DNA from: an uncultured Chloroflexia bacterium
Lineage (GTDB): Bacteria > Chloroflexota > Limnocylindria > Limnocylindrales > CSP1-4
DNA: 64,000 bases
Reading direction: 5' to 3'
Assembly (NCBI GenBank): GCA_963833225.1
Contig: CAWHXD010000019.1
Coordinates: 416,001 to 480,000 of the forward strand
The notes below the pieces were generated by a model, which saw nothing but the letters and a program-made list of their open reading frames with translations, did not search any database and was not told where the DNA came from. Shown here in pieces: positions 1-64,000 of the stretch; the first letter of the stretch is position 1; every line of letters begins with the position of its first letter. Both the position numbers and the translations under genes were made by a program.

Positions 1-979
1 CGGCACCGGCTACACCAGCACGGAGACGCGCGCCCGCGTGGAGGCGGCCATCAAGGAGCTGGGCTACGTGCCCAACGCCCTTGCCCGCCAACTGCGGTCG
101 AAGCGCACCAAGACCCTCGCTCTCGTGGTCTCGGACATCTCCAACCCGTTCTTCACCACGATCGCTCGCGGCGTCGAGGACGTCGCGATGGCCCACGGCT
201 TCTCGGTCATGTACGGCAACACCGACGAGTCCGAGGCCGAGGAGGAGCAGTACCTCCTGATGCTGGTCGAACGCCAGATCGACGGCATCCTCCTGGTGCC
301 CACCCGGAGCTCCGGCGAGTCGTTCCGGCTCCTGCGCACCCACCACGTGCCGGTCGTCGTCCTGGACCGCCGGATCGACGCCGGCGCCGTCGATACCGTG
401 CGCTGCGATTCCGAGGCCGGTGCCCACGCGCTCACGAGGCACCTGCTCGAGCTCGGCCACCGCGACATCGCCGTGCTGACCGGCCGCGAGACCATCTCGA
501 CCTCCGTCGACCGCGTGGCGGGCTGCCGGCGAGCCATGGAGGAGGCCGGGCTCGACCTGCCCGGCGAGCGCGTGCAGTATGGCGGCTACATGTTCGGGAA
601 GAGCCACCAGGCCGATGGCCACCGGATGGCGCAACGGGTCCTCGACGGCCTGGGCCTGCTGCCCACGGCCATGTTCTGTGCCAACAACTTCATCGCCTTC
701 GGGGCGATCCGGGCGCTGCGCGAGCGAGGCCTGCGGGTGCCCGACGACATGAGCATCGTCGCCTTCGACGATCTGCCGGCGGAATGGGTCAGCGAGCCCT
801 TCCTCACCTGTGCGGCCCAGCCCGCCTACGACATCGGGCACTGCGCCGCCGCGCGCCTCCTCGGCCACATCTCCGGCGAGCAGGTGCCCAGGGGCGAGTC
901 CGTCGTGCTCCCGTACGAGCTGATCATCCGGCGGTCCAGCGGACCGCCGCGAACCATCGACCTGGTCGCCACGGGCTGA
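1..979 (+). CDS. LacI-family transcriptional regulator (5'-truncated by window edge)
   Basis: Frame is open from the window start (GTGYTSTETRARVEAAIKELGYVPNALARQL). Hinge helix YxPNxxAR, SDISNPFF, and C-terminal VPDDMSIVAFDD...LIIRRS. Confidence 0.95.
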   Translation, partial: GTGYTSTETRARVEAAIKELGYVPNALARQLRSKRTKTLALVVSDISNPFFTTIARGVEDVAMAHGFSVMYGNTDESEAEEEQYLLMLVERQIDGILLVPTRSSGESFRLLRTHHVPVVVLDRRIDAGAVDTVRCDSEAGAHALTRHLLELGHRDIAVLTGRETISTSVDRVAGCRRAMEEAGLDLPGERVQYGGYMFGKSHQADGHRMAQRVLDGLGLLPTAMFCANNFIAFGAIRALRERGLRVPDDMSIVAFDDLPAEWVSEPFLTCAAQPAYDIGHCAAARLLGHISGEQVPRGESVVLPYELIIRRSSGPPRTIDLVATG

Positions 980-1012
980 CCGTGCTCGAACCCATGACGT
1001 AAAGGAGGCCCG

Positions 1013-1432
1013 ATGCTCAAGACCCGCCTGCTTCACCCGGAGATCCTCGCCGCGCTCGGCGAGGCCGGCCACGGCGCCCAGGTGCTGATCGCGGACGGCA
1101 ACTACCCGCTGGCCACGCGCTCCAACCCCGACGCCTACCGGGTGTTCCTCAATCTCGCGCCCGGCCAGCTCACCGTCACCGACGTCCTCGACGTCATCGC
1201 CGACGCGATCCCCATCGAGGCCGCCTGCGTGATGGGCCCCGACGATGACACGGAGCCGTCGATCTACGCGGACTTCCGACGGATCCTGCCGGACACGGAG
1301 CTCCAGCGGCTGGGCCGCTTCGAGTTCTACGACATGGCCAGGGGCCCGGACACGGCGCTCGCGATCGCCACCGGCGAGCAGCGCATCTACGCCAACATCC
1401 TGCTCACCATCGGGGTGGTGATGCCCGAGTAG
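1013..1432 (+). CDS. fucU: RbsD/FucU-family sugar mutarotase
   Basis: [28 protein letters not shown]; RFEFY; [29 protein letters not shown]; directly upstream of fucI. Confidence 0.9.
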
Positions 1433-1484
1433 GGCAGGGCAGGTTTCGTTCACACCGCGTCCCAGGAACAAGAGGACCACGACC

Positions 1485-3290
1485 ATGACCACCGTCAACA
1501 CGTCCGGCCGCTTCGTCGGGGACTGGCCCAGGATCGGTATCCGCCCCGCGGTCGACGGCCGCCAGCACGGCGTCCGTGAGTCGCTCGAGGAGCAGACCCG
1601 GAACATGGCGCTCCGGACGGCGGAGCTCATCCGCGCCAACCTGCGCTACCCGGACGGCACGCCCGTGGAGGTCGTGGTCCCCGACCACAACATCGGCGGC
1701 GTGTACGAGGCGGCCAAGGTTGCCGAGCTGTTCCGCAAGGAGGGCGTTGGCGTCTCGCTGACGATCACGCCCTGCTGGTGCTACGGCTCCGAGACGATGG
1801 ACATGGATCCCCTGACCCCCAAGGCCGTATGGGGCTTCAACGGCACCGAGCGCCCGGGCGCTGTGTACCTCGCGGCGGTCCTCGCCGCCCACACCCAGAA
1901 GGGGCTGCCGGCGTTCGGCATCTACGGCCGAGACGTCCAGGACGCCGGCGACGGCACGATCCCTGACGACGTGCAGGCGAAGATCCTGCGCTTTGCGCGG
2001 GCCGGCATGGCCGCCGCGATCCTGCGCGGCAAGTCGTACCTGAGCCTCGGTGGCGTGTCCATGGGCATCGCCGGCTCGATCGTGGACCAGCCGTTCTTCG
2101 AGAAGTACCTGGGCATGCGTGTCGAGGCCGTCGACATGTCCGAGATCTACCGCCGGCTCGAGGAGGGGATCTACGACCCGGTCGAGTTCGAGAAGGGTCT
2201 CGCCTGGGCCAGGGCCAACTGCCGCGAGGGTGTGGATCGCAACCCGGCCGACAAGGCCAAGACCCGCGAGGAGCTCGACCGCGACTGGGAGGTCGTGGTC
2301 AAGATGACCCTCATCGCGCGCGATCTCCTGGTGGGCAACCCGAGACTCGCCGAGCTCGGCTTCGGCGAGGAGGCGCTGGGCCGCAACGCGATCCTGGGCG
2401 GGTTCCAGGGTCAGCGGGCATGGACCGACCACAGCCCCAACGGCGACTTCATGGAGGCGATCCTCAACTCCAGCTTCGACTGGAACGGGATCCGCGCCCC
2501 GCACATGTTCGCGACCGAGAACGACTCGCTCAACGGCGCGACGATGCTGCTCTCCTACCTGCTGACCAACCGGGCCCAGATCTTCGCGGACGTCCGCACA
2601 TACTGGAGCGCGGAGGCCGTGGAGCGGGTGACCGGGCACAGGCTCGAGGGTCTCGCCGCGGGCGGCTTCATCCACCTCATCAACTCCGGCGCGGCGACGC
2701 TCGACGCCACCGGCGCGATGACGGACGCCGACGGCAAGCCGGCCATGAAGCCGTTCTGGGACATCACCGACGGCGACGTGAAGGCCGCGCTCGCGGCCAC
2801 GACCTGGTACCCGGCCAACCGCGGCTACTTCCGCGGCGGCGGCTTCTCCAGCCAGTTCGTGTCCAAGGGCGGGATGCCCGTCACCATGGCCCGCCTCAAC
2901 CTCGTGAGCGGGACCGGACCCGTGCTCCAGATCGCCGAGGGCTGGACCGTGGACCTGCCCACGGATGTCCACGACATCCTGGACCAGCGGACGGATCCCA
3001 CCTGGCCCACCCACTGGTTCGTGCCGCGGACCACGGGCGAGGGCGTCTTCCGCGATGTCTACACCGTGATGGCCAACTGGGCCGCGAACCACGGTGCGAT
3101 CAGCTACGGCCACATCGGTGCCGACCTGATCAGCCTGGCCTCGGTGCTCCGGATCCCGGTCCACATGCACAACGTGGCCGAGGAGGATCTCTTCCGACCC
3201 AGCGCGTGGGCCAACCTGGGCACGGCCGATCCGGAGGGCGCCGACTTCCGGGCCTGCGCCAGCTTCGGCCCGCTCTACGGTCGCAAGTAG
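1485..3290 (+). CDS. fucI: L-fucose isomerase
   Basis: 601 aa. [77 protein letters not shown]. Confidence 0.97.
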
Positions 3291-3313
3291 CCGCCCGCTC
3301 GCGTCAGCCTTGC

Positions 3314-3343
3314 CGGCCGTCCCGCTCTCGGGCGGGGCGGCCG
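3314..3343. terminator. GC-rich hairpin between convergent fucI and rhaM
   Basis: CGGCCGTCCCGC...GCGGGGCGGCCG inverted repeat; no U-tract. Confidence 0.45.
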
Positions 3344-3380
3344 ATGCCTGTCCGGGACGGTGCCCGCCGGCCTCGGTGCC

Positions 3381-3704
3381 TCAGTCCTGGTGGAACAGCT
3401 CGTCCATCGACGCCCACCATTCGCCCTCGGCGCGGTCGGCGAGCGGCTCCTGGAGCGGCTTGTTGACCGCCCACCACTCCTGGGTCGTGGGATCCTCGCC
3501 CATCCGGGCCATGTCTGCCTCGTAGTCCTCGCCGACGTACTCGAAGTAGCTGAACAGCCAGCCGCCGCGGTGGTAGATCGAGTAGTTGCGGATGTTGCAC
3601 TCGGTGATCTTGGCGAGCACCGCCGGCCACACCGCGGCGTGGAGCTCGCCGTACCGGGCAAGGTTCTCGGGGGGCATGCGCAGCACGCTGGCGTACCTGG
3701 TCAT
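3381..3704 (-). CDS. rhaM: L-rhamnose mutarotase family protein
   Basis: Y..LHAAVWPAVL..I..CNIRNYSIY....LFSYFEY, TQEWW, WWASMDELFHQD. ATG at 3704 follows GGAGG. Confidence 0.9.
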   Translation of the reverse strand: MTRYASVLRMPPENLARYGELHAAVWPAVLAKITECNIRNYSIYHRGGWLFSYFEYVGEDYEADMARMGEDPTTQEWWAVNKPLQEPLADRAEGEWWASMDELFHQD

Positions 3705-3785
3705 CCTGGTGCCTCCACGATGCATGGGTGGGGGATTGGCGCCCGGCGGGGAGGAGGTCCGCCGGGCGCCGTGATCGACGGAGAG

Positions 3786-4976
3786 CTATTCCGCCGGCAG
3801 ATGAAGCGGGTACGTCCCGTACTCGCGGACGAGCTTGACGATCTGGTCGTAGGTGTGACCCGACACGTCGCTCGCGACCGAGTGGTCGCTCATGAATACG
3901 TAGCCGCCGCCCTCGGCGGCGCGCAGCCGGTGGAGCACCTCGCGACGTACCTCGTCCGGATCGCCGCGCTCCCAGACGCGGATGTCGCTGTTGCCGCAGA
4001 ACGTGAGCCGATGGCCCAGCCGCTCGCGGAGCGTGACGACGTCGAGGTCCGCCTTGGCCTCGAGCGGGTTGTAGCCGTCGAGCCCGATCTCGATCATGTC
4101 CTCGAAGATCGCGTTGGCGTTGCCGCACCCGTGGTACATGACCAGCAGGCCGTGCTGGTGGGCCAGCTCGATGATCCGGGCGACCGTCGGCTTGTAGTAC
4201 TTGCGCCAGTAGGTGGGGCCCATGAACAGGCTCTTGCCGTAGGCGACGTCGCCCCAGATGACGAGCCCGTCCAGGAGGCCGTCCGCCGCCTCGATCTGGG
4301 CCTTGGCGATCTCGTAGCTGAACTCGCCGATGCGAAGCAGCTGCTCGCCGAACCGCTCCGGGAACTCGCCGGTCCACATCAGGGTGTTGAGCTGGCCCAG
4401 GAGGCGCGTGCAGATCTCGGACGCCTCCGTGACGCTGCCGAACACCGGGAAGTCCGGGTACAGCCCCTTGACGGTCTCCACCCACGGCGGGCTGTTGCGC
4501 TCGAAGCCATCGCCCACGCCGGCGATCTGGTTGTCGCCGGCCTCGAAGTAGCGGCGCCGGTCGGTCGGGTCGTCGAACTCGAACGCCTCCAGCTTCTCGA
4601 TCGTGTCCGTCTCCCAGCTCACCTGCTCGGGCATCGGCAGGTCGAAGCGCTTGCGGATCGTGGTCTCGAAGCCGGTCTTGACCACCACCTCCTCGTCGTC
4701 CTCGCGGATCGTCTCGAAGGCCCGGATGTGGGGATCCATGTTGGGGACGGTGGTGATGAAGTCGAGGTCGTAGTGGTAGTACGGATCGGCGTCGGCCGGC
4801 AGCCCCAGCTCCGTGCGCCACCGGTCACGGAACTGGCCCCAGAAGAAGTCCGTGATCGGGACGCGGTCCGCCTCCTGGTGCCCGAAGGTCTTCCGGATCC
4901 GGTCCAGCTTGGCCAGCGTCGAGGGCTTGCGGTCCGTGCCTCCGCCCCGTCCGTAGGTCTCGAACATGCCGGGCAT
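3786..4976 (-). CDS. Uroporphyrinogen decarboxylase/MtaA-fold protein (putative corrinoid methyltransferase)
   Basis: HQEADRVP, IWGDVAY...FMGP..WRKYYKP, MYHGCG (HxC Zn-type motif), GYNPLE, FCGN, GGGYVFMSDHSV. Confidence 0.85.
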   Translation of the reverse strand: MPGMFETYGRGGGTDRKPSTLAKLDRIRKTFGHQEADRVPITDFFWGQFRDRWRTELGLPADADPYYHYDLDFITTVPNMDPHIRAFETIREDDEEVVVKTGFETTIRKRFDLPMPEQVSWETDTIEKLEAFEFDDPTDRRRYFEAGDNQIAGVGDGFERNSPPWVETVKGLYPDFPVFGSVTEASEICTRLLGQLNTLMWTGEFPERFGEQLLRIGEFSYEIAKAQIEAADGLLDGLVIWGDVAYGKSLFMGPTYWRKYYKPTVARIIELAHQHGLLVMYHGCGNANAIFEDMIEIGLDGYNPLEAKADLDVVTLRERLGHRLTFCGNSDIRVWERGDPDEVRREVLHRLRAAEGGGYVFMSDHSVASDVSGHTYDQIVKLVREYGTYPLHLPAE

Positions 4977-4980
4977 CGGA

Positions 4981-5610
4981 TCAGCTCCCCGCCAACAGCT
5001 GCTTGGCCAGGTCCACCGCCGCACCCGCATCGGGAGCGAAGCCGTCGGCGCCGATCTGCTCGGCGAACTCGGGCGTGGTGGGCGCGCCACCGATCATCAC
5101 CTTGGCACCGACGTCGGCGGCCTTGATGGCCTCCACCACGGCCCGCATGTTGGGCATCGTGGTGGTCAGCAGGGCGCTGAGGCCGATCAGGCGGGCGTCG
5201 TGCTCGCGGGCGGCCTCGACGAACTTGGCGGCGGACACGTTCACCCCGAGGTCGATGACCTCGATCGCCGCTCCCTTGAGCATCATGCCGACCAGGTTCT
5301 TGCCGATGTCGTGGAGGTCGCCCTCGACGGTCCCGATCACCGCCGTGTGCTCGGGCCGGATCCCGGCCTCCACCAGGCTCGGCTCGAGGATGGCCGTGGC
5401 TTCCTTCATCGCCCTCGCGGCGATGAGCATCTCGGGGACGAAGATCTCGCCCTCCTGGAACTTGCGGCCGATGACCCCCATCGCCTCGGTCATCGCATCC
5501 AGGATCTCCTGGGCCGATACGCCCGCCGCCAGGGCCTCGGTTGTCAGCCGGGCCGCCGATGCCCGGTCGCCTGCCTCGATCGCCCTGCCCAGCTCGCCCA
5601 GGTCAGCCAT
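4981..5610 (-). CDS. Corrinoid (cobalamin-binding) protein, MtaC/MttC-like
   Basis: Cap domain IFVPEMLIAARAM; base-off motif GTVEGDLHDIGKNLV; GLSALLTTTM; MIGGAP; IGADG. Confidence 0.95.
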   Translation of the reverse strand: MADLGELGRAIEAGDRASAARLTTEALAAGVSAQEILDAMTEAMGVIGRKFQEGEIFVPEMLIAARAMKEATAILEPSLVEAGIRPEHTAVIGTVEGDLHDIGKNLVGMMLKGAAIEVIDLGVNVSAAKFVEAAREHDARLIGLSALLTTTMPNMRAVVEAIKAADVGAKVMIGGAPTTPEFAEQIGADGFAPDAGAAVDLAKQLLAGS

Positions 5611-5672
5611 GTCTGTGACTCCTCTCGATACCAGGGTCGCGGTGGCCGCTCGTGGCCCCGCTCGCCCCGGGG

Positions 5673-6995
5673 TTATGCCTTGGCCAGCCGCATGGCGACG
5701 TCGACCCACTCCCAGAGCCGTCGTGCGTCGTAGCGGATCGTGCTGACGTCCTTGAGGATCAGCTCCACCGGTGTCCCGGTGCGCCGGCACGCGTCGATCG
5801 TTGCCTGGAGCTCCTTCTCGACTGCCTCGGGCTCCCAGCTGTCCATCGCGAGGAGCGCCGGGTTGGGCTTGCGCGAGAACACGAAGTCGGGACCCATGCT
5901 CTCCGCGCCACGGTCCACGTTGACCCACGGGCACATCGAGATCTTCCGGACGTTGGGGATCTCCCGGATGATGTCGATCCGCCGGTCGAGCACGTCGCAG
6001 CAGCCGTAGTAGCCGAGCCCGAACCGCTCGTACCAGCGGACGGTGTACGGGATCTCGTACTCCTTGAACATCGCCGGCGAGGCGGAGGTGAAGACCTGCG
6101 CCATGCCCATCGTCCACAGGTCCTCGGCCCGCGGTCGCTCCGGGTCGAAGCCCTCGTGCGGCAGATCGTCGGTCCAGGCCGGCGTGCAGTGGACCGTGGA
6201 CATCGAGTGCCCGAGCAGGCCCTGCGCCTCCATCTGGTCGAGCATGCCGAGATACGCGGTCACCAGGCGGTCGATGATCCGGCGCGTATGGTCCGGGCGA
6301 TCCGCCATGTCGATCAGGATGGCCTCCGCGCCTCGCCAGAACTCGATGGTGTCCCAGAAGTTCGCCCCGCCCGCCAGCAGCTCCGTCGGCCAGTCGTGCA
6401 CCAGGGCCCGCGTCTCGGGCTGGGACTCGAGGCCGGGCCACTGGTTGGTGCTCGGCACCCAGCCCTGGAGACGGACGGGCAGCACGCCGTCGAAGATGTC
6501 GTGCGCCTGGGCCTCGATCCGGGCGGTCTCCTCGGCATCGAGCCAGACCTTCGGGGTCCGGATCTTGTCGGCGTCCGACTCGTTCGCGAGCTGGTCGATG
6601 AAGTGGTGGGAGACGATGTCGTTGCGGGCGTCGACGGCCTCGGTCTCCTCGACCATCTCGATCCCGAAGCCATCCAGGCGGAGGACCTTCGGGATGAGCA
6701 GCACCGGCTCGACCACCATGTCCGCGCGTATGTGCTCCCAGCGATACAGGGTGCGGCGAAGATCGATCTCGAGCCCGCGATTGAATGGGTCCGTGCACTG
6801 GTTGACCAGCATCGGATCATCGGCCAGCTCGTGCCAGGGCAGCTGGTCCAGCGCCACCATCGGGCGCTGCGGATGCAGGTCGTTGACCGCCTTCCAGAGC
6901 GAGATGGTCTCCTGCTGGACGGGCAGCGCCGCGATCTCGGCGACGCGGCTTCCGAGCTCCCGCAGGATCTCGCGGTCCCGGGCTACCCCGGCCAT
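5673..6995 (-). CDS. UroD/MetE-like TIM-barrel protein of unknown function (possible substrate-specific methyltransferase)
   Basis: DREILRELG.RVAEIAALPVQ, MAQVFTSASPAMFKEY, YYGCCD, RKISMCPWVN, VFSRKPNPA, ELILKDVST. Co-oriented with the corrinoid gene. Confidence 0.7.
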   Translation of the reverse strand: MAGVARDREILRELGSRVAEIAALPVQQETISLWKAVNDLHPQRPMVALDQLPWHELADDPMLVNQCTDPFNRGLEIDLRRTLYRWEHIRADMVVEPVLLIPKVLRLDGFGIEMVEETEAVDARNDIVSHHFIDQLANESDADKIRTPKVWLDAEETARIEAQAHDIFDGVLPVRLQGWVPSTNQWPGLESQPETRALVHDWPTELLAGGANFWDTIEFWRGAEAILIDMADRPDHTRRIIDRLVTAYLGMLDQMEAQGLLGHSMSTVHCTPAWTDDLPHEGFDPERPRAEDLWTMGMAQVFTSASPAMFKEYEIPYTVRWYERFGLGYYGCCDVLDRRIDIIREIPNVRKISMCPWVNVDRGAESMGPDFVFSRKPNPALLAMDSWEPEAVEKELQATIDACRRTGTPVELILKDVSTIRYDARRLWEWVDVAMRLAKA

Positions 6996-7256
6996 ATGCC
7001 ACTCCTCCAGGACGCCTGTATCGTCAACCCTGGGCCGCCGCGGGCCCGTCCGCGACACCTCAAGGGTGCAAGACTACCATAATCGGCCGTTGGTATATCG
7101 ATTTTTCGCGCCATTCGTGGCACCATTCAGGCACCGCGACGTGCGTGACCCGGGCGATCTCCGCACGAATGGGGAGGACATGAGCCAGACGCTGACAAGG
7201 CACCCGGATACGGTGAATGGAGGACCGATGGTTCGTCATGGGCCAGAAGTCACGCG

Positions 7257-7270
7257 TGATAGCGATCCCA
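7257..7270. promoter_or_regulatory. Putative LacI-type operator
   Basis: TGATAGCGATCCCA, 10/14 match to the palindrome at 27605. Lies in the divergent region upstream of larA. Confidence 0.45.
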
Positions 7271-7292
7271 GCCACTGCTCGCTGGCCGATCC

Positions 7293-8582
7293 ATGCCCGG
7301 CCACGAGGCCCGGGCTGTGACCCCGGCCACGGTCCGCCTCGCCTTTGGTCGAGATGGCCTCGAGATCGACGTGCCGGCCGGCGTGGACGTGCTCCTGCCA
7401 CGGGCCCGGGTACCGCTCGCCGACCCTGGGGCGGCGCTCCGGGCGGCGCTGGCCGCGCCGGCGACGGCCCATCCGCTGCCGGAGCTGGCGCCGATCGGCA
7501 GCACCGTGGCGGTGAGCGTCTGTGACGTCACGCGTCCGTTTCCATCGCGGGTGGTCCTCCCGGTGCTCCTCGATCAGCTCCCGGGCCGGCACGTGCGGCT
7601 GGTGATCGCCACCGGAAGTCATCGCGCGTGCACGGACCGGGAGCTCGAGGCGATGCTCGGACCCCGGGTTCTCGCCAGGTGCGAGGTGGTCCAGCATGAT
7701 GCGGATGACCCTGCCGCCCATGTCACGCTGGGAACGGTGCCCGGCTCGGATGTGCCGGCCCGCGTCGATCGCCGGTTCATCGAGGCGGATGTCCGGGTCA
7801 CGCTGGGATTCGTGGAGCCCCACTTCTTCGCGGGGTTCTCCGGCGGACCCAAGATGGTGGTTCCCGGCCTGGCCGGCATCGACACCATCCGCGAGCTGCA
7901 TTCGGTGGCCCGGATCGCCAGCCCCCACGCGACGTGGGGCGTGCTCGACGGCAACCCGGTCCATGATCCGATCCGGGCGATTGCCGCCCGCGCCGGCGTG
8001 GACTTCGCGCTCGACGTCGCGCTCGACGAGGGGAACCGGATCTCCGCCGTCTTCTCGGGGTCGCTGGAGGCCGAGCACCGCGAGGCATGCGCCGACGTCC
8101 GCCAGACGGCAATGGTCGGCGTCGCGGAGCCGTACGACGTCGTCGTCACGACCAACAGCGGGTATCCGCTGGACCAGAACCTCTACCAGTGCGTGAAGGG
8201 CCTCAAGGCCGCGGCGGGGATCGTGCGCGACGGTGGCACGATCATCCTGGCTGCGGCCTGCGAGGACGGGCTGCCAGCCCACGGCCGCTACGCGCACCTG
8301 CTGGCGAGCGCGCCCGGACCGGCCGAGTTCCTCGCGGCCCTCTCCCGAGGGGAGATCTCGGAGCGGGACCAGTGGCAGGTGCAGGTGCAGGCGGGGATCC
8401 AGGCGCGCGCTCGCGTCCTCGCCCACACGCCCGGCCTGGGCGCCGAGGATCTGCGGAGGGCGTGGCTTCAGGCGGCGGATGACGTGGCGGTCGCCCTGCG
8501 GGACGCCCTCGCGGTGGCCGGTCCGGGGGCGCGTGCGGCGATCCTGCCAGTCGGTCCCCAGACGATCGCGTATGTGACCTGA
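7293..8582 (+). CDS. larA: Nickel-pincer-dependent lactate racemase family protein (LarA/DUF2088)
   Basis: CDVTRP, IATGSHR, GFVEPHFFAGFSGGPK, PLDQNLYQCVKG. Start could be GTG at 7317. Confidence 0.9.
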   Translation: MPGHEARAVTPATVRLAFGRDGLEIDVPAGVDVLLPRARVPLADPGAALRAALAAPATAHPLPELAPIGSTVAVSVCDVTRPFPSRVVLPVLLDQLPGRHVRLVIATGSHRACTDRELEAMLGPRVLARCEVVQHDADDPAAHVTLGTVPGSDVPARVDRRFIEADVRVTLGFVEPHFFAGFSGGPKMVVPGLAGIDTIRELHSVARIASPHATWGVLDGNPVHDPIRAIAARAGVDFALDVALDEGNRISAVFSGSLEAEHREACADVRQTAMVGVAEPYDVVVTTNSGYPLDQNLYQCVKGLKAAAGIVRDGGTIILAAACEDGLPAHGRYAHLLASAPGPAEFLAALSRGEISERDQWQVQVQAGIQARARVLAHTPGLGAEDLRRAWLQAADDVAVALRDALAVAGPGARAAILPVGPQTIAYVT

Positions 8583-8592
8583 GCCCGTTCGT

Positions 8593-8621
8593 TTGACATG
8601 CCAACGTCCGCTGTCTACCGT
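8593..8621 (+). promoter_or_regulatory. Sigma70-type promoter, followed by LacI-like site GACAAACGTTGT
   Basis: TTGACA-17 bp-TACCGT, 30 bp upstream of the TTG start, which has an AGAGGAG RBS. Confidence 0.7.
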
Positions 8622-8650
8622 GGACAAACGTTGTTTCAGAGGAGCCGACC

Positions 8651-9520
8651 TTGACCGTCATCGACGCCCACCAGCACTTCTGGAACCCGAGCCGCGTCGC
8701 CTATGACTGGCTGGGACCGGATCTGGGCCCGATCAACCGGGCCATCGAGTTTGCGGACCTGGAGCCGCTGCTTGCGGCCACGGGCGTGGAACGCACGGTC
8801 CTCGTCCAGTCGGCGGACAACGCAGCCGACACCGACTTCATGTTCGAGATCGCGGCCGCGCACCCCGAGATCGCGGCCGTGGTCGGCTGGGTCCCACTCG
8901 ATGATCCGGTTGCCACGGCGGAGCGCCTCCCGGTGTTGCTCGCGAACCCGGTGTTCGCCGGGATCCGCAACCTGATCCATACGCAGCCCGATCCCGACTG
9001 GCTGCTGAGGCCCGACGTGGATGAGTCCCTGGGCCTCCTCGCTGCCCGGGACGTGCCGTTCGACGTCGTATCGGTCCTGCCCCGGCACCTGGAGCACGTC
9101 CCGACCCTGTCCGAGCGACACCCCGAGCTCCGGATGGTCATCGACCATCTCTCCAAGCCGCCCATCAAGGCCGCGAGCGACGAGCCCTGGCGGTCCCTCA
9201 TCGCTCGCGCGGCCGAGAACCCGCTCGTGTTCGCCAAGGTCTCGGGTCTGTACCCGTCCGTCGGCGACATGGCCGCCTGGACAGCGGACGACGTGCGGCC
9301 CTATCTGCACACGGCCCTCGAGCTGTTCGGCGCCAAGCGCCTCATGTTCGGTGGCGACTGGCCGATCTCGGTGCTGGCCGGTGGGTACGTGCGGGTGTGG
9401 GAGAACCTGAGCAGCCTGTTCGACGAGCTGTCGGCCGAAGACCGGGAAGCCATCCTGGGTGGGACCGCGGCGCAGTTCTATGGAATCCCGGCGGGCCGGC
9501 TCCCGGGAGGCGGCGCGTGA
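8651..9520 (+). CDS. Amidohydrolase_2 family sugar lactonase (L-fucono-1,5-lactonase-like)
   Basis: VIDAHQHFW, TVLVQS, VVGWVPL, VIDHLSKP, AKVSGL, FGAKRLMFGGDWP. Confidence 0.88.
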   Translation: MTVIDAHQHFWNPSRVAYDWLGPDLGPINRAIEFADLEPLLAATGVERTVLVQSADNAADTDFMFEIAAAHPEIAAVVGWVPLDDPVATAERLPVLLANPVFAGIRNLIHTQPDPDWLLRPDVDESLGLLAARDVPFDVVSVLPRHLEHVPTLSERHPELRMVIDHLSKPPIKAASDEPWRSLIARAAENPLVFAKVSGLYPSVGDMAAWTADDVRPYLHTALELFGAKRLMFGGDWPISVLAGGYVRVWENLSSLFDELSAEDREAILGGTAAQFYGIPAGRLPGGGA

Positions 9521-10599
9521 TCACGCGGTTTGATCCCGTCGCCGAGGCCTGCCGGATCGAGGTCCCCGACGCCCATCGACGGCCGATCGCCATCGTCGGC
9601 GCCGGCGCCATCGTGGACTTCGCGCACCTGCCGGCCTATCGCGCCGCCGGCCTCGAGGTTGCCGGGATCCACAACCACCATCCCGCGCGGGCCGTCGACG
9701 TGGCCGGCCGTCACGGTGTGCCGCGGGTCTACGAGACGCTCGAGGACCTGCTTGGCGACGACCGGGTCGAGGTGGTGGACGTCGCCGTGTCCGCGGCCGC
9801 CCAGCCCGAGATCGTGCGCCGGGCGCTCGAATCGGGGCGCCACGTGCTAGCCCAGAAGCCGTTCGCACCGGATCCGGCCACCGGCCAGGCGCTGGTGGAC
9901 CTCGCCGAGTCGCGCGGGCTGGTCCTGGTCGTGAACCAGCAGCTCCGCTTCGACGAGGGGATGGCCGCGGCCCACCGGATGGTCGAGCTGGGCTGGATCG
10001 GCGACGTCACCGCGATGTCGATCACGGTCAACATCTGGACGGACTGGCATTCCTGGCCATGGATGCTCGAGACACCCCGGCTGGAGGTGATGGTCCATTC
10101 GATCCACTATCACGACGTGATCCGCTGGTTCCTGGGCGAGCCGTCGCTCGTGTTCAGCGTCGGAGGCCGCACGCCGGGCCAGGCGCCCGTCGGGGAGACG
10201 CGGACCGTGACCACGTCCACCTATCCGTCCGGCGCGATCTCCGTGGTCCACGCCAACCACGAGAACGGCACCGGTGACAACCTCGCGACGTTCCGCATCG
10301 ATGGCTCGCGGGGTGCGATCCGGGGCACCCTGGGCCTGCTCTACGACTACCCCAGCGGGCGGCCGGACACCCTGGAGATCAGCAGCGAGGTGCTGCCGAC
10401 TGACGGCTGGGTCCCCTATCCGGTGGGCTCACGCTGGCTGCCCGACGCGTTCCTGGGGCCTATGGCGTCGCTGCTGCGGGCGGTCGCCACCGGGTCCACG
10501 CCCCGTTCCAGCGGCCGCGACAACGTGGGCACGCTGCGGCAGATCCAGCGGATCTACGAATCGATGGAGCGGGGAGCGGCGGTCCGGGTCGAGGGCTGA
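9517..10599 (+). CDS. Gfo/Idh/MocA family oxidoreductase
   Basis: IAIVGAGAI...HLPAY, HVLAQKPFA, VNQQLRF, HSIHYHD. GTGA overlap with the upstream stop. Confidence 0.9.
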   Translation: MITRFDPVAEACRIEVPDAHRRPIAIVGAGAIVDFAHLPAYRAAGLEVAGIHNHHPARAVDVAGRHGVPRVYETLEDLLGDDRVEVVDVAVSAAAQPEIVRRALESGRHVLAQKPFAPDPATGQALVDLAESRGLVLVVNQQLRFDEGMAAAHRMVELGWIGDVTAMSITVNIWTDWHSWPWMLETPRLEVMVHSIHYHDVIRWFLGEPSLVFSVGGRTPGQAPVGETRTVTTSTYPSGAISVVHANHENGTGDNLATFRIDGSRGAIRGTLGLLYDYPSGRPDTLEISSEVLPTDGWVPYPVGSRWLPDAFLGPMASLLRAVATGSTPRSSGRDNVGTLRQIQRIYESMERGAAVRVEG

Positions 10600-10610
10600 G
10601 CCGGCGCCGA

Positions 10611-11072
10611 TCAGGCGGGTGCCGACCCGCGCTTCTCGACGACGTACAGGTGGACGAGGACGAGCACCACCTCGCCGGCCTGGTTGGTCACGGTCACCGT
10701 CTCCTCGACCATGCCCAGCGCCTCGGGTCGCCGGCGGTGGTCGGCCAGGCCCGTGATCTCGGCTCGCACCGTGATCGTGTCACCGATGAACACGGGCCGC
10801 ACGAACCGGACCCGATCGTAGCCGTAGCTCATCGCCCGGGGGTTGATGTCGCCCGCCGTCATGCCCACGGCCATCGACATCACGAGCGTGCCATGTGCCA
10901 TCCGGCGCTCGAAGGCCTGCGTGGCGCACCACTCGGCGTCCATGTGGTGGGGGAAGAAGTCGCCGGTCTGCCCGGCGTGCAGGACGATGTCGGCCTCGGT
11001 CACGGTCCGGCCCGTGGTCGTCCGGCTGGTGCCGGTGACGTAGTCCTCGAAGAACGCCTCAACCGTGTTCAT
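10611..11072 (-). CDS. MaoC-family (hotdog-fold) acyl-CoA dehydratase
   Basis: FFEDY..G....[48 protein letters not shown]. Confidence 0.9.
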
Positions 11073-12217
11073 GTCGCGGTCTCCTCCTCCCGTGCCCGGG
11101 CGACCACCCGGTCGGCCGCCTCCAGGCAGGCCGCGTCGGTCAGCTCACCGCGCAGGGCCCGGTTGACCAGCCCGCCCACCTCGTCCTGGACCTGCAGCCA
11201 GCCATCGAACCGGGGCCGCACCCAGGCGCCGTCCAGCGTCCGCCGCGTGCCGCGGAAGAACCCCAGGCTGTCGGCGTCGACCGCCTCGTCGTCCCAGGCG
11301 TCGATGTTGGCCGGCTGGCCGCCGCTGGCGTAGTAGACGCCGCGCTGGACCTCGCCGCTCGCGAGCCAGAAGGCATGGTCGACGGCAATCTCCGGCTGCG
11401 GCGAGAAGGCCGACACCGCGATCCCGGCGCCACCCAGGCAGGAGCCGGCGACGCCCCGGGGACCGGCGGGCATGTCCACGTAGGCGAGGCGGTGGGCACG
11501 GAACCCGGCACGGCTGTAGTTCGTATAGCCGAAGGCGAGCGGCGCGTAGCACCAGCGATCATCAGTGGCGAGGCGTTCCGCAGCCTGGATCGGGTTCTCG
11601 TCGAGGCATGCCGGATCGACCAGCTCCGCGAGGTGGTGCAGGTCCTCGAGGATGCCCTCGCCGTCCCCGCGGGCGATGAACCCGTCCCCGGCGATCGCGG
11701 CGCCGCGGTTTGCCGCGAGCGTCAGGAAGCTCGAGATGGCGTCCACCGGCTTGGCCGGCCAGACGACCCTGCCCGTGCGTGCGAGCTCGAGCACCTCGTC
11801 CCACGTCTTCGGCGGCACGGGCAGCAGATCGGGGCGATGGATGGCCACCTGGGCCGCGGCATCGATCGCGAGGCCGTACTGGTGACCGGCGTGCGCATAG
11901 GTCGCGTGTGACGGGCCGACGGCCTGCGTCGCGAGGGCCGCAAGCTCCACGTCACGACCGCACGTGTCGAGCGCGGCGAGGAGCCCGGCTGTCGCCGCGT
12001 GCGGGATGTGCGGATGGTCGATCACCATCAGGTCGTACGTCCGGGCGAGGGTCTCGAGCGGCTGGTCGGCGAACCCCTGGAGCGATCGGGCCTCCCACTC
12101 CACCCGCACGCCGGGGTGGAGCGAGCTGTAGGCCTCCGCCGCCCCCCGCACGCTGTCCAGGCCGCGCGGATGGTCCCACGTCATGCCTCGGAGAACCGCC
12201 GGCAGCGGATCGCTCAT
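11069..12217 (-). CDS. Type-2 periplasmic-binding-fold protein lacking a signal peptide
   Basis: [55 protein letters not shown]. No hydrophobic N-terminus. ATGA overlaps on both sides. Confidence 0.8.
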
Positions 12218-13464
12218 GCGCCCGCCGCGTCGTCGATGGGACGGAGGTCCAGCTCCGCGTCGATGGACGCCGTGTGCTCGCCCAGCCGCGGGGCGCCCCG
12301 GTCGCCGCCCAGCGTGCCGTGGTCGATCCGCAGCGGGCTCCGGGTCGTGTGCAGGGTCACCTCGCCGTCGCCCGTAGCCGAGGGCCGTCGCACCACCCGG
12401 TCCATCGCCAGGGCATGGAACCCCTCGTGGCCGACGAGATCGGGCAGCGTGAGCACGGGAGCGCACCACACGTCCGCCGGCTCCAGGATGTCGAGCCAGT
12501 CGCGGGTCGGGCGCGTGGACAGGTGGGCCGCCAGCAGGTCCTCGATCCGCTCCCGCTCCGTCCACCACGTCTCGGGGTCGCCGAATGCCGACAGGGCATC
12601 GAGCCCGATGAGCTCGCCGAGCCGCGGCACCGAGTTCATCGCGAGCGCGAGGTACCCGTCCGCGGTGGGGTAGACGCCGTACGGGGCGGCGAGGAAGGCG
12701 TTGGCCCCGTGCGGTCCACCGCGGTCAACGAGCACCGACGGATCGTTCAGGTGGGCGCTGAGGAGCTCGAACTGGAGGTCGAGCATTCCCTCCATCAGGC
12801 TGGTCTCCACCAGGCCACCCTTGCCGGTGCGCTCACGGCGCAGGAGCAGCGCCGTGATGCCCTGCGCCAGGTGGACCGAGGCGAGCAGGTCCGCGATCGA
12901 CAGCCCGACCGGCACCGGCCCGTGGTCCCGGCTCCCGCTGAGCCACGGCAGGCCCGACATCGACTGCGCGAGCAGGTCCTGGCCGGGCAGGTCGCGCCAC
13001 GGCCCATCGGGCCCGTAGCCGCTCACGCTCCCGTAGACCAGGCGCGGGTTGAGCGCCCGCGCGGATTCGAAGTCCAGCCCGATGCGCTCCATGACCCCCG
13101 GCCGGAAGTTCTGGATGAGCACGTCGGCGCGGGCCACGAGCCGGCGGATGGCCGCCAGGTCGGACGCGTTCTTGAGGTCGGCGGCGTAGCTCTCCTTGCC
13201 GCGGTTCATGATCTGGAACGAGAGGGTGTCGCCGTCGAGGAACTTGCCGGCGAAGGCGAGCGTGCGCCCGATGTCGCCGACCCCGGGACGCTCGATCTTG
13301 ATCACCCGGGCCCCGAGATCGGACAGCCGCATCGCGGCGACGGGCCCGGCGAGGAACTGGCTGAAGTCGAGGACCAGGATGCCGTCCAACGGCGGGATCG
13401 GCACCTTCCGGGCTCCCTCGCGTGCGGCACCCATCCGTGCTCCTCCCTCGTCGGCTCGGTTCAT
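12214..13464 (-). CDS. CaiB/BaiF (family III) CoA transferase
   Basis: PLDGILVLDFSQFLAGP, LGARVIKIERPG, NRGKES, ADVLIQNFRPGVMERIGLD, GQDLLAQ, APRLGEHT. Confidence 0.92.
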   Translation of the reverse strand: MNRADEGGARMGAAREGARKVPIPPLDGILVLDFSQFLAGPVAAMRLSDLGARVIKIERPGVGDIGRTLAFAGKFLDGDTLSFQIMNRGKESYAADLKNASDLAAIRRLVARADVLIQNFRPGVMERIGLDFESARALNPRLVYGSVSGYGPDGPWRDLPGQDLLAQSMSGLPWLSGSRDHGPVPVGLSIADLLASVHLAQGITALLLRRERTGKGGLVETSLMEGMLDLQFELLSAHLNDPSVLVDRGGPHGANAFLAAPYGVYPTADGYLALAMNSVPRLGELIGLDALSAFGDPETWWTERERIEDLLAAHLSTRPTRDWLDILEPADVWCAPVLTLPDLVGHEGFHALAMDRVVRRPSATGDGEVTLHTTRSPLRIDHGTLGGDRGAPRLGEHTASIDAELDLRPIDDAAGA

Positions 13465-13474
13465 CACGTCCTCG

Positions 13475-14689
13475 TCAGCTCGCCGATGCCCGCTCGGCGA
13501 CCGTGACCAGCGGCTGGCAGGCCGGCCCGATGGGCTCGAAGCTCTTGTAGCCGAGGACGAACTCCTGGTGGCCCATCTGCTCGCTCGCGGTCTGGCGGCC
13601 ATCGGCCACGTCACGGACCAGCTGCACGATCTCGGCACCGACCTCCGCCAGGGTTCCCCGGCCCTCGATCACGCGCCCGGCGTTGACGTCCATGTCGTCG
13701 GCCATCCGGGCGTACGTCTCGGGGTTGGCGCAGACCTTGACGATCGGCGAGATCGCGGACCCCACGACCGAGCCGCGGCCGGTCGTGAACAGGATCATGT
13801 GGGCGCCACAGGCCATGAGCTCGGCCGCCTCGGCGTTGTCGTTGATGTTGGGGAAGCCCCACCGCACCTCGCCGTCCGGGATCACGTCGAGCAGGTAGAG
13901 GCCTGGGTGGGCCGGGATGTCGCCGGGCTTGATGATCCCGCTGATGGCTGCCCGGCCGCTCTTGGCATAGGCGCCCAGGGACTTCTCCTCGATGGTCGTG
14001 AGCCCGCCCTCGGCGTTGCCGGCGGCGAAGCTCCCGTGCCCGAGCACGTTGTAGTAGGCCTCCGCCTTGTGCACGGCGCCCACGAGGGCCTGGCCCAGGT
14101 CCGGGGTGATCGCGCGCTCCGCCATCCGGTACTCGCAGCCGATGAGCTCGCCGGTCTCCTCGAAGATCGCGACCGCGCCGGCCGCCACCAGCTGGTCGAA
14201 CGCGAGGCCGACCGCCGGGTTGGCCGTGATGCCGCTGGTGCTGTCGGAGCCCCCGCAGATGGTGCCGATGACCAGGTCGGAGAGGTCCATCGGCACCCGC
14301 GGGACGCTGGCGATCTCGTTGATGGCCTGCCGGACCCAGGCCCGTCCGGCCTCGATCGTGGCTCGCGTGCCACCCGCGTGCTGGACGACCAGCGTGTGCA
14401 CCGGGCGGCCGCTCGCCGCGACGGTCCGCGCGAGCTCGGCCCGGTCGAACCCCTCGCAGCCCAGCGAGACGATCAGCACCGCACCGACGTTGGGATGGGT
14501 CGCGAGCCGGTGGAGCATCAGCGCCCCGTAGTCGTTGGGATAGCAGCCGCCGAACCCGATCACGTGGACGTCGTCCTCGAGCCCGCTCGCGATGCGGGTG
14601 GCGACGTGGTGGGAGCACTCGACCGTGTAGATCACCGCGACGACGTTGCGGATGCCCTTGCGGCCGTCGGACCGGAGGAACCCCTGCAT
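13475..14689 (-). CDS. UxaA/GarD/SuyB-family dehydratase, large subunit
   Basis: GFLRSDGRKGIRN, HPNVGAVLIVSLGCE, CGGSDSTSGITANP, GNAEGGLTTIEEKSLG, FTTGRG, DMDVNAG. Confidence 0.92.
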   Translation of the reverse strand: MQGFLRSDGRKGIRNVVAVIYTVECSHHVATRIASGLEDDVHVIGFGGCYPNDYGALMLHRLATHPNVGAVLIVSLGCEGFDRAELARTVAASGRPVHTLVVQHAGGTRATIEAGRAWVRQAINEIASVPRVPMDLSDLVIGTICGGSDSTSGITANPAVGLAFDQLVAAGAVAIFEETGELIGCEYRMAERAITPDLGQALVGAVHKAEAYYNVLGHGSFAAGNAEGGLTTIEEKSLGAYAKSGRAAISGIIKPGDIPAHPGLYLLDVIPDGEVRWGFPNINDNAEAAELMACGAHMILFTTGRGSVVGSAISPIVKVCANPETYARMADDMDVNAGRVIEGRGTLAEVGAEIVQLVRDVADGRQTASEQMGHQEFVLGYKSFEPIGPACQPLVTVAERASAS

Positions 14690-14693
14690 GCGG

Positions 14694-14999
14694 TCAGGCC
14701 TCCCCTCGCGCGTGCGTGCGCATGTAGATGCTGGTGAGGTTGTGGGTGTGGATCAGCTCGCCGCGGGTGACCGGCTGCGTCGTCCGTCCGATGGGCATCC
14801 CGTACCGGATCGCGTCGGTTCCCTGGGCGAGGTCCAGGGCAGCGACCTTGAACCCCAGTGGCAGCGGGACCTGCGTCTCGACGCTGACCCCGTCGACCAT
14901 CATCCGCTCGCCGGCGGCGATGGCGGCGATCACGATCAGCACGTTGTCCCCGTCCGCGAGCCGGAGCAGCCGGGGATCGGATCCGCCCGCGTCGCTCAC
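14694..14999 (-). CDS. SAF-domain small subunit of split UxaA/SuyA-type dehydratase
   Basis: DNVLI, GFKVA..DLAQG..AIRYGMPIG......RGELIHTHNL. Confidence 0.88.
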   Translation of the reverse strand: MSDAGGSDPRLLRLADGDNVLIVIAAIAAGERMMVDGVSVETQVPLPLGFKVAALDLAQGTDAIRYGMPIGRTTQPVTRGELIHTHNLTSIYMRTHARGEA

Positions 15000-15685
15000 A
15001 GGACGTGCCACCGTTCCCAGACCTCGCGCAGGCTCGCACCCCCGAGGAGCTCCCCGAGGACCGACCGCTCGGCGGTTGCCCGGGCGGTGGCTCGCGCCAG
15101 GACCTCGGCCTCGACGGCGGCCGGCACCACGACCACGCCGTCATCGTCGGCAAGCACGAGGTCGCCGGGCGCGACGAGCACACCGCCGCAGCGGACGGGT
15201 TCGCCGGTCGAGACCACGCGCATCCGCCCCCGGAAGTCGACCGGCCGTGAGCCGGGCGCGAAGACGTCAAACCCGACGGACCGGATCTTGGCCACGTCGC
15301 GGACCGGGCCGTCGCAGACCGCGCCAGCAGCCCCGTGGCCCTTGGCGGCCGCCGAGAACAGCTCGCCCCAGTAGGCCGTCCGCAGATCACCCCCGGTGGC
15401 GATCACGGCGAGCGAGCCGTTGTCGAGCCCGTCGATGAAGTCCATCACGGCATCGTACGGGTTGTCGGGGTTCGTCTCAGTCGGGGCGAACTGGACCGTC
15501 CGGGCGCGCCCAACGGCTCGAGCGCCCGTCACCAGGGGCGCGATGGCCGGGATCATGACCTGCGCCCGGACCCCGAGCGTGTCGAGCGAATCGGACACGA
15601 TCGCCGACGTGAGCGCGGCCGCAAGCTGGGTGGGCAGATCCTCGAAGCGAGCCGCACGACCCTGGACATTCGTTTGCTCAGCCAT
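14996..15685 (-). CDS. RraA/HMG-aldolase family protein
   Basis: SAIVSDSLD, GRARTV, AYWGEL, GAVCDGPVRD, VAPGDLVLADDDGVVVVP. Confidence 0.9.
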   Translation of the reverse strand: MAEQTNVQGRAARFEDLPTQLAAALTSAIVSDSLDTLGVRAQVMIPAIAPLVTGARAVGRARTVQFAPTETNPDNPYDAVMDFIDGLDNGSLAVIATGGDLRTAYWGELFSAAAKGHGAAGAVCDGPVRDVAKIRSVGFDVFAPGSRPVDFRGRMRVVSTGEPVRCGGVLVAPGDLVLADDDGVVVVPAAVEAEVLARATARATAERSVLGELLGGASLREVWERWHVL

Positions 15686-15775
15686 GCGGGGCAGTATAGC
15701 CACCCCGCTTCCGAGCGTACAGGGGGCAACTTCCGGCTGAAATGTATCGTTCGATATAGGAGCGTCGAGGGTGCT

Positions 15776-15821
15776 GTTTATCGTTACCAGATTGACATTT
15801 GCGGCCGCGAATGGTTACCCT
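15776..15821 (+). promoter_or_regulatory. LacI-type operator abutting a sigma70 promoter of the ABC operon
   Basis: GTTTATCGTTACCA (15776-15789), then TTGACA(15792)-18 bp-TACCCT(15816). Confidence 0.6.
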
Positions 15822-15895
15822 GCCTTCGTTCCGGCGCTGTCCGTTCAGGTCGGTCGCCGGCGGTGGCAGGGACCACACCTTTGGAGGAGCTATCT

Positions 15896-17290
15896 ATGCG
15901 CTCACTGTCCAGGCATTCCGGCCTGGCCCGTCTGGTCGCCGGCGGCACCGTCGCGGTGCTCCTGGTGTCCGCATGCTCGGGCTCGTCGAGCACACCGGCG
16001 CCCGCATCGCAGGCGCCCGGCGCGTCCACGGCTCCCGCGACCCAGGCGCCCGCCGATGACAACGCCACTGACTCGGGCGGCCCCATCATGGTCTGGGTGG
16101 ACGCCCCGCGCGTCCCCGCCGCCGAGGCGTTCCAGAAGGCCTACCCGGACATCCAGATCGAGATCAACGCGATCCCGGGCAACGTCGGCAGCACCGACCT
16201 GCAGCAGAAGTTCGCCCTGTTCAACCAGGCCGGCAGCGGCTGGCCGGACGCGATCTTCTTCCCGTCCAACGACGACATCGCCTGGGCGACCAGCGCCAAG
16301 ATCAACTACGCCCGCGACCTGAGCGGCCTGCTCGGGGACTACCTCACGGGCTACACCGAAGCCAACAACGCCCCGTGCAACATCGACGGCCAGGTCCGCT
16401 GCGCCCGCAACGACTCGGCACCCGACGTGTTCTGGTACAACAAGACGCTGTTCGACGAGTGGGGCTACACCCCGCCGACGACGTGGGAGGCGTACCAGGA
16501 CCTCGGCATCAAGATCGCCACCGAGCATCCGGGCTACATCAGCGGCTTCCTCGGTGACGCCTACGCGCCGGACCGCTACCTGTGGGCCAGCGGCTGCCCG
16601 ACCAACGACCGCCTGTCCGAGACCAAGGTCCACATCAACACCAGCGATCCGATGTGCACGCGGGTCGTGGACCTCGTCGACAAGATGGTCGCGGCCGGGG
16701 CCCTCAGCGCCGTCGGCATCTTCGACCCCAACGCCGCCGAGATCGGCCCCAAGCTCGCCATGAGCCCGGGCGCCGTGTGGTGGGGCAACTACCTGTTCCG
16801 CGACACCTGGAAGATCCCGGCCGGCCAGATGACCGCCACCAACCCGATCAACTGGACCGGCGAGACCCCCGGCTTCACCGGTGACGAGGGGGGCGGCCTG
16901 TGGGGCGTCTCCAGCCACATCAAGGGCAAGCAGCTCGATAACACGCTGACCTTCATCAAGTTCGTCACCAGCGACCCGCGCTGGCAGGTCGATCTCTCGA
17001 CCGGCCTTCCCGCCTACACGGCTCCCCAGCAGGCGTGGCTCGACAAGGGCGCGAAGGACGGCTACTTCGCCGACTACCCGACGACTGCGGCGGCCATGGT
17101 CGAAGCCGGCAACCGCGTTCGCGGCAACCACTACTACATGCTCTACAACACCGGCGGCATCTGGAGCAAGACCGTGACGCCGGTCCTCACCGCGGGCCAG
17201 GACCTCAGCGCGGCCTGGGATGCCTTCGGCACCCAGCTCGTCAACGAGGCCAAGACCTTCGGGTACGAGGTCGTCGACACCGGGAACTGA
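15896..17290 (+). CDS. Carbohydrate ABC transporter substrate-binding lipoprotein
   Basis: GGAGGAG RBS; lipobox LLVSAC followed by Ser/Pro/Ala linker; FWYNKTLFDEWGY.PPTTWE; GGGLWGVS. Confidence 0.9.
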   Translation: MRSLSRHSGLARLVAGGTVAVLLVSACSGSSSTPAPASQAPGASTAPATQAPADDNATDSGGPIMVWVDAPRVPAAEAFQKAYPDIQIEINAIPGNVGSTDLQQKFALFNQAGSGWPDAIFFPSNDDIAWATSAKINYARDLSGLLGDYLTGYTEANNAPCNIDGQVRCARNDSAPDVFWYNKTLFDEWGYTPPTTWEAYQDLGIKIATEHPGYISGFLGDAYAPDRYLWASGCPTNDRLSETKVHINTSDPMCTRVVDLVDKMVAAGALSAVGIFDPNAAEIGPKLAMSPGAVWWGNYLFRDTWKIPAGQMTATNPINWTGETPGFTGDEGGGLWGVSSHIKGKQLDNTLTFIKFVTSDPRWQVDLSTGLPAYTAPQQAWLDKGAKDGYFADYPTTAAAMVEAGNRVRGNHYYMLYNTGGIWSKTVTPVLTAGQDLSAAWDAFGTQLVNEAKTFGYEVVDTGN

Positions 17291-17302
17291 TCCCTGCGCA
17301 GG

Positions 17303-17366
17303 CAGCCTCCCGGCCCCCGGGAGGCTGACTAGACTGATGGGGAAGGGCCTGTGTCCTTCCCCATCA
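17303..17366 (+). terminator. Two tandem stem-loops after the SBP gene (attenuator or mRNA stabiliser)
   Basis: CAGCCTCCCGG-CCC-CCGGGAGGCTG and TGATGGGGAAGG...CCTTCCCCATCA. Confidence 0.6.
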
Positions 17367-17426
17367 CGAGTTCCAGCGCCAATCGCCCCATCCTCGTCAC
17401 AGCCCGTGAGGTGACCGCAGGCCCGC

Positions 17427-18359
17427 ATGAGCAGTTCGTCCCCGGTCGGAGTGGCGGCCGCCCGTCGTCGATCCGGAATGCCTCGCCTGTCCCTGCCCGG
17501 CGCCGAGTCGCGTGGCGCCGCCATCCTGGTGCTCCCGTTCGTGGTGCTGCTGACGGTCGCGGGCATCGTCCCGACCGTCTACGCGCTGCTCAAGAGCCTC
17601 GGCGACAGCAACGGCGAAGGCATTGGGTTCAGCAGCTTCGCGAAGATCATCGGGGACTTCCGGTTCGTCGACACCTTCCTCAACATCGGGATCACGCTGA
17701 TCGTCTGGCTGCCCCTGATGATGGTCGGTGTCGTGGCCCTCGCCCTGCTCGTGCACGCCAGCCCGGGCCGCTTCGGCTCCGTGATGCGGTTCGTGTACTA
17801 CGTGCCGGGCGCGCTTGCCGGGATCGCGAACTTCATGCTCTGGCTGTTCATCCTGAATCCGGGCCAGAGCCCCGTCGACTTCCTGTGGAACGGGTTCGGG
17901 TACACGACCCTCAACCAGGTCGCCCAGCCCACCTACCTGCCAGTCATCCTGGCGGCGATGCTGTTCTTCCAGGGCGCCGGCACGTGGCTGGTGATCGTCA
18001 ACGGCGGCCTCAACGGGATCCCCGACGAGGTCATCGAGGCGGCCGTCGTGGACGGGGCCGGATCGTGGGCGATGACATGGCACATCATGCTGCCGATCAT
18101 CCGGCCGTGGATCGGCTACATGCTCCTGCTCAACGTCGCGTACGGGTTCCAGCTGTTCATCGAGCCGCAGGTGCTGAGCCAGGTCACGCATGGGCAGATC
18201 TCGCCCCAATGGAGCCCGAACCAGCTCAGCTACACCTACGCGTACCAGATCCTCGACACGGGCGCGGCTGCCGCGATGTCGGTGATCCTGCTCGCCATCT
18301 CCCTCGGACTCGGCCTGGTGATCGTCTTCCGCACCGGCCTGTTCTCCGATGATCACTGA
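17427..18359 (+). CDS. Carbohydrate ABC transporter permease
   Basis: Multiple TM helices; EAA loop GIPDEVIEAAVVDGAG...WHIMLPIIRP. Confidence 0.93.
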   Translation: MSSSSPVGVAAARRRSGMPRLSLPGAESRGAAILVLPFVVLLTVAGIVPTVYALLKSLGDSNGEGIGFSSFAKIIGDFRFVDTFLNIGITLIVWLPLMMVGVVALALLVHASPGRFGSVMRFVYYVPGALAGIANFMLWLFILNPGQSPVDFLWNGFGYTTLNQVAQPTYLPVILAAMLFFQGAGTWLVIVNGGLNGIPDEVIEAAVVDGAGSWAMTWHIMLPIIRPWIGYMLLLNVAYGFQLFIEPQVLSQVTHGQISPQWSPNQLSYTYAYQILDTGAAAAMSVILLAISLGLGLVIVFRTGLFSDDH

Positions 18360-18370
18360 GGAGGCGGAGC

Positions 18371-19297
18371 GTGAGCAGTAGAACGTCCGACACCCATCGC
18401 CGCCACGCTGGCGCCCACTGGACCCTCAGCCGGGCCGGCCGCGTCGGCGCGCTGGCGGTCGCGGCCCTGATCTTCGGCATCCCGATCCTGACCTTCGTGC
18501 TGATGGGCTTCCGCCAGCAGGACCCCGTCGGCCAGGTGCCCGGCGGCATCTTCTCGCTGGGCGGGCTGTCCCTCGAGAACGCCGCCAACAGCCTGCGCGT
18601 CGTGATGGACTTCAACCACGGCATCTTCGCCAAGTGGATGGCGAACTCGCTGATCGTGGGCATCGGCGGCACCGCCCTGGCCGTGCTCACCGCCATGCCG
18701 GCCGGCTATGCCCTGGCCATGCTCCGGTTCCGAGGCCGGCGCCAGCTGCGCTTCATCACCCTGCTGACCATGGTGATGCCCAACACCGTGCTCGTGATCC
18801 CGTTGTTCCTCGAGGTCAGCGCCGTCGGCGCCATCGGCCAGCTGTGGCCCGTCATCGTGATCATGGGCTTCTACCCGTTCGGCGTGTACCTCGCCTACAT
18901 CCACTACCTCACGACGCTGCCACGCGAGCTGGTGGAGGCCGCCCGGCTCGATGGCCTCAACGAGGTCATGGTTTTCCTGCGGATCGCGGTGCCCATCTCG
19001 AAGCAGGCCGTCGCCCTGGTGATCTTCTTCAGCTTCGTGGCCAACTGGACCAACTACTTCCTGCCCCTGGTGCTGCTGCCGCTGTCGGAGCAGGGGACGG
19101 TCTCGCTCGGCCTGCAGCAGCTGGTCGGGTCGAGTCCGCTGTTCGACCCGACGATGTCCGCGGGCCTGAGCGTCAAGCTCTACATGCCGCAGCTGGCTCT
19201 CGCCACGACCATTACCATCGTGCCCGTCCTGGCCGTGTTCATCATGGCCCAGCGGTTCCTGTCGCGGGGAGCCGTCGTCGGGGCCGTCAAGGGCTGA
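18371..19297 (+). CDS. Carbohydrate ABC transporter permease
   Basis: NSLIV, AGYALA.LRFRGR, LPRELVEAARLDG, C-terminal GAVKG. Confidence 0.93.
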   Translation: MSSRTSDTHRRHAGAHWTLSRAGRVGALAVAALIFGIPILTFVLMGFRQQDPVGQVPGGIFSLGGLSLENAANSLRVVMDFNHGIFAKWMANSLIVGIGGTALAVLTAMPAGYALAMLRFRGRRQLRFITLLTMVMPNTVLVIPLFLEVSAVGAIGQLWPVIVIMGFYPFGVYLAYIHYLTTLPRELVEAARLDGLNEVMVFLRIAVPISKQAVALVIFFSFVANWTNYFLPLVLLPLSEQGTVSLGLQQLVGSSPLFDPTMSAGLSVKLYMPQLALATTITIVPVLAVFIMAQRFLSRGAVVGAVKG

Positions 19298-19328
19298 GCG
19301 CGTCGCACCGGGGAGCCACCGTCGCCAG

Positions 19329-20429
19329 ATGACAACGACGCCGCGCCGACCTGCCTCGAGGATGAGGCCACGGATCACGCTGGCCGACGTGGCCCGCAGG
19401 GCCGGCGTGTCCGTCTCGGTCGTCTCGCGGGAGCTCAACGGGGATCCGGCGCTGCGGGCCCGCAGCGAGACGCGACGGCGGATCCACGGGGCCGCCAAGG
19501 CGCTGGGCTACACCCCCAGCCATGCGGCGCGCGCCCTCCGCCTGTCAAAGGCGTTCGCGATCGCGCTCGTCGTTCCGGACCTCACGAACCCCGTCTACAG
19601 CCAGCTGATCCGGGGGATCGAGGATGCCGCGGACGAGCTTGGCTACCAGGTGCTCATGGGCCGCACCGAGCGGATCGAGCCCGGCACGGACTTCATCCGG
19701 CGGCTGGTAGGTGAGGGCCGCGTCGACGGCTTCCTCGTCCAGCGCCGCGACGAGACCGACCCCCAGGAGTTCGCGCACCTGATCGACGGCACGGCGCCCG
19801 TGGTGCTGATCAACTCCCGCGGCTCGCGGCGCGGCTCGGTGGTGCTCGACGATGCCGCCGGGGCGCGAAGGGCGACCCAGCACCTGCTGGACCTTGGTCA
19901 CCGGGATATCGCCCTGATCGGTGGGGACATCCACAGCCACACCGGGCGAGCACGCGAGCGGGGCTACGTCCAGGCGATCAACGCTGCGCGCATGCGCCGC
20001 CGGTCGGCCTGGGTGCTGCACTCCGGCTATACGCCCGAAGCCGGCCGCCTCGCCATCCGTGAGCTGTGCGTGACCAATGGCCGGCGGCCGACCGGCGTCG
20101 TGGTGTCCAACGTGAACGCCGCCATGGGTGTCCTGCTCGGGGCGCGGGAGGTCGGGCTCAAGGTCCCGGAGCAGCTGTCGGTCGTGGCGATCCACGATTC
20201 CTGGTTCACCGAGTACGCGTCGCCGTCGCTGACCACCGTCCGGATGCCGATGTACGAGATGGGGCGCGAGGCGGTCACGCTGCTCCACCTTCGCCTCGAG
20301 GGCGAACGACCGGTCGACGTGATGATCGAGGCCCCGGCGCCCGAGCTCGTCCACCGCCAGTCCACGGCACCGCCCCCGAAGCGGCTGGCCCGGGCGCGCG
20401 AGCCCATCCCCGGACCCGAGCGTGGCTGA
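19329..20429 (+). CDS. LacI-family transcriptional regulator
   Basis: ITLADVARRAGVSVSVVSR, LGYTPSHAARAL, PDLTNPVY, VPEQLSVV, PSLTTVR. Confidence 0.95.
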   Translation: MTTTPRRPASRMRPRITLADVARRAGVSVSVVSRELNGDPALRARSETRRRIHGAAKALGYTPSHAARALRLSKAFAIALVVPDLTNPVYSQLIRGIEDAADELGYQVLMGRTERIEPGTDFIRRLVGEGRVDGFLVQRRDETDPQEFAHLIDGTAPVVLINSRGSRRGSVVLDDAAGARRATQHLLDLGHRDIALIGGDIHSHTGRARERGYVQAINAARMRRRSAWVLHSGYTPEAGRLAIRELCVTNGRRPTGVVVSNVNAAMGVLLGAREVGLKVPEQLSVVAIHDSWFTEYASPSLTTVRMPMYEMGREAVTLLHLRLEGERPVDVMIEAPAPELVHRQSTAPPPKRLARAREPIPGPERG

Positions 20430-20435
20430 CCGCGC

Positions 20436-21461
20436 CTAGGCCTCGAGGCCCTGCTCCTCCGGCACCAGCCGGCCCTCGTCCCGCATCCGCGTGAACAGCT
20501 CGATCGTCTCCGCGATCCCGTCGCCGATGGGCGTGACGGGGACGGGGCCGATCGCGGCCAGCGCATCGTCGGCGATCTCCTCAGGGAACGGGAGTGGCGC
20601 CCCCTCGACGGTGATCCTGGCGCCGGCTCCGGGGATCCGGGCGTCGATCTCGCTGACGAAGTCCCGCAGGTCCACCAGGCTGCCGCCCAGGTTGAACGCG
20701 TGCGCTCCGCGCAGCGGGCTCCGGCTCGCGATGATCAGCGTCCGCGCGACGTCGTGCGCGTACTGGAACAGGGTCCGCCCGGAGAAGCCGATGGTGGCTG
20801 GCCTCCCCAGCACGGCGGCGACGATCGCCTTGGTCGGCGAGCTGGTCAGCCCCTGGTCGCGGCCGGGGCCGTAGACCGTCATCGGCCGAAGCCCGATGCT
20901 CGAGACCCCGTTTTCCAGCCAGTACACGCGCGCGGTGCCCTCGTTGGCCTGCTTGTACACGCCGTAGTGGTTGACGGGGTGGGCGGTCGCGTCGTTCTCG
21001 AGGCGCATCGTCCCGGGATCCGCATCGGCCGCATCGAACATGCCGACCGAGCCCGTGTAGACGACCTGTCCGATCCGGTCCGCGCGTCGGCTGGCCGCGT
21101 CGAAGATGTTCACCGTCCCCAGCACGTTGACCCGGGCACCGAGCGGCGGATCCGCCCGGCAGAACGGGACCTGCAGGGCGGCGAGGTGGATGATGTTGGT
21201 GATGCCGTGGTCGTCGAGCCCCTGCTCGACGGACGCGAGATCGGTGATGTCGCCCCGCACCATGGTCAGCCGGGCGAGCTCCTCCTCGGTGCAGATCTGG
21301 CGGATCCGGCGCGGGTTCGCGGCGAGGTCGAAGGCGACGACCTCGGTCCCCTCGCGGAGGAGGTTCCGGACGGTCCACGCGCCGATGCAGCCCATGGCGC
21401 CGGTGACCAGGAACCGCTCCGCCGGGCGCCGTGGCGTGGTGGGGCGAGGGTCGTCGTGCAT
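20436..21461 (-). CDS. NAD-dependent epimerase/dehydratase (extended SDR)
   Basis: FLVTGAMGCIG, IIHLAA, VNVLGTVN, YGVYK catalytic YxxxK, VYGPGRD. Confidence 0.9.
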   Translation of the reverse strand: MHDDPRPTTPRRPAERFLVTGAMGCIGAWTVRNLLREGTEVVAFDLAANPRRIRQICTEEELARLTMVRGDITDLASVEQGLDDHGITNIIHLAALQVPFCRADPPLGARVNVLGTVNIFDAASRRADRIGQVVYTGSVGMFDAADADPGTMRLENDATAHPVNHYGVYKQANEGTARVYWLENGVSSIGLRPMTVYGPGRDQGLTSSPTKAIVAAVLGRPATIGFSGRTLFQYAHDVARTLIIASRSPLRGAHAFNLGGSLVDLRDFVSEIDARIPGAGARITVEGAPLPFPEEIADDALAAIGPVPVTPIGDGIAETIELFTRMRDEGRLVPEEQGLEA

Positions 21462-21465
21462 CGCG

Positions 21466-22350
21466 TCAGGCCTCCCTGGCCGGACCGGTCCGGCACGTGT
21501 TGGTGAGCGTTCCGATCCCCTCGACGACGACCTCGACGACATCGCCGTCGCCCAGCAGCCGGGGCGGCCGCCGGAAGATGCCGACGCCCCCGGGGGTACC
21601 GGTGGCGATCACGTCGCCGGACTCAAGGGTGAAGGCGCGCGAGCAGTGGCTGATGAGCTCCCGCACCCCGAAGAACATGGACGACGTGCGGTCGTGCTGG
21701 AGTCGCTCGCCGTTGACCAGGCAGGCGATCTCCAGGTCCCCGGGATCGGGAAGCTCGTCCGCGGTGACCAGCACGGGGCCCATCGGGCAGAACGTGTCGA
21801 GCGACTTGCCGCGCACCCACTGCCCGTCACCAAACTGGATGTCCCGGGCCGAGACGTCGTTGAGGCAGGTGTAGCCGAGGACGTGGTCGAGCGCATCGTC
21901 CGGGCTGACGGACCGGGCCCGGCGGCCGATCACGACCGCCAGCTCCGCCTCGTAGTCAACCTGGCTGGTCAGCTCCGGATCCCAGCGGATCTCGTCACCG
22001 GGACCGATCACCGAGCTCGGGAACTTGGCGAACACCAGCGGGGACGGCGGGGGAACGGCCCCATCCTCCGCCGCGTGGTCCGGGTAGTTGCGGCCGATCG
22101 CGACGATCTTGCCGGGGTGCGGCACCGGCGCCAGCCGGTGGAGCCCCGAGACGGGCGTGCCATCGGCGGCGATGCGACCCGGGTCGGCGGCGGTGCGCAG
22201 CCGCTCGAGCCCACCGGGCCCCGAGCGCAGGAGGTCCGCCATCGTCGCGGGGCCCCCGGCAACCAGGCCCGCGGCCGCGATGGCGTGTTCACCGGCCGCA
22301 ACCGCGAGGGTCTCGCCGGTGGCCGGGTCCAGGTAGGTGATCAGGTGCAT
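21466..22350 (-). CDS. Fumarylacetoacetate hydrolase family protein
   Basis: KIVAIGRNYPDH, DYEAELAVVIG, GYTCLNDVSARD, GKSLDTFCPMGP, GDVIATGTPGGVG. Confidence 0.93.
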   Translation of the reverse strand: MHLITYLDPATGETLAVAAGEHAIAAAGLVAGGPATMADLLRSGPGGLERLRTAADPGRIAADGTPVSGLHRLAPVPHPGKIVAIGRNYPDHAAEDGAVPPPSPLVFAKFPSSVIGPGDEIRWDPELTSQVDYEAELAVVIGRRARSVSPDDALDHVLGYTCLNDVSARDIQFGDGQWVRGKSLDTFCPMGPVLVTADELPDPGDLEIACLVNGERLQHDRTSSMFFGVRELISHCSRAFTLESGDVIATGTPGGVGIFRRPPRLLGDGDVVEVVVEGIGTLTNTCRTGPAREA

Positions 22351-23429
22351 CAGGCGAGATCCTCGGCGGCGGGGGTTGGGCGCGCGACGGCCGGGGCGAC
22401 CGCGTCGGGCGTGATGGCGTCCGCGGGCAGCATTGTCTCGGCCTTGAGCTCCGCCCACAGGGCGTTCGGGATCACCCGTCGCATGAGCCCCGGGTAGTCG
22501 TCGAGCTGGGCTCGGTTGCGGACGCCCGCGAGCATCGCGTTGACGACCGGATGCGCGAGGGAGAACTGGAGGGCTGCCGCCTGGAGCGGGACGCCGTGGC
22601 GCTCGCAGATCGTGCGCATCTCCAGGGCTCTCGCGATCTGGCGCCGGCCAGCGGGCAGGTACCCGAAGCGGCTCCCCGGTCGCGGATCCGCGAGGATGCC
22701 GCTGTTGAACACGCCGCCCAGGACGACCGCGATCCCCCGCGCGTCGCAGACAGGGAACAGCTCGGTCAGCGCGCCCTGGTCAAGGAGCGTGTAGCGGTTG
22801 GAGACCAGCAGGACGTCGAAGTCGCCCTCTCGCGCGAACCGGGTGAGCATCTCGGTCTGGTTCATGCCGACGCCGATGGCGCGCAGCACGCCCTCGGCGC
22901 GCAGCCGCTCCAGCGCGGGGTACGCCTCGCCGATCGCCTGCTCCCAGTGGTCATCGGGATCGTGGATGTAGGCGATGTCGATGCGGTCCACGCCCAGGCG
23001 TCCGAGGCTCGCCTCGATGGACCGCAGGACGCCGTCGTGGCTGTAGTCGAACACCGGTCGCACGGGCGGCGTATCGCGGTAGAAGTAGTCCTCCACGCCG
23101 TCGATGCGCTGGGGGTCCACCTCCATGCCGCCGGTGATCCGGTCGCGGTCCACCAGCAGCCGGCCCACCTTGGTGGACAGGGTGTAGGCGTCACGTGGCA
23201 GCGCCGCCAGGGCCGCGCCGAGCCGCCGCTCGGAGTTGCCATACCCGTAGACGGGGGCGACGTCGAAGTAGCGAAGGCCGATGTCGATCGCGTGACGAGC
23301 CGTCGCAACGGCGTCGACTTCGGAAACCGTGCGGTACAGGCCACCGATCGTGGCGGCTCCAAACCCGAGGCGGGTGACCCGGATGCCCGTGCGGCCGAGC
23401 GTCACCTCCTCGAGCGGATCGAACGCCAC
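22350..23429 (-). CDS. Aldo/keto reductase, D-threo-aldose (L-fucose/L-galactose) 1-dehydrogenase-like
   Basis: LGFGAATIGGLY, FDVAPVYG.G.SE, LSTKVGRLL, FDYS.DGVLRSIE.SL.RLG, YIHDPD, IGVGMNQ. GTG follows GGAGG. Confidence 0.88.
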   Translation of the reverse strand: MAFDPLEEVTLGRTGIRVTRLGFGAATIGGLYRTVSEVDAVATARHAIDIGLRYFDVAPVYGYGNSERRLGAALAALPRDAYTLSTKVGRLLVDRDRITGGMEVDPQRIDGVEDYFYRDTPPVRPVFDYSHDGVLRSIEASLGRLGVDRIDIAYIHDPDDHWEQAIGEAYPALERLRAEGVLRAIGVGMNQTEMLTRFAREGDFDVLLVSNRYTLLDQGALTELFPVCDARGIAVVLGGVFNSGILADPRPGSRFGYLPAGRRQIARALEMRTICERHGVPLQAAALQFSLAHPVVNAMLAGVRNRAQLDDYPGLMRRVIPNALWAELKAETMLPADAITPDAVAPAVARPTPAAEDLA

Positions 23430-23504
23430 GTGTGGCCTCCCCAATGTGACCGGACGACACCCGCAGGGCGACGGCCCGCTTCGGGCGGCGCAGGTGCCGC
23501 GGTC

Positions 23505-23520
23505 AGGATAAACGATTGCT
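23505..23520. promoter_or_regulatory. Putative LacI-type operator upstream of the AKR-FAH-SDR operon
   Basis: AGGATAAACGATTGCT, an AT-rich imperfect palindrome centred on CG. Confidence 0.4.
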
Positions 23521-23665
23521 CATCGACCCCACAAGCCCGCCGCGCACGGATTCGACGCGTCGTCGGCGTCACCTGCCGACAACCCCATGTGACCTGACGG
23601 GGCGCATCGCCTTGGAACAACGGCGCGAAGGGGGAACGCCGACACGTGTCGCACAACCCCGACCG

Positions 23666-24682
23666 CTAGCCGACGGAACCTGCCGTGACCGGTCCTCCGC
23701 TGGAGCGACGGACGACGAGCTCGACCGGGAGGACGACCTCCCGCGGCGGCCGGCCCGGGTTCGCCAGCCGGTCGAGCAGCATCGCGACGCTCTCCCGGCC
23801 CATGTCGAACGCGGGCTGGGCCGCGACCGTGAGGAAGGGGAAGAGGACCATCGCCTCGGGCAGATCGTCGAAGGCGACGACCGCGACGTCCTCCGGCACC
23901 CGGATCCCGAGCTCGTCGAAGGCATGCGTGGCGCCGATCGCGATGAAGTTGTTGCCGGCGAACACGGCGGTCGGCCGCGGCACCGCCTGCATCGCGGCGC
24001 TGGCCATCTCGTGGCCGCTGTCGATCGAGAACTTCCCGTGGAGGACGAGCGGTGCGGGCAGCCCGGCCTCGTCGACGACGGCCTGCCTGAAGCCGTCCAC
24101 ACGGTCGACCGCGATCGGGACCGTCGCCGGGCCCGCGAGGATGGCCATGTCCCGGTGGCCAAGCCCCACCAGCAGCCGCCCGAGCGCGAGAGCGCCGCCG
24201 ACCGAGTCCGCGCGCACGACATCGGCCTCGCCACCCTGCGGCCGCCGATCCACGATCACCAGGTGGACGCCGCGCTCGCGGCACAGCTCGATCGCCTCGG
24301 CCCCCGAGCCCGCGGGGGCGACCAGGAGCCCGTCAACCTGGCGCTGCAGGAGCATCTGGACCAGCCGCTGTTCTTCGTCGGGGCGCTCGTCACTGTTGGC
24401 GAGGATCATGGTGATCCCGGCTTCCCGGGCCGCCGCCTCCACGCCGTGGGCAAGCGTCGTGAAGAACGGGTTCGTCATGTCGGGCAGCAGCAGCGCGATC
24501 GTGTCCGTTCGCTTGGCGCGCAGGCTCCGGGCGAGCGTGTTGGGCATGTAGCCGGTCTCGGCCAGCGCTTGTTCCACGCGGGCACGGAGCCTGGGGCTGA
24601 CCTTGGCGGAGCCGTTGACGACCCGCGACACGGTCATCGGGGAGACCCCGGCTCGCCGGGCGACGTCAAGAAGGGTCGACAT
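23666..24682 (-). CDS. LacI-family transcriptional regulator
   Basis: MSTLLDVARRAGVSPMTVSRV, GYMPNTLARSL, PDMTNPFF, VPEDVAVVAFDD. Confidence 0.95.
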   Translation of the reverse strand: MSTLLDVARRAGVSPMTVSRVVNGSAKVSPRLRARVEQALAETGYMPNTLARSLRAKRTDTIALLLPDMTNPFFTTLAHGVEAAAREAGITMILANSDERPDEEQRLVQMLLQRQVDGLLVAPAGSGAEAIELCRERGVHLVIVDRRPQGGEADVVRADSVGGALALGRLLVGLGHRDMAILAGPATVPIAVDRVDGFRQAVVDEAGLPAPLVLHGKFSIDSGHEMASAAMQAVPRPTAVFAGNNFIAIGATHAFDELGIRVPEDVAVVAFDDLPEAMVLFPFLTVAAQPAFDMGRESVAMLLDRLANPGRPPREVVLPVELVVRRSSGGPVTAGSVG

Positions 24683-24715
24683 GGGAGCTCGCTGGGTTCC
24701 TCGGCGGGGCTTGGC

Positions 24716-24729
24716 TGGTAACGCTAGCA
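24716..24729. promoter_or_regulatory. LacI-type operator (autoregulatory)
   Basis: TGGTAACGCTAGCA, 12/14 match to the 27605 palindrome, about 35 bp upstream of the LacI start. Confidence 0.65.
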
Positions 24730-24827
24730 ACGCAGCGCGCCAGCGTCCAGCCCGGGAAGGCGCGATCCGCCCCACACGCGCGGGTGGACGTCAGGCTGGG
24801 TCCTGGACGCGCGCATCGTGGGCCGGC

Positions 24828-25649
24828 CTAGAACCCGCGCAGGCCGGTGCTGGTCCGGGCGGGGAGGCCCGCGTGGGGCACCCGCCTGAGGACCACGTAC
24901 TCGATCCCGTGCTCCCGACAGAACTCGCGCTTCTCCGGCTGGTCGCCATCCTCGTTGACGACGTAGAACGCCGGCCGGATCGCATCGATCTCGGGGTCGG
25001 CGTCCATCCATCCCTCGCCCGACGAGACGAGGCACCGGTGGACGCTGTCCACGGCGCCGACCATGTAGCGCCGCTCATCCTCGTGCTGCAGCGGGTGCCC
25101 GGGGCCTTTGAGCAGCTCCACGTTCCTGTCGCTGCCGACGACCGCGTACAGGGCTCCGTACTCGGCCGCGTCCATGAAGAACCGGATGTGGCCCGAGTGG
25201 AGCCAGTCGTAGCAGCCGGTGACCACGACCCGCGGTTTGCCTTCCGGGGGCGGCGGAGGCTCGCTGACCGGGAACCCGGCGCGGGCCTGCCGGCTCACGG
25301 TTCGGCAGCCGACGCCGTGCGCCTCGACCGCGGATCTCAGGGTCGGCTCGTCATCCTCCTCGCGCACGACGAGCGCGGAGCCGGCGGCCGCCAGGGCGTC
25401 GAGGGTGGCGGGTTCCCCGGTGAGCGACCGGTCCACGATCTCCGTGCTCGCCACCCAGCGGATGGACTCGGCGAGGAACAGCCGCTCGGCGGCCGGGAAG
25501 GCGGGCGGTGTGCCCAGGCGTTCGGTCACCAGCGCGTCGGATGGGATCCGCACGTGCAGAGGCCCCAGCGATGCCGCCTCCTCGAGGAAGCGCACGTCGT
25601 CGGATCGGAGGTTGTCGAGGGTGGTCTCGACCACCGCGGATCCCCTCAC
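24828..25649 (-). CDS. Cytidylyltransferase-like (HxGH) nucleotidyltransferase with tandem domains
   Basis: C-terminal domain VVVTGCYDWLHSGHIRFF, VGSDRNV..LKG, RTST; degenerate N-terminal copy TTLDNLRSDDVRFLEEA. Confidence 0.82.
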   Translation of the reverse strand: MRGSAVVETTLDNLRSDDVRFLEEAASLGPLHVRIPSDALVTERLGTPPAFPAAERLFLAESIRWVASTEIVDRSLTGEPATLDALAAAGSALVVREEDDEPTLRSAVEAHGVGCRTVSRQARAGFPVSEPPPPPEGKPRVVVTGCYDWLHSGHIRFFMDAAEYGALYAVVGSDRNVELLKGPGHPLQHEDERRYMVGAVDSVHRCLVSSGEGWMDADPEIDAIRPAFYVVNEDGDQPEKREFCREHGIEYVVLRRVPHAGLPARTSTGLRGF

Positions 25650-26420
25650 GCCGTCCGGACCCGCACGCCGGCCGAACCCGCCGGGGCCGTCTCCGAGGCC
25701 ACGATCACGTACCCGCCACCACAGCCGGAGAGCATCGCCCCGGCGTGCTCGGTGGCGTAGGCGGCCACCAGGGCCAGCAAGTCGATCGTGATCGTTGGGT
25801 GGACATAGACCTGGGGCAGGAGCGCGTCCCAGGCACGGGTGGTCTCGTTGAGCGACTCGCCGAGCGCCCGGAGGTCCATGGCCAGGATCGCGTCGTAGCA
25901 GGCGCGGCCGCTGGCGCTCAAGCGGGCGATCCACGCCGGGTCGAGTCGCTTGACCCCCAGCGGGGCGTATCCCGGCGGGCGCTGCCCGATGGGCACGAGG
26001 TGGATGACCCGCTCCAGCCAGGCCAGCGTCTCGGGATCGGTGGTGGATTCCACGCGGGATGGGAACCAGCCGCCTTCAACGGCGGCGTCGTAGTCGAGGC
26101 GGCTGATGCCCGGGTAGATCAGGCCGCACATGTCCTGCGAGCCAGATGGCTCGGCGAGGTTGGCGTTCTCGGCGGCGTACAGCTCTCGGACCAGGCTGGC
26201 CGGCGTCCGGTCGGCCGGAAACGCGTCGCCCCACAGCGCCTGGGCCGCCACGCGGGTCCCGGTCGCCATCCCGCACCGATCCATGTAGCGGACGGTGGGC
26301 TGCAGCGAGACCACGACCATGGAGCCCGGCGGCTCGGGGTTGACCGCCGACAGCCAGGGCTGGTCGATCCAGCCGCCGGCCATCTGCAGCCGATAGGGGA
26401 GGCTCCCGATCGTTCCGCGC
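25646..26420 (-). CDS. Divergent GHMP-superfamily sugar kinase-like protein (start uncertain)
   Basis: LPYRLQMAGGWIDQP (cf. PxRxxxxGGxxD), SGSQD, AMLSGCGGGYVI. Similarity begins upstream of ATG 26383. Confidence 0.72.
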
Positions 26421-26479
26421 AGGACGGCGGTTCGCGGGCGTCGCAGCCGAAGCGGATGCCGCCGGACCGGCCACGGTCG

Positions 26480-27541
26480 TCAGCCCTCGACGACGCGCTT
26501 GCCGGCCTTGCGGTCGGCGAACTGCTCGGAGATCCACGCATACGTCTCGGCCATGCCGTCGCGGAGCGGCGTGCTGGGCTCCCAGCCCAGGACCTGCTCG
26601 ATGAACGTGTTGTCGCTGTTGCGACCGGCCACGCCCTTGGGCGCGTCCAGCTTGTACGTGCGCTCGAGCGTGACGCCGGCGATCTCCTCGACCATCGAGA
26701 CGAGATCGTTGATCGAGATGAGCTCGCTCGAGCCGAGGTTGATCGGCGTGGCGATCAGCTCCGGGCTGTGCATGATCCGGTCGATGCCGTGGAGGCAGTC
26801 GTCGATGTAGCAGAAGGAGCGCGTCTGGCTGCCGTCGCCCCAGATCTCGATCCGCAGGTCGCCGCTGTCCTGCGCCTCGAGCACCTTGCGGCACATCGCC
26901 GCGGGCGCCTTCTCACGGCCGCCGAACCAGGTCCCGTTGGGTCCGTAGATGTTGTGGAAGCGGGCGATGTGGGTCTCGAGGCCGCGCTCCGCCCAGTACT
27001 CCTGGCAGAACATCTCGGAGACCAGCTTCTCCCAGCCGTAGCCACGCTCGGCCATGGCCGGGTAGGCATCGGACTCCTTGAGCGCGATGACATCCGGGGA
27101 CTTCTGGAGGTCCGTGTTGTAGGCGCAGGCCGACGAGGAGAAGAAGTAGCGCTTGACGCCGGCGCGGTAGGACGCCTCGGTCAGGTGCGTGTTCACGAGG
27201 ATGCTGCGCAGGCACTCCACCCGGAAGTTCTCGATGAAGCCCATGCCGCCCATGTCGGCGGCGAGGTTGTAGACCTCGGTCGCGCCCTTGACGGCCTCGA
27301 TCGCGTTCTGCTCGTGGGACAGGTCCATCGAGATCGACTCGACCCCCGGCACGCGCAGGTACCAGTCCGGCAGCGGCTTGCGGTCGACCGCCCGGATGCG
27401 GGTGTAGCCCTGCTCGGCGAAGTAGCGGGTGAGCGACCCGGCGATGAACCCGCCGGCCCCGGTGATGACGATCAGGTCGTCCTTGTCGAGGCCGCGCTTG
27501 ACGCTCGTGCCGGGGATGGTGTCCGTGAACTCGGTGGTCAT
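26480..27541 (-). CDS. GDP-mannose 3,5-epimerase-like protein
   Basis: ITGAGGFIA, YNLAADMGGMGFI, SSACAY, LKESDAYPA, YGWEKL, RFHNIYGP.GTW.GGREKAPAA.CRK, WGDG.QTRSF, GV.GRNSDN, all matching GME motifs as remembered. Confidence 0.88.
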   Translation of the reverse strand: MTTEFTDTIPGTSVKRGLDKDDLIVITGAGGFIAGSLTRYFAEQGYTRIRAVDRKPLPDWYLRVPGVESISMDLSHEQNAIEAVKGATEVYNLAADMGGMGFIENFRVECLRSILVNTHLTEASYRAGVKRYFFSSSACAYNTDLQKSPDVIALKESDAYPAMAERGYGWEKLVSEMFCQEYWAERGLETHIARFHNIYGPNGTWFGGREKAPAAMCRKVLEAQDSGDLRIEIWGDGSQTRSFCYIDDCLHGIDRIMHSPELIATPINLGSSELISINDLVSMVEEIAGVTLERTYKLDAPKGVAGRNSDNTFIEQVLGWEPSTPLRDGMAETYAWISEQFADRKAGKRVVEG

Positions 27542-27604
27542 CTGGGGTCCTCTGTGGGTTGGCGAACGGGCAGCAATGCCAGTGGCGGGGTCGAGCAGAT
27601 CGTG

Positions 27605-27618
27605 TGGTAACGTTACCA
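27605..27618. promoter_or_regulatory. Perfect palindromic LacI-type operator
   Basis: TGGTAACGTTACCA, in the 118-bp divergent gap between the epimerase and manC. Confidence 0.8.
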
Positions 27619-27659
27619 AATGCGATGGCCGGTTGTCTACCCCCGGAGGGACATCCCCA

Positions 27660-28820
27660 ATGTACGCAGTCATCCTGGCCGGCGGGGGCGGAACCCGCCT
27701 GTGGCCCCTGTCACGGCCCGAGAAGCCCAAGCCCTTCCTGCCGCTGATCGGTGACCGGACGCTGCTCCAGCGCACCTGGGACCGGGTCGTGCCGGGGCTC
27801 GTGGGTGCTGCCGATGTGGCGGTGGTCACCGATGTCCGGTACGCAGGCCTGGTCCGCGACCAGCTGCCCGACCTTCGCGACGAGATGCTGCTCGAAGAAC
27901 CGGTGGGCCGCAACACCGCGGCGGCCCTGGCGTTCGCGGCCGCGGCCGTCGACCGGCCGGAGGACGAGGTCATGCTCGTTCTCCCGGCCGACCATCTCGT
28001 CGCCGACGAGCCCGCGTTCCGGGCCATCCTGCGCCAGGCCGCCGACGTCGCTGCGGCGATGCCGCCCGACCGCGGGCCGGGGCGGCTGGTCACGCTCGGG
28101 ATCGCGGCCGATGGGCCCGAGACCGGCTACGGCTACATCGTGGCCGGGCGCCGCGATCGACGGGCACGATCCGGCGGTCGCCGTCGCGCGGTTCGTCGAG
28201 AAGCCATCGGCCGACGAGGCCGCCGCGATGCTCGACGGGCCCCACGCAGGTCGCCTGGAACGCCGGGATCTTCCTGTGGCGGCGTGATGCGCTCCGGGCC
28301 GCCTTCGAGGCGGGGTCGCCCGACATCCTCCGGGCCGTCGAACGTGGCGTGTCCGGTGGCCCGGCGGGACTCGAGGCCGCCTATGCGACCGTCCGGGCGA
28401 CATCGATCGACTATGCCGTGCTCGAGCCGGCTGCCGCTGCCGGGCGGGTGGCGATGCTGCGGGCGTCCGTCGGCTGGAGCGATCTCGGGAGCTGGAGCTC
28501 GTTGCGGGACGCCCTTGCGGGACGCAGGCGCCGACCCAGGCGTCGTCGGCCGGGGGCCGCGAACCGATCTCGGATCCGAGCGGACCCTGGTCATCGCCTC
28601 CGACCGGCCGGTGGTCACCATCGGGCTGCGCGACGTGATCGTGGTGGACGCGGGGGACGTGATCCTGGTGGCGGCGGCTGAGGCCTCGCAGCAGGTCAAG
28701 GCCGCGGCCGAGCAGTGGGCGGCGGCCGGAAGCGCTGACGCCCTGTCAGATCGCGAGGTGCGCCCGTCCGTCGGGAAGTCGGAAGCCGATCGGGACGTCG
28801 CCATCGGTGTAGACCCGTGA
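27660..28820 (+). CDS. manC: Mannose-1-phosphate guanylyltransferase (internal compensating indels ~28150-28520)
   Basis: MYAVILAGGGGTRLWPLSR..KPK, EPVGRNTAAA, VLPADH, PETGYGYI. RFVEKP, WNAGIF, SIDYAVLE and WSDLGSW lie in alternative frames. Confidence 0.9.
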   Translation: MYAVILAGGGGTRLWPLSRPEKPKPFLPLIGDRTLLQRTWDRVVPGLVGAADVAVVTDVRYAGLVRDQLPDLRDEMLLEEPVGRNTAAALAFAAAAVDRPEDEVMLVLPADHLVADEPAFRAILRQAADVAAAMPPDRGPGRLVTLGIAADGPETGYGYIVAGRRDRRARSGGRRRAVRREAIGRRGRRDARRAPRRSPGTPGSSCGGVMRSGPPSRRGRPTSSGPSNVACPVARRDSRPPMRPSGRHRSTMPCSSRLPLPGGWRCCGRPSAGAISGAGARCGTPLRDAGADPGVVGRGPRTDLGSERTLVIASDRPVVTIGLRDVIVVDAGDVILVAAAEASQQVKAAAEQWAAAGSADALSDREVRPSVGKSEADRDVAIGVDP

Positions 28821-30039
28821 CAGGCGCGTGGCCAGCGCATCCATGACCTCCCAGCTGATCGAGTCCCGCCGATCCGCCAGGTCGTGGACCGTCATCGCGC
28901 CCTCCGCGCCGAGGAGCACCACCTCGTCGCCTGCATCGAAGCCGCGCACATCGGTGACGTCGAGCGCGGTCGCGTCACTGCTGATGCGGCCCACGATCGG
29001 GACCCGATGCCCCCGGGCCAGGCCCCAGCCGTCGGTCGCGTAGGCGCGTGCCCAGCCGTCGGCGTAACCCAGCGGCAGCGTGGCGATGACTGACGACCGG
29101 GTCGCCGTCCAGGTGCCCCCGTAGCCCACGGCTGCCCCAGCCTCGATCGTGGTGACGGTCGTGGCCCGGGCCCGGATTGACAGCGCCGGCCGGAGGCCGC
29201 TCATCGCATTCGCCAGGCGGGACGCGATCGGGATGTCGGGCGGCACGATACCGTAGAAGGCGAGCCCGATCCGGACGAGGTCGTACGCGGGCGACACCCC
29301 CGCGAGCAGCCCACCGGTCGCGTCGAGGTGACGCAGGCCGGGATCGATGCCGGCGGCCCGGAGCGCCGCGAGCAGGCCTTCGAAGCGCGCGACCTGTTTG
29401 CCGACCGCCGCAGGATCGTCAGGGGTGGCCAGGTGCGACCAGGTACCGGCGAGCGCGGGCAGGCCAGCATCGAGCAGCCGTTGGGCCGCGACCACGCCGT
29501 CACCGGGGCTGAGCCCACCCCGGGAAAGGCCGGTGTCGATGCCGAGGTGGACCCGCGGTGCGGCTGCTGGCCCGGCGTCCGACGGGGAATTGTCGGGCGG
29601 TCGGATGGTCACCGACCCCAGCCAGCCGGTGAGCGCTGCGCATCGAGGCCTCATCCGCCACCACGATGTCCAGGGCCGCCTCGATCGCGACCCCGAGCAC
29701 CGTCGGCGGCACCGGGTACTGGACCAGGATCCGGCTCTCGATCCCGCTGTCACGGAGCGCCAGCCCCTCGTCCAACGTGGCAACCACGAGGGTGGTCGCC
29801 CCCCCGGCAACGGCGGCTCGGGCGGCTGCGACGAGACCGTGGCCGTAGCCGTCAGCCTTGACCACGACGCCCAGCGAGGTCTCGGCCGGCAGGGCATCCC
29901 GGAGCCGGCGCGCGTTGTCCGCGAGCACGGCAAGATCCACCTCGACCCACGCCAGCCTGGGCAGCGGCGGCAGCCCAGCGTCGGTGAGGCGTGACTCGAT
30001 CGATCCATCGTGTCGGGTCAGGGCGGCGTCCATGCTCAT
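28746..30039 (-). CDS. alr: Alanine racemase (frameshift ~29640)
   Basis: AWVEVDL, VVKADGYGHG (PLP lysine) in one frame; VHLGIDTGLSRGG, WSHLA, VGYGGTW, LGYADG, VGRISSD in another. Confidence 0.88.
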
Positions 30040-30078
30040 GGTTCGGGGTCTCTCCGATGGCGTGTCGCCAGGGCGTGG

Positions 30079-30115
30079 CAGCAAACCTTTACTGTCCCGC
30101 AGCAAAGGTTTACTA
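30079..30115. promoter_or_regulatory. Tandem LacI-type operators upstream of the GMC operon
   Basis: CAGCAAACCTTTACTG and CAGCAAAGGTTTACTA, 21-bp period. Confidence 0.7.
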
Positions 30116-30191
30116 TGACGCCTCTTCCATCGTAACCGCCAGTCCCGCTCCAGGCGATCCCGAGCTCGAGTCCCGACGGAAGGAGTCAGCC

Positions 30192-31814
30192 TTGGCCACC
30201 GATCCCGCGGATGTCCTCATCATCGGCGCCGGCGCCTCCGGCGGCGTGGTTGCCCGGCGGCTGGCGGAAGCCGGCTTCGGGGTGGTCTGCCTGGAGCAGG
30301 GCCGCTGGCACGACCGGGCGGAGTACCGAGGGGCGGAGCTCGACTGGGAGCTGACCATGCGCAGGCAGTGGTCCACGAGCCCCAACATTCGCGGCCTCCC
30401 CGAGGACTACCCGATGGACGAGACGGACGCGGAGATCTCGCCGCTGATGTTCTCCGCCGTCGGCGGCTCGATGCTCATCTTCGCCGGCGCCTGGCCGCGA
30501 ATGCTGCCGTCGGACTTTCGCGTCCGCTCCCTCGACGGGATCGCGGACGACTGGCCGCTGACCTACGACGAGCTCCTCCCGTACTACGAGCGCAGCGACC
30601 GTGACATCGGGGTCTCCGGCATGGGCGGCGATCCGGCCTATCCGCCGGGGGCGAGCGACTCCGCCGTTGCCGCCGTTGCCGCTGGGTCCGCGGCGGCCTC
30701 AAGGTCGCCGCGGGCCGATGCGCGCCTGGGCTGGCACTGGTGGCCGGAGCCCAACTCGATCCTGTCCGTCCCCTACGACGGCCGGCGGCCGTGCGTCCAG
30801 CGCGGGACCTGCCAGCAGGGCTGCGGCGAGGGTGCCAAGGCCTCGACTGATCTGACGCACTGGCCAAAGGCCATCGGGGCGGGGGCGCAGCTGATCACCG
30901 GGGCACGGGTGCAGCGGATCGAGACCAACGCGAAGGGTCTCGCCACCGGGCGCCACCTGGATCGATGAGGATGGCCGTGAGCACTTCCAGCCCGCGAAGG
31001 TCGTGGTGCGTCGCCGCGAACGCGATCGGCACCGCCCGGCTCCTGCTGCTGTCCGCGTCGCCGGCGCATCGTGACGGCCTTGCGAACTCGTCCGGGCTGG
31101 TGGGCAAGCGGCTGATGATGCACCCGTTCGCCAACGTCGGGGGGCTGTTCGACGAAGACCTCCAAAGCTGGCAGGGCCAGTTCGGGTGCTCCATCGAGTC
31201 GTTCGAGTTCTACGAGACCGACGAGCGGCGCGGGTTCGTCCGCGGCGCCAAGTGGGGCCTGGCCCGACCTTCGGGCCGATCAACGCGGCGCTCCCCAGCC
31301 GGGCCGGCACGCCAGGTCTGGGGGCCCGATCACCACCTCCACGTCGCGGTCCCACCTCGGGCGCGGTGCCAACTGGGGCCTGTTCGGCGAGGATCTGCCG
31401 GACGAGGCCAACCACGTGACGCTCTCGGCGGTCGCTGACCGACTCGTCGGGCATCCCGGCGCCCGAAGATCCACTACGCGGTGTCGGAGAACTCGCGTCG
31501 GCTGCTGGACTTCCACATCGAGAAGGCGTCGGAGTCACTGATGGAGGCCGGGGCGCACACCGTCGAGGTGGACCGCCTGATGCGCTACTCCGGATGGCAC
31601 CTGCTGGGGACGGCCCGCATGGGCGACGACCCGCGGACGTCCGTGCGTGGACCGCTGGAACCGGACCCACGACGTCCCCAACCTGTACGTCGCAGACGGC
31701 AGCAGCTTCGTGACCTCGGGCGGCGTCAACCCCACCTCGTCCATCTGTGCGCTCGCCCTGCGCGCCGCCGATCACATGGTCGAGACGCGCTTCAACCAGC
31801 AGGTGCCGGCATGA
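30192..31814 (+). CDS. GMC-family FAD oxidoreductase (multiple indels)
   Basis: GGAAGGAG RBS plus TTG; DVLIIGAGASGG, VGGS, DDWPLTYDELLPYYE, CVQRGTCQQGC, LANSSGLVGKRLMMHP, HLLGTARMG, NLYVADGS.FVTSGGVNPT across frames. Confidence 0.88.
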
Positions 31815-32303
31815 CGGCCCCCAACGAGGCCCCGGCCCTCGACGCGGCCCAGCGCGCGGTCTTCGCCGGCGTGGCCGGGCTGCTCATCCCGGCCGCCCAC
31901 GGCATGCCCTCGGCCGGGGTCGTCGTGGACCAGGCCCGGCTCCGGTTCGTCCTCACGGCGCGCCCGGACCTGGCCGAGCCGCTGGTGGCCGCGCTTCGCC
32001 CCGAGCTGGGCGAGGATCCCGCCGCTCGTCTCTCGACCCTCGAGCGCGACGAGCCGGCCCACCATGCCGCGCTGATCCAGACGATCGTGTTCGGCTACTA
32101 CACCGACAAGGGTGTCCGCGACCTGCTGCGGTATCCGGGCCAGGAGGCGAAGACGCTGTACTCCTGGAAGTTGCCCGAGTACATCGAGGATGGCTCGATC
32201 GATGCGGTGCTGGCCCGTGGCGCTGTGTGGCGCGACCCGGCCACCGGGCAGCGGTCCGACGGCCGTATATGCGCCCATCGCTCACACCGAGGAGACGCCA
32301 TGA
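31811..32303 (+). CDS. Gluconate 2-dehydrogenase subunit-3-like accessory protein (indel near 3' end)
   Basis: LLIPAAHGMPSA, GYYTD..VR.LL.YPG. ATGA-coupled to the GMC gene and to the next gene. Confidence 0.65.
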
Positions 32304-33766
32304 CCGCCGATCCCGCCACCGCCGGCTGGCTCGACTCGTTCCTTGCGGACTGGACCCCGGGCACCGGGGAGCCCCACGAGATCCGAGAGCCTGCGACCGG
32401 TCGCCCGCTGCTCACCCTCCCGCAGGCGACCCCGGAGGACGTTGGCCGTGCCGCTGCGGTCGCGGCCGCCGTGCAGCCGGCCTGGGCACAGACGAGCTAC
32501 GCCGAGCGGGCCCGCATCCTTCGTCGGGCGGCCGAGATCTACGAGGCCCACCGGGATGAGCTGGGCAGCTGGACGCAGCGGGAGACCGGTGCTGTTCACG
32601 GCAAGATGCACCACGAGCAGAACTTCGCCATCGCGGAGGTCCACAACGCCGCGGCCATGCCGTGGCAGCCGTACGGCTCGCTCGTGCCCTCGGTCACCGC
32701 CGGGCGGCTTTCCATGGTCCGGCGCGTCCCGATCGGGGTGATCGGGGCGATCACGCCCTGGAACTCGCCCTCGGTGCTGGGGATGCGGGTGGTCGCACCC
32801 GCTCTCGCGCTGGGCAACGCGGTCATCCTCAAGCCGGACCCGCAGACCCCGGTCTGTGGCGGCGCCATGTTCGAGGCCGTCTTCCGCGAGGCCGGACTCC
32901 CCGACGGGCTGTTGCAGGTGGTCGTGGGCGGCGCCGAGACCGGCGAGGCGATCGTGACCGACCCCAACGTCCACGCCGTCTCGTTCACCGGATCCACCGC
33001 GGCGGGCCGTCGGGTGGGCGAGCTGGCCGGCGGCCGGCTCAAGAAGGTCTCGCTCGAGCTCGGTGGCAACAACGCGTTCGTCGTGCTCGACGACGCGGAC
33101 CTCGAGGCCGCCGCCTCGGCCGGCGCCTATGCTTCCTTCCAGTTCCAGGGCCAGGTCTGCTTCGCCGCCGGCCGGCACATCGTCCACCGCAGCGTTGCCG
33201 ACCGCTACGTGGCGCTGCTCGCCGAGAAGGCGCAGCGTCTCACGCTGGGCGACCCCTACCGCGAGCAGGTTGACCTGGGGCCCATCGTCAACGAGAGGCA
33301 GCTCGCCCGGGTGGACGGGATCGTCCGCCGATCGGTCGAGGCGGGATCCCGGATCGTCGTTGGAGGCACGCACGAGGGCCTGTTCTACCGGCCGACGGTG
33401 CTGGCCGACGTCACGACCAGCGCCGCCGCGTGGACCGACGAGGTCTTCGGGCCGGTCGCCCCGGTCGTGGTCTTCGACACCGACGACGAGGCGCTCGCGC
33501 TCGCCAACGACAGCGAGTACGGGCTCGCCGGCGCGGTGTACTCGCGGTCCATCTCGCGCGGGCTGGCGATCGCCCAGCAGATCCGGAGCGGCATGGTCCA
33601 CGTCAACGACCAGACGGTCAACGACGAGGCGGTCATCCCGTTCGGGGGCATGGGCGCGTCGGGCAACGGCTCGCGGTTCGGCGGCCCGGCCAACTGGGAC
33701 GAGTTCAGCCAGTGGCAGTGGGTCACGGTCCGGGACGAGCCCCGGTCGTTCCCGTTCCCGTACTGA
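32300..33766 (+). CDS. Aldehyde dehydrogenase (benzaldehyde dehydrogenase-like)
   Basis: ITPWNSP, SFTGST, LELGGNN, FQGQVCFA (catalytic Cys), EVFGP, PFGGMGASG. GGAG RBS. Confidence 0.93.
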   Translation: MTADPATAGWLDSFLADWTPGTGEPHEIREPATGRPLLTLPQATPEDVGRAAAVAAAVQPAWAQTSYAERARILRRAAEIYEAHRDELGSWTQRETGAVHGKMHHEQNFAIAEVHNAAAMPWQPYGSLVPSVTAGRLSMVRRVPIGVIGAITPWNSPSVLGMRVVAPALALGNAVILKPDPQTPVCGGAMFEAVFREAGLPDGLLQVVVGGAETGEAIVTDPNVHAVSFTGSTAAGRRVGELAGGRLKKVSLELGGNNAFVVLDDADLEAAASAGAYASFQFQGQVCFAAGRHIVHRSVADRYVALLAEKAQRLTLGDPYREQVDLGPIVNERQLARVDGIVRRSVEAGSRIVVGGTHEGLFYRPTVLADVTTSAAAWTDEVFGPVAPVVVFDTDDEALALANDSEYGLAGAVYSRSISRGLAIAQQIRSGMVHVNDQTVNDEAVIPFGGMGASGNGSRFGGPANWDEFSQWQWVTVRDEPRSFPFPY

Positions 33767-33773
33767 GCCGGTC

Positions 33774-34874
33774 ATGGCATCGATCACCGAGGTCGCCAGG
33801 CTCGCGGGCGTGTCCGTCGCGACCGCCTCGCGCGTCGTGTCGGCAGCCGACTACCCGGTCAGCCCGGCCACCCGGGAGCGCGTCCTCGACGCGGCCCGCT
33901 CGCTGGACTACGTGCCCAACGCCCTCGCCCGCGGGCTGCTCAAGAGCCGGGTGCCGGTGGTCGGAGTGATCGTCCACGACATCACGGACCCGTACTTCGC
34001 CGAGGTGGTCCGCGGGGTGGAGGATGGCGCCGGGAGCTCCGGCTTCCTGGTCATCACCTGCAGCTCGGAGCGTGACGCCGAGCGGGAGCGGTCCTACGTG
34101 CGCCTGCTGCGCTCGATGCAGGCGGCGGCGGTGGTGTTCGCCGGCAGCGGGCTCGACGATCGCGGCGCCAACGAGGAGATGGGCGTCACTGGCCGCGATG
34201 CGTGCCGACGGCGCGGCCGTGGTCCACCTCTCGCCCCACGCCGGTGGCGAGCCCGACGTGGGCGTGGACAACACCGCGGGGATCGCGCGCATGGTCGAGG
34301 CGCTGGTCGAGCTGGGGCATCGGCAGATCGCGTTCCTCGCCGGCCCCCGGGCCCTGATCGTGTCGCAACGGCGGCTGGACGGCTACCGCCAGGGTCTCGA
34401 GTCCGCCGGGATCCCGTACGACGAGCGGCTGGTGCTGCGCACGACCTTTGACCGTGACGGCGGCGCCCTGGCCGTGGACGCGCTGCTCGGGGGCGAGGCG
34501 CCGTTCACCGCCATCTGCTGTGCCAACGACCTGCTGGCGCTGGGCGCCCTTGCCCGGCTGGCCGAGCGGGGGATCCAGGTCCCGGGCGACGTCTCGGTCG
34601 CGGGGTTCGACGACATCGCGGTCGCGGCCATGACCGCCCCGTCCCTGTCCACCGTCCGCCTGCCGCTCCGTGAGCTCGGTCGCCGCGGATACCACCACGC
34701 CGACCGCTGCTCGCCGGCCTGGCCCCGGAGCCCGAGACCCTGCCCACCGAGCTTGTGCTGCGGGCCTCCACCGGTGCGCCGCCGGTGGTCCCACTGCCCG
34801 CGACCCTGCTGCCCGCGACCTCGCTGCCCACCTCCCTTCCCGCTGCCACCCCCGCTCCAGGAGCCAGCGCATGA
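33774..34874 (+). CDS. LacI-family transcriptional regulator (indels ~34190, ~34710)
   Basis: MASITEVARLAGVSVATASRV, YVPNALARGL, VPGDVSVAGFDD, PSLSTVRLP. Confidence 0.9.
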
Positions 34875-35795
34875 GCCTCAATCTCCGGGGCCTGATCCCC
34901 GCCTGCGTGATCACGTTCGACGCCGACGGGCGGTTCGACGAGGCGGCCTACCGCCACTACCTGCAGTGGCTGCTCCCGCAGGGCCCCGTCGCCCTTGCGA
35001 TCAACGCCGACACGGGCGAGGGACCGCATCTCTGGCCGGACGAGCGGGAACGCGTGCTGCGGGTCGCCGTGGACGAGGCCGGCGACGTGCCGGTCATCGC
35101 GGGGCTGTCCGCGCAGTTCACGGCGCAGGCCGTGGAGGAGGCGAAGCGCGCCGAGGGCGCGGGAGCGCGCGGCCTGCTCGTGTTCCCGATCCCCGCCTAC
35201 CAGGGCACGCCGCTCGACCCGGCCATCCCGGTCGCGTACCACGAGGCGATCGCCCGCGGCTGTGGCCTGCCGCTGGTCGCGTTCCAGCTCCAGCCCGCGC
35301 TGGGCGGCGTGGTGTTCGCGGAGGAGATCGCTGCGCCGGATCGCCGCCATCGACAGCGTCGTCGCCCTCAAGGAGGCCTCGTTCGACGCCCGCCTGTATC
35401 TCCAGACGCGCCGGATGATCGAGCGCCTGGACCGGCCGATCGACCTGCTGACTGGCGACGACAACTTCATCTTCGAGTCGTTCCTGATGGGCGCCGAGGG
35501 GGCGCTGATCGGGTTCGGGACGCTCGCGGTGGACCTCCAGGTGGAGATGATCCGGCTGTGCGTCGACGGGCGCTGGGACGAGGCGCGGGCGATCTGGGAG
35601 CGGATCCTGCCGCTCGAGGAGCTGATCTTCGGCTCGCCGGTCCGCGACTACCGTGCCCGGACCAAGGTCGCGCTGCGCGAGCTGGGCGTCATCGATGGGG
35701 TCACGGCGTGCGGCCGCCGCTGCGACCCGATCGCCGAGACCGAGACCGCCGTCATCCGCGCCGCCCTCGATGCGCTCGCGGCGGGCGGGCGCTGA
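34871..35795 (+). CDS. DapA/NAL-family class I aldolase/dehydratase (indel ~35330)
   Basis: LRGLIPA..TFD.DG.FD, NADTGEG, VPVIAG, VVALKEAS (Schiff-base Lys), LLTGDD. Confidence 0.85.
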
Positions 35796-36557
35796 TGGCG
35801 GATGCGCTGGCCGGGCGGGTCGTCCTGGTCACCGGCAGCAGCCGCGGCATCGGTGCGGAGGTCGCGGTCGCGGGCCGGCGGCGGAGGGCGCGACCGTCGC
35901 CGTCCACTACCGCAGCTCGGCCGACGGCGCGGCGGCCACGTCGCCCGGATCCGTGCAGCGGGTGCGACGGGCGAGGCCTTCGCCGCAGACCTCACCGACG
36001 GGACGCAGGCCGAGGGCCTGGTGGCCGCGGTCATCGAGCGCTTCGGACGCGCTCGACGGCCTCGTCAACAACGCCGGGCGGACCCAGGTCGGGCCGTTCC
36101 TCGAGATCGACGCCCGCCGACGTGGGACGAGGTGCTGCGGACGGACCTCACGGCCGCCTTCCACACCTGCCGCGCCGCCCTGCCGCAGATGCTGGAGCAG
36201 GGCTCGGGATCCATCGTCAACATCGCGTCGCGGCTGGGCCAGATCGGGATCGCCGAGACCGCGGCCTACAGCGCCGCCAAGGCCGGCCTGATCGGCCTCA
36301 CCCGGGCGCTGGCCGCCGAGCTCGGCCCGCGCGGCGTGCGGGTCAACGCGGTCGCGCCCGGGCATGACGCATCACCGAGATGACGGCCGACCTGGCCGTG
36401 AGCGAGGAAGGGCGGCGCCGGCTGGCCGCGATGCCGCTGGGGCGCTACGGGCGCGCGGACGAGGTCGCTGAGGCGGTCGTCTTCCTGCTCGACCGACGCG
36501 TCGAGCCTGTTCCTGGGCCAGACGCTCAATCCCAACGGCGGGGGGTACATGCCGTGA
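35795..36557 (+). CDS. Short-chain dehydrogenase/reductase (multiple indels)
   Basis: VLVTGSSRGIG, LDGLVNNAG, GSIVNIAS, YSAAKAG, VRVNAVAPG, PLGRYG..DEVA. Confidence 0.85.
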
Positions 36558-38148
36558 GCAGGTGATCGGCGTCCGCGACGCGGTCGGGCTCGTGCGCGAC
36601 GGCGCGACCGTGGTCATCGGCGGGTCGGGGGCCGGCCACGCGCTGCCGCAGCGGTTCATCGACGAGCTTGCGGCGGTCTACGCCGAGACGGGTCAGCCGC
36701 GCGACCTGACCACGGTCCGGGTCGTGGGCATCGGCGACTTCGCCGACCGCGGGCTTCTCCCAGCTCGGGCTGCCCGGGCTGCAGCGCCGGACGATCGGCA
36801 GCAACATCGGCAACGAGCCGCGGCTGGGCGCGCTCGTGGAGGCGGACGAGATGGAGGCCTACTCGTTCCCGCAGGGCGTGCTCTCGCAGCTGATGCGCGA
36901 GATCGCCGCCGGGCGGCCCGGGCCTGGTCACGCCACGTGGGCCTCGGCACCTACGTGGACCCGCGCCAGACCGGCGGCAAGCAGAACGCGCGGACCACCG
37001 AGGACCTCGTCGAGGTCGTCACGCTGCGCGGCCGCGAGTGGCTCCTGTTCCACGCCTTCCCGATCGACGTCGCCGTCATCCGGGGCACGACCGCGGACGA
37101 GGACGGCAACGTGACGATGGAGGGGGAGGCGGTCCAGGGCGAGATGCTCGCGATGGCGATGGCCGCCCGCAACAGCGGCGGCATCGTGATCGCCCAGGTC
37201 CGCCAGCTGGCGCCGCCGCGGGTAGCCTGCCCCTGCGCGACGTCAAGGTGCCCGGCGGCGCTGGTCGACCACGTCGACGTGGACCCCGACCAGTGGCAGA
37301 CCTACATCACCCGGGACTCGCCGTACTACGCCGGCGCGCTGCGCCGACCCGTCGCGGGCCGATCCGCCGCTCCCGCTCGACGTGCGCAAGATCATCGCCC
37401 GCCGCTCGCTGCTCGAGTTCCCGCCCGGGGCGATCTGCAACCTCGGCTTCGGGATCAGCCAGCTGATCGGGCGGGTGGCCTGGGAGGAGGGGATCACCGA
37501 CCGGCTGGTGCTCACGGTCGAGCAGGGCATCTTCGGCGGGGTGCCGGTGGCCGGCAACGAGGGCGGCGCCGGGCTTCAACTACCAGGCGATGATCGACCA
37601 GCCGTACATGTTCGACTTCTACGACGGCGGCGGGCTGGACATCGCGAGCCTGTCGTTCGCGGAGGTCGACGCCGAGGGCAACGTCAACGTGCACGCCTTC
37701 GAGGGCCGGGTCCGCGGGCCGGGCGGCTTCCCCAACATCAGCGCGCGCACCCGGCGCATCAACTTCGTGGGCACGCTCACGGCCCAGGGGCTGCGAGCTC
37801 GAGATCGACGGCGGCGTCCGGGTCGTCAGCGAGGGAGCGCTGCCCAAGTTCGTGCCCGACGTCCGCGAGATCTCGTTCAACGGCCGGCTGGCCCGCGAGC
37901 GCGGCCAGCAGGTCCGCTACATCACCGAGCGGGCGGTGTTCGCGCTGGAGGAGGACGGCCTCGTGCTGATCGAGGTCGCGCCCGGGCATCGACGTCGAGC
38001 GCGACGTCCTCGGCCGGATGGGCTTCCGGCCACGCGTCGCCGGACGACCTGCGCCCGATGGACGCCCGCGTCTACGCGCACGGGCGCGATGGGCCTGGCC
38101 GCGGACTTCGGGCTCGGCGCGGCGCGGACGGCGGGGCGGTACGCCTGA
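36554..38148 (+). CDS. Family I acyl-CoA transferase (propionate/YdiF-like; multiple indels)
   Basis: VRDGATVVIGG, PQGVLSQL, VGLGTYVDPR, IRGTTADEDGN, NLGFGI, TVEQG (catalytic Glu), FDFYDGGGLD, GPGGFPNIS, YITERAVF. Confidence 0.87.
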
Positions 38149-38941
38149 GCGGGGCGTACCGTCGCGCTCACCCTGGGCGTGGTGGCGAACCTGGAGCTGG
38201 TGAACCCGCCGCTCAACCTGGTGACCGCGGAGCTGCTCGCAGCAGCTGGACGACGGCACTGGCGACGCTCGAGGCGGCCGAGCCCGGCGACGTCCGGGCC
38301 GTGGTCGTGACCGCGAGCGGCGAGCGCGCGTTCTCGGCCGGATCGCACGTCGGCGAGTTCGAGGCCCAGCGAGGGCCGGCGCGGCCGGGCGCGCCTGGCG
38401 CTGGAGGCAGGCGATCGTGGCCCGCCTCGCGGCGCTGCCGATGCCGACGATCGCCGCCATCGAGGGCAACGCGCTGGGCGGCGGGCTGGAGCTGGCCCTG
38501 TGCTGCGACCTGCGCGTCGCCTCGGAGCGGCGCGCGGCTGGGAATGCCCGGAGGTGCGCCTCGCCGTGATGCCGGGCGCCGGCGGCACGCAGCGGCTGCC
38601 ACGGGTCGTCGGGCTCGGCCCGCGCCAAGGAGCTGATCCTCACCGGCCGGGTGCATGACGCGGCGCGAGGCCGAGCGGATCGGCCTCGTCACCGCGTCGT
38701 CGCCGCGCCGGCGAGGCCGCGCGGCTCGCCACGGAGATCGGCGAGGAGATCGCGGAGCGCGGTCCGCTGGCCGTGCGCGAGGCCAAGCGCCTCGATCGAT
38801 GCGGCGCCGAGACTGGACCTCGACGCCGGCCTCGGCCGCCGAGCTCGACGCCTCGCGAACGCATCTTCGCGACCGACGACATGCTCGAGGGCGCCGCGGC
38901 CTTCCTCGCCAAGCGCGACCCCGGACTATCGAGGCCGATGA
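38145..38941 (+). CDS. Enoyl-CoA hydratase/isomerase family protein (multiple indels)
   Basis: [57 protein letters not shown]. Confidence 0.82.
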
Positions 38942-38971
38942 CGGCCGACCAGCAGCGAGGAGTCTGCCCAC

Positions 38972-40018
38972 ATGAGTGACATCGGCCGCTTCGGCGTCTT
39001 CCTGCCGTCCTACATCTGGGAGGGCGACGGTCGCGGAGCGGGCGCGCGGCATCAAGGCGTTCGCCCGGACCGTGGAGGAGCTCGGCTTCGACTCGCTGTT
39101 CATCACCGACCACCTGCTGGCCGCGCGGCGGTTCTACTCGGTCAACTGGCTGGAGCCGCTCGACGGCGCTCGCGGTGGCCGCCGGGCGTCACCGAGCGGG
39201 TGCGCCTCGGGCACGTCGATCCTGATCATGCCGCTGCGCAACCCGGTCATCCTCGCCAAGGAGCTCGCCACCCTCCAGTTCCTGTCCGACAACCGGGTGA
39301 TCCTCGGCGCCGGGGTCGGCTGGAACGAGGCCGAGTACGAGGCGGTCGGCGTCCACAAGTCCGAGCGGGGCAAGCGCACGGACGAGATGCTGGACATCAT
39401 GCTGCCCGCTGCTCGAGGGCGAGACCGTGACCTACCACGGCCGGTACTACTCGGTCGACGACGTGTTCATCGAGCCGCGCGCCTCCCAGCGGCCCGAGAT
39501 CTGGATCGGCGGCGGCTCGCAGCTGGCGGATCCCAAGTCGCCGGACCTGCCGCGGTTCGTGGAGGCCGTCAAGGCCCGCACGATGCGCACCGACGGCTGG
39601 ATCCCGCGACCCACCTGCCCGCCCGAGGACATCGCGCGTGACTGGGCGCGAGCTCCAGGCGTACTACCGCGAGCACGGCCGCGACCCCGAACGAGTGCGT
39701 GGTCGCCCACGAGAACTTCCTGCACCTCGTCCTGACCGACGACCCGGCGAAGGCCCGCGAGGAGCAGCACCGGGCGTTCCTGAAGGTGATGAGCGCCGAG
39801 CGCGGGCGAGGACTACCTCGAGTCCGTCTACCTGTTCGGGACGCCGGACGAGGTGATCGCCTCGCTCCAGGCGCGGATCGACGCCGGCGTCGAGTACTTC
39901 ATGCTCCACACCATGACCCCCGACCCGGCCCAGCTCCGCCACTGGGTCGGACGAGATCATCCCGGCGCTGACGGTTCCCGCCCACGGCCGGTCCGGTCCG
40001 ACGCTCTCGTCGCGGTGA
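38972..40018 (+). CDS. LLM-class flavin/F420-dependent oxidoreductase (multiple indels)
   Basis: EELGFDSLFITDH, PLRNPVILAKELATL, GAGVGWNE.EY, GKRTDE, IWIGG, GTPDEV. Confidence 0.85.
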
Positions 40019-40892
40019 CCGTGACGGTGACGGCGCGCGTTGCCCTGCTGGGCAAGCCACTGCGGCGGCGCCACTCGCAGGTGATGCACGACGCCGCGTT
40101 CGCCGCGGCCGGGATCGACGGCCAGTACGTGCTGCCGAGCTGGAGACCCGAGCAGGTCGCGGCGGCCGTCGCCGCGGCCCGCGGCCCGGCTGGCTGGGCC
40201 TCGGCGTCACGGCACCCTACAAGCGCGCTGGTGGCCGGGCCTGTCGACGAGGTCGAGGCCGACGCGACGCGCGATCGGCGCCGTGAACAACGTCGTCCGC
40301 ACCGACCGATGGCCGCCTCGTGGGCTTCAACACCGACGCGCCCGGTTTCCGGGTCGGCGTGGAGCTGGCGATGGGCAGGTCCCTCGAGGGCGCCGACGTC
40401 GTGATCGCCGGAGCCGGGGGGCGGCCCACGCGGTCGTCTACGCGTGCCTGACCGCCGGGGCCCGCTCGGCTGACGATCGGCAACCGGACGGTCCGGCCGC
40501 CGCCCGGCGCTGGCGCGACGCGATTCGCGTGGCATCGGCGCGCGGGCGCACTCACGGCCCTGGCGCTCGACGACGCGGCCTTCGCAGACGCGCTCCACGG
40601 CCGACCTCGCCGTCAACGCCACGACGGTCGGCATGGTCGATGCCGGGCACCGCGCTCCCCATCGAGCTCTGCGCGCCGGCGCGACCGTCTTCGATCTCGT
40701 CTACGTGCCGGCCGAGACGCCGCTGCGTCGCGGCGGCGCGCGCCCGCGGCCTGCGGGCCGCGAACGGCTCGGAGATGCTCATCGCCCAGGCGGCGATCGC
40801 GTTCGAGCGCTGGACCGGCGTCGGCGGGATGGCGGACGTGATGCGGGCCGCGGTCGCGCCCGCTGCTCGCCGACCCGGCGGCGCGGGCCTGA
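40015..40892 (+). CDS. aroE: Shikimate dehydrogenase family protein (multiple indels)
   Basis: LLGKP...HSQVMH.AAF, VTAPYK, IGAVN, GFNTD, VNATTVGM, VFDLVY.P.ET, NG.EMLIAQAA.AFERWTG. Confidence 0.8.
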
Positions 40893-40896
40893 CCCG

Positions 40897-41764
40897 ATGC
40901 GGCTCGCGACGATCCTCGACGGCGATGACGGCTTCGTGGTGGCGGTGATGCGCGACGGTCGGGTCGTCGGGCTGGGACCGGCGATGGGCATCGGTGCGGG
41001 CGATCGCCGCGAGCGGCGGGACGGCCTGCGCCGGATCCGCGACTGGCGGCGGGCGAGCCGCGGGGCGCTGGGCCGCGCGGCCTGGCGTACCGCTGGCGGA
41101 CGTGACCCTTGGGCCCGCGGTCCCGGACCCCGGGGCGATCTACACCGTCGGGCACAACTATCGCGAGTCCTGGCGAGCCTCGCGACGCGGTCCCGGACGG
41201 CCCGCTGGTCTACGGCAAGGCGGTCAGCGCCGTGGCGGCCACCGGGGCCGTCGCCTGACGTGGGACCGGTCAATCACGGCCAACGTCGATGCCGAGTGCG
41301 AGCTCGGGATCGTGATCGGCGCGCACGCGCCTCGACGTGTCCCCCGAGGCCGAGGCGATGCACCATGTCCTCGGCTACACGAGCATCAACGACGTCTCGT
41401 CGCGTGACGCATGGCTGGACGGCGACCAGTGGCTGCTCGGCAAGTCGATGCCGGGGTTCTGCCCGGTGGGCCCCTGGATCGTGACGGCCGGACGAGGTCG
41501 GACGCGACGACCTGCGGCTCGAGCTGCCTCATCAACGGCGACGCCGATCCAGGACGGGACGACCGCCCAGATGCGGTTCAGGATCCGCGAGATCGTCTCG
41601 TACCTGAGCCGGCACCACGTGGCTCCGGCCCGGCGACCTGATCGCGACCGGCACACCGCGACGACTGCGCGAGGCCGCCCGGACCGGATCGCCACCTCGA
41701 GGCCGGCGACGAGGTGACCTGCTGGATCGAGCGGATCGGCGAGCTGACGACGAGGATCGCCTGA
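40897..41764 (+). CDS. Fumarylacetoacetate hydrolase family protein (multiple indels)
   Basis: IYTVGHNY, VDAECELGIVIG, GYTSINDVSSRD, GKSMPGFCPVGP, GDLIATGTP. Confidence 0.83.
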
Positions 41765-41784
41765 CAGCAGAAGGAGAAGCTGCG

Positions 41785-42641
41785 ATGAAGCCGCCGACCG
41801 TGTTCATCGGCGAGATGACCGAACCGCGAGGTCGAGGCGTACCTGCAGGACTACGAGACGGTGATCGTCCCGGTCGGCTCCACCGAGCAGCACGGGCCGC
41901 ACGCGCCGCTCGCGACCGACGTGCTCATCCCCGTCGAGGTCGCCCGGCGGATTGCCGAGCCCGCGATCGGCGCCGTCGTCGCGCCCCCGGTCAGACTATG
42001 CGCTCTCGTACCCCCACGTCGGCTTCACCGGGCGTCGTCCACATCCGAGTCTCGACGTTCATGACGCTGATCGAGGATCTGTGTGCCTCGTTCGCCGACG
42101 GTCGGGCTTTCGGCGGATCGTGTTCCTCAACGGTCACTACGACAACACGTACGCGATCGCGTACGCATGCGCGACGCGGCCGAGCGAATGCCGGCGGGCG
42201 CCCAGGCCTTCCCGGTCAACTACTGGGACGGCATGACGGCCGAGGAGGCCGCCGAGTTCTTCGACCCGTCGAACGGCCTGCACGCGAACAAGGGCGAGAC
42301 CGCGGCGGTCCTCGCAATCAACCCTGGTCTCGTGGACATGGAGCTCGCCAACGTCGAGTTCCCCGCCGTTCCCCGAGGTCACCAGCCCGGCTCCCGTCCA
42401 TACGGCGTTCTTCTTCTCGACGCCCGGCTCGGTCCACCGGGCGACCCACTCCGGGACCTGGGGCGACGCCCGCTCGGCCACGCCCGAGTTCGGCGAGCGC
42501 TACCTGCAGGTGGTGACGGACGCCACGATCCGGATCCTCGACGACGTGGAGCGCACCGACCGGGCGATGCCCCGCGCGAGGGCGGGGTCCGCTCAGGCCA
42601 GGCCGAGCGCCGCTCGCACCTGGACGGGCAGCGCCGTGTAG
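41785..42641 (+). CDS. Creatininase/MftE-like amidohydrolase (indels; 3' end uncertain)
   Basis: IVPVGSTEQHGPHAPLATD, IVFLNGH..N, HAN.GET, SGTWGD...AT.EFG. Confidence 0.83.
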
Positions 42642-43270
42642 TCCGGGGCCACCGCGAACGCCCCCTCGGCGAGGAGCGCCTCGGCAGGCTGGGACGAGGT
42701 GATGCCCAGCACCGCGCACCCGGCGGCGCGGCCGGCGCGCACCCCGTTGACGGCGTCCTCCACGACCAGGCATCGAGCGGGCGGCAGGCCCAGCTGGTCG
42801 GCGGCGAGCAGGAACGTCTCCGGGTCCGGCTTCCGGCGGGTGACATCCTCCGCGGAGACCACGGCATCGAAGGTCGAGACCGGGATCCCGATCGCGGCCA
42901 GGTTGCCCGCCAGCTTCGGCCGGTCGGAGCCCGTGGCGAGGCCCAGGCGGATGCCGGCAGCCCGCAGCTCCGCGAGGAACGCATGGACGCCGGCGATCGC
43001 CTGCAGGGAGTCCGGGATCAGCTCGAGGTAGACCTCGTAGGTGAGCGGCTTGTCCACGGCCAGGTTCGCGGTCACGCCGTGGCGCGCCGCCGCCCCGGTG
43101 ATGAACCGGTCGTCGCCGGCGCCCACGAACGGCTCGAAGTCCTCGCGCGGGACCACGATCCCGTAGCGCCGCCGGAGCGCCTCGGCTGCCGCGGCGGCGA
43201 TGAATGGCTCGGAGTCACAGAGCGTGCCATCGAGGTCGAACACGACGGCGTCGAAGGTGAGATCGGACAT
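42593..43270 (-). CDS. HAD-superfamily phosphatase (beta-PGM/CbbY-like)
   Basis: AVVFDLDGTL.DSE, LATGS, KPDPE.FL.AA, CLVVEDA.NGV.AG.AAG. Confidence 0.92.
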   Translation of the reverse strand: MSDLTFDAVVFDLDGTLCDSEPFIAAAAAEALRRRYGIVVPREDFEPFVGAGDDRFITGAAARHGVTANLAVDKPLTYEVYLELIPDSLQAIAGVHAFLAELRAAGIRLGLATGSDRPKLAGNLAAIGIPVSTFDAVVSAEDVTRRKPDPETFLLAADQLGLPPARCLVVEDAVNGVRAGRAAGCAVLGITSSQPAEALLAEGAFAVAPDYTALPVQVRAALGLA

Positions 43271-43295
43271 CGGTGGGCCTCGCCGGCAGGGGTCG

Positions 43296-44486
43296 TCAGG
43301 CGCCGGCCGGGTCCCTCCCCGCGTCGATGCCGGTCAAGGCGCTTCCGTGGCGCTCCGCCTCGCCCGACGCGAACCAGCCGCGCAGGCTGCCCCGCCACAG
43401 CGCGCGCTCGTGGAATCGACCATCCGGGTTGATGCCGTCGAGGCCGCCCGACGTCACCAGGGTCTCCAGCAGGGGTGCCAGCTGCGAGCCGTAGACGTGC
43501 ATGCACGGCTCGGGGCGCACGCCCGGCCACGAGTAGCAGGACACCACCGTCCGCCGCTCGTCGGTCGGGATGCCGGGTGGGAGCGTCGCCCAGGCCGGAT
43601 CGTCCGGGTCGAACGTCCACTGGTCCAGGTGGCCCTGCGGGATGCCCTCCACGCCGCGCACGACCTGGGGTTCCACGTCCAGCAGGTAGGGGTCGACGGA
43701 CAGGTCGCAGATCACCGCGTGCTTCGGGAGGAGCGCGAGCCAGGCGTTGGGGATCAGCGGCCTGGACGGATCCCGCCTCGCCGTCGCGTCCACGAGCAGG
43801 TCGGTCAGCAGCAGCCGCGCCTTGAGGTACTCGGGGTCACCGGTCAGGTTCCGGCCGGCCGTGACGACCTCCACGCCGGGGAGCCCCGCGCGCGTGTAGG
43901 TCTCGTTGCGGGCGTCGTCGCCGTACTTGGTGGCGAACTCGACGGCGTGCCGGCCCACCCGGCCTGCGCCCATGATCAGCACCTTGACCGTCGAGTGGCG
44001 TGGGCCGCCGAGCTCCGGCCAGGTCCGCTCGAGGGCGGCGAACGCGCCCGAGATCCCGTTCCAGGCCACGCTGCGGAGGTTCTCGACCAGCCGCCGGCCG
44101 TCCTCGTTGCGAATGAGATCCAGCGCGATGGCATCGATCCCGAGCTCGGCCAGCATCCCGACACGCGCCGGCCGGGTGGCGAAGTGGAGCATGGAGACGA
44201 GGACGGAACCCCGTCGCAGGAGGTGATACCGGCCCTCCGGGGCCCGGAGCACCACCACGATGTCCTGCCGGTAGCAGTCCTCTTCGTCGCTCACCACCAC
44301 GTCGGGCGACAACGTGCTGTAGTCGGTGTCCGTGTAGCCCATGGCGGATCCGATGCCGCTCTCGACGTGAACCTCGGCGCCGTTCGCGGCAAGCAGGCCG
44401 ATCAGCGGCGGCAGGAAGTCCCGTCGCTCACCGGGCTCCCGGTGCATGCGTGGGAACCCGACGGTCACCCGGCTACGCGTTGTCAT
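43296..44486 (-). CDS. AlaDH/PNT-superfamily NAD(P)-dependent dehydrogenase, paralog A
   Basis: VGFPRM..EPGERR.FLP, VHVESGIG...GY.D.DY, IMGAGRVG, LLVDAT, VICDLSVD. Confidence 0.8.
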   Translation of the reverse strand: MTTRSRVTVGFPRMHREPGERRDFLPPLIGLLAANGAEVHVESGIGSAMGYTDTDYSTLSPDVVVSDEEDCYRQDIVVVLRAPEGRYHLLRRGSVLVSMLHFATRPARVGMLAELGIDAIALDLIRNEDGRRLVENLRSVAWNGISGAFAALERTWPELGGPRHSTVKVLIMGAGRVGRHAVEFATKYGDDARNETYTRAGLPGVEVVTAGRNLTGDPEYLKARLLLTDLLVDATARRDPSRPLIPNAWLALLPKHAVICDLSVDPYLLDVEPQVVRGVEGIPQGHLDQWTFDPDDPAWATLPPGIPTDERRTVVSCYSWPGVRPEPCMHVYGSQLAPLLETLVTSGGLDGINPDGRFHERALWRGSLRGWFASGEAERHGSALTGIDAGRDPAGA

Positions 44487-44634
44487 TCAGCCTCCAATCG
44501 ATCGTCGGTCGCGGTGTGTCCCTTCGTACGCAGGGTCTCCCGCGGGGACGGGCGCCCGCATCTGCCGTCCGACCCCGAGCACCGGGGTCCGCATGGCCCG
44601 AGCGCCGCGCGCGAAGGAATGCAATGCTGTCAGG

Positions 44635-45777
44635 GTGACAGCGAAGAGCGAGCGCGTCCTGACGTTCGGCTTCCCCCGGATGGAGAACGAGCCCGGCGAG
44701 CGGCGGGCCTTCCTGCCATCGCTTGCCGGCACGGTGGCCGCGATGGGGGCCGACGTGGTGGTCCAGGCGGGCAGCGGGACCCGCATGGGCATCCCTGACG
44801 AGGAGTACCTGGCGGCATCGCCCCGGGTTCGGATCGCGGACGAGGCCACGGCGTTCGCCCAGGACGTCGTCGTGATCCTGCGGGCGCCCGAGGGGCGCTA
44901 CGAGCTGGTGCGGCGCGGCGCGATCCTGCTCTCGATGCTCCACTTCGTCACCCGCCCGGAACGCTCGGAGCTGCTCGATCGCCTGGGGATCGAGGCCGTG
45001 GCCCTCGACATGGTCACCGGCGACGATGGCCGGCGCCTGGTCCAGAACCTGCGCGACGTCGCCCGCAACGGGCTCTCGTCCGCCTTCGATGCCCTGGAGC
45101 GCCGCTGGCCGCCGCTCTTGTCCCCGGACCGCCGGGCGATCAGCGTCACGATCATCGGCGCCGGTGGGGTCGGCAAGCATGCGATCGAGTGGGCCGCCCG
45201 CGCCGGTACCGCGGAGCGCAATGAGCGGTTCATGCGAGAGGGGCTCCCGGGCGTGGAGGTCGTGGTCGCGGAGCAGAACCTCGCCGGCAACGAGGCCTGG
45301 TTCCGGCGCCGGCTGCCGCAGACGGACATCCTCGTGGATGCCACCGCGCGGCGGGACACGTCGCGCTCGCTGATTCCCAATGCGTGGCTGGGTCTGCTCC
45401 CGAAGCACGCCGTCATCTGCGATCTTGCCGTGGACCCGTACCTGCCCGACGACGATCCGCCCGTCGTGCGCGGGATCGAGGGCATCCCGCAGGGCAACCT
45501 GGACCAGTGGGTGTTCGATCCCGACGACCCGGCCTGGGACCGGCTGCCGCCCGGCATCCCGACCGACGAGCGGCGAACCGTCGTGTCCTGTTACTCGTGG
45601 CCGGGCGTGGAGCCGGTGGCCTGCATGGAGGCCTATGGCTCCCAAATCACGCCGCTGCTCAAGACCCTGGTCTGGTACGGCGGGACCTCTGCCATCGCGC
45701 CCTCGGTGTCGTTCCACGGGCGCGCCATGTGGCGGGGAAGCCTGCGGCACTTCCTGGGTCACGAACCCGCGGGCTGA
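44635..45777 (+). CDS. AlaDH/PNT-superfamily NAD(P)-dependent dehydrogenase, paralog B
   Basis: FGFPRM..EPGERRAFLP, VVVQAGSG...GIPDEEY, IIGAGGVG, ILVDAT, VICDLAVD. Long stretches shared with paralog A. Confidence 0.8.
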   Translation: MTAKSERVLTFGFPRMENEPGERRAFLPSLAGTVAAMGADVVVQAGSGTRMGIPDEEYLAASPRVRIADEATAFAQDVVVILRAPEGRYELVRRGAILLSMLHFVTRPERSELLDRLGIEAVALDMVTGDDGRRLVQNLRDVARNGLSSAFDALERRWPPLLSPDRRAISVTIIGAGGVGKHAIEWAARAGTAERNERFMREGLPGVEVVVAEQNLAGNEAWFRRRLPQTDILVDATARRDTSRSLIPNAWLGLLPKHAVICDLAVDPYLPDDDPPVVRGIEGIPQGNLDQWVFDPDDPAWDRLPPGIPTDERRTVVSCYSWPGVEPVACMEAYGSQITPLLKTLVWYGGTSAIAPSVSFHGRAMWRGSLRHFLGHEPAG

Positions 45778-45796
45778 GCGGCCCAGGCGCGAGGGA

Positions 45797-46486
45797 TCAG
45801 CGTCGGGCGGTCGGGCGCTGCCGTCCAGCCGGTGGCATCGGATCGTGCGACGCCACGTAGCCCGGGACCTGGGCGCGATGCGCGAGGCCCAGCTTGGCCA
45901 GGATGGAGCTCACGTAGTTCTTGACCGTCTTGTCGGACAGGAACACCGCGGCCGCGATCTCGCGGTTCGTCATCCCGTCGGCGATGAGCGGCACGATCTC
46001 GCGCTCCCGAGCGGTCAGGCCGACACCTTCGCCCGAGTCCCCGCTGGCGATGCGCCGGATGCGGTCGAGGACCACGCCCGTCACGACGGGATCGAACATC
46101 GACCGCCCCTGGCCCACGGCCTCCAGCGTGCGCACCAGCTCCGCGGATCGGGTCTGCTTCAGCACGTATCCACGGGCCCCGGCCAGGACTGCCGCGAACA
46201 CGTCGGCCTCGGCCGGCGAGCTGGTGAGGAACACGACGTGGATGGCGGGGAGCTCGTCCCTGAGTCGTCGGCAGGCTTCGATGCCCGACGCGTCCGGGAG
46301 CCGGATGTCGAGCAGCGCGATGTCCGGCCGGAAGCGCCGAGCCTGGGTGATCGCGTCGGCGCACGTCCCGGCCTCGGCCACGACCTCGAACATGCCCCGC
46401 CGGTCAAGGTGGGCAACGAGCCCGCGGCGAACGACCTCGTGGTCATCGACGACGAGGATCCGCAGGGGCGAGGACGCCTCGGTCAT
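45797..46486 (-). CDS. NarL/LuxR-family response regulator (DosR-like)
   Basis: ILVVDDHEVVR, LLDIRLPD, GYVLK, LTAREREI...ADGMTNREIA....SDKTVKNYVSSILAKL. Confidence 0.95.
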   Translation of the reverse strand: MTEASSPLRILVVDDHEVVRRGLVAHLDRRGMFEVVAEAGTCADAITQARRFRPDIALLDIRLPDASGIEACRRLRDELPAIHVVFLTSSPAEADVFAAVLAGARGYVLKQTRSAELVRTLEAVGQGRSMFDPVVTGVVLDRIRRIASGDSGEGVGLTAREREIVPLIADGMTNREIAAAVFLSDKTVKNYVSSILAKLGLAHRAQVPGYVASHDPMPPAGRQRPTARR

Positions 46487-46492
46487 CGTCGT

Positions 46493-46756
46493 CTAGACCG
46501 GTGGCCGGCGCCCGGGAACGTCACGTCCGCGGGGCGCCACCGTGAGCTCCGACGTCCGGACCCCGAAGCGGATCGACATCGCCGCCCAGCCCGGATGGTC
46601 CGTCGTCCAGCGCTCGACCGTCGCCCCGGTCGTCGACCGTCGCTCGATCGTGCCGTCGCCCTCGAGCACCAGCGACTCACCGTCGGCAATGGGCAACGTC
46701 CGTGGGCGGAACCGCGTGGCGCCGGCCCGGCCGGTCTGCGCCCGGTGCACGCTCAC
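46493..46756 (-). CDS. Small hypothetical protein (87 aa)
   Basis: GTGA-coupled to the upstream ORF and ends 6 bp before the response regulator; protein-like composition. Confidence 0.55.
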   Translation of the reverse strand: MSVHRAQTGRAGATRFRPRTLPIADGESLVLEGDGTIERRSTTGATVERWTTDHPGWAAMSIRFGVRTSELTVAPRGRDVPGRRPPV

Positions 46757-46980
46757 GACGGACGGCCGTCGATGAGCGCTCGAAGCGCGACCTGCAGGCG
46801 CTTGTTGGCGCTTGCGTCCTGGGCGGAGGTTTCCTGGCTCCGCGCTTCACGCGCCTCGGCCGCATCGCGCATGGAGTCGGCGATCCGCTGGTTGAGGCGA
46901 TCGTCCTCGGGGCGATGACCGACCGGCGGGGGTGCGGCGACGGAGGGAGAACGCCCCTGCGGGCGAGAGTGGCGTGCCAT
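46753..46980 (-). CDS. Small hypothetical protein (75 aa, helical)
   Basis: MARHSRPQ...DDRLNQRIADSMRDAAEAREARSQE; stop overlaps the next start. Confidence 0.5.
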   Translation of the reverse strand: MARHSRPQGRSPSVAAPPPVGHRPEDDRLNQRIADSMRDAAEAREARSQETSAQDASANKRLQVALRALIDGRPS

Positions 46981-47107
46981 GGTCGACTTCCAGCTGCCGG
47001 CCGGACGCAGCCACGGAGGTCGTGGCACTCGGCACGGAGGTCGGACAGGAGTCCAGCATGCCGCGTGGCGCCGGGAAGCGCAACCGTCCGGGACCGCAAC
47101 CGAGCCG

Positions 47108-47756
47108 TCAGGCTCGCGCGCGCTCCAGGATCAGCGTCTGCCAGAAGTGGCCGCGGTGGTTCTCGACCAGGGTCAGCCCGCCGGTCGCGGCGACGTTGAG
47201 CACGCCGGTCGAGCGGTGGACGTGGACCCGGAACGGGTCCCGCCAGAGGGCGCTCCAGCGGTTGCTGATTTCCCACCCCGGCGCGGATCCAGGCATCGTC
47301 CCGCGGCAGGACCAAGCCCAGTCGCCGGCGGGTCTTGTCCGCCGCCACGCGGACGAGCGCCTCCATGTGCGGGTAGCAGCAGACCACGCGGTCGAGCGCG
47401 ACCAGGTCGGCCTCCGGCAGATCGGGCGCAAGCGCCACGGCATCGCCCTTGTGGTAGGTCACCCGGCCGGACAGCCCACGCCGGTCGGCCTCTGTCCGGG
47501 CGGCCTCGAGATAGGGGCCCGAGGCGTCCACGTCGATCGCCGATGCCGCTCCGGCCGCCAGCAGCGCGTGGTGCACGGCGCCGACACCGGCCCCGATGTC
47601 CAGCACCGTCAGCCCGTCGACGCCGCCTGCCGCCAGCCCGGCGACCAGCCGGGTCGTCCATCCGTTCGGCCCGCGCTCCCGGTACTCGAGCAGACGCTCG
47701 CCGGCGCGGCGCGCGTCGAACTGGTCGTCGTAGATGGTCGGCTCGCAGCAGTCCAC
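47108..47756 (-). CDS. Class I SAM-dependent methyltransferase (BchM-like; indel ~47275)
   Basis: VLDIGAGVG, DVDAS..YL, ADLVALDRVVCCYP. The C-terminus (FRVHVH...WQTL) is in a second frame. Confidence 0.82.
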
Positions 47757-47817
47757 GTCGTGGATCCTAGACCACCCGGATCCCGGTGGTCGCGGCGCGG
47801 CCCCTCGCGCCACGGGG

Positions 47818-47853
47818 GGCGCTCCCGCGACGGGTGGCGCTCCCGCGACGGGT
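47818..47853. repeat. 18-bp tandem direct repeat x2
   Basis: GGCGCTCCCGCGACGGGT twice, in a divergent intergenic region. Confidence 0.7.
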
Positions 47854-47857
47854 GAGT

Positions 47858-48337
47858 ATGCTGCGCTCCATGGGTGACAGGGTCTCTCTCTCCGGCGACC
47901 AGTGGGAAGCGCTCCTGCACCTGCCGTTTGCCGTCTACTCCACCGTCGCGGATGCGGACGCGGACCAGGGCAGCGCCGAGGCGCAGTTCCGGAGCTTCCG
48001 GGAGGAGATCGAGCACGGCCGATCCGTCTTCGCCGAGGGGACGACGGGTGGCGATCTCACCAACGCGGTCGCCGGGAACCTGGACGTCCTGTGGTCCGCG
48101 CACCGGGCTTCCGGGCGGTCACCCGAGGAGGTGGTCGGCCGCGGGATGAAGGCCCTGCACAAGATCGACGACGGCGAGTCGGAGGCCATCCGGGACTGGC
48201 TGCTGGTGGTGGCCCTGGGCGTCGCCCGCGCCATCCACACGGTCGGTGAGCCGCCGGTGTCCTGGAGCGAGGTGTACGCGCTGCGGGACCTGGCCAGGTG
48301 GCTCAACCGCCCTGTGCCCGACATCACCGAGTCCTGA
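47858..48337 (+). CDS. Hypothetical all-helical protein
   Basis: Coding-like codon usage; fills the gap between flanking genes; no recognised motif. Start at 47858 or 47870. Confidence 0.65.
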   Translation: MLRSMGDRVSLSGDQWEALLHLPFAVYSTVADADADQGSAEAQFRSFREEIEHGRSVFAEGTTGGDLTNAVAGNLDVLWSAHRASGRSPEEVVGRGMKALHKIDDGESEAIRDWLLVVALGVARAIHTVGEPPVSWSEVYALRDLARWLNRPVPDITES

Positions 48338-48373
48338 TCCCGCCCGGGCGAGATCCCAAGCCGCCGAGCAACG

Positions 48374-49552
48374 ATGCTCTCTGCGCCCCAACCCACCTGC
48401 TTCCTGATCGCCGACATCTCCGGGTACACCGGCTACCTGGCCGATGTCGAGCTGGACCACGCGCAGGACATCCTCGCCGACCTCATCGGCGCCGTGGTCA
48501 CCGCGCTGCGGCCCAACTTCCGGCTGGCCAAGCTCGAGGGTGACGCCGCGTTCACCTTCGCGGCCGTGGAGGCCATCGACGGGTCGATGCTCCTCGACAC
48601 CATCGAGCGCTGCTACTTCGGCTTCCGCCGCCGCCGCCGCGATGTGCGCCAGGCCACTTCGTGCGAGTGCAACGCATGCAGCCGGATCCCGGATCTCGAC
48701 CTCAAGTTCGTCGTGCACAACGGCAAGGCCATCGTCCAGAGGGTCGCAGGGCGCCAGGAGCTCCTGGGATCGGACGTGATCGTCGTCCACCGCCTGCTCA
48801 AGAACGAGGTCGTGGAGCAGCTGGGGATGGGGGCGTACGCCCTGATCACCCAGGCGTGCATCGACGCCTCCGACATCGATCCTGCCGCGCTCGGCATGCT
48901 CGAGCACACCGAGACCTATGACCGGCTCGGTGATGTCCCGGCATGGGCGCACGATCTCGAGCGTCGCTGGCGGGAGGAGGAGGATCGCGCACGGGTGTTC
49001 GTGACTCCCGAGGAGTCGATCCTCACGGTGTCCGTGCCCACGAGCGCGCCCCCCCAGGTGGCCTGGGAGTTCCTGACCAAGCCCGGCCAGCGGATGACCT
49101 GGCAGCCGTGGGTCACGTCGGTCGAGATCAGGGGCGCCACCGGGGGACGGCGCGGGCCGGGTTCGGCCAACCACTGCATGCACGGCAAGGATGCCGTGGT
49201 GGAGGAGATCCTCGACTGGCGGCCCTACGACTACGTCACCGACCGCACCATCATCGACACCCCAGCGGGCAAGCTCAGGCTGCTCCACGCCATCGAGCTG
49301 GAGCCACTCCCCTCCGGGACCATGATCCACTACCGGTTCGCGCCCCCGAGGGCGAAGAAGGACCTGGCGTTGGCCCAGCAGGTGGGAGTTGCCTACGGCG
49401 AGGCGCTGCGGTCGAGCGTCCCGACGCTGATCGCCCAGCTGGAGGCCGAACTCGCGAAGCGTGAGGCGGACCGGGGTCCCGAGCCGGCCCTTGCGGCGGC
49501 CCGCCCCGAGGGACCGCTCGCAGGGATCACGCCGCTGCCGATGACCGACTGA
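48374..49552 (+). CDS. DUF2652 (nucleotide-cyclase-like) domain fused to SRPBCC/START domain
   Basis: FLIADISGYTGY, KLEGDA, CECNAC, LKFVVH.G, G.DVIVVHRLLKN; then APPQVAWEFLT.P..R..W, NHCMHG, EILDWRPYDY. Confidence 0.85.
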   Translation: MLSAPQPTCFLIADISGYTGYLADVELDHAQDILADLIGAVVTALRPNFRLAKLEGDAAFTFAAVEAIDGSMLLDTIERCYFGFRRRRRDVRQATSCECNACSRIPDLDLKFVVHNGKAIVQRVAGRQELLGSDVIVVHRLLKNEVVEQLGMGAYALITQACIDASDIDPAALGMLEHTETYDRLGDVPAWAHDLERRWREEEDRARVFVTPEESILTVSVPTSAPPQVAWEFLTKPGQRMTWQPWVTSVEIRGATGGRRGPGSANHCMHGKDAVVEEILDWRPYDYVTDRTIIDTPAGKLRLLHAIELEPLPSGTMIHYRFAPPRAKKDLALAQQVGVAYGEALRSSVPTLIAQLEAELAKREADRGPEPALAAARPEGPLAGITPLPMTD

Positions 49553-49581
49553 TCAGCGGGCGACGCCCCTCCCCGTAGACT

Positions 49582-50316
49582 GTGACCCTTCGCCGCAGGG
49601 AGACCGCCTCGATCGTGCGCCTCGACTTCAGCGTCCTCCGGCGCCTCCGCGCGTCGCTCGTCAACTCGATCGGGGACGTGACCTTCGGGATGGAGGACGG
49701 TGCGGTCTCGGTCGCCGGCCTCGTGTTCGGCGTGGCGGCGAGCACCAACGACAGCCAGATCGTGCTCCTCGCGGGGGCGAGCGGGGCGATCGCCGGAGCC
49801 GTCTCGATGATGGCCGGCACCTATCTTGACGTGCACTCCGAGCGGAGCCGGGCGGCGGGTCTCGTCGGGCAGGCCCGGGCCTCGATCGCCGCGGATCCGG
49901 CGGCGGCCCGTGAGCGCGTGGCCGGGCAGCTTCGCGCGGCGGGCTTCACGGACACCGAGGCGCAGGGCGTCACGGCAGCGTTCGAGCGGAACCCGGATGC
50001 GCTCCTGGACTACGTTGCCGCGTTCGAGCTCGGGGTCCCACGCAGCGAGGGGGCGTCACCCTGGACGCACGCCGCCTGGATGTTCGTCGCGGACCTGTTC
50101 GCCGCGAGCGTTCCCGTGTTGCCGTTCGCCCTGTATCCGATCGAGACCGCCCGCCTGGTCTCGCTCGTGGTCACTGGCGCGCTGATGGCGGCGCTCGGGA
50201 TCGCGAGGGGCCGCATCGGGCACGAGCCGGTCTGGCGGACCGCGCTCCAGACGATGGGGATCGCCGGGGCTGCGGCGCTGGCCGGCGTCCTGATCGGCTG
50301 GCTGGTCACCCGATAG
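49582..50316 (+). CDS. VIT1/CCC1-family metal (Fe/Mn) transporter
   Basis: DVTFGMEDGAVS..GL..G, AGAVSMMAG.Y, FELG, VPVLPF. Confidence 0.88.
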   Translation: MTLRRRETASIVRLDFSVLRRLRASLVNSIGDVTFGMEDGAVSVAGLVFGVAASTNDSQIVLLAGASGAIAGAVSMMAGTYLDVHSERSRAAGLVGQARASIAADPAAARERVAGQLRAAGFTDTEAQGVTAAFERNPDALLDYVAAFELGVPRSEGASPWTHAAWMFVADLFAASVPVLPFALYPIETARLVSLVVTGALMAALGIARGRIGHEPVWRTALQTMGIAGAAALAGVLIGWLVTR

Positions 50317-50734
50317 GCGGCCGGCGAGCGGGCAACGCGCCGACCTGGAGCATCAGCCCCACCTGGTCCGCGACGCCCCAGTGCTCCACGGCCTTGCCGG
50401 CCTCGAACCGGAGAATGTCGATCACATCCACCTCGACCGGCGCGCCCGACGGGGGGTTGCCCATGACGGCGCCCGTGTTGACGCCGCGAGCCTTGTTGCG
50501 GGTCCACACGATGTCGCCGGCAACGGCCAAGTCCTCGACCGTGAGCGAGAACTCCGACATCCACCGGTGCAGCGTGGCGGCCACCTCCTTGGCGCCGTCG
50601 CGGCCCGCATGGTTGCCGCGCTGGTGCTCCACGATGTCCTCGGCCATCAGCTCGTCGAGCACGGACAAGTCGCCCTGTCCCATCCCGACCTCGATCAGGC
50701 GACGGGTGCGATCCTCGAGGTCAGCAGCATGCAT
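50306..50734 (-). CDS. SnoaL-like ester cyclase / NTF2-fold protein
   Basis: GDLSVLDEL, VEDL...GD.V, G...G.PPSG..V....IDILRF..GK.VEHWG..D. AAAGGAG RBS. Confidence 0.88.
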   Translation of the reverse strand: MHAADLEDRTRRLIEVGMGQGDLSVLDELMAEDIVEHQRGNHAGRDGAKEVAATLHRWMSEFSLTVEDLAVAGDIVWTRNKARGVNTGAVMGNPPSGAPVEVDVIDILRFEAGKAVEHWGVADQVGLMLQVGALPARRPPIG

Positions 50735-50751
50735 TGGGACGCTCCTTTCAG

Positions 50752-50788
50752 TAGAGTGCAACTCTATTTGAATAGAGTGATACTCTAT
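50752..50788. promoter_or_regulatory. Twin TetR-type operators overlapping an extended -10 promoter
   Basis: TAGAGTGCAACTCTA and TAGAGTGATACTCTA palindromes; TG-A-TACTCT ends 6 nt before the tetR ATG. Confidence 0.8.
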
Positions 50789-50792
50789 CGGC

Positions 50793-51422
50793 ATGGCAGA
50801 TGTCAAGCCCGGACCTGGAGCTCGCCGACCGACCCTCCGCGCTGAGCGTGCACAGGTCACGCGCCGGCGGATCGCTGCTGCGGCTCACCGGCTGTTTGCC
50901 CGTGACGGCTATGCGACGACGACCCTCGCCGGCATTGCGCTTGAGGCGGGCGTCGCCGTCCAGACGGTGTACGCGGTCTACGGCTCCAAGGCGGGCATCC
51001 TGGCCGCGCTGCGCGAGTCGGTGGTCGACCAGCCGGAGGCCGAGGCCCTGTACGCGCAGGCGATGGCTGAGCCCTCGGCACCCCGGCGCATCGAGCTGTT
51101 CGCCAGGTCGATCCGTCGTCGCTGGGAGCTGTCGGGAGACGTGGTGGCGATCCAGCGGGACGCCGGCACCGCGGATCCCGCGATCCGGGCCGCCGTTGCC
51201 GCGATCCTCGAGCGACGCCGGAGGGGGATCGGGGCGCTGGTGGCGAGGGTGGAGCCGGCGCTGGTCGAGGCCGTCGATGTCGCGCATGCCGCCGCTGTCG
51301 TCGATGCGCTCACGCTGCCCGAGGTCTACGCGGAGCTGGTCCAGGTCCAGGGGTGGTCGCCTGACACCTACGAGGCGTGGCTGGCCGCGACGCTCACCCG
51401 GGAGCTGCTGGGCTCAGCCTGA
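50793..51422 (+). CDS. TetR/AcrR-family transcriptional regulator
   Basis: TRRRIAAAA.RLF..DGY..TTL.GIA.EAGVAVQTVYAVYGSKAGIL. Confidence 0.93.
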   Translation: MADVKPGPGARRPTLRAERAQVTRRRIAAAAHRLFARDGYATTTLAGIALEAGVAVQTVYAVYGSKAGILAALRESVVDQPEAEALYAQAMAEPSAPRRIELFARSIRRRWELSGDVVAIQRDAGTADPAIRAAVAAILERRRRGIGALVARVEPALVEAVDVAHAAAVVDALTLPEVYAELVQVQGWSPDTYEAWLAATLTRELLGSA

Positions 51423-51935
51423 GGCAGGAGGGCCGGGCCGGAACCCCACCATGCGGAGCTGCTCCACGACCCGTCGCCGAGCCTCTGGCGTGCCGTCGTA
51501 GCGCCAGCCGACCAGGCTCGAGAGCACCCGCCAGACCACCGGCCGGATCAGCCGGTTCTGCCGCTCGTACTCGGCCAGGATCGCCGTCGCCTCGTCCGTC
51601 TCGAGCACCCGGTGCACCGGCACGTACCGGTCGCGCCCGATCCGGACCTCCTGCGCCAGGCCGGCCTCCACGTTGTGAAGCCAGCCGGTCTTCACGCCCC
51701 AGCCGGCGACGACGACCGCCTCGCGGATCGACTTGTCATAGCGGACCACCTCGAGGACCGTCTCGCGTCGCAGGCCCGTGCGACGTCCCTTGGTCACGAG
51801 GAACAGGAAGCGGCGGCCGAACAGGAAGCCGAGGCCGGCGTGGTACAGGTGGACGGGCAGCCCCAGCAGCAGGCGGAGCAGGCCGCGCGGCGGAGAAGGC
51901 TGGTCGGCGACGGGTTCGCCGCTCGGTTCGGTCAT
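51414..51935 (-). CDS. Deazaflavin (F420)-dependent nitroreductase family protein (DUF385)
   Basis: LP..LY..GLG.L.G.RFL.L.TKGRRTG.RRETVLEV, VVAGWG....W.HN. Confidence 0.88.
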   Translation of the reverse strand: MTEPSGEPVADQPSPPRGLLRLLLGLPVHLYHAGLGFLFGRRFLFLVTKGRRTGLRRETVLEVVRYDKSIREAVVVAGWGVKTGWLHNVEAGLAQEVRIGRDRYVPVHRVLETDEATAILAEYERQNRLIRPVVWRVLSSLVGWRYDGTPEARRRVVEQLRMVGFRPGPPASG

Positions 51936-52013
51936 GTCCTTGCTCCCAGTGCCGCCCCGGCGCCATGTGCGTCGTAGCGGGTCCAATGATAGCCAACTGG
52001 CAAGCAATTGGAT

Positions 52014-52466
52014 ATGCTGGCGAGCGTGACATCCCATGATCCCCTGGCGGCCCTGGACCGCATCGTCATCGGGGCCATCGGCCTGACCACGCACGCGCTC
52101 GCCGAGGCCGCTCCCGCGACCGAGCTGACCTTCCCGCAGTGGCGCGCGCTCCTGATCCTCGGCGAGGACCAGGACGGCGCCCGGGTGGGCCAGGTGGCCA
52201 CGCGGGTGGGTGCCACGCTGCCGGCGACCAGCCGCCTTCTGCGACGGCTCGCCCGGCGCGACCTCGTCGCCCTCGTCCCCGACGAGCTCGACCATCGGGC
52301 CACGCGCGCCAGGCTCACGGTCCGCGGCCGGGAGGTCCGGATCGCGATCCTCGCCTACCGCGGCGCGGCGCTGCGGGAGATCGCCAGCCGCCTGGACGAC
52401 CGTCATGGGGGCCCGACCCGGTCGTCGCTCGAGGCCCTCGCTGAGGCGTTCGAGGCGTACGCCTGA
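52014..52466 (+). CDS. MarR-family transcriptional regulator
   Basis: ELTFPQWRAL, VG.TLPATSRLL.RL..RDLV, D.R....RLT.RG. Confidence 0.9.
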   Translation: MLASVTSHDPLAALDRIVIGAIGLTTHALAEAAPATELTFPQWRALLILGEDQDGARVGQVATRVGATLPATSRLLRRLARRDLVALVPDELDHRATRARLTVRGREVRIAILAYRGAALREIASRLDDRHGGPTRSSLEALAEAFEAYA

Positions 52467-54547
52467 TGCAGGACCTCCGCCCGCGTTTCGACGCCAGGAT
52501 GCGGCGGATGCAGCGGCGGATCCGGTCCGCCAGCTACCTGCGGAAATGGGTCGTCCTGGGCGCCCTGATCGGGGTCGTCGGTGGCCTCGGCGCGATCACC
52601 TTCTATACCGCCCTGGACGTGGCGACCCACCTGTTCCTCGGGGTGCTGGGCGGCTACGTCCCGCCGTCGCCCGCCGGGGAGGGCGGCGCCCCCATCGTGG
52701 CCGGCTTCGACCGGCCCTGGGCCATCCCGCTCGTGGTCGCGCTCGGTGGACTCATCTCTGGGCTCATCGTGTTCCGCTTCGCCCCGGAAGCGGAGGGACA
52801 CGGGACGGATGCCGCGATCGCCGCCTTCCACCACCACCCGCGCGGGATCCGTGCACGCATCCCCCTCGTCAAGCTCGTCGCCTCCGCCGTCACCATTGGC
52901 TCGGGCGGCTCGGGCGGCCGCGAGGGCCCCACGGCCCAGATCAGCGCCGGGTTCGGGTCCTATCTCGGCCGGCTCCTGGACCTCGACGCACGAGACGCGC
53001 GGATCGCCGTTGCCGTCGGCATGGCCGCGGGGATCGGGGCCATCTTCCGGGCGCCGCTTGGTGGCGCCGTCCTGGGTGCCGAGCTCCTGTACCGCGATGA
53101 CGTGGAATCGGATGCCCTGGTCCCGTCGTTCATCGCCACGATCGTCGCCTACTCGATCTTCGGGACCGTCGAGGGGTTCAGCCCCATCTTCGGCGCGCAG
53201 GCACGGTTCGGGTTCAGCGATCCGGCACAGCTCGGCTGGTACGCGCTGATCGGTCTCGTGTGCGGCCTGGTGGGCCTGCTCTACATCCGCAACTTCTACG
53301 GCGTGACGGCCTGGTTCAGTCGATGGGCAGCGCCTCGCTGGCTCAAGCCGGCGATCGCGGGGTTCGTGGTCGGATGCATCGGTCTCATCATCCCCGGCGC
53401 CCTGGGAACCGGCTACGGCTTCCTCCAGGCCGGCCTCGACCGCGATGCCCTCGCGGCGATCCCGCTGTGGATGGTCCTCCTGCTGCCGTTCGCCAAGATC
53501 CTCGCGACCTCGCTCTCGATCGGCTCCGGCGGTTCGGGCGGCATCTTCGGTCCCGGGATGTTCATCGGCGGCATGCTTGGGGCCGCGATCTGGCGGCTCC
53601 TCGAGCCCATCGCCCCCGCCATCCCGGCGGATCCCGCCCCATTCGTCATCGTGGCCATGATGGCTGTGTTCGGCAGCGTGGCCCACGCACCGCTCGCGGT
53701 GATGCTGATGGTGGCCGAGATGACCGGCAACCTCTCGATGCTGGCTCCGGCGATGGTCGCTGTCGGGCTCGCCATGTTCGTGGTGGGCCCGCGGTCCATC
53801 TACAAGAGCCAGCTGATCACGCGGGCGGACTCACCAGCACACCGCTTCCGCTTCGCGCTGCCCCTGCTGGCCGCGGTCGCGGCCGGTGACGCGGCCCGCC
53901 AGGCGCGCGTGATCGTCCAGTCGGACGAGACCGTCGCAGCGGCTCGCGGGCGGATGATCGCCGCCGGTGTCCCTGGAGCCCCCGTGATCGCGCGCGACGG
54001 AACGGTCACCGGCGTGGTGGACCAGGAGGCCCTCGACGGCGTGCCCGATGACGAGCTCGTGGGCCACCACCTGACCGCTCAGGAACCGATCCTGGTGGCC
54101 GAGGACGGCCTCGATGACGCGCTGGGCGCGCTCGCCGACCACGCCCGGGACTGGGCACCCGTTGTCTCGGGCCACCGCCTGATGGGCATCCTGTCGGTTC
54201 GTGACGCGATGGGCGCCTATCGCTCCGCTCTCAACAGCAACGTCCGGCAGGTGCGCGGGTTCCGGGCGGACGGCGTCATCGTGGAGACCGAGGTCGTGAA
54301 GGGGTCGGCGCTGGCCGGCCGCACGGTGGCCGGCGTCCAGTGGCCGCGGAAGGTGGTCGTGGTCGCCATCGAGCGCCACGAGACGCTGCTGGTCCCGCGG
54401 GGCGATCTGGTGATGGAGCCGGGCGACAAGATCTCGCTGTTCGCCGACACCGGGGCAGCCGCCGAGCTGGACACGCTGCTGCACGCCGAGGCGCCACCTG
54501 TCGCCGACGCCGAAGGCGGGGATCCGGCCCCGACACCCGTCGCCTAG
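52466..54547 (+). CDS. ClC chloride channel/transporter with CBS pair and C-terminal RCK_C (TrkA-C) domain
   Basis: EAEGHGTD, GGSGGREGP, IFRAPLGG, GGSGGIFGP, MVAEMTG; degenerate CBS pair; GS.LAGRTV....WP..VVVVAIER......PRGD.VMEPGD. Confidence 0.92.
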   Translation: MQDLRPRFDARMRRMQRRIRSASYLRKWVVLGALIGVVGGLGAITFYTALDVATHLFLGVLGGYVPPSPAGEGGAPIVAGFDRPWAIPLVVALGGLISGLIVFRFAPEAEGHGTDAAIAAFHHHPRGIRARIPLVKLVASAVTIGSGGSGGREGPTAQISAGFGSYLGRLLDLDARDARIAVAVGMAAGIGAIFRAPLGGAVLGAELLYRDDVESDALVPSFIATIVAYSIFGTVEGFSPIFGAQARFGFSDPAQLGWYALIGLVCGLVGLLYIRNFYGVTAWFSRWAAPRWLKPAIAGFVVGCIGLIIPGALGTGYGFLQAGLDRDALAAIPLWMVLLLPFAKILATSLSIGSGGSGGIFGPGMFIGGMLGAAIWRLLEPIAPAIPADPAPFVIVAMMAVFGSVAHAPLAVMLMVAEMTGNLSMLAPAMVAVGLAMFVVGPRSIYKSQLITRADSPAHRFRFALPLLAAVAAGDAARQARVIVQSDETVAAARGRMIAAGVPGAPVIARDGTVTGVVDQEALDGVPDDELVGHHLTAQEPILVAEDGLDDALGALADHARDWAPVVSGHRLMGILSVRDAMGAYRSALNSNVRQVRGFRADGVIVETEVVKGSALAGRTVAGVQWPRKVVVVAIERHETLLVPRGDLVMEPGDKISLFADTGAAAELDTLLHAEAPPVADAEGGDPAPTPVA

Positions 54548-54557
54548 GCCGTGCCGG

Positions 54558-55376
54558 CTACGCCTCGGTGGCCGCGATCAGGTCGTCGTACCCGGACGGG
54601 TCCGGGGCAACCCAGCGGTGGACGTACTCGAGGCGCATCGGCTCGCGGATCTGCGGATCGTCCTCGTCCATGGTCATCAGCAGCTCCACGAACCGGGCAT
54701 GGTCCGCCCGCGTCGCGTCGAGGACCGTGAAGTTGCAGTGGTTGAACGGCGGCGAGGTCCACGCGATGGCCAGTCCCTTGTCCGCCCCGGCGTCACGGAC
54801 CGCGGCCCACGTCGGCGCCGACACGACGCACGCATCGAGCTCGCCCGCCGCCAAACGCTCCAGCTGGGCGAACTCGGCTCCGCCGGTGTCACCGTGCTTG
54901 CCGAGGTCCCGGTCGAGGCGTTCGCCGCGGAAGGCGACCAGGGGGTCGAACCCGGACCGGCGCATGGCGAAGGCCGGCAGGATCCAGGCCTGGGGCGAGT
55001 CGCTGTCGCCGAACCCGACGCGCCGGCCGCGCAGTGCCTCGAGCCCGCCGCCGGCGGCGGGTGACCCGGCGGGCACGACGACGAGGCTGGTCCATCCTCG
55101 GTCGGTGTCGCGCATCGCGATCGGCCGACAGCTTCCGCCGGTCGCTCGCAGCGTGGCCACGTACGCAAGGTTCGTGTTCCACGCCACGTCGATCCAGCCA
55201 TCCGCCAGGGCGGCCACCTGCTCCTCGTAGGACGAGAACAGGACGTACTCCAGCGGCACGCCCCGGTCGCGGAACCAGCGCCGGAACGCCTCCCAGATGG
55301 TGACCACCTGCGCCTTGTACGCGACCGCCCCGACGCGGTAGACGGCCCGCCCCGAGGGCTTCATCACGCTCCCCAT
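54558..55376 (-). CDS. PhnD-like SBP-fold protein without signal peptide (Rv1680-like)
   Basis: VGAVAY...VV.IWE, YVLFSSY, IDVAWNTNLAYV, MRDTD, DS.QA.ILP, GKHGDTG..E, HCNFT. Matches remembered Rv1680 motifs. Confidence 0.85.
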   Translation of the reverse strand: MGSVMKPSGRAVYRVGAVAYKAQVVTIWEAFRRWFRDRGVPLEYVLFSSYEEQVAALADGWIDVAWNTNLAYVATLRATGGSCRPIAMRDTDRGWTSLVVVPAGSPAAGGGLEALRGRRVGFGDSDSPQAWILPAFAMRRSGFDPLVAFRGERLDRDLGKHGDTGGAEFAQLERLAAGELDACVVSAPTWAAVRDAGADKGLAIAWTSPPFNHCNFTVLDATRADHARFVELLMTMDEDDPQIREPMRLEYVHRWVAPDPSGYDDLIAATEA

Positions 55377-56521
55377 CAGAACAGGTCCATGCCGAGGAGC
55401 GCCTTGCCGACGAAGTCGCGGAGCACGTCCGTGGTGGGCGCCATCACCGTCCACGCGCGAGCGTCCCGGAAGTTCCGCTCGATCCCGAGGTGCCGCGAGA
55501 ACGCCGCCCCGCCGCAGGCACGCATCGCCGCATCGGTGACGTCGATCGCCATCTCGGCCGCCGCGGCCTTGAGCGCGAGCACCCCCAGCCGGGCTTCCGG
55601 CTCGCCGTCCTCGACCTGGCGGGCGACCTCGTAGAGCAGCGCCCGTGCCTGCATGTGGCGGATCTTCGCCTCCGCCAGGCGGGCCCGGACGCCCGGGATA
55701 TCCGCGAGCGACGAGCCGAGGTGCTGGAGGCGCGCGCCGCCGACGTGGTCCGTCGCGGTCGCGAGGGCCGCCGCGGCGATGCCCATCGAGGTGGCGGAGC
55801 CGGACAGCACGAACCAGGGGAGGGTGGCCGACATCATCAGCCCAAATCCGGAGCCGGGATCGCCCAGGCGTCGGTCCACGTCGACCTGGACCCCGCGGAA
55901 GGTGACCGGTGCCGAGGCATTGCCACGCATGCCGAGCCCGTCGAAGGCGACGGGAACGGCCAGGCCGTCGGAACGGGAATCAACGACGTACAGCTCGGTC
56001 TCCAGCGGGCTGGTTCCCCCCACGGCTCCGGTTGCCGCCACGTAGGAATCGGCTTCACCGGCCGAGGTCACCCATGACTTGTCGGCATCGATCGTGACGC
56101 TGGCTCCGGGACCTGGGAGGGCTCGCGACACCTGCGCCCAGAAGTGGCTCCGGGACCCCTTCTCGCTGTAGGCAAGCGTCGTGAGGTGTCGTCCGGCGGC
56201 AATCTCCCGCAGGATCTCCGCCTTGATCCCGTCGTCAGGCCCGGTGGTCCCCCCGGCGATGGTCCGCGAGCCGACGAGATGCATCGTGTAGACCATCCCG
56301 GTCGAGGCGCAGGCAGCCGCCACCTGCTCCACCACCCCCACAACCTCGGCCGCCGTCGCGCCGGCTCCCCCATAGGCGGTCGGCACGGCAAGGCCCAGCA
56401 GGTCGCTGCGTCGCAGGGCTTCGACCGCCTCGGCGGGGAAGCGGGCGGAGTGGTCGACGTCCGGGGCGTTGGCGCGGATCACCTCGATGGTCGCCTCGAG
56501 GTCGGGGGTCGCGACGGTCAT
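55376..56521 (-). CDS. Acyl-CoA dehydrogenase family protein (Rv1679/FadE16-like)
   Basis: LAYSEKGSRSHFWA, ADKSWVTSAG, GMRGNASAP, LPWF, ARLQHLG.SL, AMRACGGAAFS.HL.IERNFRDARA..VMAPT. Confidence 0.9.
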   Translation of the reverse strand: MTVATPDLEATIEVIRANAPDVDHSARFPAEAVEALRRSDLLGLAVPTAYGGAGATAAEVVGVVEQVAAACASTGMVYTMHLVGSRTIAGGTTGPDDGIKAEILREIAAGRHLTTLAYSEKGSRSHFWAQVSRALPGPGASVTIDADKSWVTSAGEADSYVAATGAVGGTSPLETELYVVDSRSDGLAVPVAFDGLGMRGNASAPVTFRGVQVDVDRRLGDPGSGFGLMMSATLPWFVLSGSATSMGIAAAALATATDHVGGARLQHLGSSLADIPGVRARLAEAKIRHMQARALLYEVARQVEDGEPEARLGVLALKAAAAEMAIDVTDAAMRACGGAAFSRHLGIERNFRDARAWTVMAPTTDVLRDFVGKALLGMDLF

Positions 56522-58074
56522 CTGAAATCCTCCACGTTGGTCGAGAGCCCGGTCTCGGGTTGGGCCAGGGCGCGCGTCGAGTCGGGCGCAGCCTGTTCAT
56601 TGGAGCGCGCCTCGATGACGGCTCGATGACGGGCCAGCCAGGCGGCGGTCCGGGGCGCCCTGGCGGGCTCCTCGACCACGGTGGGCGCCAGGGCGAGCAG
56701 GTCCGCGAGCGTGTCGATGTCTGGCCACGACTCGCCGGTGGCGGGCCGCCAGCCGGCACCGACAAGGCCCGCCTGCGTGGCGGCGCGAGCCGTGGTGCCG
56801 CCCAACCGGACGACCTCGAGGGCACCCCTGAGTCGCCGCTCCAGGGCCCGGCGGCGACGATCACGCAGGCGGGCCGGCCACCATGGAGGAGCGCCGGGCC
56901 AGCGGAGGCCGATGAGGTGATATCCCCCGTCGGGAGTTGGCCCCAGCACCGCCGCATCACCAGCCCGCCCGAGGCGCTCCAGCGCGGCCAGGATCACGTC
57001 CTCGTGGATCGACGGGTTGTCGCCGGCAACCGCGATCGCCCGGTCGGCCCCGGCGTCGAAGGCGGTGAGGAACACGTCCACGAGCGCCCCGGCAAGCCCG
57101 GAGGAGGTCTGGACCCGGATCGCCCAGTCGCGACCGACCAGGTCACGGATCGGAGCGACGTCCTCGATCCGCGGAACCATGATCAGGGTCGATGCCCGCG
57201 AGCGATCGGCAGCCCGGACGAGACCCGCCGCCGTGTCTGCGAGGCACGCGGCCCATGCCGAGGCCGTCAGTTCCTCGCCGATCTCCCTGGCCAGCCTGGT
57301 CTTGGCGTGGCCCGCGCCGGGCGCCTTGGCCATCAGCGCGAGGACCGGCGCCGGTCGGCGCTCGCGGACCGTGGTCTCGATCAGGGCCCTGGCTGCCGCT
57401 GCCGAGCCGCGCGGGGAGCCGGACACCTTGCTGGTCCCGCCCTGCCGGGGTCGGAAGCGAACGGCGATCTCGCGGATGACCAGGCCGCGGTCGGCCAGGG
57501 CCCGGGCGACCAGCTGGGCGGTCCATCCATACCCGTCGTGATCCAGCGCGAGGCGTCGGAGGGTGCCTGCGCGCAGGACCTTCGCCGGCGGCAGGTCGTG
57601 GACCCGCCGTCCCGTCAGCTGGCTGGCCAGGGCCGCGACGAGCGTGTTGCCGACCCGCGCGTGCCAGGGCATGGCGCCGCGCTCGATGAGCCGGCCCGGA
57701 CGACGCCCGAGGACCACGTCGGCGTCGGGGAGCGCGGCGGTGAGGCGCCCAACGTCGGCAGGGTCGCACGAGCCATCGCCGTCGAGGAACGCCACGGCAT
57801 CGTGCTCGTGACCGTCCGGGGCCGGGGCGAGCGCGACGTCGGTCCCGGTGCGGCAGGCGCGCCCGTAGCCTCGCCGCGGCTCCAGGATCAGCCGCGCTCC
57901 CGCCGCGGCCGCGACGACGGCGGTGGCGTCCCGAGAGCCCCCGTCGACGACCAGCACGCAGCACGCGGTCCCGTCGAGGAGACCTGCGACCACAGCCCCG
58001 ATCGCCGCCTCCTCGTCGAGCGTGGGGATCACGGCTGCCACCCGGAGCGGCACCCTGGCCGACGGCACGGTCAC
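56518..58074 (-). CDS. GT2 (Dol-P-Man synthase-like) glycosyltransferase fused to DUF2064 (CofC-like GT-A) domain
   Basis: VIPTLDEE..I, VVDGGSRD.T, RRGYGRAC..G, FLDGDGS, R.GG.SKVSG; then LMAKAPGAG.AKTRLA, GDNP, VLGPTPDGGYHLIG, DIDT..DL. Confidence 0.88.
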   Translation of the reverse strand: MTVPSARVPLRVAAVIPTLDEEAAIGAVVAGLLDGTACCVLVVDGGSRDATAVVAAAAGARLILEPRRGYGRACRTGTDVALAPAPDGHEHDAVAFLDGDGSCDPADVGRLTAALPDADVVLGRRPGRLIERGAMPWHARVGNTLVAALASQLTGRRVHDLPPAKVLRAGTLRRLALDHDGYGWTAQLVARALADRGLVIREIAVRFRPRQGGTSKVSGSPRGSAAAARALIETTVRERRPAPVLALMAKAPGAGHAKTRLAREIGEELTASAWAACLADTAAGLVRAADRSRASTLIMVPRIEDVAPIRDLVGRDWAIRVQTSSGLAGALVDVFLTAFDAGADRAIAVAGDNPSIHEDVILAALERLGRAGDAAVLGPTPDGGYHLIGLRWPGAPPWWPARLRDRRRRALERRLRGALEVVRLGGTTARAATQAGLVGAGWRPATGESWPDIDTLADLLALAPTVVEEPARAPRTAAWLARHRAVIEARSNEQAAPDSTRALAQPETGLSTNVEDFR

Positions 58075-59581
58075 GGTGCGTCGCTCGAGACAGGTCCGAG
58101 CAGCGTGAACCGCCCGTCCGTGGCGATCACCCGGCGGTCCTCCCCGCGGATTCTGGTGATCGCCCGCTCTCGATTGGCGCTGGCCCAGGAGCTGGGGCTC
58201 CATGCGTCCGCGTCGAGGAGGACATAGCCCCCCGCGATGTTCCGGGGGTTGCGGTTCACCAGCCGGATCTCCGAACGGGACGCCAGCGGCGCTGCAAGCC
58301 CCTCGTCGACGACTAGGAGGGCGTCCGGCGGCACAGACCCGGCGATCATCCGCACGGCCCCGATTGCGGCGGGCCGGTGGTACGGCGCGGCCGCGCCCTG
58401 GTCGAACGGCGGCACGGAACCCTGGACGGCGGCGACGACCAGCGCCGGTCCCGCCAGGCCGACCACGCCGACCACGCGAAGCGCTCCTGCCCCCCGGGCC
58501 GTCGCGCGTGGCGCCCAAGCCAGGCGAGCGCCCGTCGAGCGCCGAACGCGGCCGCGACGAGCGCCGGCGCCACGAGGATGATCGGGTACTGGAGGAGCAG
58601 CAGAGCCTGGGGTGGATGGTGCGAGAGGAGCACCGCCGCGAGTGGCGGTGCCAGAAGCAGCAGCCAGCGGGGCCTGAGGAGCGGCAGCCCGGCGAGCGAC
58701 ACGAGGAGCCCGGCAACCTTGAACCAGGTTCGATCCTGGGTCAGCGCGGCGATCACCCGGTCGGGCATGCGGAACGGGGTGAGCAGGATCCCGGGTCCGG
58801 AGCCCAGCCAGCGGTAGTAGGCCGCGGTGTCGACGATCGCCCCGTCGCGCGCGATGGGCATCAGGATCCCGAACACGATGACCGCCCAGGCGGTCGCGAC
58901 GATCGCCAGGGCGGCGCCTCGGCGACGTGCCCGACCATGCGCCAGCCCCCACGTCGCGAGGCCCACGACGAACACGGCATAGGTGACATCCTCGCGGGTG
59001 GACAGCGCGAGCGCGGCCAGGATCCAGGTGGCCGCTCCTCGGCCGGTCAGGGCTGCCCAGCCGGCCGCCAGGGCCAGCACGACGCCGGCGACCTCGGGAT
59101 GGAAGTCGGCCCGGATCACCTGTTGGGTGACCGCCCAGGCGGGGATGGGCAGGGCGAGCCCCAGGGCAACCAGCCCGGCGTGGCGGCTCGGCCGGAGCGC
59201 CGCACGGAGGAACAGGAAGCCTGCCGGGGCCAGCGCCGCGACCGCCATCGCATGCAGCAGGCTGAGCAGGCGAGCGTCGAGCCACAGGCCGCGCTCCAGG
59301 AGCGCCGGAACGACCAGGATGGGCGAGAAGTGCAGCCCCAGGAACGACCCGTCGCCAAAGCTGGTCAACCACGCCCCGTCCTCGCCGACCCGCCAGACCA
59401 GCTGCTGGAAGAACGCCTGGTCGTACGCCGGTGTGGCCAGGCCGTCCGCGCGGGCCAGGAGCAGCGACGCGATCCAAACGGCCGCGAGGACCGACACCCC
59501 GCAGATCACGACCGCCGTGCCAACCGATGTCAGGTGGCGCGGACGAGGCCCGACGGTCGATGTCTCTCCGACCAGCGCCAC
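58071..59581 (-). CDS. DUF2079 family multi-pass membrane protein (GT-C-like; frameshift at G6 run ~58490)
   Basis: AYDQAFFQQ.VW, FLGLHFSPIL, DFHPE, TRED, QY. C-terminal VPPDA domain is in a second frame. Confidence 0.82.
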
Positions 59582-59589
59582 GATCGAGA

Positions 59590-60654
59590 TCAGGCCCCGG
59601 TCGGGATCGCAGCCGACGTGGCAGCCGCGGTCGCCCGCCGCTCGGCCGTCGTCAGGAGCGGGCTGTCGCCGGTGCGGTAGCGGCGGGCGATCCCCTGGGC
59701 GGCGCGCCTGACCGCCTCCGCCGCGTCGACCGAGGGCCGCCAGCCGAGGGCGGCGATCGCTCGGGTGTCGAACGCCACGAACGGCGTGTCGCCCCGCCAG
59801 CCGGCGCCCTTGGCGGCGACCTCCCGGTAGATCCGGGTCACCGTCGACGGGTCGATGCCGAGCGCCTCCACGATCAGGTCCGCCACCTCGTCCACGCTGA
59901 GGGTCCCCTCCGGTCCCACGTTGAGGACGGTGACCGGATCGGTCGCGAGACGCGCCGCATGGCGCATCCCGGCCACCAGGTCCGCCACGTCGACGAAGGG
60001 CTTGCGCTGGCGGCCGTCGCCCAGGATCTCGAGCCGGTCCGGATCACGCAGCAGCTTGACGACGAGGTCGTGGACCACGCCGTGGTCCGAGCTGGCACCC
60101 TGGGTGTTGCCGAAGCGGAAGGCGAGGGCCCGCCAGCCGTACAGGTGCGCGAAGCCGGACACGATCGCCTCGCCGGCCAGCTTGCCAGCCGCGTAGTGGG
60201 ATGCCGGCCGGAAGGGGCCGTCGCCCTCGGCGGTCGGCCGCCCGTGCGAGTCCCCGTAGACCACACCCGACGAGGCGTACCAGAGATCGGTCACGCCGTG
60301 GCGGAGCATCGTCTCGCACACGGTCTCCGTCCCCTGGATCCCGGCTCGGAAGTCGCGCTCGGGGTGGCCATATCCGCCCGCGATGTCGGTGCCCGCCGCA
60401 AGGTGGACGACCCGCCGGCAGCCCGCGATCGCGGCCTCGACCGCGCCCGCTTCGGCCACATCACCCTCAACGAGATGCCAGCCGGGCCTCCCGGCCAGCC
60501 GGGCCTCCCAGCCGGGGCTCGCGGTCGAGAGGTCGTCGAGGATCGTGACCTCGCAGCCGTCGTCGAGCAACGAACTGACCACTTCGCTGCCGACGAACCC
60601 GGCCCCCCCGGTGACCAGGGACGGGACGGGGGCAAGGGCTTCGGGCTCCGTCAC
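59590..60654 (-). CDS. NAD-dependent nucleotide-sugar epimerase/dehydratase (GalE-like)
   Basis: LVTGGAGFVGS, LDDLST, VHLAA, YASSGVVYG, YAAGK, HGVVHD.V.KL, ILGDGRQRK.F. Confidence 0.9.
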   Translation of the reverse strand: MTEPEALAPVPSLVTGGAGFVGSEVVSSLLDDGCEVTILDDLSTASPGWEARLAGRPGWHLVEGDVAEAGAVEAAIAGCRRVVHLAAGTDIAGGYGHPERDFRAGIQGTETVCETMLRHGVTDLWYASSGVVYGDSHGRPTAEGDGPFRPASHYAAGKLAGEAIVSGFAHLYGWRALAFRFGNTQGASSDHGVVHDLVVKLLRDPDRLEILGDGRQRKPFVDVADLVAGMRHAARLATDPVTVLNVGPEGTLSVDEVADLIVEALGIDPSTVTRIYREVAAKGAGWRGDTPFVAFDTRAIAALGWRPSVDAAEAVRRAAQGIARRYRTGDSPLLTTAERRATAAATSAAIPTGA

Positions 60655-60658
60655 CTCG

Positions 60659-61213
60659 TCAGCCGGGCCAGCGCCGGCGCGTCGCGGCGAACCGGGCGTC
60701 GAGGCCATGCCACCGGCCGGCCCGGAACGCGGCCAGGCAGAGCAGTGGGAGCCACTCCAGCGAGTACTCGTAGATCCACTTGTCGTTCCACAGCGTCGCG
60801 AACTGCAGGTGGAGCGCCATCCCGGCCGCGAGGAGGGCGGCGATGGGCGTCGCCAGGCCCAGGATCAGGAGCACCCCGACCAGCACCTCGGCGGCCCCGA
60901 GGCCGAACGCGAACAGCCCGAAGTTCGGGAGGACCACGTTCTCGACGAGGGCGCGGTACGGCTCGACGGGGTGCGGCTGGGTGACGACCTCGTACTGGAG
61001 GATCGAGTAGGCGCTGCGATTGCCGGTGGCCGCGATGACGAACCCCAGCGGGGTGTCGGGCCACAGGTTCGGGACGGCCGGCAGGAGCTTGGCAATCCCG
61101 TTGTGGAGGTACACGATCCCGAAGTAGATGCGGATCGCGGCCATCGCCCGCCCGAACCAGCGACTCCCGACGGCCTCCTCGATGGAGCCCCGCGGCGAAG
61201 CCATCGCGGTCAT
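60659..61213 (-). CDS. DoxX/DoxD-family membrane protein
   Basis: AAIRIYFGIVYL.NG..K, AEVLVGVLLILGL.T, G...GLD. AGGAGG RBS. Confidence 0.85.
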   Translation of the reverse strand: MTAMASPRGSIEEAVGSRWFGRAMAAIRIYFGIVYLHNGIAKLLPAVPNLWPDTPLGFVIAATGNRSAYSILQYEVVTQPHPVEPYRALVENVVLPNFGLFAFGLGAAEVLVGVLLILGLATPIAALLAAGMALHLQFATLWNDKWIYEYSLEWLPLLCLAAFRAGRWHGLDARFAATRRRWPG

Positions 61214-61238
61214 CAGATCCTCCTCCTGCAGGCGACGG

Positions 61239-62405
61239 TCAGCCGCACACGAAACGGTCGAGCCGGGCGGCGCGACCAGCCACGAGATCCACGAGGCGGC
61301 TCCGGACGCTGTCAAGGGCAGTCGCGAGCGAGGCGTCGGCCGGTGTCGGGAGCCGCATGTCGGGGTCGTTGGAGATCGGGTGCCACGACCACCCGAGCGC
61401 GTCGTATGTCGGCTCCGGCGCGACATCGTCCGCGCGGATGGCCTCACCCGCGTCGGCCGCCCCTCGGAGCGCGATGGGTCGGAAGATGCGGTCGGCGGGC
61501 GCAACTCCCAGCTCGTCGGCCAGGCGGTGGAGCGCCGGCAGCTCGCCGAGGCTTGCCTCCGAGAGGCTGGCGGCAAGCCGGACCGGGACGCCGGCATCGC
61601 GCAGGGTCGCGATCCCCGCCAGTGCGCGCGCGTGGGCTCCCGCGCCGCGATGCGCATCGTGGAGCACGGGCGTTGCCGAATCGAGGCTCACCTGGAAGGT
61701 GACGCGCCGCCCGCCCGCAGCGACCGTGCGCAGCCGGTCCCATCGCGGGCCGCGCAGGAGCATCGCGTTGCTCAGGATCGTGACCGGGATCATGGCGGAA
61801 ACGGCGCTGACGATCTCGGGCAGGTCCGGCCGCAGCGTCGGCTCGCCGCCCGTCAGGAACAGGCGCTCGAACCCGAGGCCGGCGGCCTCGCCGGCGAGCT
61901 CGACGATCCTCGCTCCATCGACTCGGCGCGGGTCGGCACGTGGGCCGGCCACCACACAGCAGTAGTCGCAGGCGAGATTGCAGTCGTAGTTGGTGTAGAT
62001 CCACAGCCGCCGCGGCATCAGCTCGCCGACCTGGTCAAGGGTGCTCGCACCGGGCTGCGCCGAGCCCTGGTCGTCGGTGCCGGCATCACGGTCGCCGGGT
62101 GCCGCCCAGTCCGTGCGCGCTCGCCCCTTGCGCAGGTAGTACCGGCGCCAGCCCGGGCGCCCGGGATCGTCCTCGATTCGCAGGAGCCCATGACCCGCCG
62201 AGGTGGCGAAGCCCTGGAGCTCCTGGGCCAGTGCCGAGACCGGGCTCGTGATCAGCAGGACCTGTCCGCGTCGGAGGCCCAGGAGCGCCGCATGGATGCG
62301 CAGCAGGAGACCCGAGCCCAGATCTGCCCGGCCGTCCTCGAGCTCGGCGTGGACCGGGATCGGCCGGGTGCCTCCGTAGGAGGGGAGCGCCATCGGCAGC
62401 GTCAT
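61239..62405 (-). CDS. Radical SAM protein (Rv1681/MoeX-like) with N-terminal TusA/SirA-like domain
   Basis: RLWIYTNYDCNLACDYCC, LTGGEP, QVSLDS, HD..RG.G, WHP, C-terminal FVCG. N-terminus GSGLLL...L..GQVL.I.S....QEL..FA...GH.......YYLRKG. Confidence 0.9.
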   Translation of the reverse strand: MTLPMALPSYGGTRPIPVHAELEDGRADLGSGLLLRIHAALLGLRRGQVLLITSPVSALAQELQGFATSAGHGLLRIEDDPGRPGWRRYYLRKGRARTDWAAPGDRDAGTDDQGSAQPGASTLDQVGELMPRRLWIYTNYDCNLACDYCCVVAGPRADPRRVDGARIVELAGEAAGLGFERLFLTGGEPTLRPDLPEIVSAVSAMIPVTILSNAMLLRGPRWDRLRTVAAGGRRVTFQVSLDSATPVLHDAHRGAGAHARALAGIATLRDAGVPVRLAASLSEASLGELPALHRLADELGVAPADRIFRPIALRGAADAGEAIRADDVAPEPTYDALGWSWHPISNDPDMRLPTPADASLATALDSVRSRLVDLVAGRAARLDRFVCG

Positions 62406-62533
62406 GAGCGGCACGGTACGAGGGCCCTGTGACGCCACGGTGACGCTTGACCTCCCCGCGCTGGCATCAGCGGCCCCGCGAGCTGCGTCCGATGGCCCTT
62501 GCCCGGGCCCCGTGACACGGGCAGCCTCGACGG

Positions 62534-63019
62534 ATGTGGACGAGACGGGGCGGCACCGGCGGGGCGCTCGACGGGCCGTCGCTGCGCGCCGCGGGCATCG
62601 TCTGGATGGTCGTGAACGCGGTGAACGTGCTCCAGGCCGCCGGGTTCGCGACGCGCCCGTTCGCCCCTGAGGTCAACCCGGTTCTCGGTCTGGTCATCGC
62701 GGCCCTGGCCGTGCCCGCCACCTGGGCGCTCCTGATCTTCGTCCGCCAGCGGGCCGGCTGGCGGCATCTTGTGGGCCCGGTCGCCTTCGACGTGTTCGTG
62801 GTCCTGATGCTGTGGGTGGATCAGATCGCCAACATCGAGTGGCGCAACCCCGTCGTCCCGGCCATCCAGGTCCCGTACCTGTCCCTGTTCTTCGGCAGCA
62901 TCCTGCTGATGGGGCTCCCCATGTTCCGGATCGACCGCCGTCGGTGGCTGGTCACAGCGGTCACGACGATCACCCTGCTTGCGGCCATGATCTACGCGAC
63001 GGCGGCCGGCGTCGGCTGA
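62534..63019 (+). CDS. Hypothetical membrane protein (about 5 TM)
   Basis: Several hydrophobic helices; coding-like codon usage. Confidence 0.75.
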   Translation: MWTRRGGTGGALDGPSLRAAGIVWMVVNAVNVLQAAGFATRPFAPEVNPVLGLVIAALAVPATWALLIFVRQRAGWRHLVGPVAFDVFVVLMLWVDQIANIEWRNPVVPAIQVPYLSLFFGSILLMGLPMFRIDRRRWLVTAVTTITLLAAMIYATAAGVG

Positions 63020-63027
63020 CGACAGCC

Positions 63028-63049
63028 CCCACTGGCCGGGGCCGGTGGG
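63028..63049 (+). terminator. GC-rich hairpin after the membrane protein gene
   Basis: CCCACTGGCC-GG-GGCCGGTGGG. Confidence 0.4.
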
Positions 63050-63087
63050 CACTATTGCCGGGCGTGGGTCAGCGCCATCCTTGCGGC

Positions 63088-64000
63088 ATGCCCGACGACG
63101 TCCTCGACTGGCTCCTGGATCCCGCTGATCCCGGGGTCCGCCACCTCGCGCTCCGGGATCTCCTGGGACGCCAGCCCAGCGACCCGGAGCTCACCCTCGC
63201 CCGCGACGAAGCGATGGCCGCGCCGCCCATCCGCACCATCCTCGACGCGCAGGACGCGGCCGGCTGGTGGGTCAGACCCGGCCCGGGCTACGGCGGCAAG
63301 TACACGGGAACGACCTGGTCGCTCATCTTCCTCGAGCAGATGGGTGCTGATGGTGCCGATCCCGGGATCGCCCGCGGCTGCGACTACGTCCTCGACCACG
63401 CGCAGGCACCAAGCGGCGGCTTCGGCTACGGCGGCTGGCTGGACGAGGGCAGGCGGCCGCCCCCGTCCTCGGTGATCCACTGCCTCAACGGCAACCTGCT
63501 GCGAGCCCTGATCCGCTTCGGCTGGCTGGACGATCCGCGCACGCAGGCCGCGATCGCGTGGCAGACCGCGGCCATCACCGGGGACGGCGATATCCGCTGG
63601 TACAGGTCGACGACCAGCGGACCGGGCTTCGCCTGCGGCGTCAACGAGCAGCTACCCTGCGGCTGGGGCGCGGTCAAGGCGCTGCGGGGCCTGGCCGCGA
63701 TCCCGCCCGATCGCCGAAGCCCGGAGGTCCGGGCCGCCATCGATGCCTCCGTCGCGTTCCTGCTCTCGCGCGATCCCGCGGTCGCGGACTACCCGATGGG
63801 GTGGGGCAACGCCCGCCCCAGTGGCTCCTGGTTCAAGCTCGGCTTCCCGTCGGGGTACGTGGCGGACGTGCTCCAGGTGCTCGAGGTTCTCGCGGAGCTG
63901 GGGCTCGCCGATGACCCGCGCCTGGACCGTTCCCTGGACCTCGTGCGGGGCAAGCGCGATGCGACCGGCCGCTGGCGGAACGAGAACCCGTACCGGGGCA
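63088..64000 (+). CDS. Prenyltransferase/squalene-cyclase-like alpha-alpha toroid protein (3'-truncated; absent from ORF track)
   Basis: Translated by hand: MPDDVLDWLLDPADPGVRHLALRDLLG...ILDAQDAAGWW...YGGKYTGTTWSL...HCLNGN...KLGFPSGY.ADVL..LE.L...KRDATGRW; no stop before the window end. Confidence 0.75.
   Translation, partial: MPDDVLDWLLDPADPGVRHLALRDLLGRQPSDPELTLARDEAMAAPPIRTILDAQDAAGWWVRPGPGYGGKYTGTTWSLIFLEQMGADGADPGIARGCDYVLDHAQAPSGGFGYGGWLDEGRRPPPSSVIHCLNGNLLRALIRFGWLDDPRTQAAIAWQTAAITGDGDIRWYRSTTSGPGFACGVNEQLPCGWGAVKALRGLAAIPPDRRSPEVRAAIDASVAFLLSRDPAVADYPMGWGNARPSGSWFKLGFPSGYVADVLQVLEVLAELGLADDPRLDRSLDLVRGKRDATGRWRNENPYRG

Follow-up and report, generated by a model that had tools for sequence, protein, structure and literature searches.

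Can a corrinoid methyltransferase system serve the catabolism of methylated sugars? Such sugars are reported to withstand breakdown in the gut and in the sea, and the enzyme found in the literature to demethylate a carbohydrate is an O2-dependent P450 (PMC6292453). The question is raised by a four-gene operon (A to D below) within a sugar-catabolic island of the window, that is, the whole 64,000-nucleotide stretch of DNA from a Chloroflexota bacterium analysed here. The locus is a good test case, since enzyme, carrier and a substrate-indicating mutarotase share one operon. Our main reading, to which we assign a probability of about 60%, is that the operon performs B12-dependent O-demethylation of methyl-fucose-type sugars and passes the methyl group to folate; judging from the sequences, removal of methyl groups from methylated sugars without oxygen is a plausible reaction.

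RESULTS

Operon and surroundings

The four-gene operon of the preliminary description was borne out: the ORFs are intact, all lie on the minus strand, each has a Shine-Dalgarno-like motif, and the gaps in the order A-B-C-D are 62, 4 and 81 bp. Its flanks had also been named correctly. From the left, a fucU-like mutarotase gene (PF05025) and the L-fucose isomerase gene fucI (1039 bits, cut-off 775) converge on the module (1013–3290, plus strand), and fucI likewise adjoins it in loci L001, L003 and L139. On the right, a divergent plus-strand operon (7317–10599) encodes a LarA-like racemase, an L-fucono-1,5-lactonase-like amidohydrolase and a Gfo/Idh/MocA dehydrogenase, with NCBIfam scores all below cut-off (431.5 versus 460, 189.7 versus 400 and 69.8 versus 355 bits). 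Just outside the window, on its upstream side, there is a rhamnose operon.

A LacI-like site had been proposed in the divergent gap. The candidate operator at 7257–7271, conserved in the relative L002, does fit the island motif: with that site left out of the training of the matrix it reaches 14.3 bits, ranking 10th of 39 genome sites of at least 11 bits (3.89 Mb searched), and related sites of the island lie at 15776, 24716 and 27605 and immediately before lacI-fucU-fucI. We regard this match as modest. A second conserved block, the 19 bp at 7091–7109, does not fit (0.5 bits); identical in L002 and about 100 bp upstream of A, it may be a promoter or the site of a second regulator. The matrix gave no site ahead of the B-C-D operons in L139 and L141, the best being below 3 bits.

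The four proteins

B (4981–5610, minus strand, 209 aa) has both B12-binding Pfam domains (PF02310 and PF02607, B12-binding and B12-binding_2) and the motif DLHDIG at residues 98–103, in agreement with the stand-alone DxHxxG corrinoid protein described earlier. D98-x-H100-x-x-G103, S145-x-L147 and G174-G175 are invariant in 16 of 16 aligned sequences, and the best NCBIfam match is of MtgC type (183.6 bits, under the cut-off of 370). Judged by these features, B is a stand-alone corrinoid (B12) carrier with a cap and a base-off/His-on domain.

A (5673–6995, minus strand, 440 aa; YGCC at residues 330–333) belongs to an unnamed family: searches of Pfam, NCBIfam and PDB sequences (the last by single sequence and by profile) gave no match, and the clusters that the ESM Atlas returned were all either unnamed or labelled URO-D. 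Its AF2 model (pLDDT 93.8) matches UroD (E 2e–7) and MtaA 4ay8 (E 6e–6) in Foldseek, and VIA gives Z 17.8 for UroD, 15.9 for MtaA and 11.3 for MetE. The description of A as UroD/MetE-like with YGCC therefore stands for the motif and, by predicted fold, for UroD, but MetE is well behind; MetE as an identity was rejected, as the fold scores are joined by the lack of any Meth_synt_2 match in the genome. Identity to MtaA by structure is 10–12%. E76, D92, W294, Q300, G331-C332-C333 and S374 are invariant in 230 of 230 sequences, in all of which Y or F stands where the HxC motif of MtaA has His, a point against the main reading. The predicted fold suggests a UroD/MtaA barrel, and we treat A as a candidate methyl-donor:corrinoid methyltransferase (MT1). 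No match emerged when the profiles of A and C were compared (probability 2%), and residues cannot be mapped between the two that way.

C (3786–4976, minus strand, 396 aa) matches URO-D (PF01208, E 9e–19, 68 bits) over profile positions 130–346 only. It had been called an MtaA-like protein with HGC. The motif is present (282–284), and MtaA is the nearest solved relative in sequence and fold (top match of the model 4ay7, E 5e–13; 15% identity by structure to this CoM methyltransferase), but C scores far below the MtaA-type cut-offs (TIGR01463, 30.8 versus 235.4; NF004889, 47.7 versus 244), for which reason membership in the MtaA/CmuA family was rejected. So was HemE: the HemE-like gene of the genome is on contig C17 (E 1e–122), and C has no HemE row in NCBIfam. 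The zinc site of MtaA and CmuA consists of His-x-Cys and a distal Cys. H282 and C284 of C align with the HIC of MtaA, while the distal position, as read from strand order and not from coordinates, is apparently S-D-H365 instead of Cys; H282-G-C284 and S363-D364-H365 are invariant in 41 of 41 sequences. Conservation of C is unusually high, at 66–70% across phyla. It appears to be a distant MtaA-like protein of the URO-D superfamily and a candidate MT1 for a fucose-type substrate.

D (3381–3704, minus strand, 107 aa) matches Pfam rhaM (E 1.5e–29), and the preliminary description took it for an L-rhamnose mutarotase. This identity did not hold. D scores 30.5 bits with TIGR02625, the L-rhamnose mutarotase model (cut-off 99.6), shares 35% identity with the rhaM encoded in this genome, and its sole PDB matches are the L-fucose mutarotase entries 7BYU and 7BYW (E 4e–32). 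Mutarotases beside C orthologues in other lineages are 51–65% identical to D and 27–38% to that rhaM. D thus seems closest, within the RhaM family, to the L-fucose mutarotase FucM. In the light of its solved relatives we dropped rhamnose as the main substrate class; of the suggested fucose/rhamnose context, the fucose half is supported by D and by GH29, GH95 and FucI neighbours. FucM opens a non-phosphorylating fucose route (PMC11199699). D matches it over the whole length but, unlike it, is co-transcribed with a corrinoid module, and its function is predicted.

Modelled together, A and B reached an ipSAE of 0.79 in three runs (best of three controls, 0.00), and the mark applied is attained by 116 of 157 solved pairs and 2 of 215 mismatched ones. 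The runs share at least 94% of contacts, with partner pLDDT of at least 89, and the interface lies on the invariant cap residues 57–63 and 101–105 of B, beside His100. In the model A docks on B, though the score may reflect likeness to solved methyltransferase–corrinoid complexes.

Partners in trans

No RACE activator or pterin-binding methyltransferase (MT2) had been seen in the window, and genome-wide family searches indeed place every match elsewhere. The recommended search for a RACE-type activator located one in trans with a pterin-binding MT2 nearby: RACE, MTHFR and pterin MT2 genes cluster at contig C19:329–334 kb, RACE at 329–330.7 kb, about 90 kb from the operon, and MT2 at 332.5–333.6 kb. 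A RACE-MttB fusion and another pterin-binding MT2 (58 kb) are on contig C14, FolD and Fhs are on contig C5, and the genome also has two homocysteine-methyltransferase domains. Its methionine-synthase domains are split, with no MetE match. An acetogenic methyl sink was rejected, as CdhC/acetyl-CoA synthase gave no match in this genome (86% complete). The MttB-linked carriers of the genome fall outside the sugar-locus carrier clade.

Linkage and distribution

Linkage of A, C, corrinoid and mutarotase genes was counted in six frames; frameshifted genes occur in loci L130, L133 and L142. A corrinoid gene lies within about 2.5 kb of A in 27 of 39 loci of the genus, mostly in inositol-type operons, and alongside C in all 11 loci of the close group. 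The A-corrinoid pairing recurs in three separate A clades (values 100, 99 and 100), which the carrier clades mirror. As most A copies of the genus sit in inositol-type operons, the substrate of A at the fucose locus appears ambiguous. MeTr, FolD and Fhs are found beside A-B pairs in L105, L132, L134, L136, L120 and L121. Such pairs recur without C in inositol operons, and B-C-D operons occur without A (L139, L141, L142; genome G053 has no A match).

Outside the genus, in two phyla, a mutarotase of the D type is found no more than three genes from the C orthologue at 10 of 11 loci, three of which are near-identical neighbours; the source genome has 2 such genes among 3455. Neighbourhood statistics for this URO-D subfamily, suggested as a check, thus came out in favour of a sugar link. 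Other neighbours are GH29 (L155), GH95 (L161), RhaT (L154) and sugar ABC transporters, and A, C, mutarotase and ABC genes stand together in L155 and L158–L160. In a Planctomycetota-centred sample, 8 of 9 C-positive genomes also have A, with common loci in four. The RACE activator is present in 28 of 28 A-positive genomes of this sample (n = 301) versus 73 of 273 others (101 genomes of the sample in all), kin not being independent, and within the genus in 24 of 24 A-positive versus 26 of 37 A-negative genomes. Together with the partners in trans, this linkage supports the claim that a corrinoid methyltransferase system is linked with the catabolism of deoxyhexoses.

The mutarotase link holds for C orthologues, but enrichment of sugar genes is weak for the wider A family against a control, in which 20 A loci of the planctomycete sample were set against 20 stretches taken arbitrarily from the genomes concerned. 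Genes for carbohydrate functions make up 17 of 71 versus 7 of 68 (P 0.04), 10 of 71 versus 7 of 68 when sulfatases and Zn-dehydrogenases are left out (P 0.6), and loci with any such gene number 11 of 20 versus 6 of 20 (P 0.2). Around distant A genes, an uncontrolled Pfam scan of 112 of the 225 neighbours gave a mixed set, about 19 of them carbohydrate-related, to which we give no weight, and metagenome and genome scans of 83 distant A loci showed a corrinoid gene at none and a mutarotase at one. Distant C genes have a corrinoid neighbour in 1 of 11 cases. In all 10 genomes tested in which A or C has no corrinoid neighbour, a carrier and RACE are encoded elsewhere. A was detected in 4 of 201 genomes class-wide, all of the source genus, and C in 4 of 351 phylum-wide, so the module is patchy.

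DISCUSSION

These data are best accommodated by a corrinoid-dependent O-demethylase for L-fucose-type methylated sugars, of which the operon would supply the substrate-specific front end. A methyl-fucose (for example 2-O- or 3-O-methyl-L-fucose) would be imported; C would use a metal or acid site to activate the ether oxygen, handing CH3+ to the Co(I) of B, and A would do the same at a further position or with a further methylated polyol. The freed sugar would be anomerised by D or FucU and enter FucI or the adjoining oxidative fucose route. CH3-B would be unloaded by the distant pterin-binding MT2 to CH3-THF, which could be oxidised via MTHFR, FolD and Fhs to formate or spent on methionine, while the RACE protein of the same cluster would re-reduce Co(II). 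We infer the direction of transfer, the ether substrate, the assignment of enzymes to substrates, the metal ligands and the use of the partners in trans.

It should be noted that an alkyl ether is the poorer leaving group, which counts against a sugar ether as donor. Characterised UroD-fold MT1s in the literature found act on aryl ethers, halides or thiols, and the precedent for such an MT1 uses aryl ethers and halides (PMC13222342). The donor might then be a methyl glycoside, methanol from glycan methyl esters, or an S-methyl, N-methyl or aromatic group arriving with fucosylated glycans. The neighbourhood does not discriminate among donors, and an O1-methyl glycoside would release a single anomer, explaining why the mutarotase is the tightest partner. 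We nevertheless find another donor unlikely: aromatic-degradation or esterase genes do not recur beside C, and separate clades follow separate sugar operons. Moreover, methanol is the substrate of MtaB, a different family, and methyl glycosides are within reach of ordinary glycosidases.

The preliminary description pointed to MT1/corrinoid/MT2 systems. Of this, the corrinoid methyltransferase system survives; a self-contained triad, in which A would take the donor methyl and C, like MtaA, would move it from CH3-B to a thiol (homocysteine, a CoM-like thiol or sulfide), we consider improbable. The retained HxC, the affinity of C to MtaA, its conservation across phyla and the frequent company of A in planctomycetes are what one would expect of it. 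However, the B-C-D operons without A, and G053, would leave an MT2 without its MT1, and the A-B pairs of inositol operons do without C while pterin MT2, FolD or Fhs are nearby. Two donor-side enzymes sharing B fit better, since A and C each occur with the carrier in the absence of the other. C also tracks the fucose mutarotase, as expected of a substrate-side enzyme, and scores far under the MtaA-type cut-offs.

Biosynthetic O-methylation is normally SAM-dependent. A reversed flow, from CH3-THF via B onto cell-surface glycan sugars, could draw on a block of cytidylyltransferase-like, GHMP-like, epimerase and GMP/PMI genes (24828–27541 of the window) that shares the operator motif and travels with the clade (L001, L104, L024, L142), but none of the 11 loci outside the genus has the block, and elsewhere the adjacent genes, under LacI control, encode importers, glycosidases and catabolic enzymes, which makes this direction very improbable. 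Equally hard to credit are A and C as UroD-fold sugar enzymes without methyl chemistry (decarboxylase, epimerase or hydrolase) and the carrier gene as a passenger: the distant genes that mostly lack a corrinoid neighbour suit this idea, but it is opposed by the carrier and RACE elsewhere in such genomes, the RACE count in A-positive genomes, the controlled A-B model and the mirrored clades.

The demethylation that we favour shares with the aryl O-demethylase and haloalkane systems (OdmB, VdmB, MtvB, MtoB, CdmB) a UroD-fold donor enzyme, a stand-alone corrinoid protein, a pterin-binding MT2 and an ATP-dependent activator; in those systems the methyl group ends on THF (PMC13222342, PMC8630106). 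Unlike them, as judged by fold, gene content and context, the operon has two mutually unrelated UroD-fold families, A having no Pfam match, keeps MT2 and activator in trans, and sits among fucose and inositol catabolism genes, implying alkyl and not aryl ethers. The MtaA/MtbA methylcobamide:CoM methyltransferases and the type 1 mlp clusters of Kountz and Balskus are also close (PMC10418091). Like these clusters, the operon combines several UroD-family genes with one corrinoid gene and no THF methylase, and C keeps HxC; in contrast to them it has no Ram/RACE gene, nor does it have at least two proteins sharing more than 25% identity with a CoM methyltransferase, a criterion for those clusters. 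The words sugar, carbohydrate and inositol do not occur in the main text of that paper. MtgBCD of Ruegeria pomeroyi is a split corrinoid system common to demethylation and methionine synthesis in an aerobic heterotroph (PMC12478193), comparable to the source genome in its methionine-synthase domains; there, however, MT1 is of the MttB family and the donor is glycine betaine. The P450 CYP236A, which clusters with glycan genes, likewise takes an O-methyl ether off a monosaccharide, 6-O-methyl-D-galactose, and so enables its catabolism, but needs O2 and releases formaldehyde (PMC6292453), whereas the system proposed here would be O2-independent and retain the methyl group on B12 and folate. Demethylation of pinitol in fungi is ascribed to pisatin-demethylase-type enzymes, none being needed in Erwinia (PMC9788770). 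Our literature search, of main texts with few subscription journals among them, did not turn up any account of sugars or cyclitols being demethylated by a corrinoid system.

If the main reading is correct, a known corrinoid architecture for aryl ethers, amines and halides would be seen to cover the alkyl ethers of sugars as well, two widespread unnamed families now annotated as hypothetical or haem enzymes would gain a function, glycan turnover would connect with the C1 metabolism of folate and with the demand for B12, and a regioselective sugar-deprotecting biocatalyst would be at hand. It is also conceivable, with the odds in our view somewhat against it, that A and C are the first recognisable members of a large class of B12-dependent, O2-independent sugar and cyclitol O-demethylases, with one methyl ether per UroD-fold subfamily: methyl-fucose for C, and either another position or an O-methyl-inositol (pinitol, for instance) for the A clades. 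Such a class would supply a missing anoxic route for methylated glycans, and the URO-D paralogues of planctomycetes, armatimonads and spirochaetes might be a demethylase repertoire working on one or two shared carriers. Genomes of these groups have 5–71 URO-D paralogues, and the A and C families count at least 2793 and at least 4938 relatives, respectively, among the 8000 candidates scored.

The four-gene module

Four genes on the minus strand, A to D, very probably make up a corrinoid methyltransferase system, and we put the probability that it demethylates O-methyl sugars at roughly 0.6. They encode a UroD/MtaA-fold candidate methyltransferase (A, 5673–6995), a corrinoid carrier (B, 4981–5610), an MtaA-like URO-D protein (C, 3786–4976) and a mutarotase (D, 3381–3704). 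All four are intact, each with a ribosome-binding motif, and gaps of 62, 4 and 81 bp separate A/B, B/C and C/D. As the preliminary description had it, the module lies among fucose genes: to its left lacI-fucU-fucI is convergent with A-B-C-D, and to its right larA, a fuconolactonase-like gene and a Gfo gene are divergent. Farther right follow MaoC, a CoA-transferase, a UxaA-like dehydratase, an RraA-type aldolase, extra LacI genes and a sugar ABC transporter, with ABC binding-protein coding at 15896–17290, and a rhamnose operon is located immediately upstream of the window.

The stretch 7317–15685 encodes LarA, lactonase, Gfo, MaoC, CoA-transferase III, a split UxaA-type dehydratase and an RraA-type aldolase, each below its NCBIfam cut-off; judged from sequence, the set looks like a deoxyhexose route of the non-phosphorylating type that has a CoA branch. 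As read, the frame of an alanine racemase gene (28746–30039) is broken by a frameshift, probably an assembly indel.

Component proteins

Protein A has no family match and no PDB match by sequence. In Foldseek its predicted structure (pLDDT 93.8) hits UroD and MtaA at E 2e-7 to 7e-5; 290 positions align to UroD (Z 17.8, rmsd 4.2) and 284 to MtaA (Z 15.9, rmsd 4.1); for MetE Z is 11.3, so that of the original UroD/MetE-like assignment the UroD part stands at the level of the modelled fold and the MetE part does not. In 230 sequences of the A family E76, D92, W294, Q300, G331-C332-C333 and S374 are unvarying, and Tyr or Phe takes the position of the MtaA His; we infer a Cys/carboxylate metal site. 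Profile comparison of A with C revealed no similarity.

B is a complete corrinoid carrier (PF02607 and PF02310), its DxHxxG, SxL and GG motifs unvarying in 16/16 aligned sequences. ESMFold2 models of A on B gave ipSAE values of 0.78, 0.79 and 0.79 against 0.00 for the best of three controls, with at least 94% of contacts common to the runs and partner pLDDT of at least 89. Of 157 solved complexes 116 attain the mark used, as do 2 of 215 mismatched pairs; with the alignments used here these counts are only roughly valid. The modelled interface involves B cap residues 56–66 and 101–105, beside the cobalt ligand His100, and supports binding of A to B. Other methyltransferase–corrinoid complexes have been solved, and likeness to them may contribute part of the score.

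C gives a weak URO-D match and falls far under all MtaA-type cut-offs; its nearest solved relative is MtaA (sequence E 4e-5, profile 2e-7, fold E 5e-13), and H282-G-C284 and S363-D364-H365 are unvarying in 41/41 sequences. D belongs to the RhaM family. Its description as an L-rhamnose mutarotase has to be given up, since it is below the RhaM cut-off, its PDB matches are L-fucose mutarotases only, and the true rhaM of the source genome is a separate gene (35% identical to D).

Genomic distribution

Gene C is rare, being found in 8/61 genomes of the genus, 9/301 of a planctomycete sample and 4/351 across Chloroflexota. In a close group of 11 C loci the carrier is always adjacent, a mutarotase is present in 6 (4 of the remaining 5 are contigs <6 kb) and fucI in 4. 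Outside the genus, a D-type mutarotase, 51–65% identical to D, lies within three genes of C in 10/11 loci (fused in one; three loci are near-identical neighbours). In the exception, L156, gene C is interrupted by an internal stop, and this locus belongs to the sole genome there with neither A nor RACE activator matches. Fucosidases of families GH29 and GH95, RhaT and sugar ABC transporters are further neighbours of non-genus C, and L155 and L158–L160 each combine A, C, mutarotase and ABC genes. Among these loci only L163 has the carrier inside the operon; carrier and RACE are present in 5/5 genomes checked. The neighbourhood of C is the strongest evidence for what would be a fucose-type substrate; we regard a methyl glycoside or other compound as an unlikely donor.

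A third URO-D subfamily recurs in C–mutarotase loci (L155:6259–7302, L161:2612–3661, L162:7411–8454, L163:6709–7782) and may take another methyl position. In L104 of genome G002, C (1604–2606) apparently has lost its middle (residues ∼68–337), its start is in frame with the corrinoid gene, and a different URO-D gene stands upstream of A.

Gene A is present in 24/61 genomes of the genus. Its 39 loci there (36, plus three in the source genome, G000) have a corrinoid gene within ∼2.5 kb in 27 cases, several of the rest being at contig ends; 22/39 are surrounded by IolE-like, IolD or IolB genes, in most cases together with sugar ABC transporters, and a FolD/Fhs or MeTr-like gene is near A in L105, L120, L121, L132, L134 and L136. 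In a tree of 116 A proteins the window clade (7 rows, support 100) is separate from two inositol clades, one of 13 rows (99) and a very distant second one of 7 rows (100). The carriers of A loci group in a single clade (28 rows, 95/97) separate from MttB-linked carriers; its subclades mirror those of A, a picture that block inheritance would also yield. Outside the genus group no carrier gene accompanies A (0/83 loci), and the distant genomes G255–G259 (L005–L008, L010) hold carrier and RACE in 5/5. Within the genus RACE is found in 24/24 A-positive and 26/37 A-negative genomes; in a 301-genome sample around planctomycete G257 the figures are 28/28 and 73/273, with significance inflated by shared ancestry. 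Of the genes beside distant A copies 17/71 are sugar genes, versus 7/68 control genes, a weak enrichment that is non-significant per locus or under a stricter rule. The expected association with sugar genes is borne out for C, beside fucose-type mutarotases, and is weak for distant A.

Genomes G255–G259 have 5–71 URO-D-family matches each against 1–4 to B12-binding_2. G000 contains two further carrier and A-family pairs, both frameshifted as read: one (contig C8, 590.8–592.8 kb, L017) ends an iolD/iolE/iolG operon, and the other (contig C19, 194.1–196.0 kb, L019) adjoins cytochrome P450, P450 reductase and PanB-like genes, as in L121.

Proposed reaction and precedents

Since A occurs with a carrier in the absence of C, and C with a carrier and mutarotase in the absence of A (L139, L141, L142; genome G053 has no A match), two donor-side enzymes are favoured, and pairing of A and C as donor-side (MT1) and acceptor-side (MT2) methyltransferases is quite improbable, although C resembles MtaA and the two co-occur. 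With two donor-side enzymes, C would activate a sugar O-methyl group and A a second ether, each passing methyl to the Co(I) form of B. The anomer for FucI or an oxidative route would be set by D and FucU, RACE would repair B, and MT2, MTHFR, FolD and Fhs would dispose of the methyl group.

2-O-methyl-fucose occurs in pectin RG-II, and plants contain methylated inositols besides pinitol. The module is real and joins a known architecture to a probable new substrate class, and the proposed function is directly testable. UroD-fold MT1s are established for methoxylated aromatics and haloalkanes, some with zinc and others with none (PMC13222342); type 1 mlp clusters, unlike our module, must contain a Ram gene as well as proteins closer to MtaA, and have no link to sugars in the main text of the paper (PMC10418091); the sugar demethylase found in print is an O2-dependent P450 (PMC6292453); and corrinoid demethylation in aerobes has a precedent (PMC12478193). 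The literature searched yielded no corrinoid-dependent demethylase for sugars or cyclitols.

The activator that the preliminary description proposed seeking elsewhere in the genome does exist in trans: in G000 (3.89 Mb), contigs C19 and C14 each have a RACE match (at 330 and 56 kb, respectively) and a pterin-binding MT2-like gene (at 333 and 58 kb). The gene order of the C19 cluster is MttB, corrinoid, MttB, RACE, MTHFR, MT2, DUF1638 and a further URO-D gene. FolD and Fhs (C5:63.8–66.5 kb) are frameshifted as read, probably by assembly indels, and there are two homocysteine S-methyltransferase domains; MetE and CdhC had no match in the genome, which is 86% complete. With these partners the methyl group could go either to formate, by oxidation, or into methionine. 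On C14 a RACE activator and an MttB methyltransferase share a single 1194-aa open frame (54354–57938, L022), whose neighbours are a corrinoid gene and a pterin-binding MT2.

Transcriptional control

Comparison with locus L002 shows two conserved blocks in the divergent gap. The LacI-like site supposed to lie in this gap is found at 7257–7271, which fits the motif (14.3 bits, rank 10/39, five non-training sites being higher); the conserved block 7091–7109 does not. The motif is shared with four further promoters in the island, and in L001 the promoter of A carries a site of 17.9 bits. The operon is likely co-regulated with the fucose genes.

A second palindrome type, GGA[C/T]AAACG[A/T]TTG..., is seen at 8621–8637 and ∼23477–23493 and, in L001, near 7925 and 11455; it lies in front of the lactonase gene, the aldo-keto reductase gene and, in L001, gene A, which points to a second LacI regulon. 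Cytidylyltransferase-like, GHMP-kinase-like, NAD epimerase and GMP/PMI genes (24828–27541 on the minus strand and from ∼27600 on the plus strand) are under the same LacI-type operators and travel with the module clade of the window (L001, L024, L104, L142); they possibly form a nucleotide-sugar salvage route for the module's sugar.

What the first reader, a model, noticed from the sequence alone, without database searches (positions are those of the whole stretch)
54558..62405. Rv1679-Rv1680-Rv1681-type radical SAM cassette merged with a lipid-linked glycosylation module
Seen: seven co-oriented, tightly packed genes (overlaps or gaps of 25 bp or less), in the order radical SAM, DoxX, epimerase, DUF2079 membrane protein, GT2-DUF2064 fusion, acyl-CoA dehydrogenase, signal-less SBP-fold protein. 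Knowledge (from memory): the first gene and the last two carry the distinctive motifs of M. tuberculosis Rv1681 (MoeX), Rv1679 (FadE16) and Rv1680, a conserved cassette of unknown function. GT2 plus DUF2064 transferases accompany other radical SAM systems such as the ArsS arsenosugar locus. Inference: one pathway makes an unusual radical-SAM/flavin-derived moiety, activates it or loads it on polyprenyl-phosphate, and transfers it outside the membrane via the GT-C-like protein. This would be a functional clue for the orphan mycobacterial cassette.
Basis: partly seen in the sequence, partly recalled or inferred. Interest (0 to 1): 0.85.

Follow-up and report, generated by a model that had tools for sequence, protein, structure and literature searches.

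The report
Radical-SAM-linked envelope sugar-capping operon
An uncultured Chloroflexota bacterium packs an uncharacterised radical-SAM enzyme set (relatives of the tuberculosis genes Rv1679-Rv1681) into one operon with a complete lipid-carrier sugar-transfer pathway, and the same partnership recurs in many other bacteria, which suggests a testable role for these orphan enzymes in decorating the cell envelope.

Summary
The seven co-oriented genes are real, at the stated coordinates and in the stated order. One caveat: the DUF2079 gene has a one-base frameshift in a C6 run, and a 95%-alike public contig carries the extra base.

The radical SAM, ACAD and SBP-like proteins hit the NCBIfam Rv1681/Rv1679/Rv1680 families far above any other family. 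All three fall below the curated cut-offs, so they are relatives, not equivalogs.

The middle genes form a self-contained block: SDR epimerase, DUF2079 (GT-C fold by model) and a GT2::DUF2064 fusion. In other genomes of the class this block stands alone and ends with a nucleoside phosphorylase. By enzyme class that resembles the mycobacterial methylthioxylose cap pathway.

The link to the radical SAM is not local chance.
- GT2 or DUF2064 lies within 10 kb of the radical SAM in 30 of 35 long Chloroflexota loci.
- It does so in 19 of 34 long metagenome loci.
- One of these loci holds a radical SAM that passes NCBI's Rv1681 cut-off.
- A second lineage holds all seven families in another order.

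ACAD and SBP are optional partners. The compact, Mtb-like arrangement rarely has sugar-transfer genes nearby.

The chemistry is inferred. Earlier notes of this scan found the DUF2064-radical SAM link on other DNA.

The parts
61239..62405 (-). Radical SAM enzyme, a relative of the Rv1681 family. It has one CX3CX2C cluster motif and a C-terminal ...FVCG tail.
   Evidence: PF04055, 75.7 bits. NF049973, 267.2 bits against a cut-off of 380; next family 65.7 bits. The CX3CX2C cysteines are the only cysteines conserved in 153 relatives. The tail FVCG is found in 8 of 8 close relatives.
62118..62348 (-). N-terminal TusA-like domain of the radical SAM, with the active-site Cys replaced by Ser.
   Evidence: hhalign of this domain (A3) against free-standing TusA genes of related loci (A2): probability 88.9%, E 2.4e-6, 73 columns. 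Ser stands at the Cys position in 7 of 7. Pfam TusA alone gives only E 0.044.
60659..61213 (-). DoxX/DoxD-family small membrane protein.
   Evidence: PF07681, 36.2 bits; PF04173, 26.5 bits. It follows the radical SAM in the close loci L104, L105, L109, L110, L122 and L124.
59590..60708 (-). NAD-dependent SDR sugar epimerase/dehydratase.
   Evidence: PF01370, 149.8 bits. Best NCBIfam hits are GalE (108 bits) and dTDP-glucose 4,6-dehydratase (101 bits), both below their cut-offs.
58071..59581 (-). DUF2079 membrane protein with a GT-C glycosyltransferase fold. It is read in two frames in this assembly.
   Evidence: PF09852, 94.6 bits on the N-terminal part. The AlphaFold model of the L105 orthologue has pLDDT 74.4 and pTM 0.79. 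All 8 Foldseek PDB matches with E<=0.001 are GT-C enzymes; the best is ArnT 5f15, E 7e-6. An invariant Asp follows the first helix.
58490..58495 (.). C6 homopolymer where the DUF2079 reading frame shifts.
   Evidence: The frame switch was mapped to 58454-58505. The run was read. A contig of run X2 has one more C here. 11 of 11 relatives are in one frame.
57361..58074 (-). GT2 domain of the fusion protein. It resembles polyprenyl-phosphate sugar synthases.
   Evidence: PF00535, 48 bits. Best NCBIfam hits, all below their cut-offs: AglJ 80.3, dolichyl-phosphate hexose transferase 61.9, PpgS 40.7 bits.
56518..57360 (-). DUF2064 domain of the fusion protein. It resembles the CofC-type nucleotidyltransferases.
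   Evidence: PF09837, 53.4 bits. TIGR04282, 82.5 bits against a cut-off of 134. PDB 3cgx, E 9.6e-9. It is the only DUF2064 match in the genome.
55376..56521 (-). ACAD-fold flavoprotein, a relative of the Rv1679 family, without the canonical catalytic Glu.
   Evidence: NF049984, 420.3 bits against a cut-off of 600; next family 138.7 bits. Ala (in MAPT) aligns with the Glu of YEGT in PDB 8i4p. MAPT is found in 18 of 20 family members.
54558..55376 (-). Leaderless SBP-fold protein, a relative of the Rv1680 family.
   Evidence: PF12974, 95.4 bits. NF049985, 245 bits against a cut-off of 400; next family 52.4 bits. The nearest solved structure is a phosphonate-binding protein, 7s6g, E 2.2e-9.

Best explanation
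This is one operon with two functional units that work on the same product.

Unit 1 is a lipid-carrier glycosylation route.
- The DUF2064 domain (CofC-like) activates a sugar phosphate with a nucleotide.
- The SDR enzyme changes the sugar's configuration.
- The GT2 domain loads the sugar on polyprenyl phosphate at the inner face of the membrane.
- DUF2079, a GT-C enzyme, transfers it to an envelope acceptor on the outer face.

In sister genomes this block stands alone and ends with a nucleoside phosphorylase. By enzyme class that matches the mycobacterial route in which 5'-methylthioadenosine becomes the methylthioxylose cap.

Unit 2 is the Rv1681-like radical SAM with its DoxX membrane partner, plus the optional ACAD-fold and SBP-fold proteins. 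It most likely makes or tailors the unusual sugar, or its 5'-substituted adenosine precursor, that unit 1 installs.

Shown: gene order and packing, the family or fold of each part, and recurrent linkage in several lineages with different gene orders.

Inferred: every substrate, the direction of flow, and the role of the radical SAM, ACAD, SBP and DoxX proteins.
For: Packing: seven co-oriented genes with overlaps of 1-4 nt or gaps of at most 25 nt, bounded by a convergent and a divergent gene.

Copy number: DUF2064 and DUF2079 each have one match in the genome, both here.

Fold and family:
- DUF2079 models as GT-C. All 8 PDB matches at E<=0.001 are GT-C, and the best is ArnT bound to undecaprenyl phosphate.
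- The best GT2 hits are AglJ, Dol-P-hexose transferase and PpgS. The DUF2064 part hits TIGR04282 and CofC-like models.

The block:
- Epimerase-DUF2079-GT2::DUF2064 is found in fixed order in 9 of 10 extra class loci fetched around DUF2064 matches.
- A PNP_UDP_1 phosphorylase gene follows directly in 8 of those 9.

Linkage to the radical SAM:
- Class sample: 8 of 400 other genomes have the radical SAM. One of these (G612) holds only a C-terminal remnant. All 7 others also hold DUF2064. In G732, G740, G664 and G670 the whole block lies within 3 kb of the radical SAM. In G710 a DUF2064 piece lies at the contig end, 752 nt away. In G667 the block lies 8.3 kb away, and in G731 on another short contig.
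- Phylum: in 96 loci, GT2 or DUF2064 is present in 57. In the 35 loci with at least 9 kb on both sides, 30 have GT2 or DUF2064, 14 have a GT-C (GT87-like or DUF2079), and 4 have none of the three.
- In 5 of 5 genomes that I chose for long contigs out of 19 positives, the best DUF2064 match lies 0.2-3.2 kb from the radical SAM, and in 4 of them it is the only match.
- G137 (L004) has DoxX, GT2, DUF2064, ACAD, SBP, radical SAM, DUF2079 and epimerase co-directional in another order, confirmed by Pfam.
- Metagenome loci with at least 8 kb of flank (n=34): ACAD or SBP in 28, GT2 or DUF2064 in 19, both in 18.
- L169 reads: radical SAM (NF049973, 483.5 bits, over the cut-off), SBP and ACAD; then phosphorylase, DUF2064 (TIGR04282, 159.1 bits, over the cut-off), GT87-type GT-C, SPASM radical SAM, GT2; then DoxD.

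Literature: MtxS (Rv0539) makes the polyprenyl-P-MTX donor, MtxT (Rv0541c) is the GT-C that transfers it, and the sugar derives from 5'-methylthioadenosine. I read passages only (PMC12088412; PMC8780516; PMC11127046).
Against: - The block occurs without any radical SAM match at E<=1e-30 in at least 7 sampled genomes: G196, G598, G562, G115, G528, G735 and G650. So it does not need unit 2.
- The cassette radical SAM-DoxX-ACAD-SBP is contiguous without the block in L109, L110 and L124.
- ACAD and SBP are dispensable. Five genomes of genus g3 have no Rv1679-type ACAD (best 144 bits), and only 1 of the 5 has the SBP.
- 4 of 35 long phylum loci have no GT2, DUF2064 or GT-C.
- The compact DoxX-ACAD-SBP-radical SAM type has GT2 in only 2 of 10 long loci and DUF2064 in 0 of 10. 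L138, which belongs to this type, passes all three NCBIfam cut-offs.
- The window's operon has no nucleoside phosphorylase. The nearest homologue (56% identical) lies on another contig.
- DUF2079 is frameshifted in this assembly.
- The epimerase and DUF2079 travel with the radical SAM only in this class, L123 and G137.
- Related genomes are not independent counts.
Confidence: 0.5

Rival explanations
1. These are two unrelated units that only share a promoter or a neighbourhood. One is an ordinary envelope glycosylation block. The other is a separate radical SAM/DoxX/ACAD/SBP cassette with its own, non-sugar substrate.
For: The block stands alone in at least 7 genomes. The cassette is contiguous without it in L109, L110 and L124. 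The Mtb-like compact type rarely has GT genes nearby: 2 of 10 long loci.
Against: Linkage recurs at three scales and with different gene orders and different GT-C families: DUF2079 here and in G137, GT87-like elsewhere. DUF2064 is single-copy or nearly so, and lies within 3.2 kb of the radical SAM in 5 of 5 genomes checked. In the window the block sits between DoxX and ACAD with 4-nt overlaps.
Confidence: 0.2
2. The pathway makes a soluble, nucleotide-linked or glycosylated cofactor or metabolite rather than an envelope sugar. DUF2064 would act like CofC or MobA, the GT2 like the mycofactocin glycosyltransferase MftF, and DoxX would be a quinone-linked redox partner.
For: DUF2064 relatives hit CofC (43.7 bits, L041) and TIGR04282. 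The GT2 hits TIGR04283/MftF-like models weakly. A SPASM radical SAM related to tungsten-cofactor maturases lies within 10 kb in 43 of 96 phylum loci, and NUDIX in 39 of 96.
Against: A GT-C membrane transferase belongs to the clusters in several lineages. GT-C enzymes use lipid-linked donors outside the membrane (established knowledge; PMC11127046 passages). The GT2 domain scores higher against polyprenyl-phosphate sugar synthases than against MftF-like models.
Confidence: 0.1
3. It is an organoarsenic (arsenosugar-type) or selenium pathway, as the database names of TIGR04282/TIGR04283 and some earlier notes of this scan suggest.
For: The DUF2064 part hits the family that NCBI calls 'arsenosugar biosynthesis glycosyltransferase'. 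The SBP's second-best family is a putative selenate-binding protein. The genome has SelD. A flavoprotein of the 'N-terminal to SelD' type lies in L041.
Against: The genome has no ArsS: the best match to TIGR04167 is this radical SAM, at 46 bits against a cut-off of 300. SelD lies on another contig and within only 2 of 198 loci examined. No ArsM-like gene was met in the window's operon. ArsM itself was not searched for.
Confidence: 0.07
4. In this genome the cluster is decaying and no longer works, whatever it once made.
For: DUF2079 has a frameshift. The only other genome of the same genus with the block (G650, L114) has it broken into at least 6 frame changes. 12 of 13 sampled genomes of the genus have no DUF2064, and none of the 13 has the radical SAM.
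Against: There is a single change, in a homopolymer, in an assembly of 20 contigs, which is the typical place for an assembly error. A 95%-alike public contig has the intact length. GC3 stays high in both parts. The other six genes are intact.
Confidence: 0.12

Closest known systems
Methylthioxylose (MTX) capping of lipoarabinomannan in M. tuberculosis (MtxS Rv0539, MtxT Rv0541c)
   Same: The logic is the same. A GT2 enzyme makes a polyprenyl-phosphate pentose donor, a GT-C enzyme transfers it outside the membrane, and the sugar derives from a 5'-substituted adenosine (passages: PMC12088412, PMC8780516, PMC11127046). The stand-alone block of this class carries the matching enzyme classes: nucleoside phosphorylase, nucleotidyltransferase-like DUF2064, SDR epimerase, GT2 and GT-C.
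   Different: Membership was not tested, because no M. tuberculosis sequence could be obtained. The GT-C here is DUF2079. That MtxT is of the GT87 type, and that Rv0535, Rv0536 and Rv0540 are phosphorylase, epimerase and DUF2064, is recalled or taken from earlier notes, not checked. GT2 and DUF2064 are fused here. The window's operon lacks the phosphorylase and adds a radical SAM, DoxX, ACAD and SBP.
NCBIfam families NF049973 / NF049984 / NF049985 (Rv1681 radical SAM, Rv1679 ACAD, Rv1680 SBP-like)
   Same: These are the best-scoring families for the three proteins, by wide margins. The three genes sit in one operon. In sister loci L109 and L110 they are contiguous with DoxX.
   Different: All three scores are below the curated cut-offs. 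Here the gene order is radical SAM ... ACAD-SBP, with a 4.7-kb block in between. The Rv1678 C-terminal membrane model NF049986 finds nothing in the genome. No function is published for the family in the library searched.
ArsS arsenosugar gene set (TIGR04167 with TIGR04282 and TIGR04283)
   Same: A radical SAM enzyme travels with a DUF2064 transferase and a GT2 transferase (family names and hits).
   Different: The radical SAM is not ArsS (45-46 bits against a cut-off of 300). The GT2 scores better against AglJ/Dol-P-sugar synthases than against TIGR04283. I found no arsenic gene in the operon.
Three-component periplasmic glycosylation (GtrA/B/C; ArnC/ArnT; PpgS with a GT-C)
   Same: A GT2 polyprenyl-phosphate sugar synthase is paired with a GT-C transferase. 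ArnT is the best structural match of DUF2079. The general scheme is described in PMC11127046 (passages).
   Different: No GtrA, MATE or SMR flippase gene is present. A DoxX-family protein is the only small membrane protein, and it tracks the radical SAM, not the block. A nucleotidyltransferase-like domain is fused to the GT2.
TusA/DsrE sulfur-relay proteins
   Same: Free TusA and DsrE genes flank relatives of the radical SAM: TusA in 36 and DsrE in 37 of 96 phylum loci, and DsrE in 12 of 80 metagenome loci. The radical SAM's N-terminal domain is TusA-like.
   Different: In the window the domain has Ser in place of the persulfide-carrying Cys. No free TusA or DsrE gene is in the operon.

Membership tests
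NF049973 Rv1681 family radical SAM | Score at or above NCBI's curated cut-off (380 bits) | tested here: not met
   267.2 bits, model positions 68-325 of 326. For comparison, L169 scores 483.5, L138 520.7 and L145 535.9, all over the cut-off.
NF049973 Rv1681 family radical SAM | CX3CX2C radical SAM cluster motif and no SPASM or twitch cysteines | tested here: met
   The three motif cysteines are conserved in 97-98% of 153 relatives. No other cysteine column reaches 40%.
NF049984 Rv1679 family ACAD | Score at or above the curated cut-off (600 bits) | tested here: not met
   420.3 bits; next family 138.7 bits. L138 scores 653.9.
NF049985 Rv1680 family SBP-like protein | Score at or above the curated cut-off (400 bits) | tested here: not met
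   245 bits; next family 52.4 bits. L138 scores 498.9.
Rv1679-Rv1681 cassette | Reciprocal best match with the M. tuberculosis proteins themselves | not testable with these tools
   No collection gave M. tuberculosis sequences.
Canonical acyl-CoA dehydrogenase | Catalytic Glu in the C-terminal YEGT motif | tested here: not met
   Ala aligns with that Glu of PDB 8i4p. 18 of 20 family members read MAPT. That this Glu is the catalytic base is established knowledge. Some ACADs place the base elsewhere, which was not tested.
GT-C glycosyltransferases | Multi-helix membrane fold like ArnT, STT3 or PglB, with a conserved acidic residue after the first helix | tested here: met
   The model of the L105 orthologue has pTM 0.79. 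All 8 PDB matches at E<=0.001, and the first 31 listed, are GT-C enzymes or complexes holding them, with TM-scores of 0.31-0.47. Asp62 is invariant in 12 sequences.
Polyprenyl-phosphate sugar synthases (AglJ / DPM / PpgS type GT2) | Score over a family cut-off, or shown activity | tested here: inconclusive
   They are the best hits but fall below their cut-offs: 80.3 of 325, 61.9 of 375, 40.7 of 370 bits.
TIGR04282 (DUF2064, 'arsenosugar biosynthesis glycosyltransferase') | Score at or above the curated cut-off (134 bits) | tested here: not met
   82.5 bits in the window. Pfam DUF2064 is met: 53.4 bits against a cut-off of 25.8. L041 (164.4) and L169 (159.1) pass TIGR04282.
ArsS (TIGR04167) | Score at or above 300 bits | tested here: not met
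   45.3 bits. The whole genome's best match is 46 bits.
TusA sulfurtransferase | Fold similarity and the conserved active-site Cys | tested here: not met
   Profile similarity is 88.9%, E 2.4e-6. The Cys column holds Ser in 7 of 7 close relatives.
MTX pathway (MtxS/MtxT) | Sequence relationship of the GT2 to Rv0539 and of the GT-C to Rv0541c | not testable with these tools
   No sequence or model of these proteins was at hand. Only the pathway logic could be compared.

The most novel reading that the evidence does not exclude
The Rv1681-type radical SAM works like ArsS, HpnH or MqnE. It adds the 5'-deoxyadenosyl radical of SAM to a sulfur (or selenium) atom supplied by a TusA/DsrE relay, and so makes a 5'-chalcogen-substituted adenosine de novo. 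A nucleoside phosphorylase, DUF2064, the SDR, the GT2 and a GT-C then turn this into a thio- or seleno-pentose cap on the cell envelope. The ACAD-fold and SBP-fold proteins tailor the 5-substituent. This would give the orphan Rv1679-81 families a function. It would also show that MTX-type capping exists far outside the mycobacteria.
Probability: 0.12. Interest if true: 0.85.

Novelty: new variant of a known kind. Interest (0 to 1): 0.62.

Why it matters
Three families that NCBI names after M. tuberculosis Rv1679, Rv1680 and Rv1681 have no function in the literature I could search. No paper holds two of the three names. Rv1681/MoeX appears only in papers on TB biomarkers, diagnosis and vaccines, judged from search listings.

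Their relatives repeatedly share clusters with DUF2064, GT2 and GT-C genes. That turns 'unknown' into a concrete and cheap hypothesis: these proteins make or tailor a lipid-carried envelope sugar.

The stand-alone five-gene block (phosphorylase, DUF2064, SDR, GT2, GT-C) in Chloroflexota also bears on an open point. PMC11127046 states that it is unclear whether the MTX-type modification exists outside lipoarabinomannan assembly (passage).

DUF2064 and DUF2079 gain working roles, as sugar-phosphate activation and GT-C transfer respectively.

Oscillochloris trichoides DG6, a named genome record, has the radical SAM next to DUF2064 (L010/L039). If it can be cultured, it offers an experimental entry.

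Tried and rejected
- Expression: no RNA holder was listed for the stretch, so co-transcription could not be examined.
- Consensus scans found no sigma-70-like promoter and no intrinsic terminator in 54000-63200. This is uninformative at 72% GC.
- Rfam at E<=0.1 found nothing in 52000-64000.
- The ESM Atlas returned only DUF2079 clusters and no structure search.
- NF049986 (Rv1678 C-terminal membrane domain) has no match in the genome, so the DoxX gene is not that family.
- Selenium link: SelD lies within 2 of 198 loci.
- Arsenic link: the genome has no ArsS.
- A flippase role for DoxX was considered and put aside, because DoxX was not found in the 9 stand-alone blocks.
- Angala et al. 2017 and 2018 (PMC5357196, PMC5831173) are not held. 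Details of Rv0535, Rv0536 and Rv0540 therefore rest on recall and on earlier notes. Supplements, which are closed, may list them.
- Complex prediction, the second structure job and the search of protein representatives were not used.
- The runs laid hold only small shares of the stretch. No habitat or strain is inferred from them.

Full report
WHAT IS THERE

The window is G000:C19:416001-480000 of a 3.89-Mb, 20-contig, 86%-complete genome. GC is 72-75% across the region. The phylum is Chloroflexota. The closest proteins carry names such as 'Candidatus Limnocylindria bacterium'. The class assignment is therefore an inference.

Seven minus-strand genes fill 54558-62405:
- radical SAM;
- DoxX;
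- SDR epimerase/dehydratase;
- DUF2079;
- a single-frame GT2::DUF2064 fusion (518 aa);
- an ACAD-fold protein;
- a leaderless PF12974 SBP-fold protein.

Junctions are a 25-nt gap, a possible 50-nt overlap (the epimerase start is uncertain), an 8-nt gap, and overlaps of 4, 4 and 1 nt. A ClC channel gene converges 10 nt beyond the last stop. A membrane-protein ORF diverges upstream.

THE DUF2079 FRAMESHIFT

GC3 and tblastn show that the DUF2079 gene changes frame between 58454 and 58505. The only homopolymer there is the C6 run at 58490-58495 on the + strand. In 11 of 11 relatives the gene is one frame of 496-540 aa. A Logan contig of run X2 is 275 nt long, differs at 13 letters and has depth 2.5. 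It carries one extra C behind 58489, which rejoins the two frames. An assembly error and a real strain-specific frameshift cannot be told apart here.

RELATION TO Rv1679-81

The best NCBIfam hits are the families named after Rv1681, Rv1679 and Rv1680, at 267.2, 420.3 and 245 bits. The next families score 65.7, 138.7 and 52.4 bits. The curated cut-offs are 380, 600 and 400, so none is met. These are related subfamilies, not equivalogs. Members that do pass exist in my sample:
- L138 passes all three, at 520.7, 653.9 and 498.9 bits.
- L145 and L169 pass for the radical SAM, at 535.9 and 483.5 bits.

M. tuberculosis sequences themselves could not be obtained.

THE SUGAR-TRANSFER BLOCK

DUF2064 and DUF2079 each have one match in the genome, both here.
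- An AlphaFold model of the L105 DUF2079 (12-sequence alignment, pLDDT 74.4, pTM 0.79) finds only GT-C enzymes among its 8 PDB matches at E<=0.001: ArnT, AglB, ALG12 and OST. The first 31 listed matches are all of this kind. TM-scores are modest, at 0.31-0.47.
- The GT2 domain scores best against AglJ, Dol-P-hexose transferase and PpgS.
- The DUF2064 domain scores best against TIGR04282. Its solved relative is 3cgx.

In the class sample DUF2064 is found in 36 of 401 genomes. That tally includes the unpublished G446 and G651, on which nothing else rests. Of 10 loci fetched around such matches, 9 hold epimerase-DUF2079-GT2::DUF2064 in that order, with no radical SAM, DoxX, ACAD or SBP found within the DNA fetched. 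In two of these genomes (G667, G731) the cassette lies elsewhere. In 8 of the 9 a PNP_UDP_1 nucleoside phosphorylase gene follows directly. In 6 of the 9 a molybdopterin oxidoreductase gene lies upstream.

The block is therefore a unit of its own. Its enzyme classes match the mycobacterial MTX route. There the sugar comes from 5'-methylthioadenosine, MtxS (a GT2) makes the decaprenyl-phosphate donor, and MtxT (a GT-C) transfers it (passages only).

LINKAGE TO THE RADICAL SAM

The radical SAM is sporadic. It is found in 20 of 401 phylum genomes and 9 of 401 class genomes, G000 included, and in 0 of 13 other genomes of its own genus.

In the class:
- L104, L105, L106, L108 and the metagenome locus L123 join radical SAM and DoxX to the block.
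- L109, L110 and L124 have radical SAM-DoxX-ACAD-SBP contiguous. The block of G667 lies 8.3 kb away.
- The g3 genomes lack an Rv1679-type ACAD, and only G732 has the SBP.

Among 96 non-duplicate phylum loci the families found within reach of the radical SAM are as follows.

| Family | Loci of 96 |
|---|---|
| GT2 | 44 |
| DUF2064 | 36 |
| GT2 or DUF2064 | 57 |
| DoxX or DoxD | 47 |
| SPASM radical SAM | 43 |
| NUDIX | 39 |
| DsrE | 37 |
| TusA | 36 |
| GT87-like GT-C | 31 |
| ACAD | 16 |
| SBP | 7 |

With at least 9 kb on both sides (n=35), 30 have GT2 or DUF2064, 14 have a GT-C and 4 have none of the three. In 5 of 5 genomes that I picked for long contigs, the best DUF2064 match lies 208-3222 nt from the radical SAM. 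G137 (L004) carries all seven families co-directionally in another order.

In 34 metagenome loci with at least 8 kb of flank, 28 have ACAD or SBP, 19 have GT2 or DUF2064, and 18 have both.

L169 shows the fullest version: radical SAM, SBP, ACAD, phosphorylase, DUF2064, GT87, SPASM radical SAM, GT2 and DoxD.

Against this, the compact DoxX-ACAD-SBP-radical SAM type is the most Mtb-like in order. It has GT2 in only 2 of 10 long loci and DUF2064 in 0 of 10.

CLUES TO THE CHEMISTRY

- The radical SAM has only the CX3CX2C cysteines conserved. A C-terminal FVCG is found in 8 of 8 close relatives.
- Its N-terminal domain is TusA-like (hhalign 88.9%, E 2.4e-6). Ser replaces the Cys. In 25 of 80 metagenome loci, free TusA queries hit that domain directly.
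- The ACAD has Ala where canonical ACADs have the catalytic Glu.
- The sulfur-relay neighbours (TusA, DsrE), a DinB-like protein that takes the SBP's place in 10 loci, and the DoxD family all point to sulfur chemistry in relatives. The window itself lacks free TusA and DsrE.
- SelD lies within 2 of 198 loci. The genome has no ArsS.

READING

Best reading: the block installs a lipid-carried sugar on the envelope, and the radical SAM unit makes or tailors that sugar or its adenosine-derived precursor. Confidence is 0.5. Every substrate is inferred.

Rivals:
- mere adjacency (0.2);
- a soluble cofactor pathway (0.1);
- arsenic or selenium chemistry (0.07);
- a decaying cluster (0.12, not exclusive of the others).

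PRIOR KNOWLEDGE

No paper in the library holds two of Rv1679, Rv1680 and Rv1681. DUF2064, DUF2079, TIGR04282 and TIGR04283 occur in 3 papers. By title and abstract, the two that were listed are not about their function.

Earlier notes of this scan reported the DUF2064-radical SAM link and the Rv1679-81 core on other DNA (e1-3366176). They also gave the MTX comparison (e1-2805709, e1-5204465), which led me to look for the phosphorylase. Those notes are AI notes. What I tested of them is stated above.

LIMITS

- There are no transcript data.
- There was no access to mycobacterial genomes.
- Counts rest on tblastn thresholds that I set.
- Related genomes are not independent.
- Loci were chosen by likeness to this radical SAM.

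Noticed in passing
L113:3563-5158 (also L115, L116, L117, L118, L120): A molybdopterin oxidoreductase (Oxidored_molyb plus Mo-co dimerisation domain) lies upstream of the stand-alone epimerase-DUF2079-GT2::DUF2064-phosphorylase block in 6 of 9 class loci. It is absent from the window's operon.
   Followed up: partly
L114 (G650, same genus as the window), about 5980-10086: The only other copy of the sugar-transfer block in the window's genus is broken into at least 6 frame changes across all four genes. It has no radical SAM, DoxX, ACAD or SBP nearby. This could be decay or a poor assembly.
   Followed up: partly
L041:6702-7877; L169:16111-17376; 43 of 96 phylum loci: A second radical SAM with a SPASM/twitch domain lies within 10 kb of the Rv1681-like radical SAM in many loci (in L041 the two are 2 kb apart, with ACAD and SBP between them). 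Its best NCBIfam hit is the tungsten-cofactor oxidoreductase maturase, at 140-146 bits against a cut-off of 380. The window has none.
   Followed up: partly
L126-L132, L136, L146, L155, L165, L175, L196: In a subset of metagenome loci a free TusA gene and a DsrE gene stand directly upstream of the TusA-like::radical SAM gene. No ACAD, SBP, GT2 or DUF2064 was detected in the stretch held.
   Followed up: no
L028, L066 and 8 further phylum loci: A DinB_2/MDMPI_N-like protein lies close to the Rv1679-like ACAD and the radical SAM in 10 phylum loci. It follows the ACAD where the SBP-like protein stands elsewhere in the two loci inspected (L028, L066).
   Followed up: no
L041:4802-6637 (minus strand); L123:8938-10389: A 612-aa pyridine nucleotide-disulfide oxidoreductase lies near the cluster. 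Its best NCBIfam hit is the domain found N-terminal to SelD (114.5 bits, cut-off 310).
   Followed up: no
window 52466-54547 (+): A ClC chloride channel with CBS and TrkA-C domains converges on the operon's last gene, with 10 nt between the two stops.
   Followed up: no
window 62534-63019 (+) and 62812-63999 (+): Two ORFs diverge from the operon. One encodes a 161-aa hydrophobic protein with no Pfam match. The other is an open ORF with a weak squalene-hopene-cyclase-like repeat (E 6.5e-4, below the cut-off). They overlap in different frames, so only one may be real in the overlap.
   Followed up: no
L106:14858-15820; L108:13085-13607: The DUF2079 gene of L106 and the DoxX gene of L108 are also read in more than one frame. 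These genomes have few contigs. Indel errors in assemblies of this group may be common.
   Followed up: no
L112:5106-7172 (G667): A luciferase-like monooxygenase gene and a GNAT acetyltransferase gene fill part of the 8.3 kb between the radical SAM-DoxX-ACAD-SBP cassette and the sugar-transfer block. The same genes flank the block in G196 (L113).
   Followed up: no
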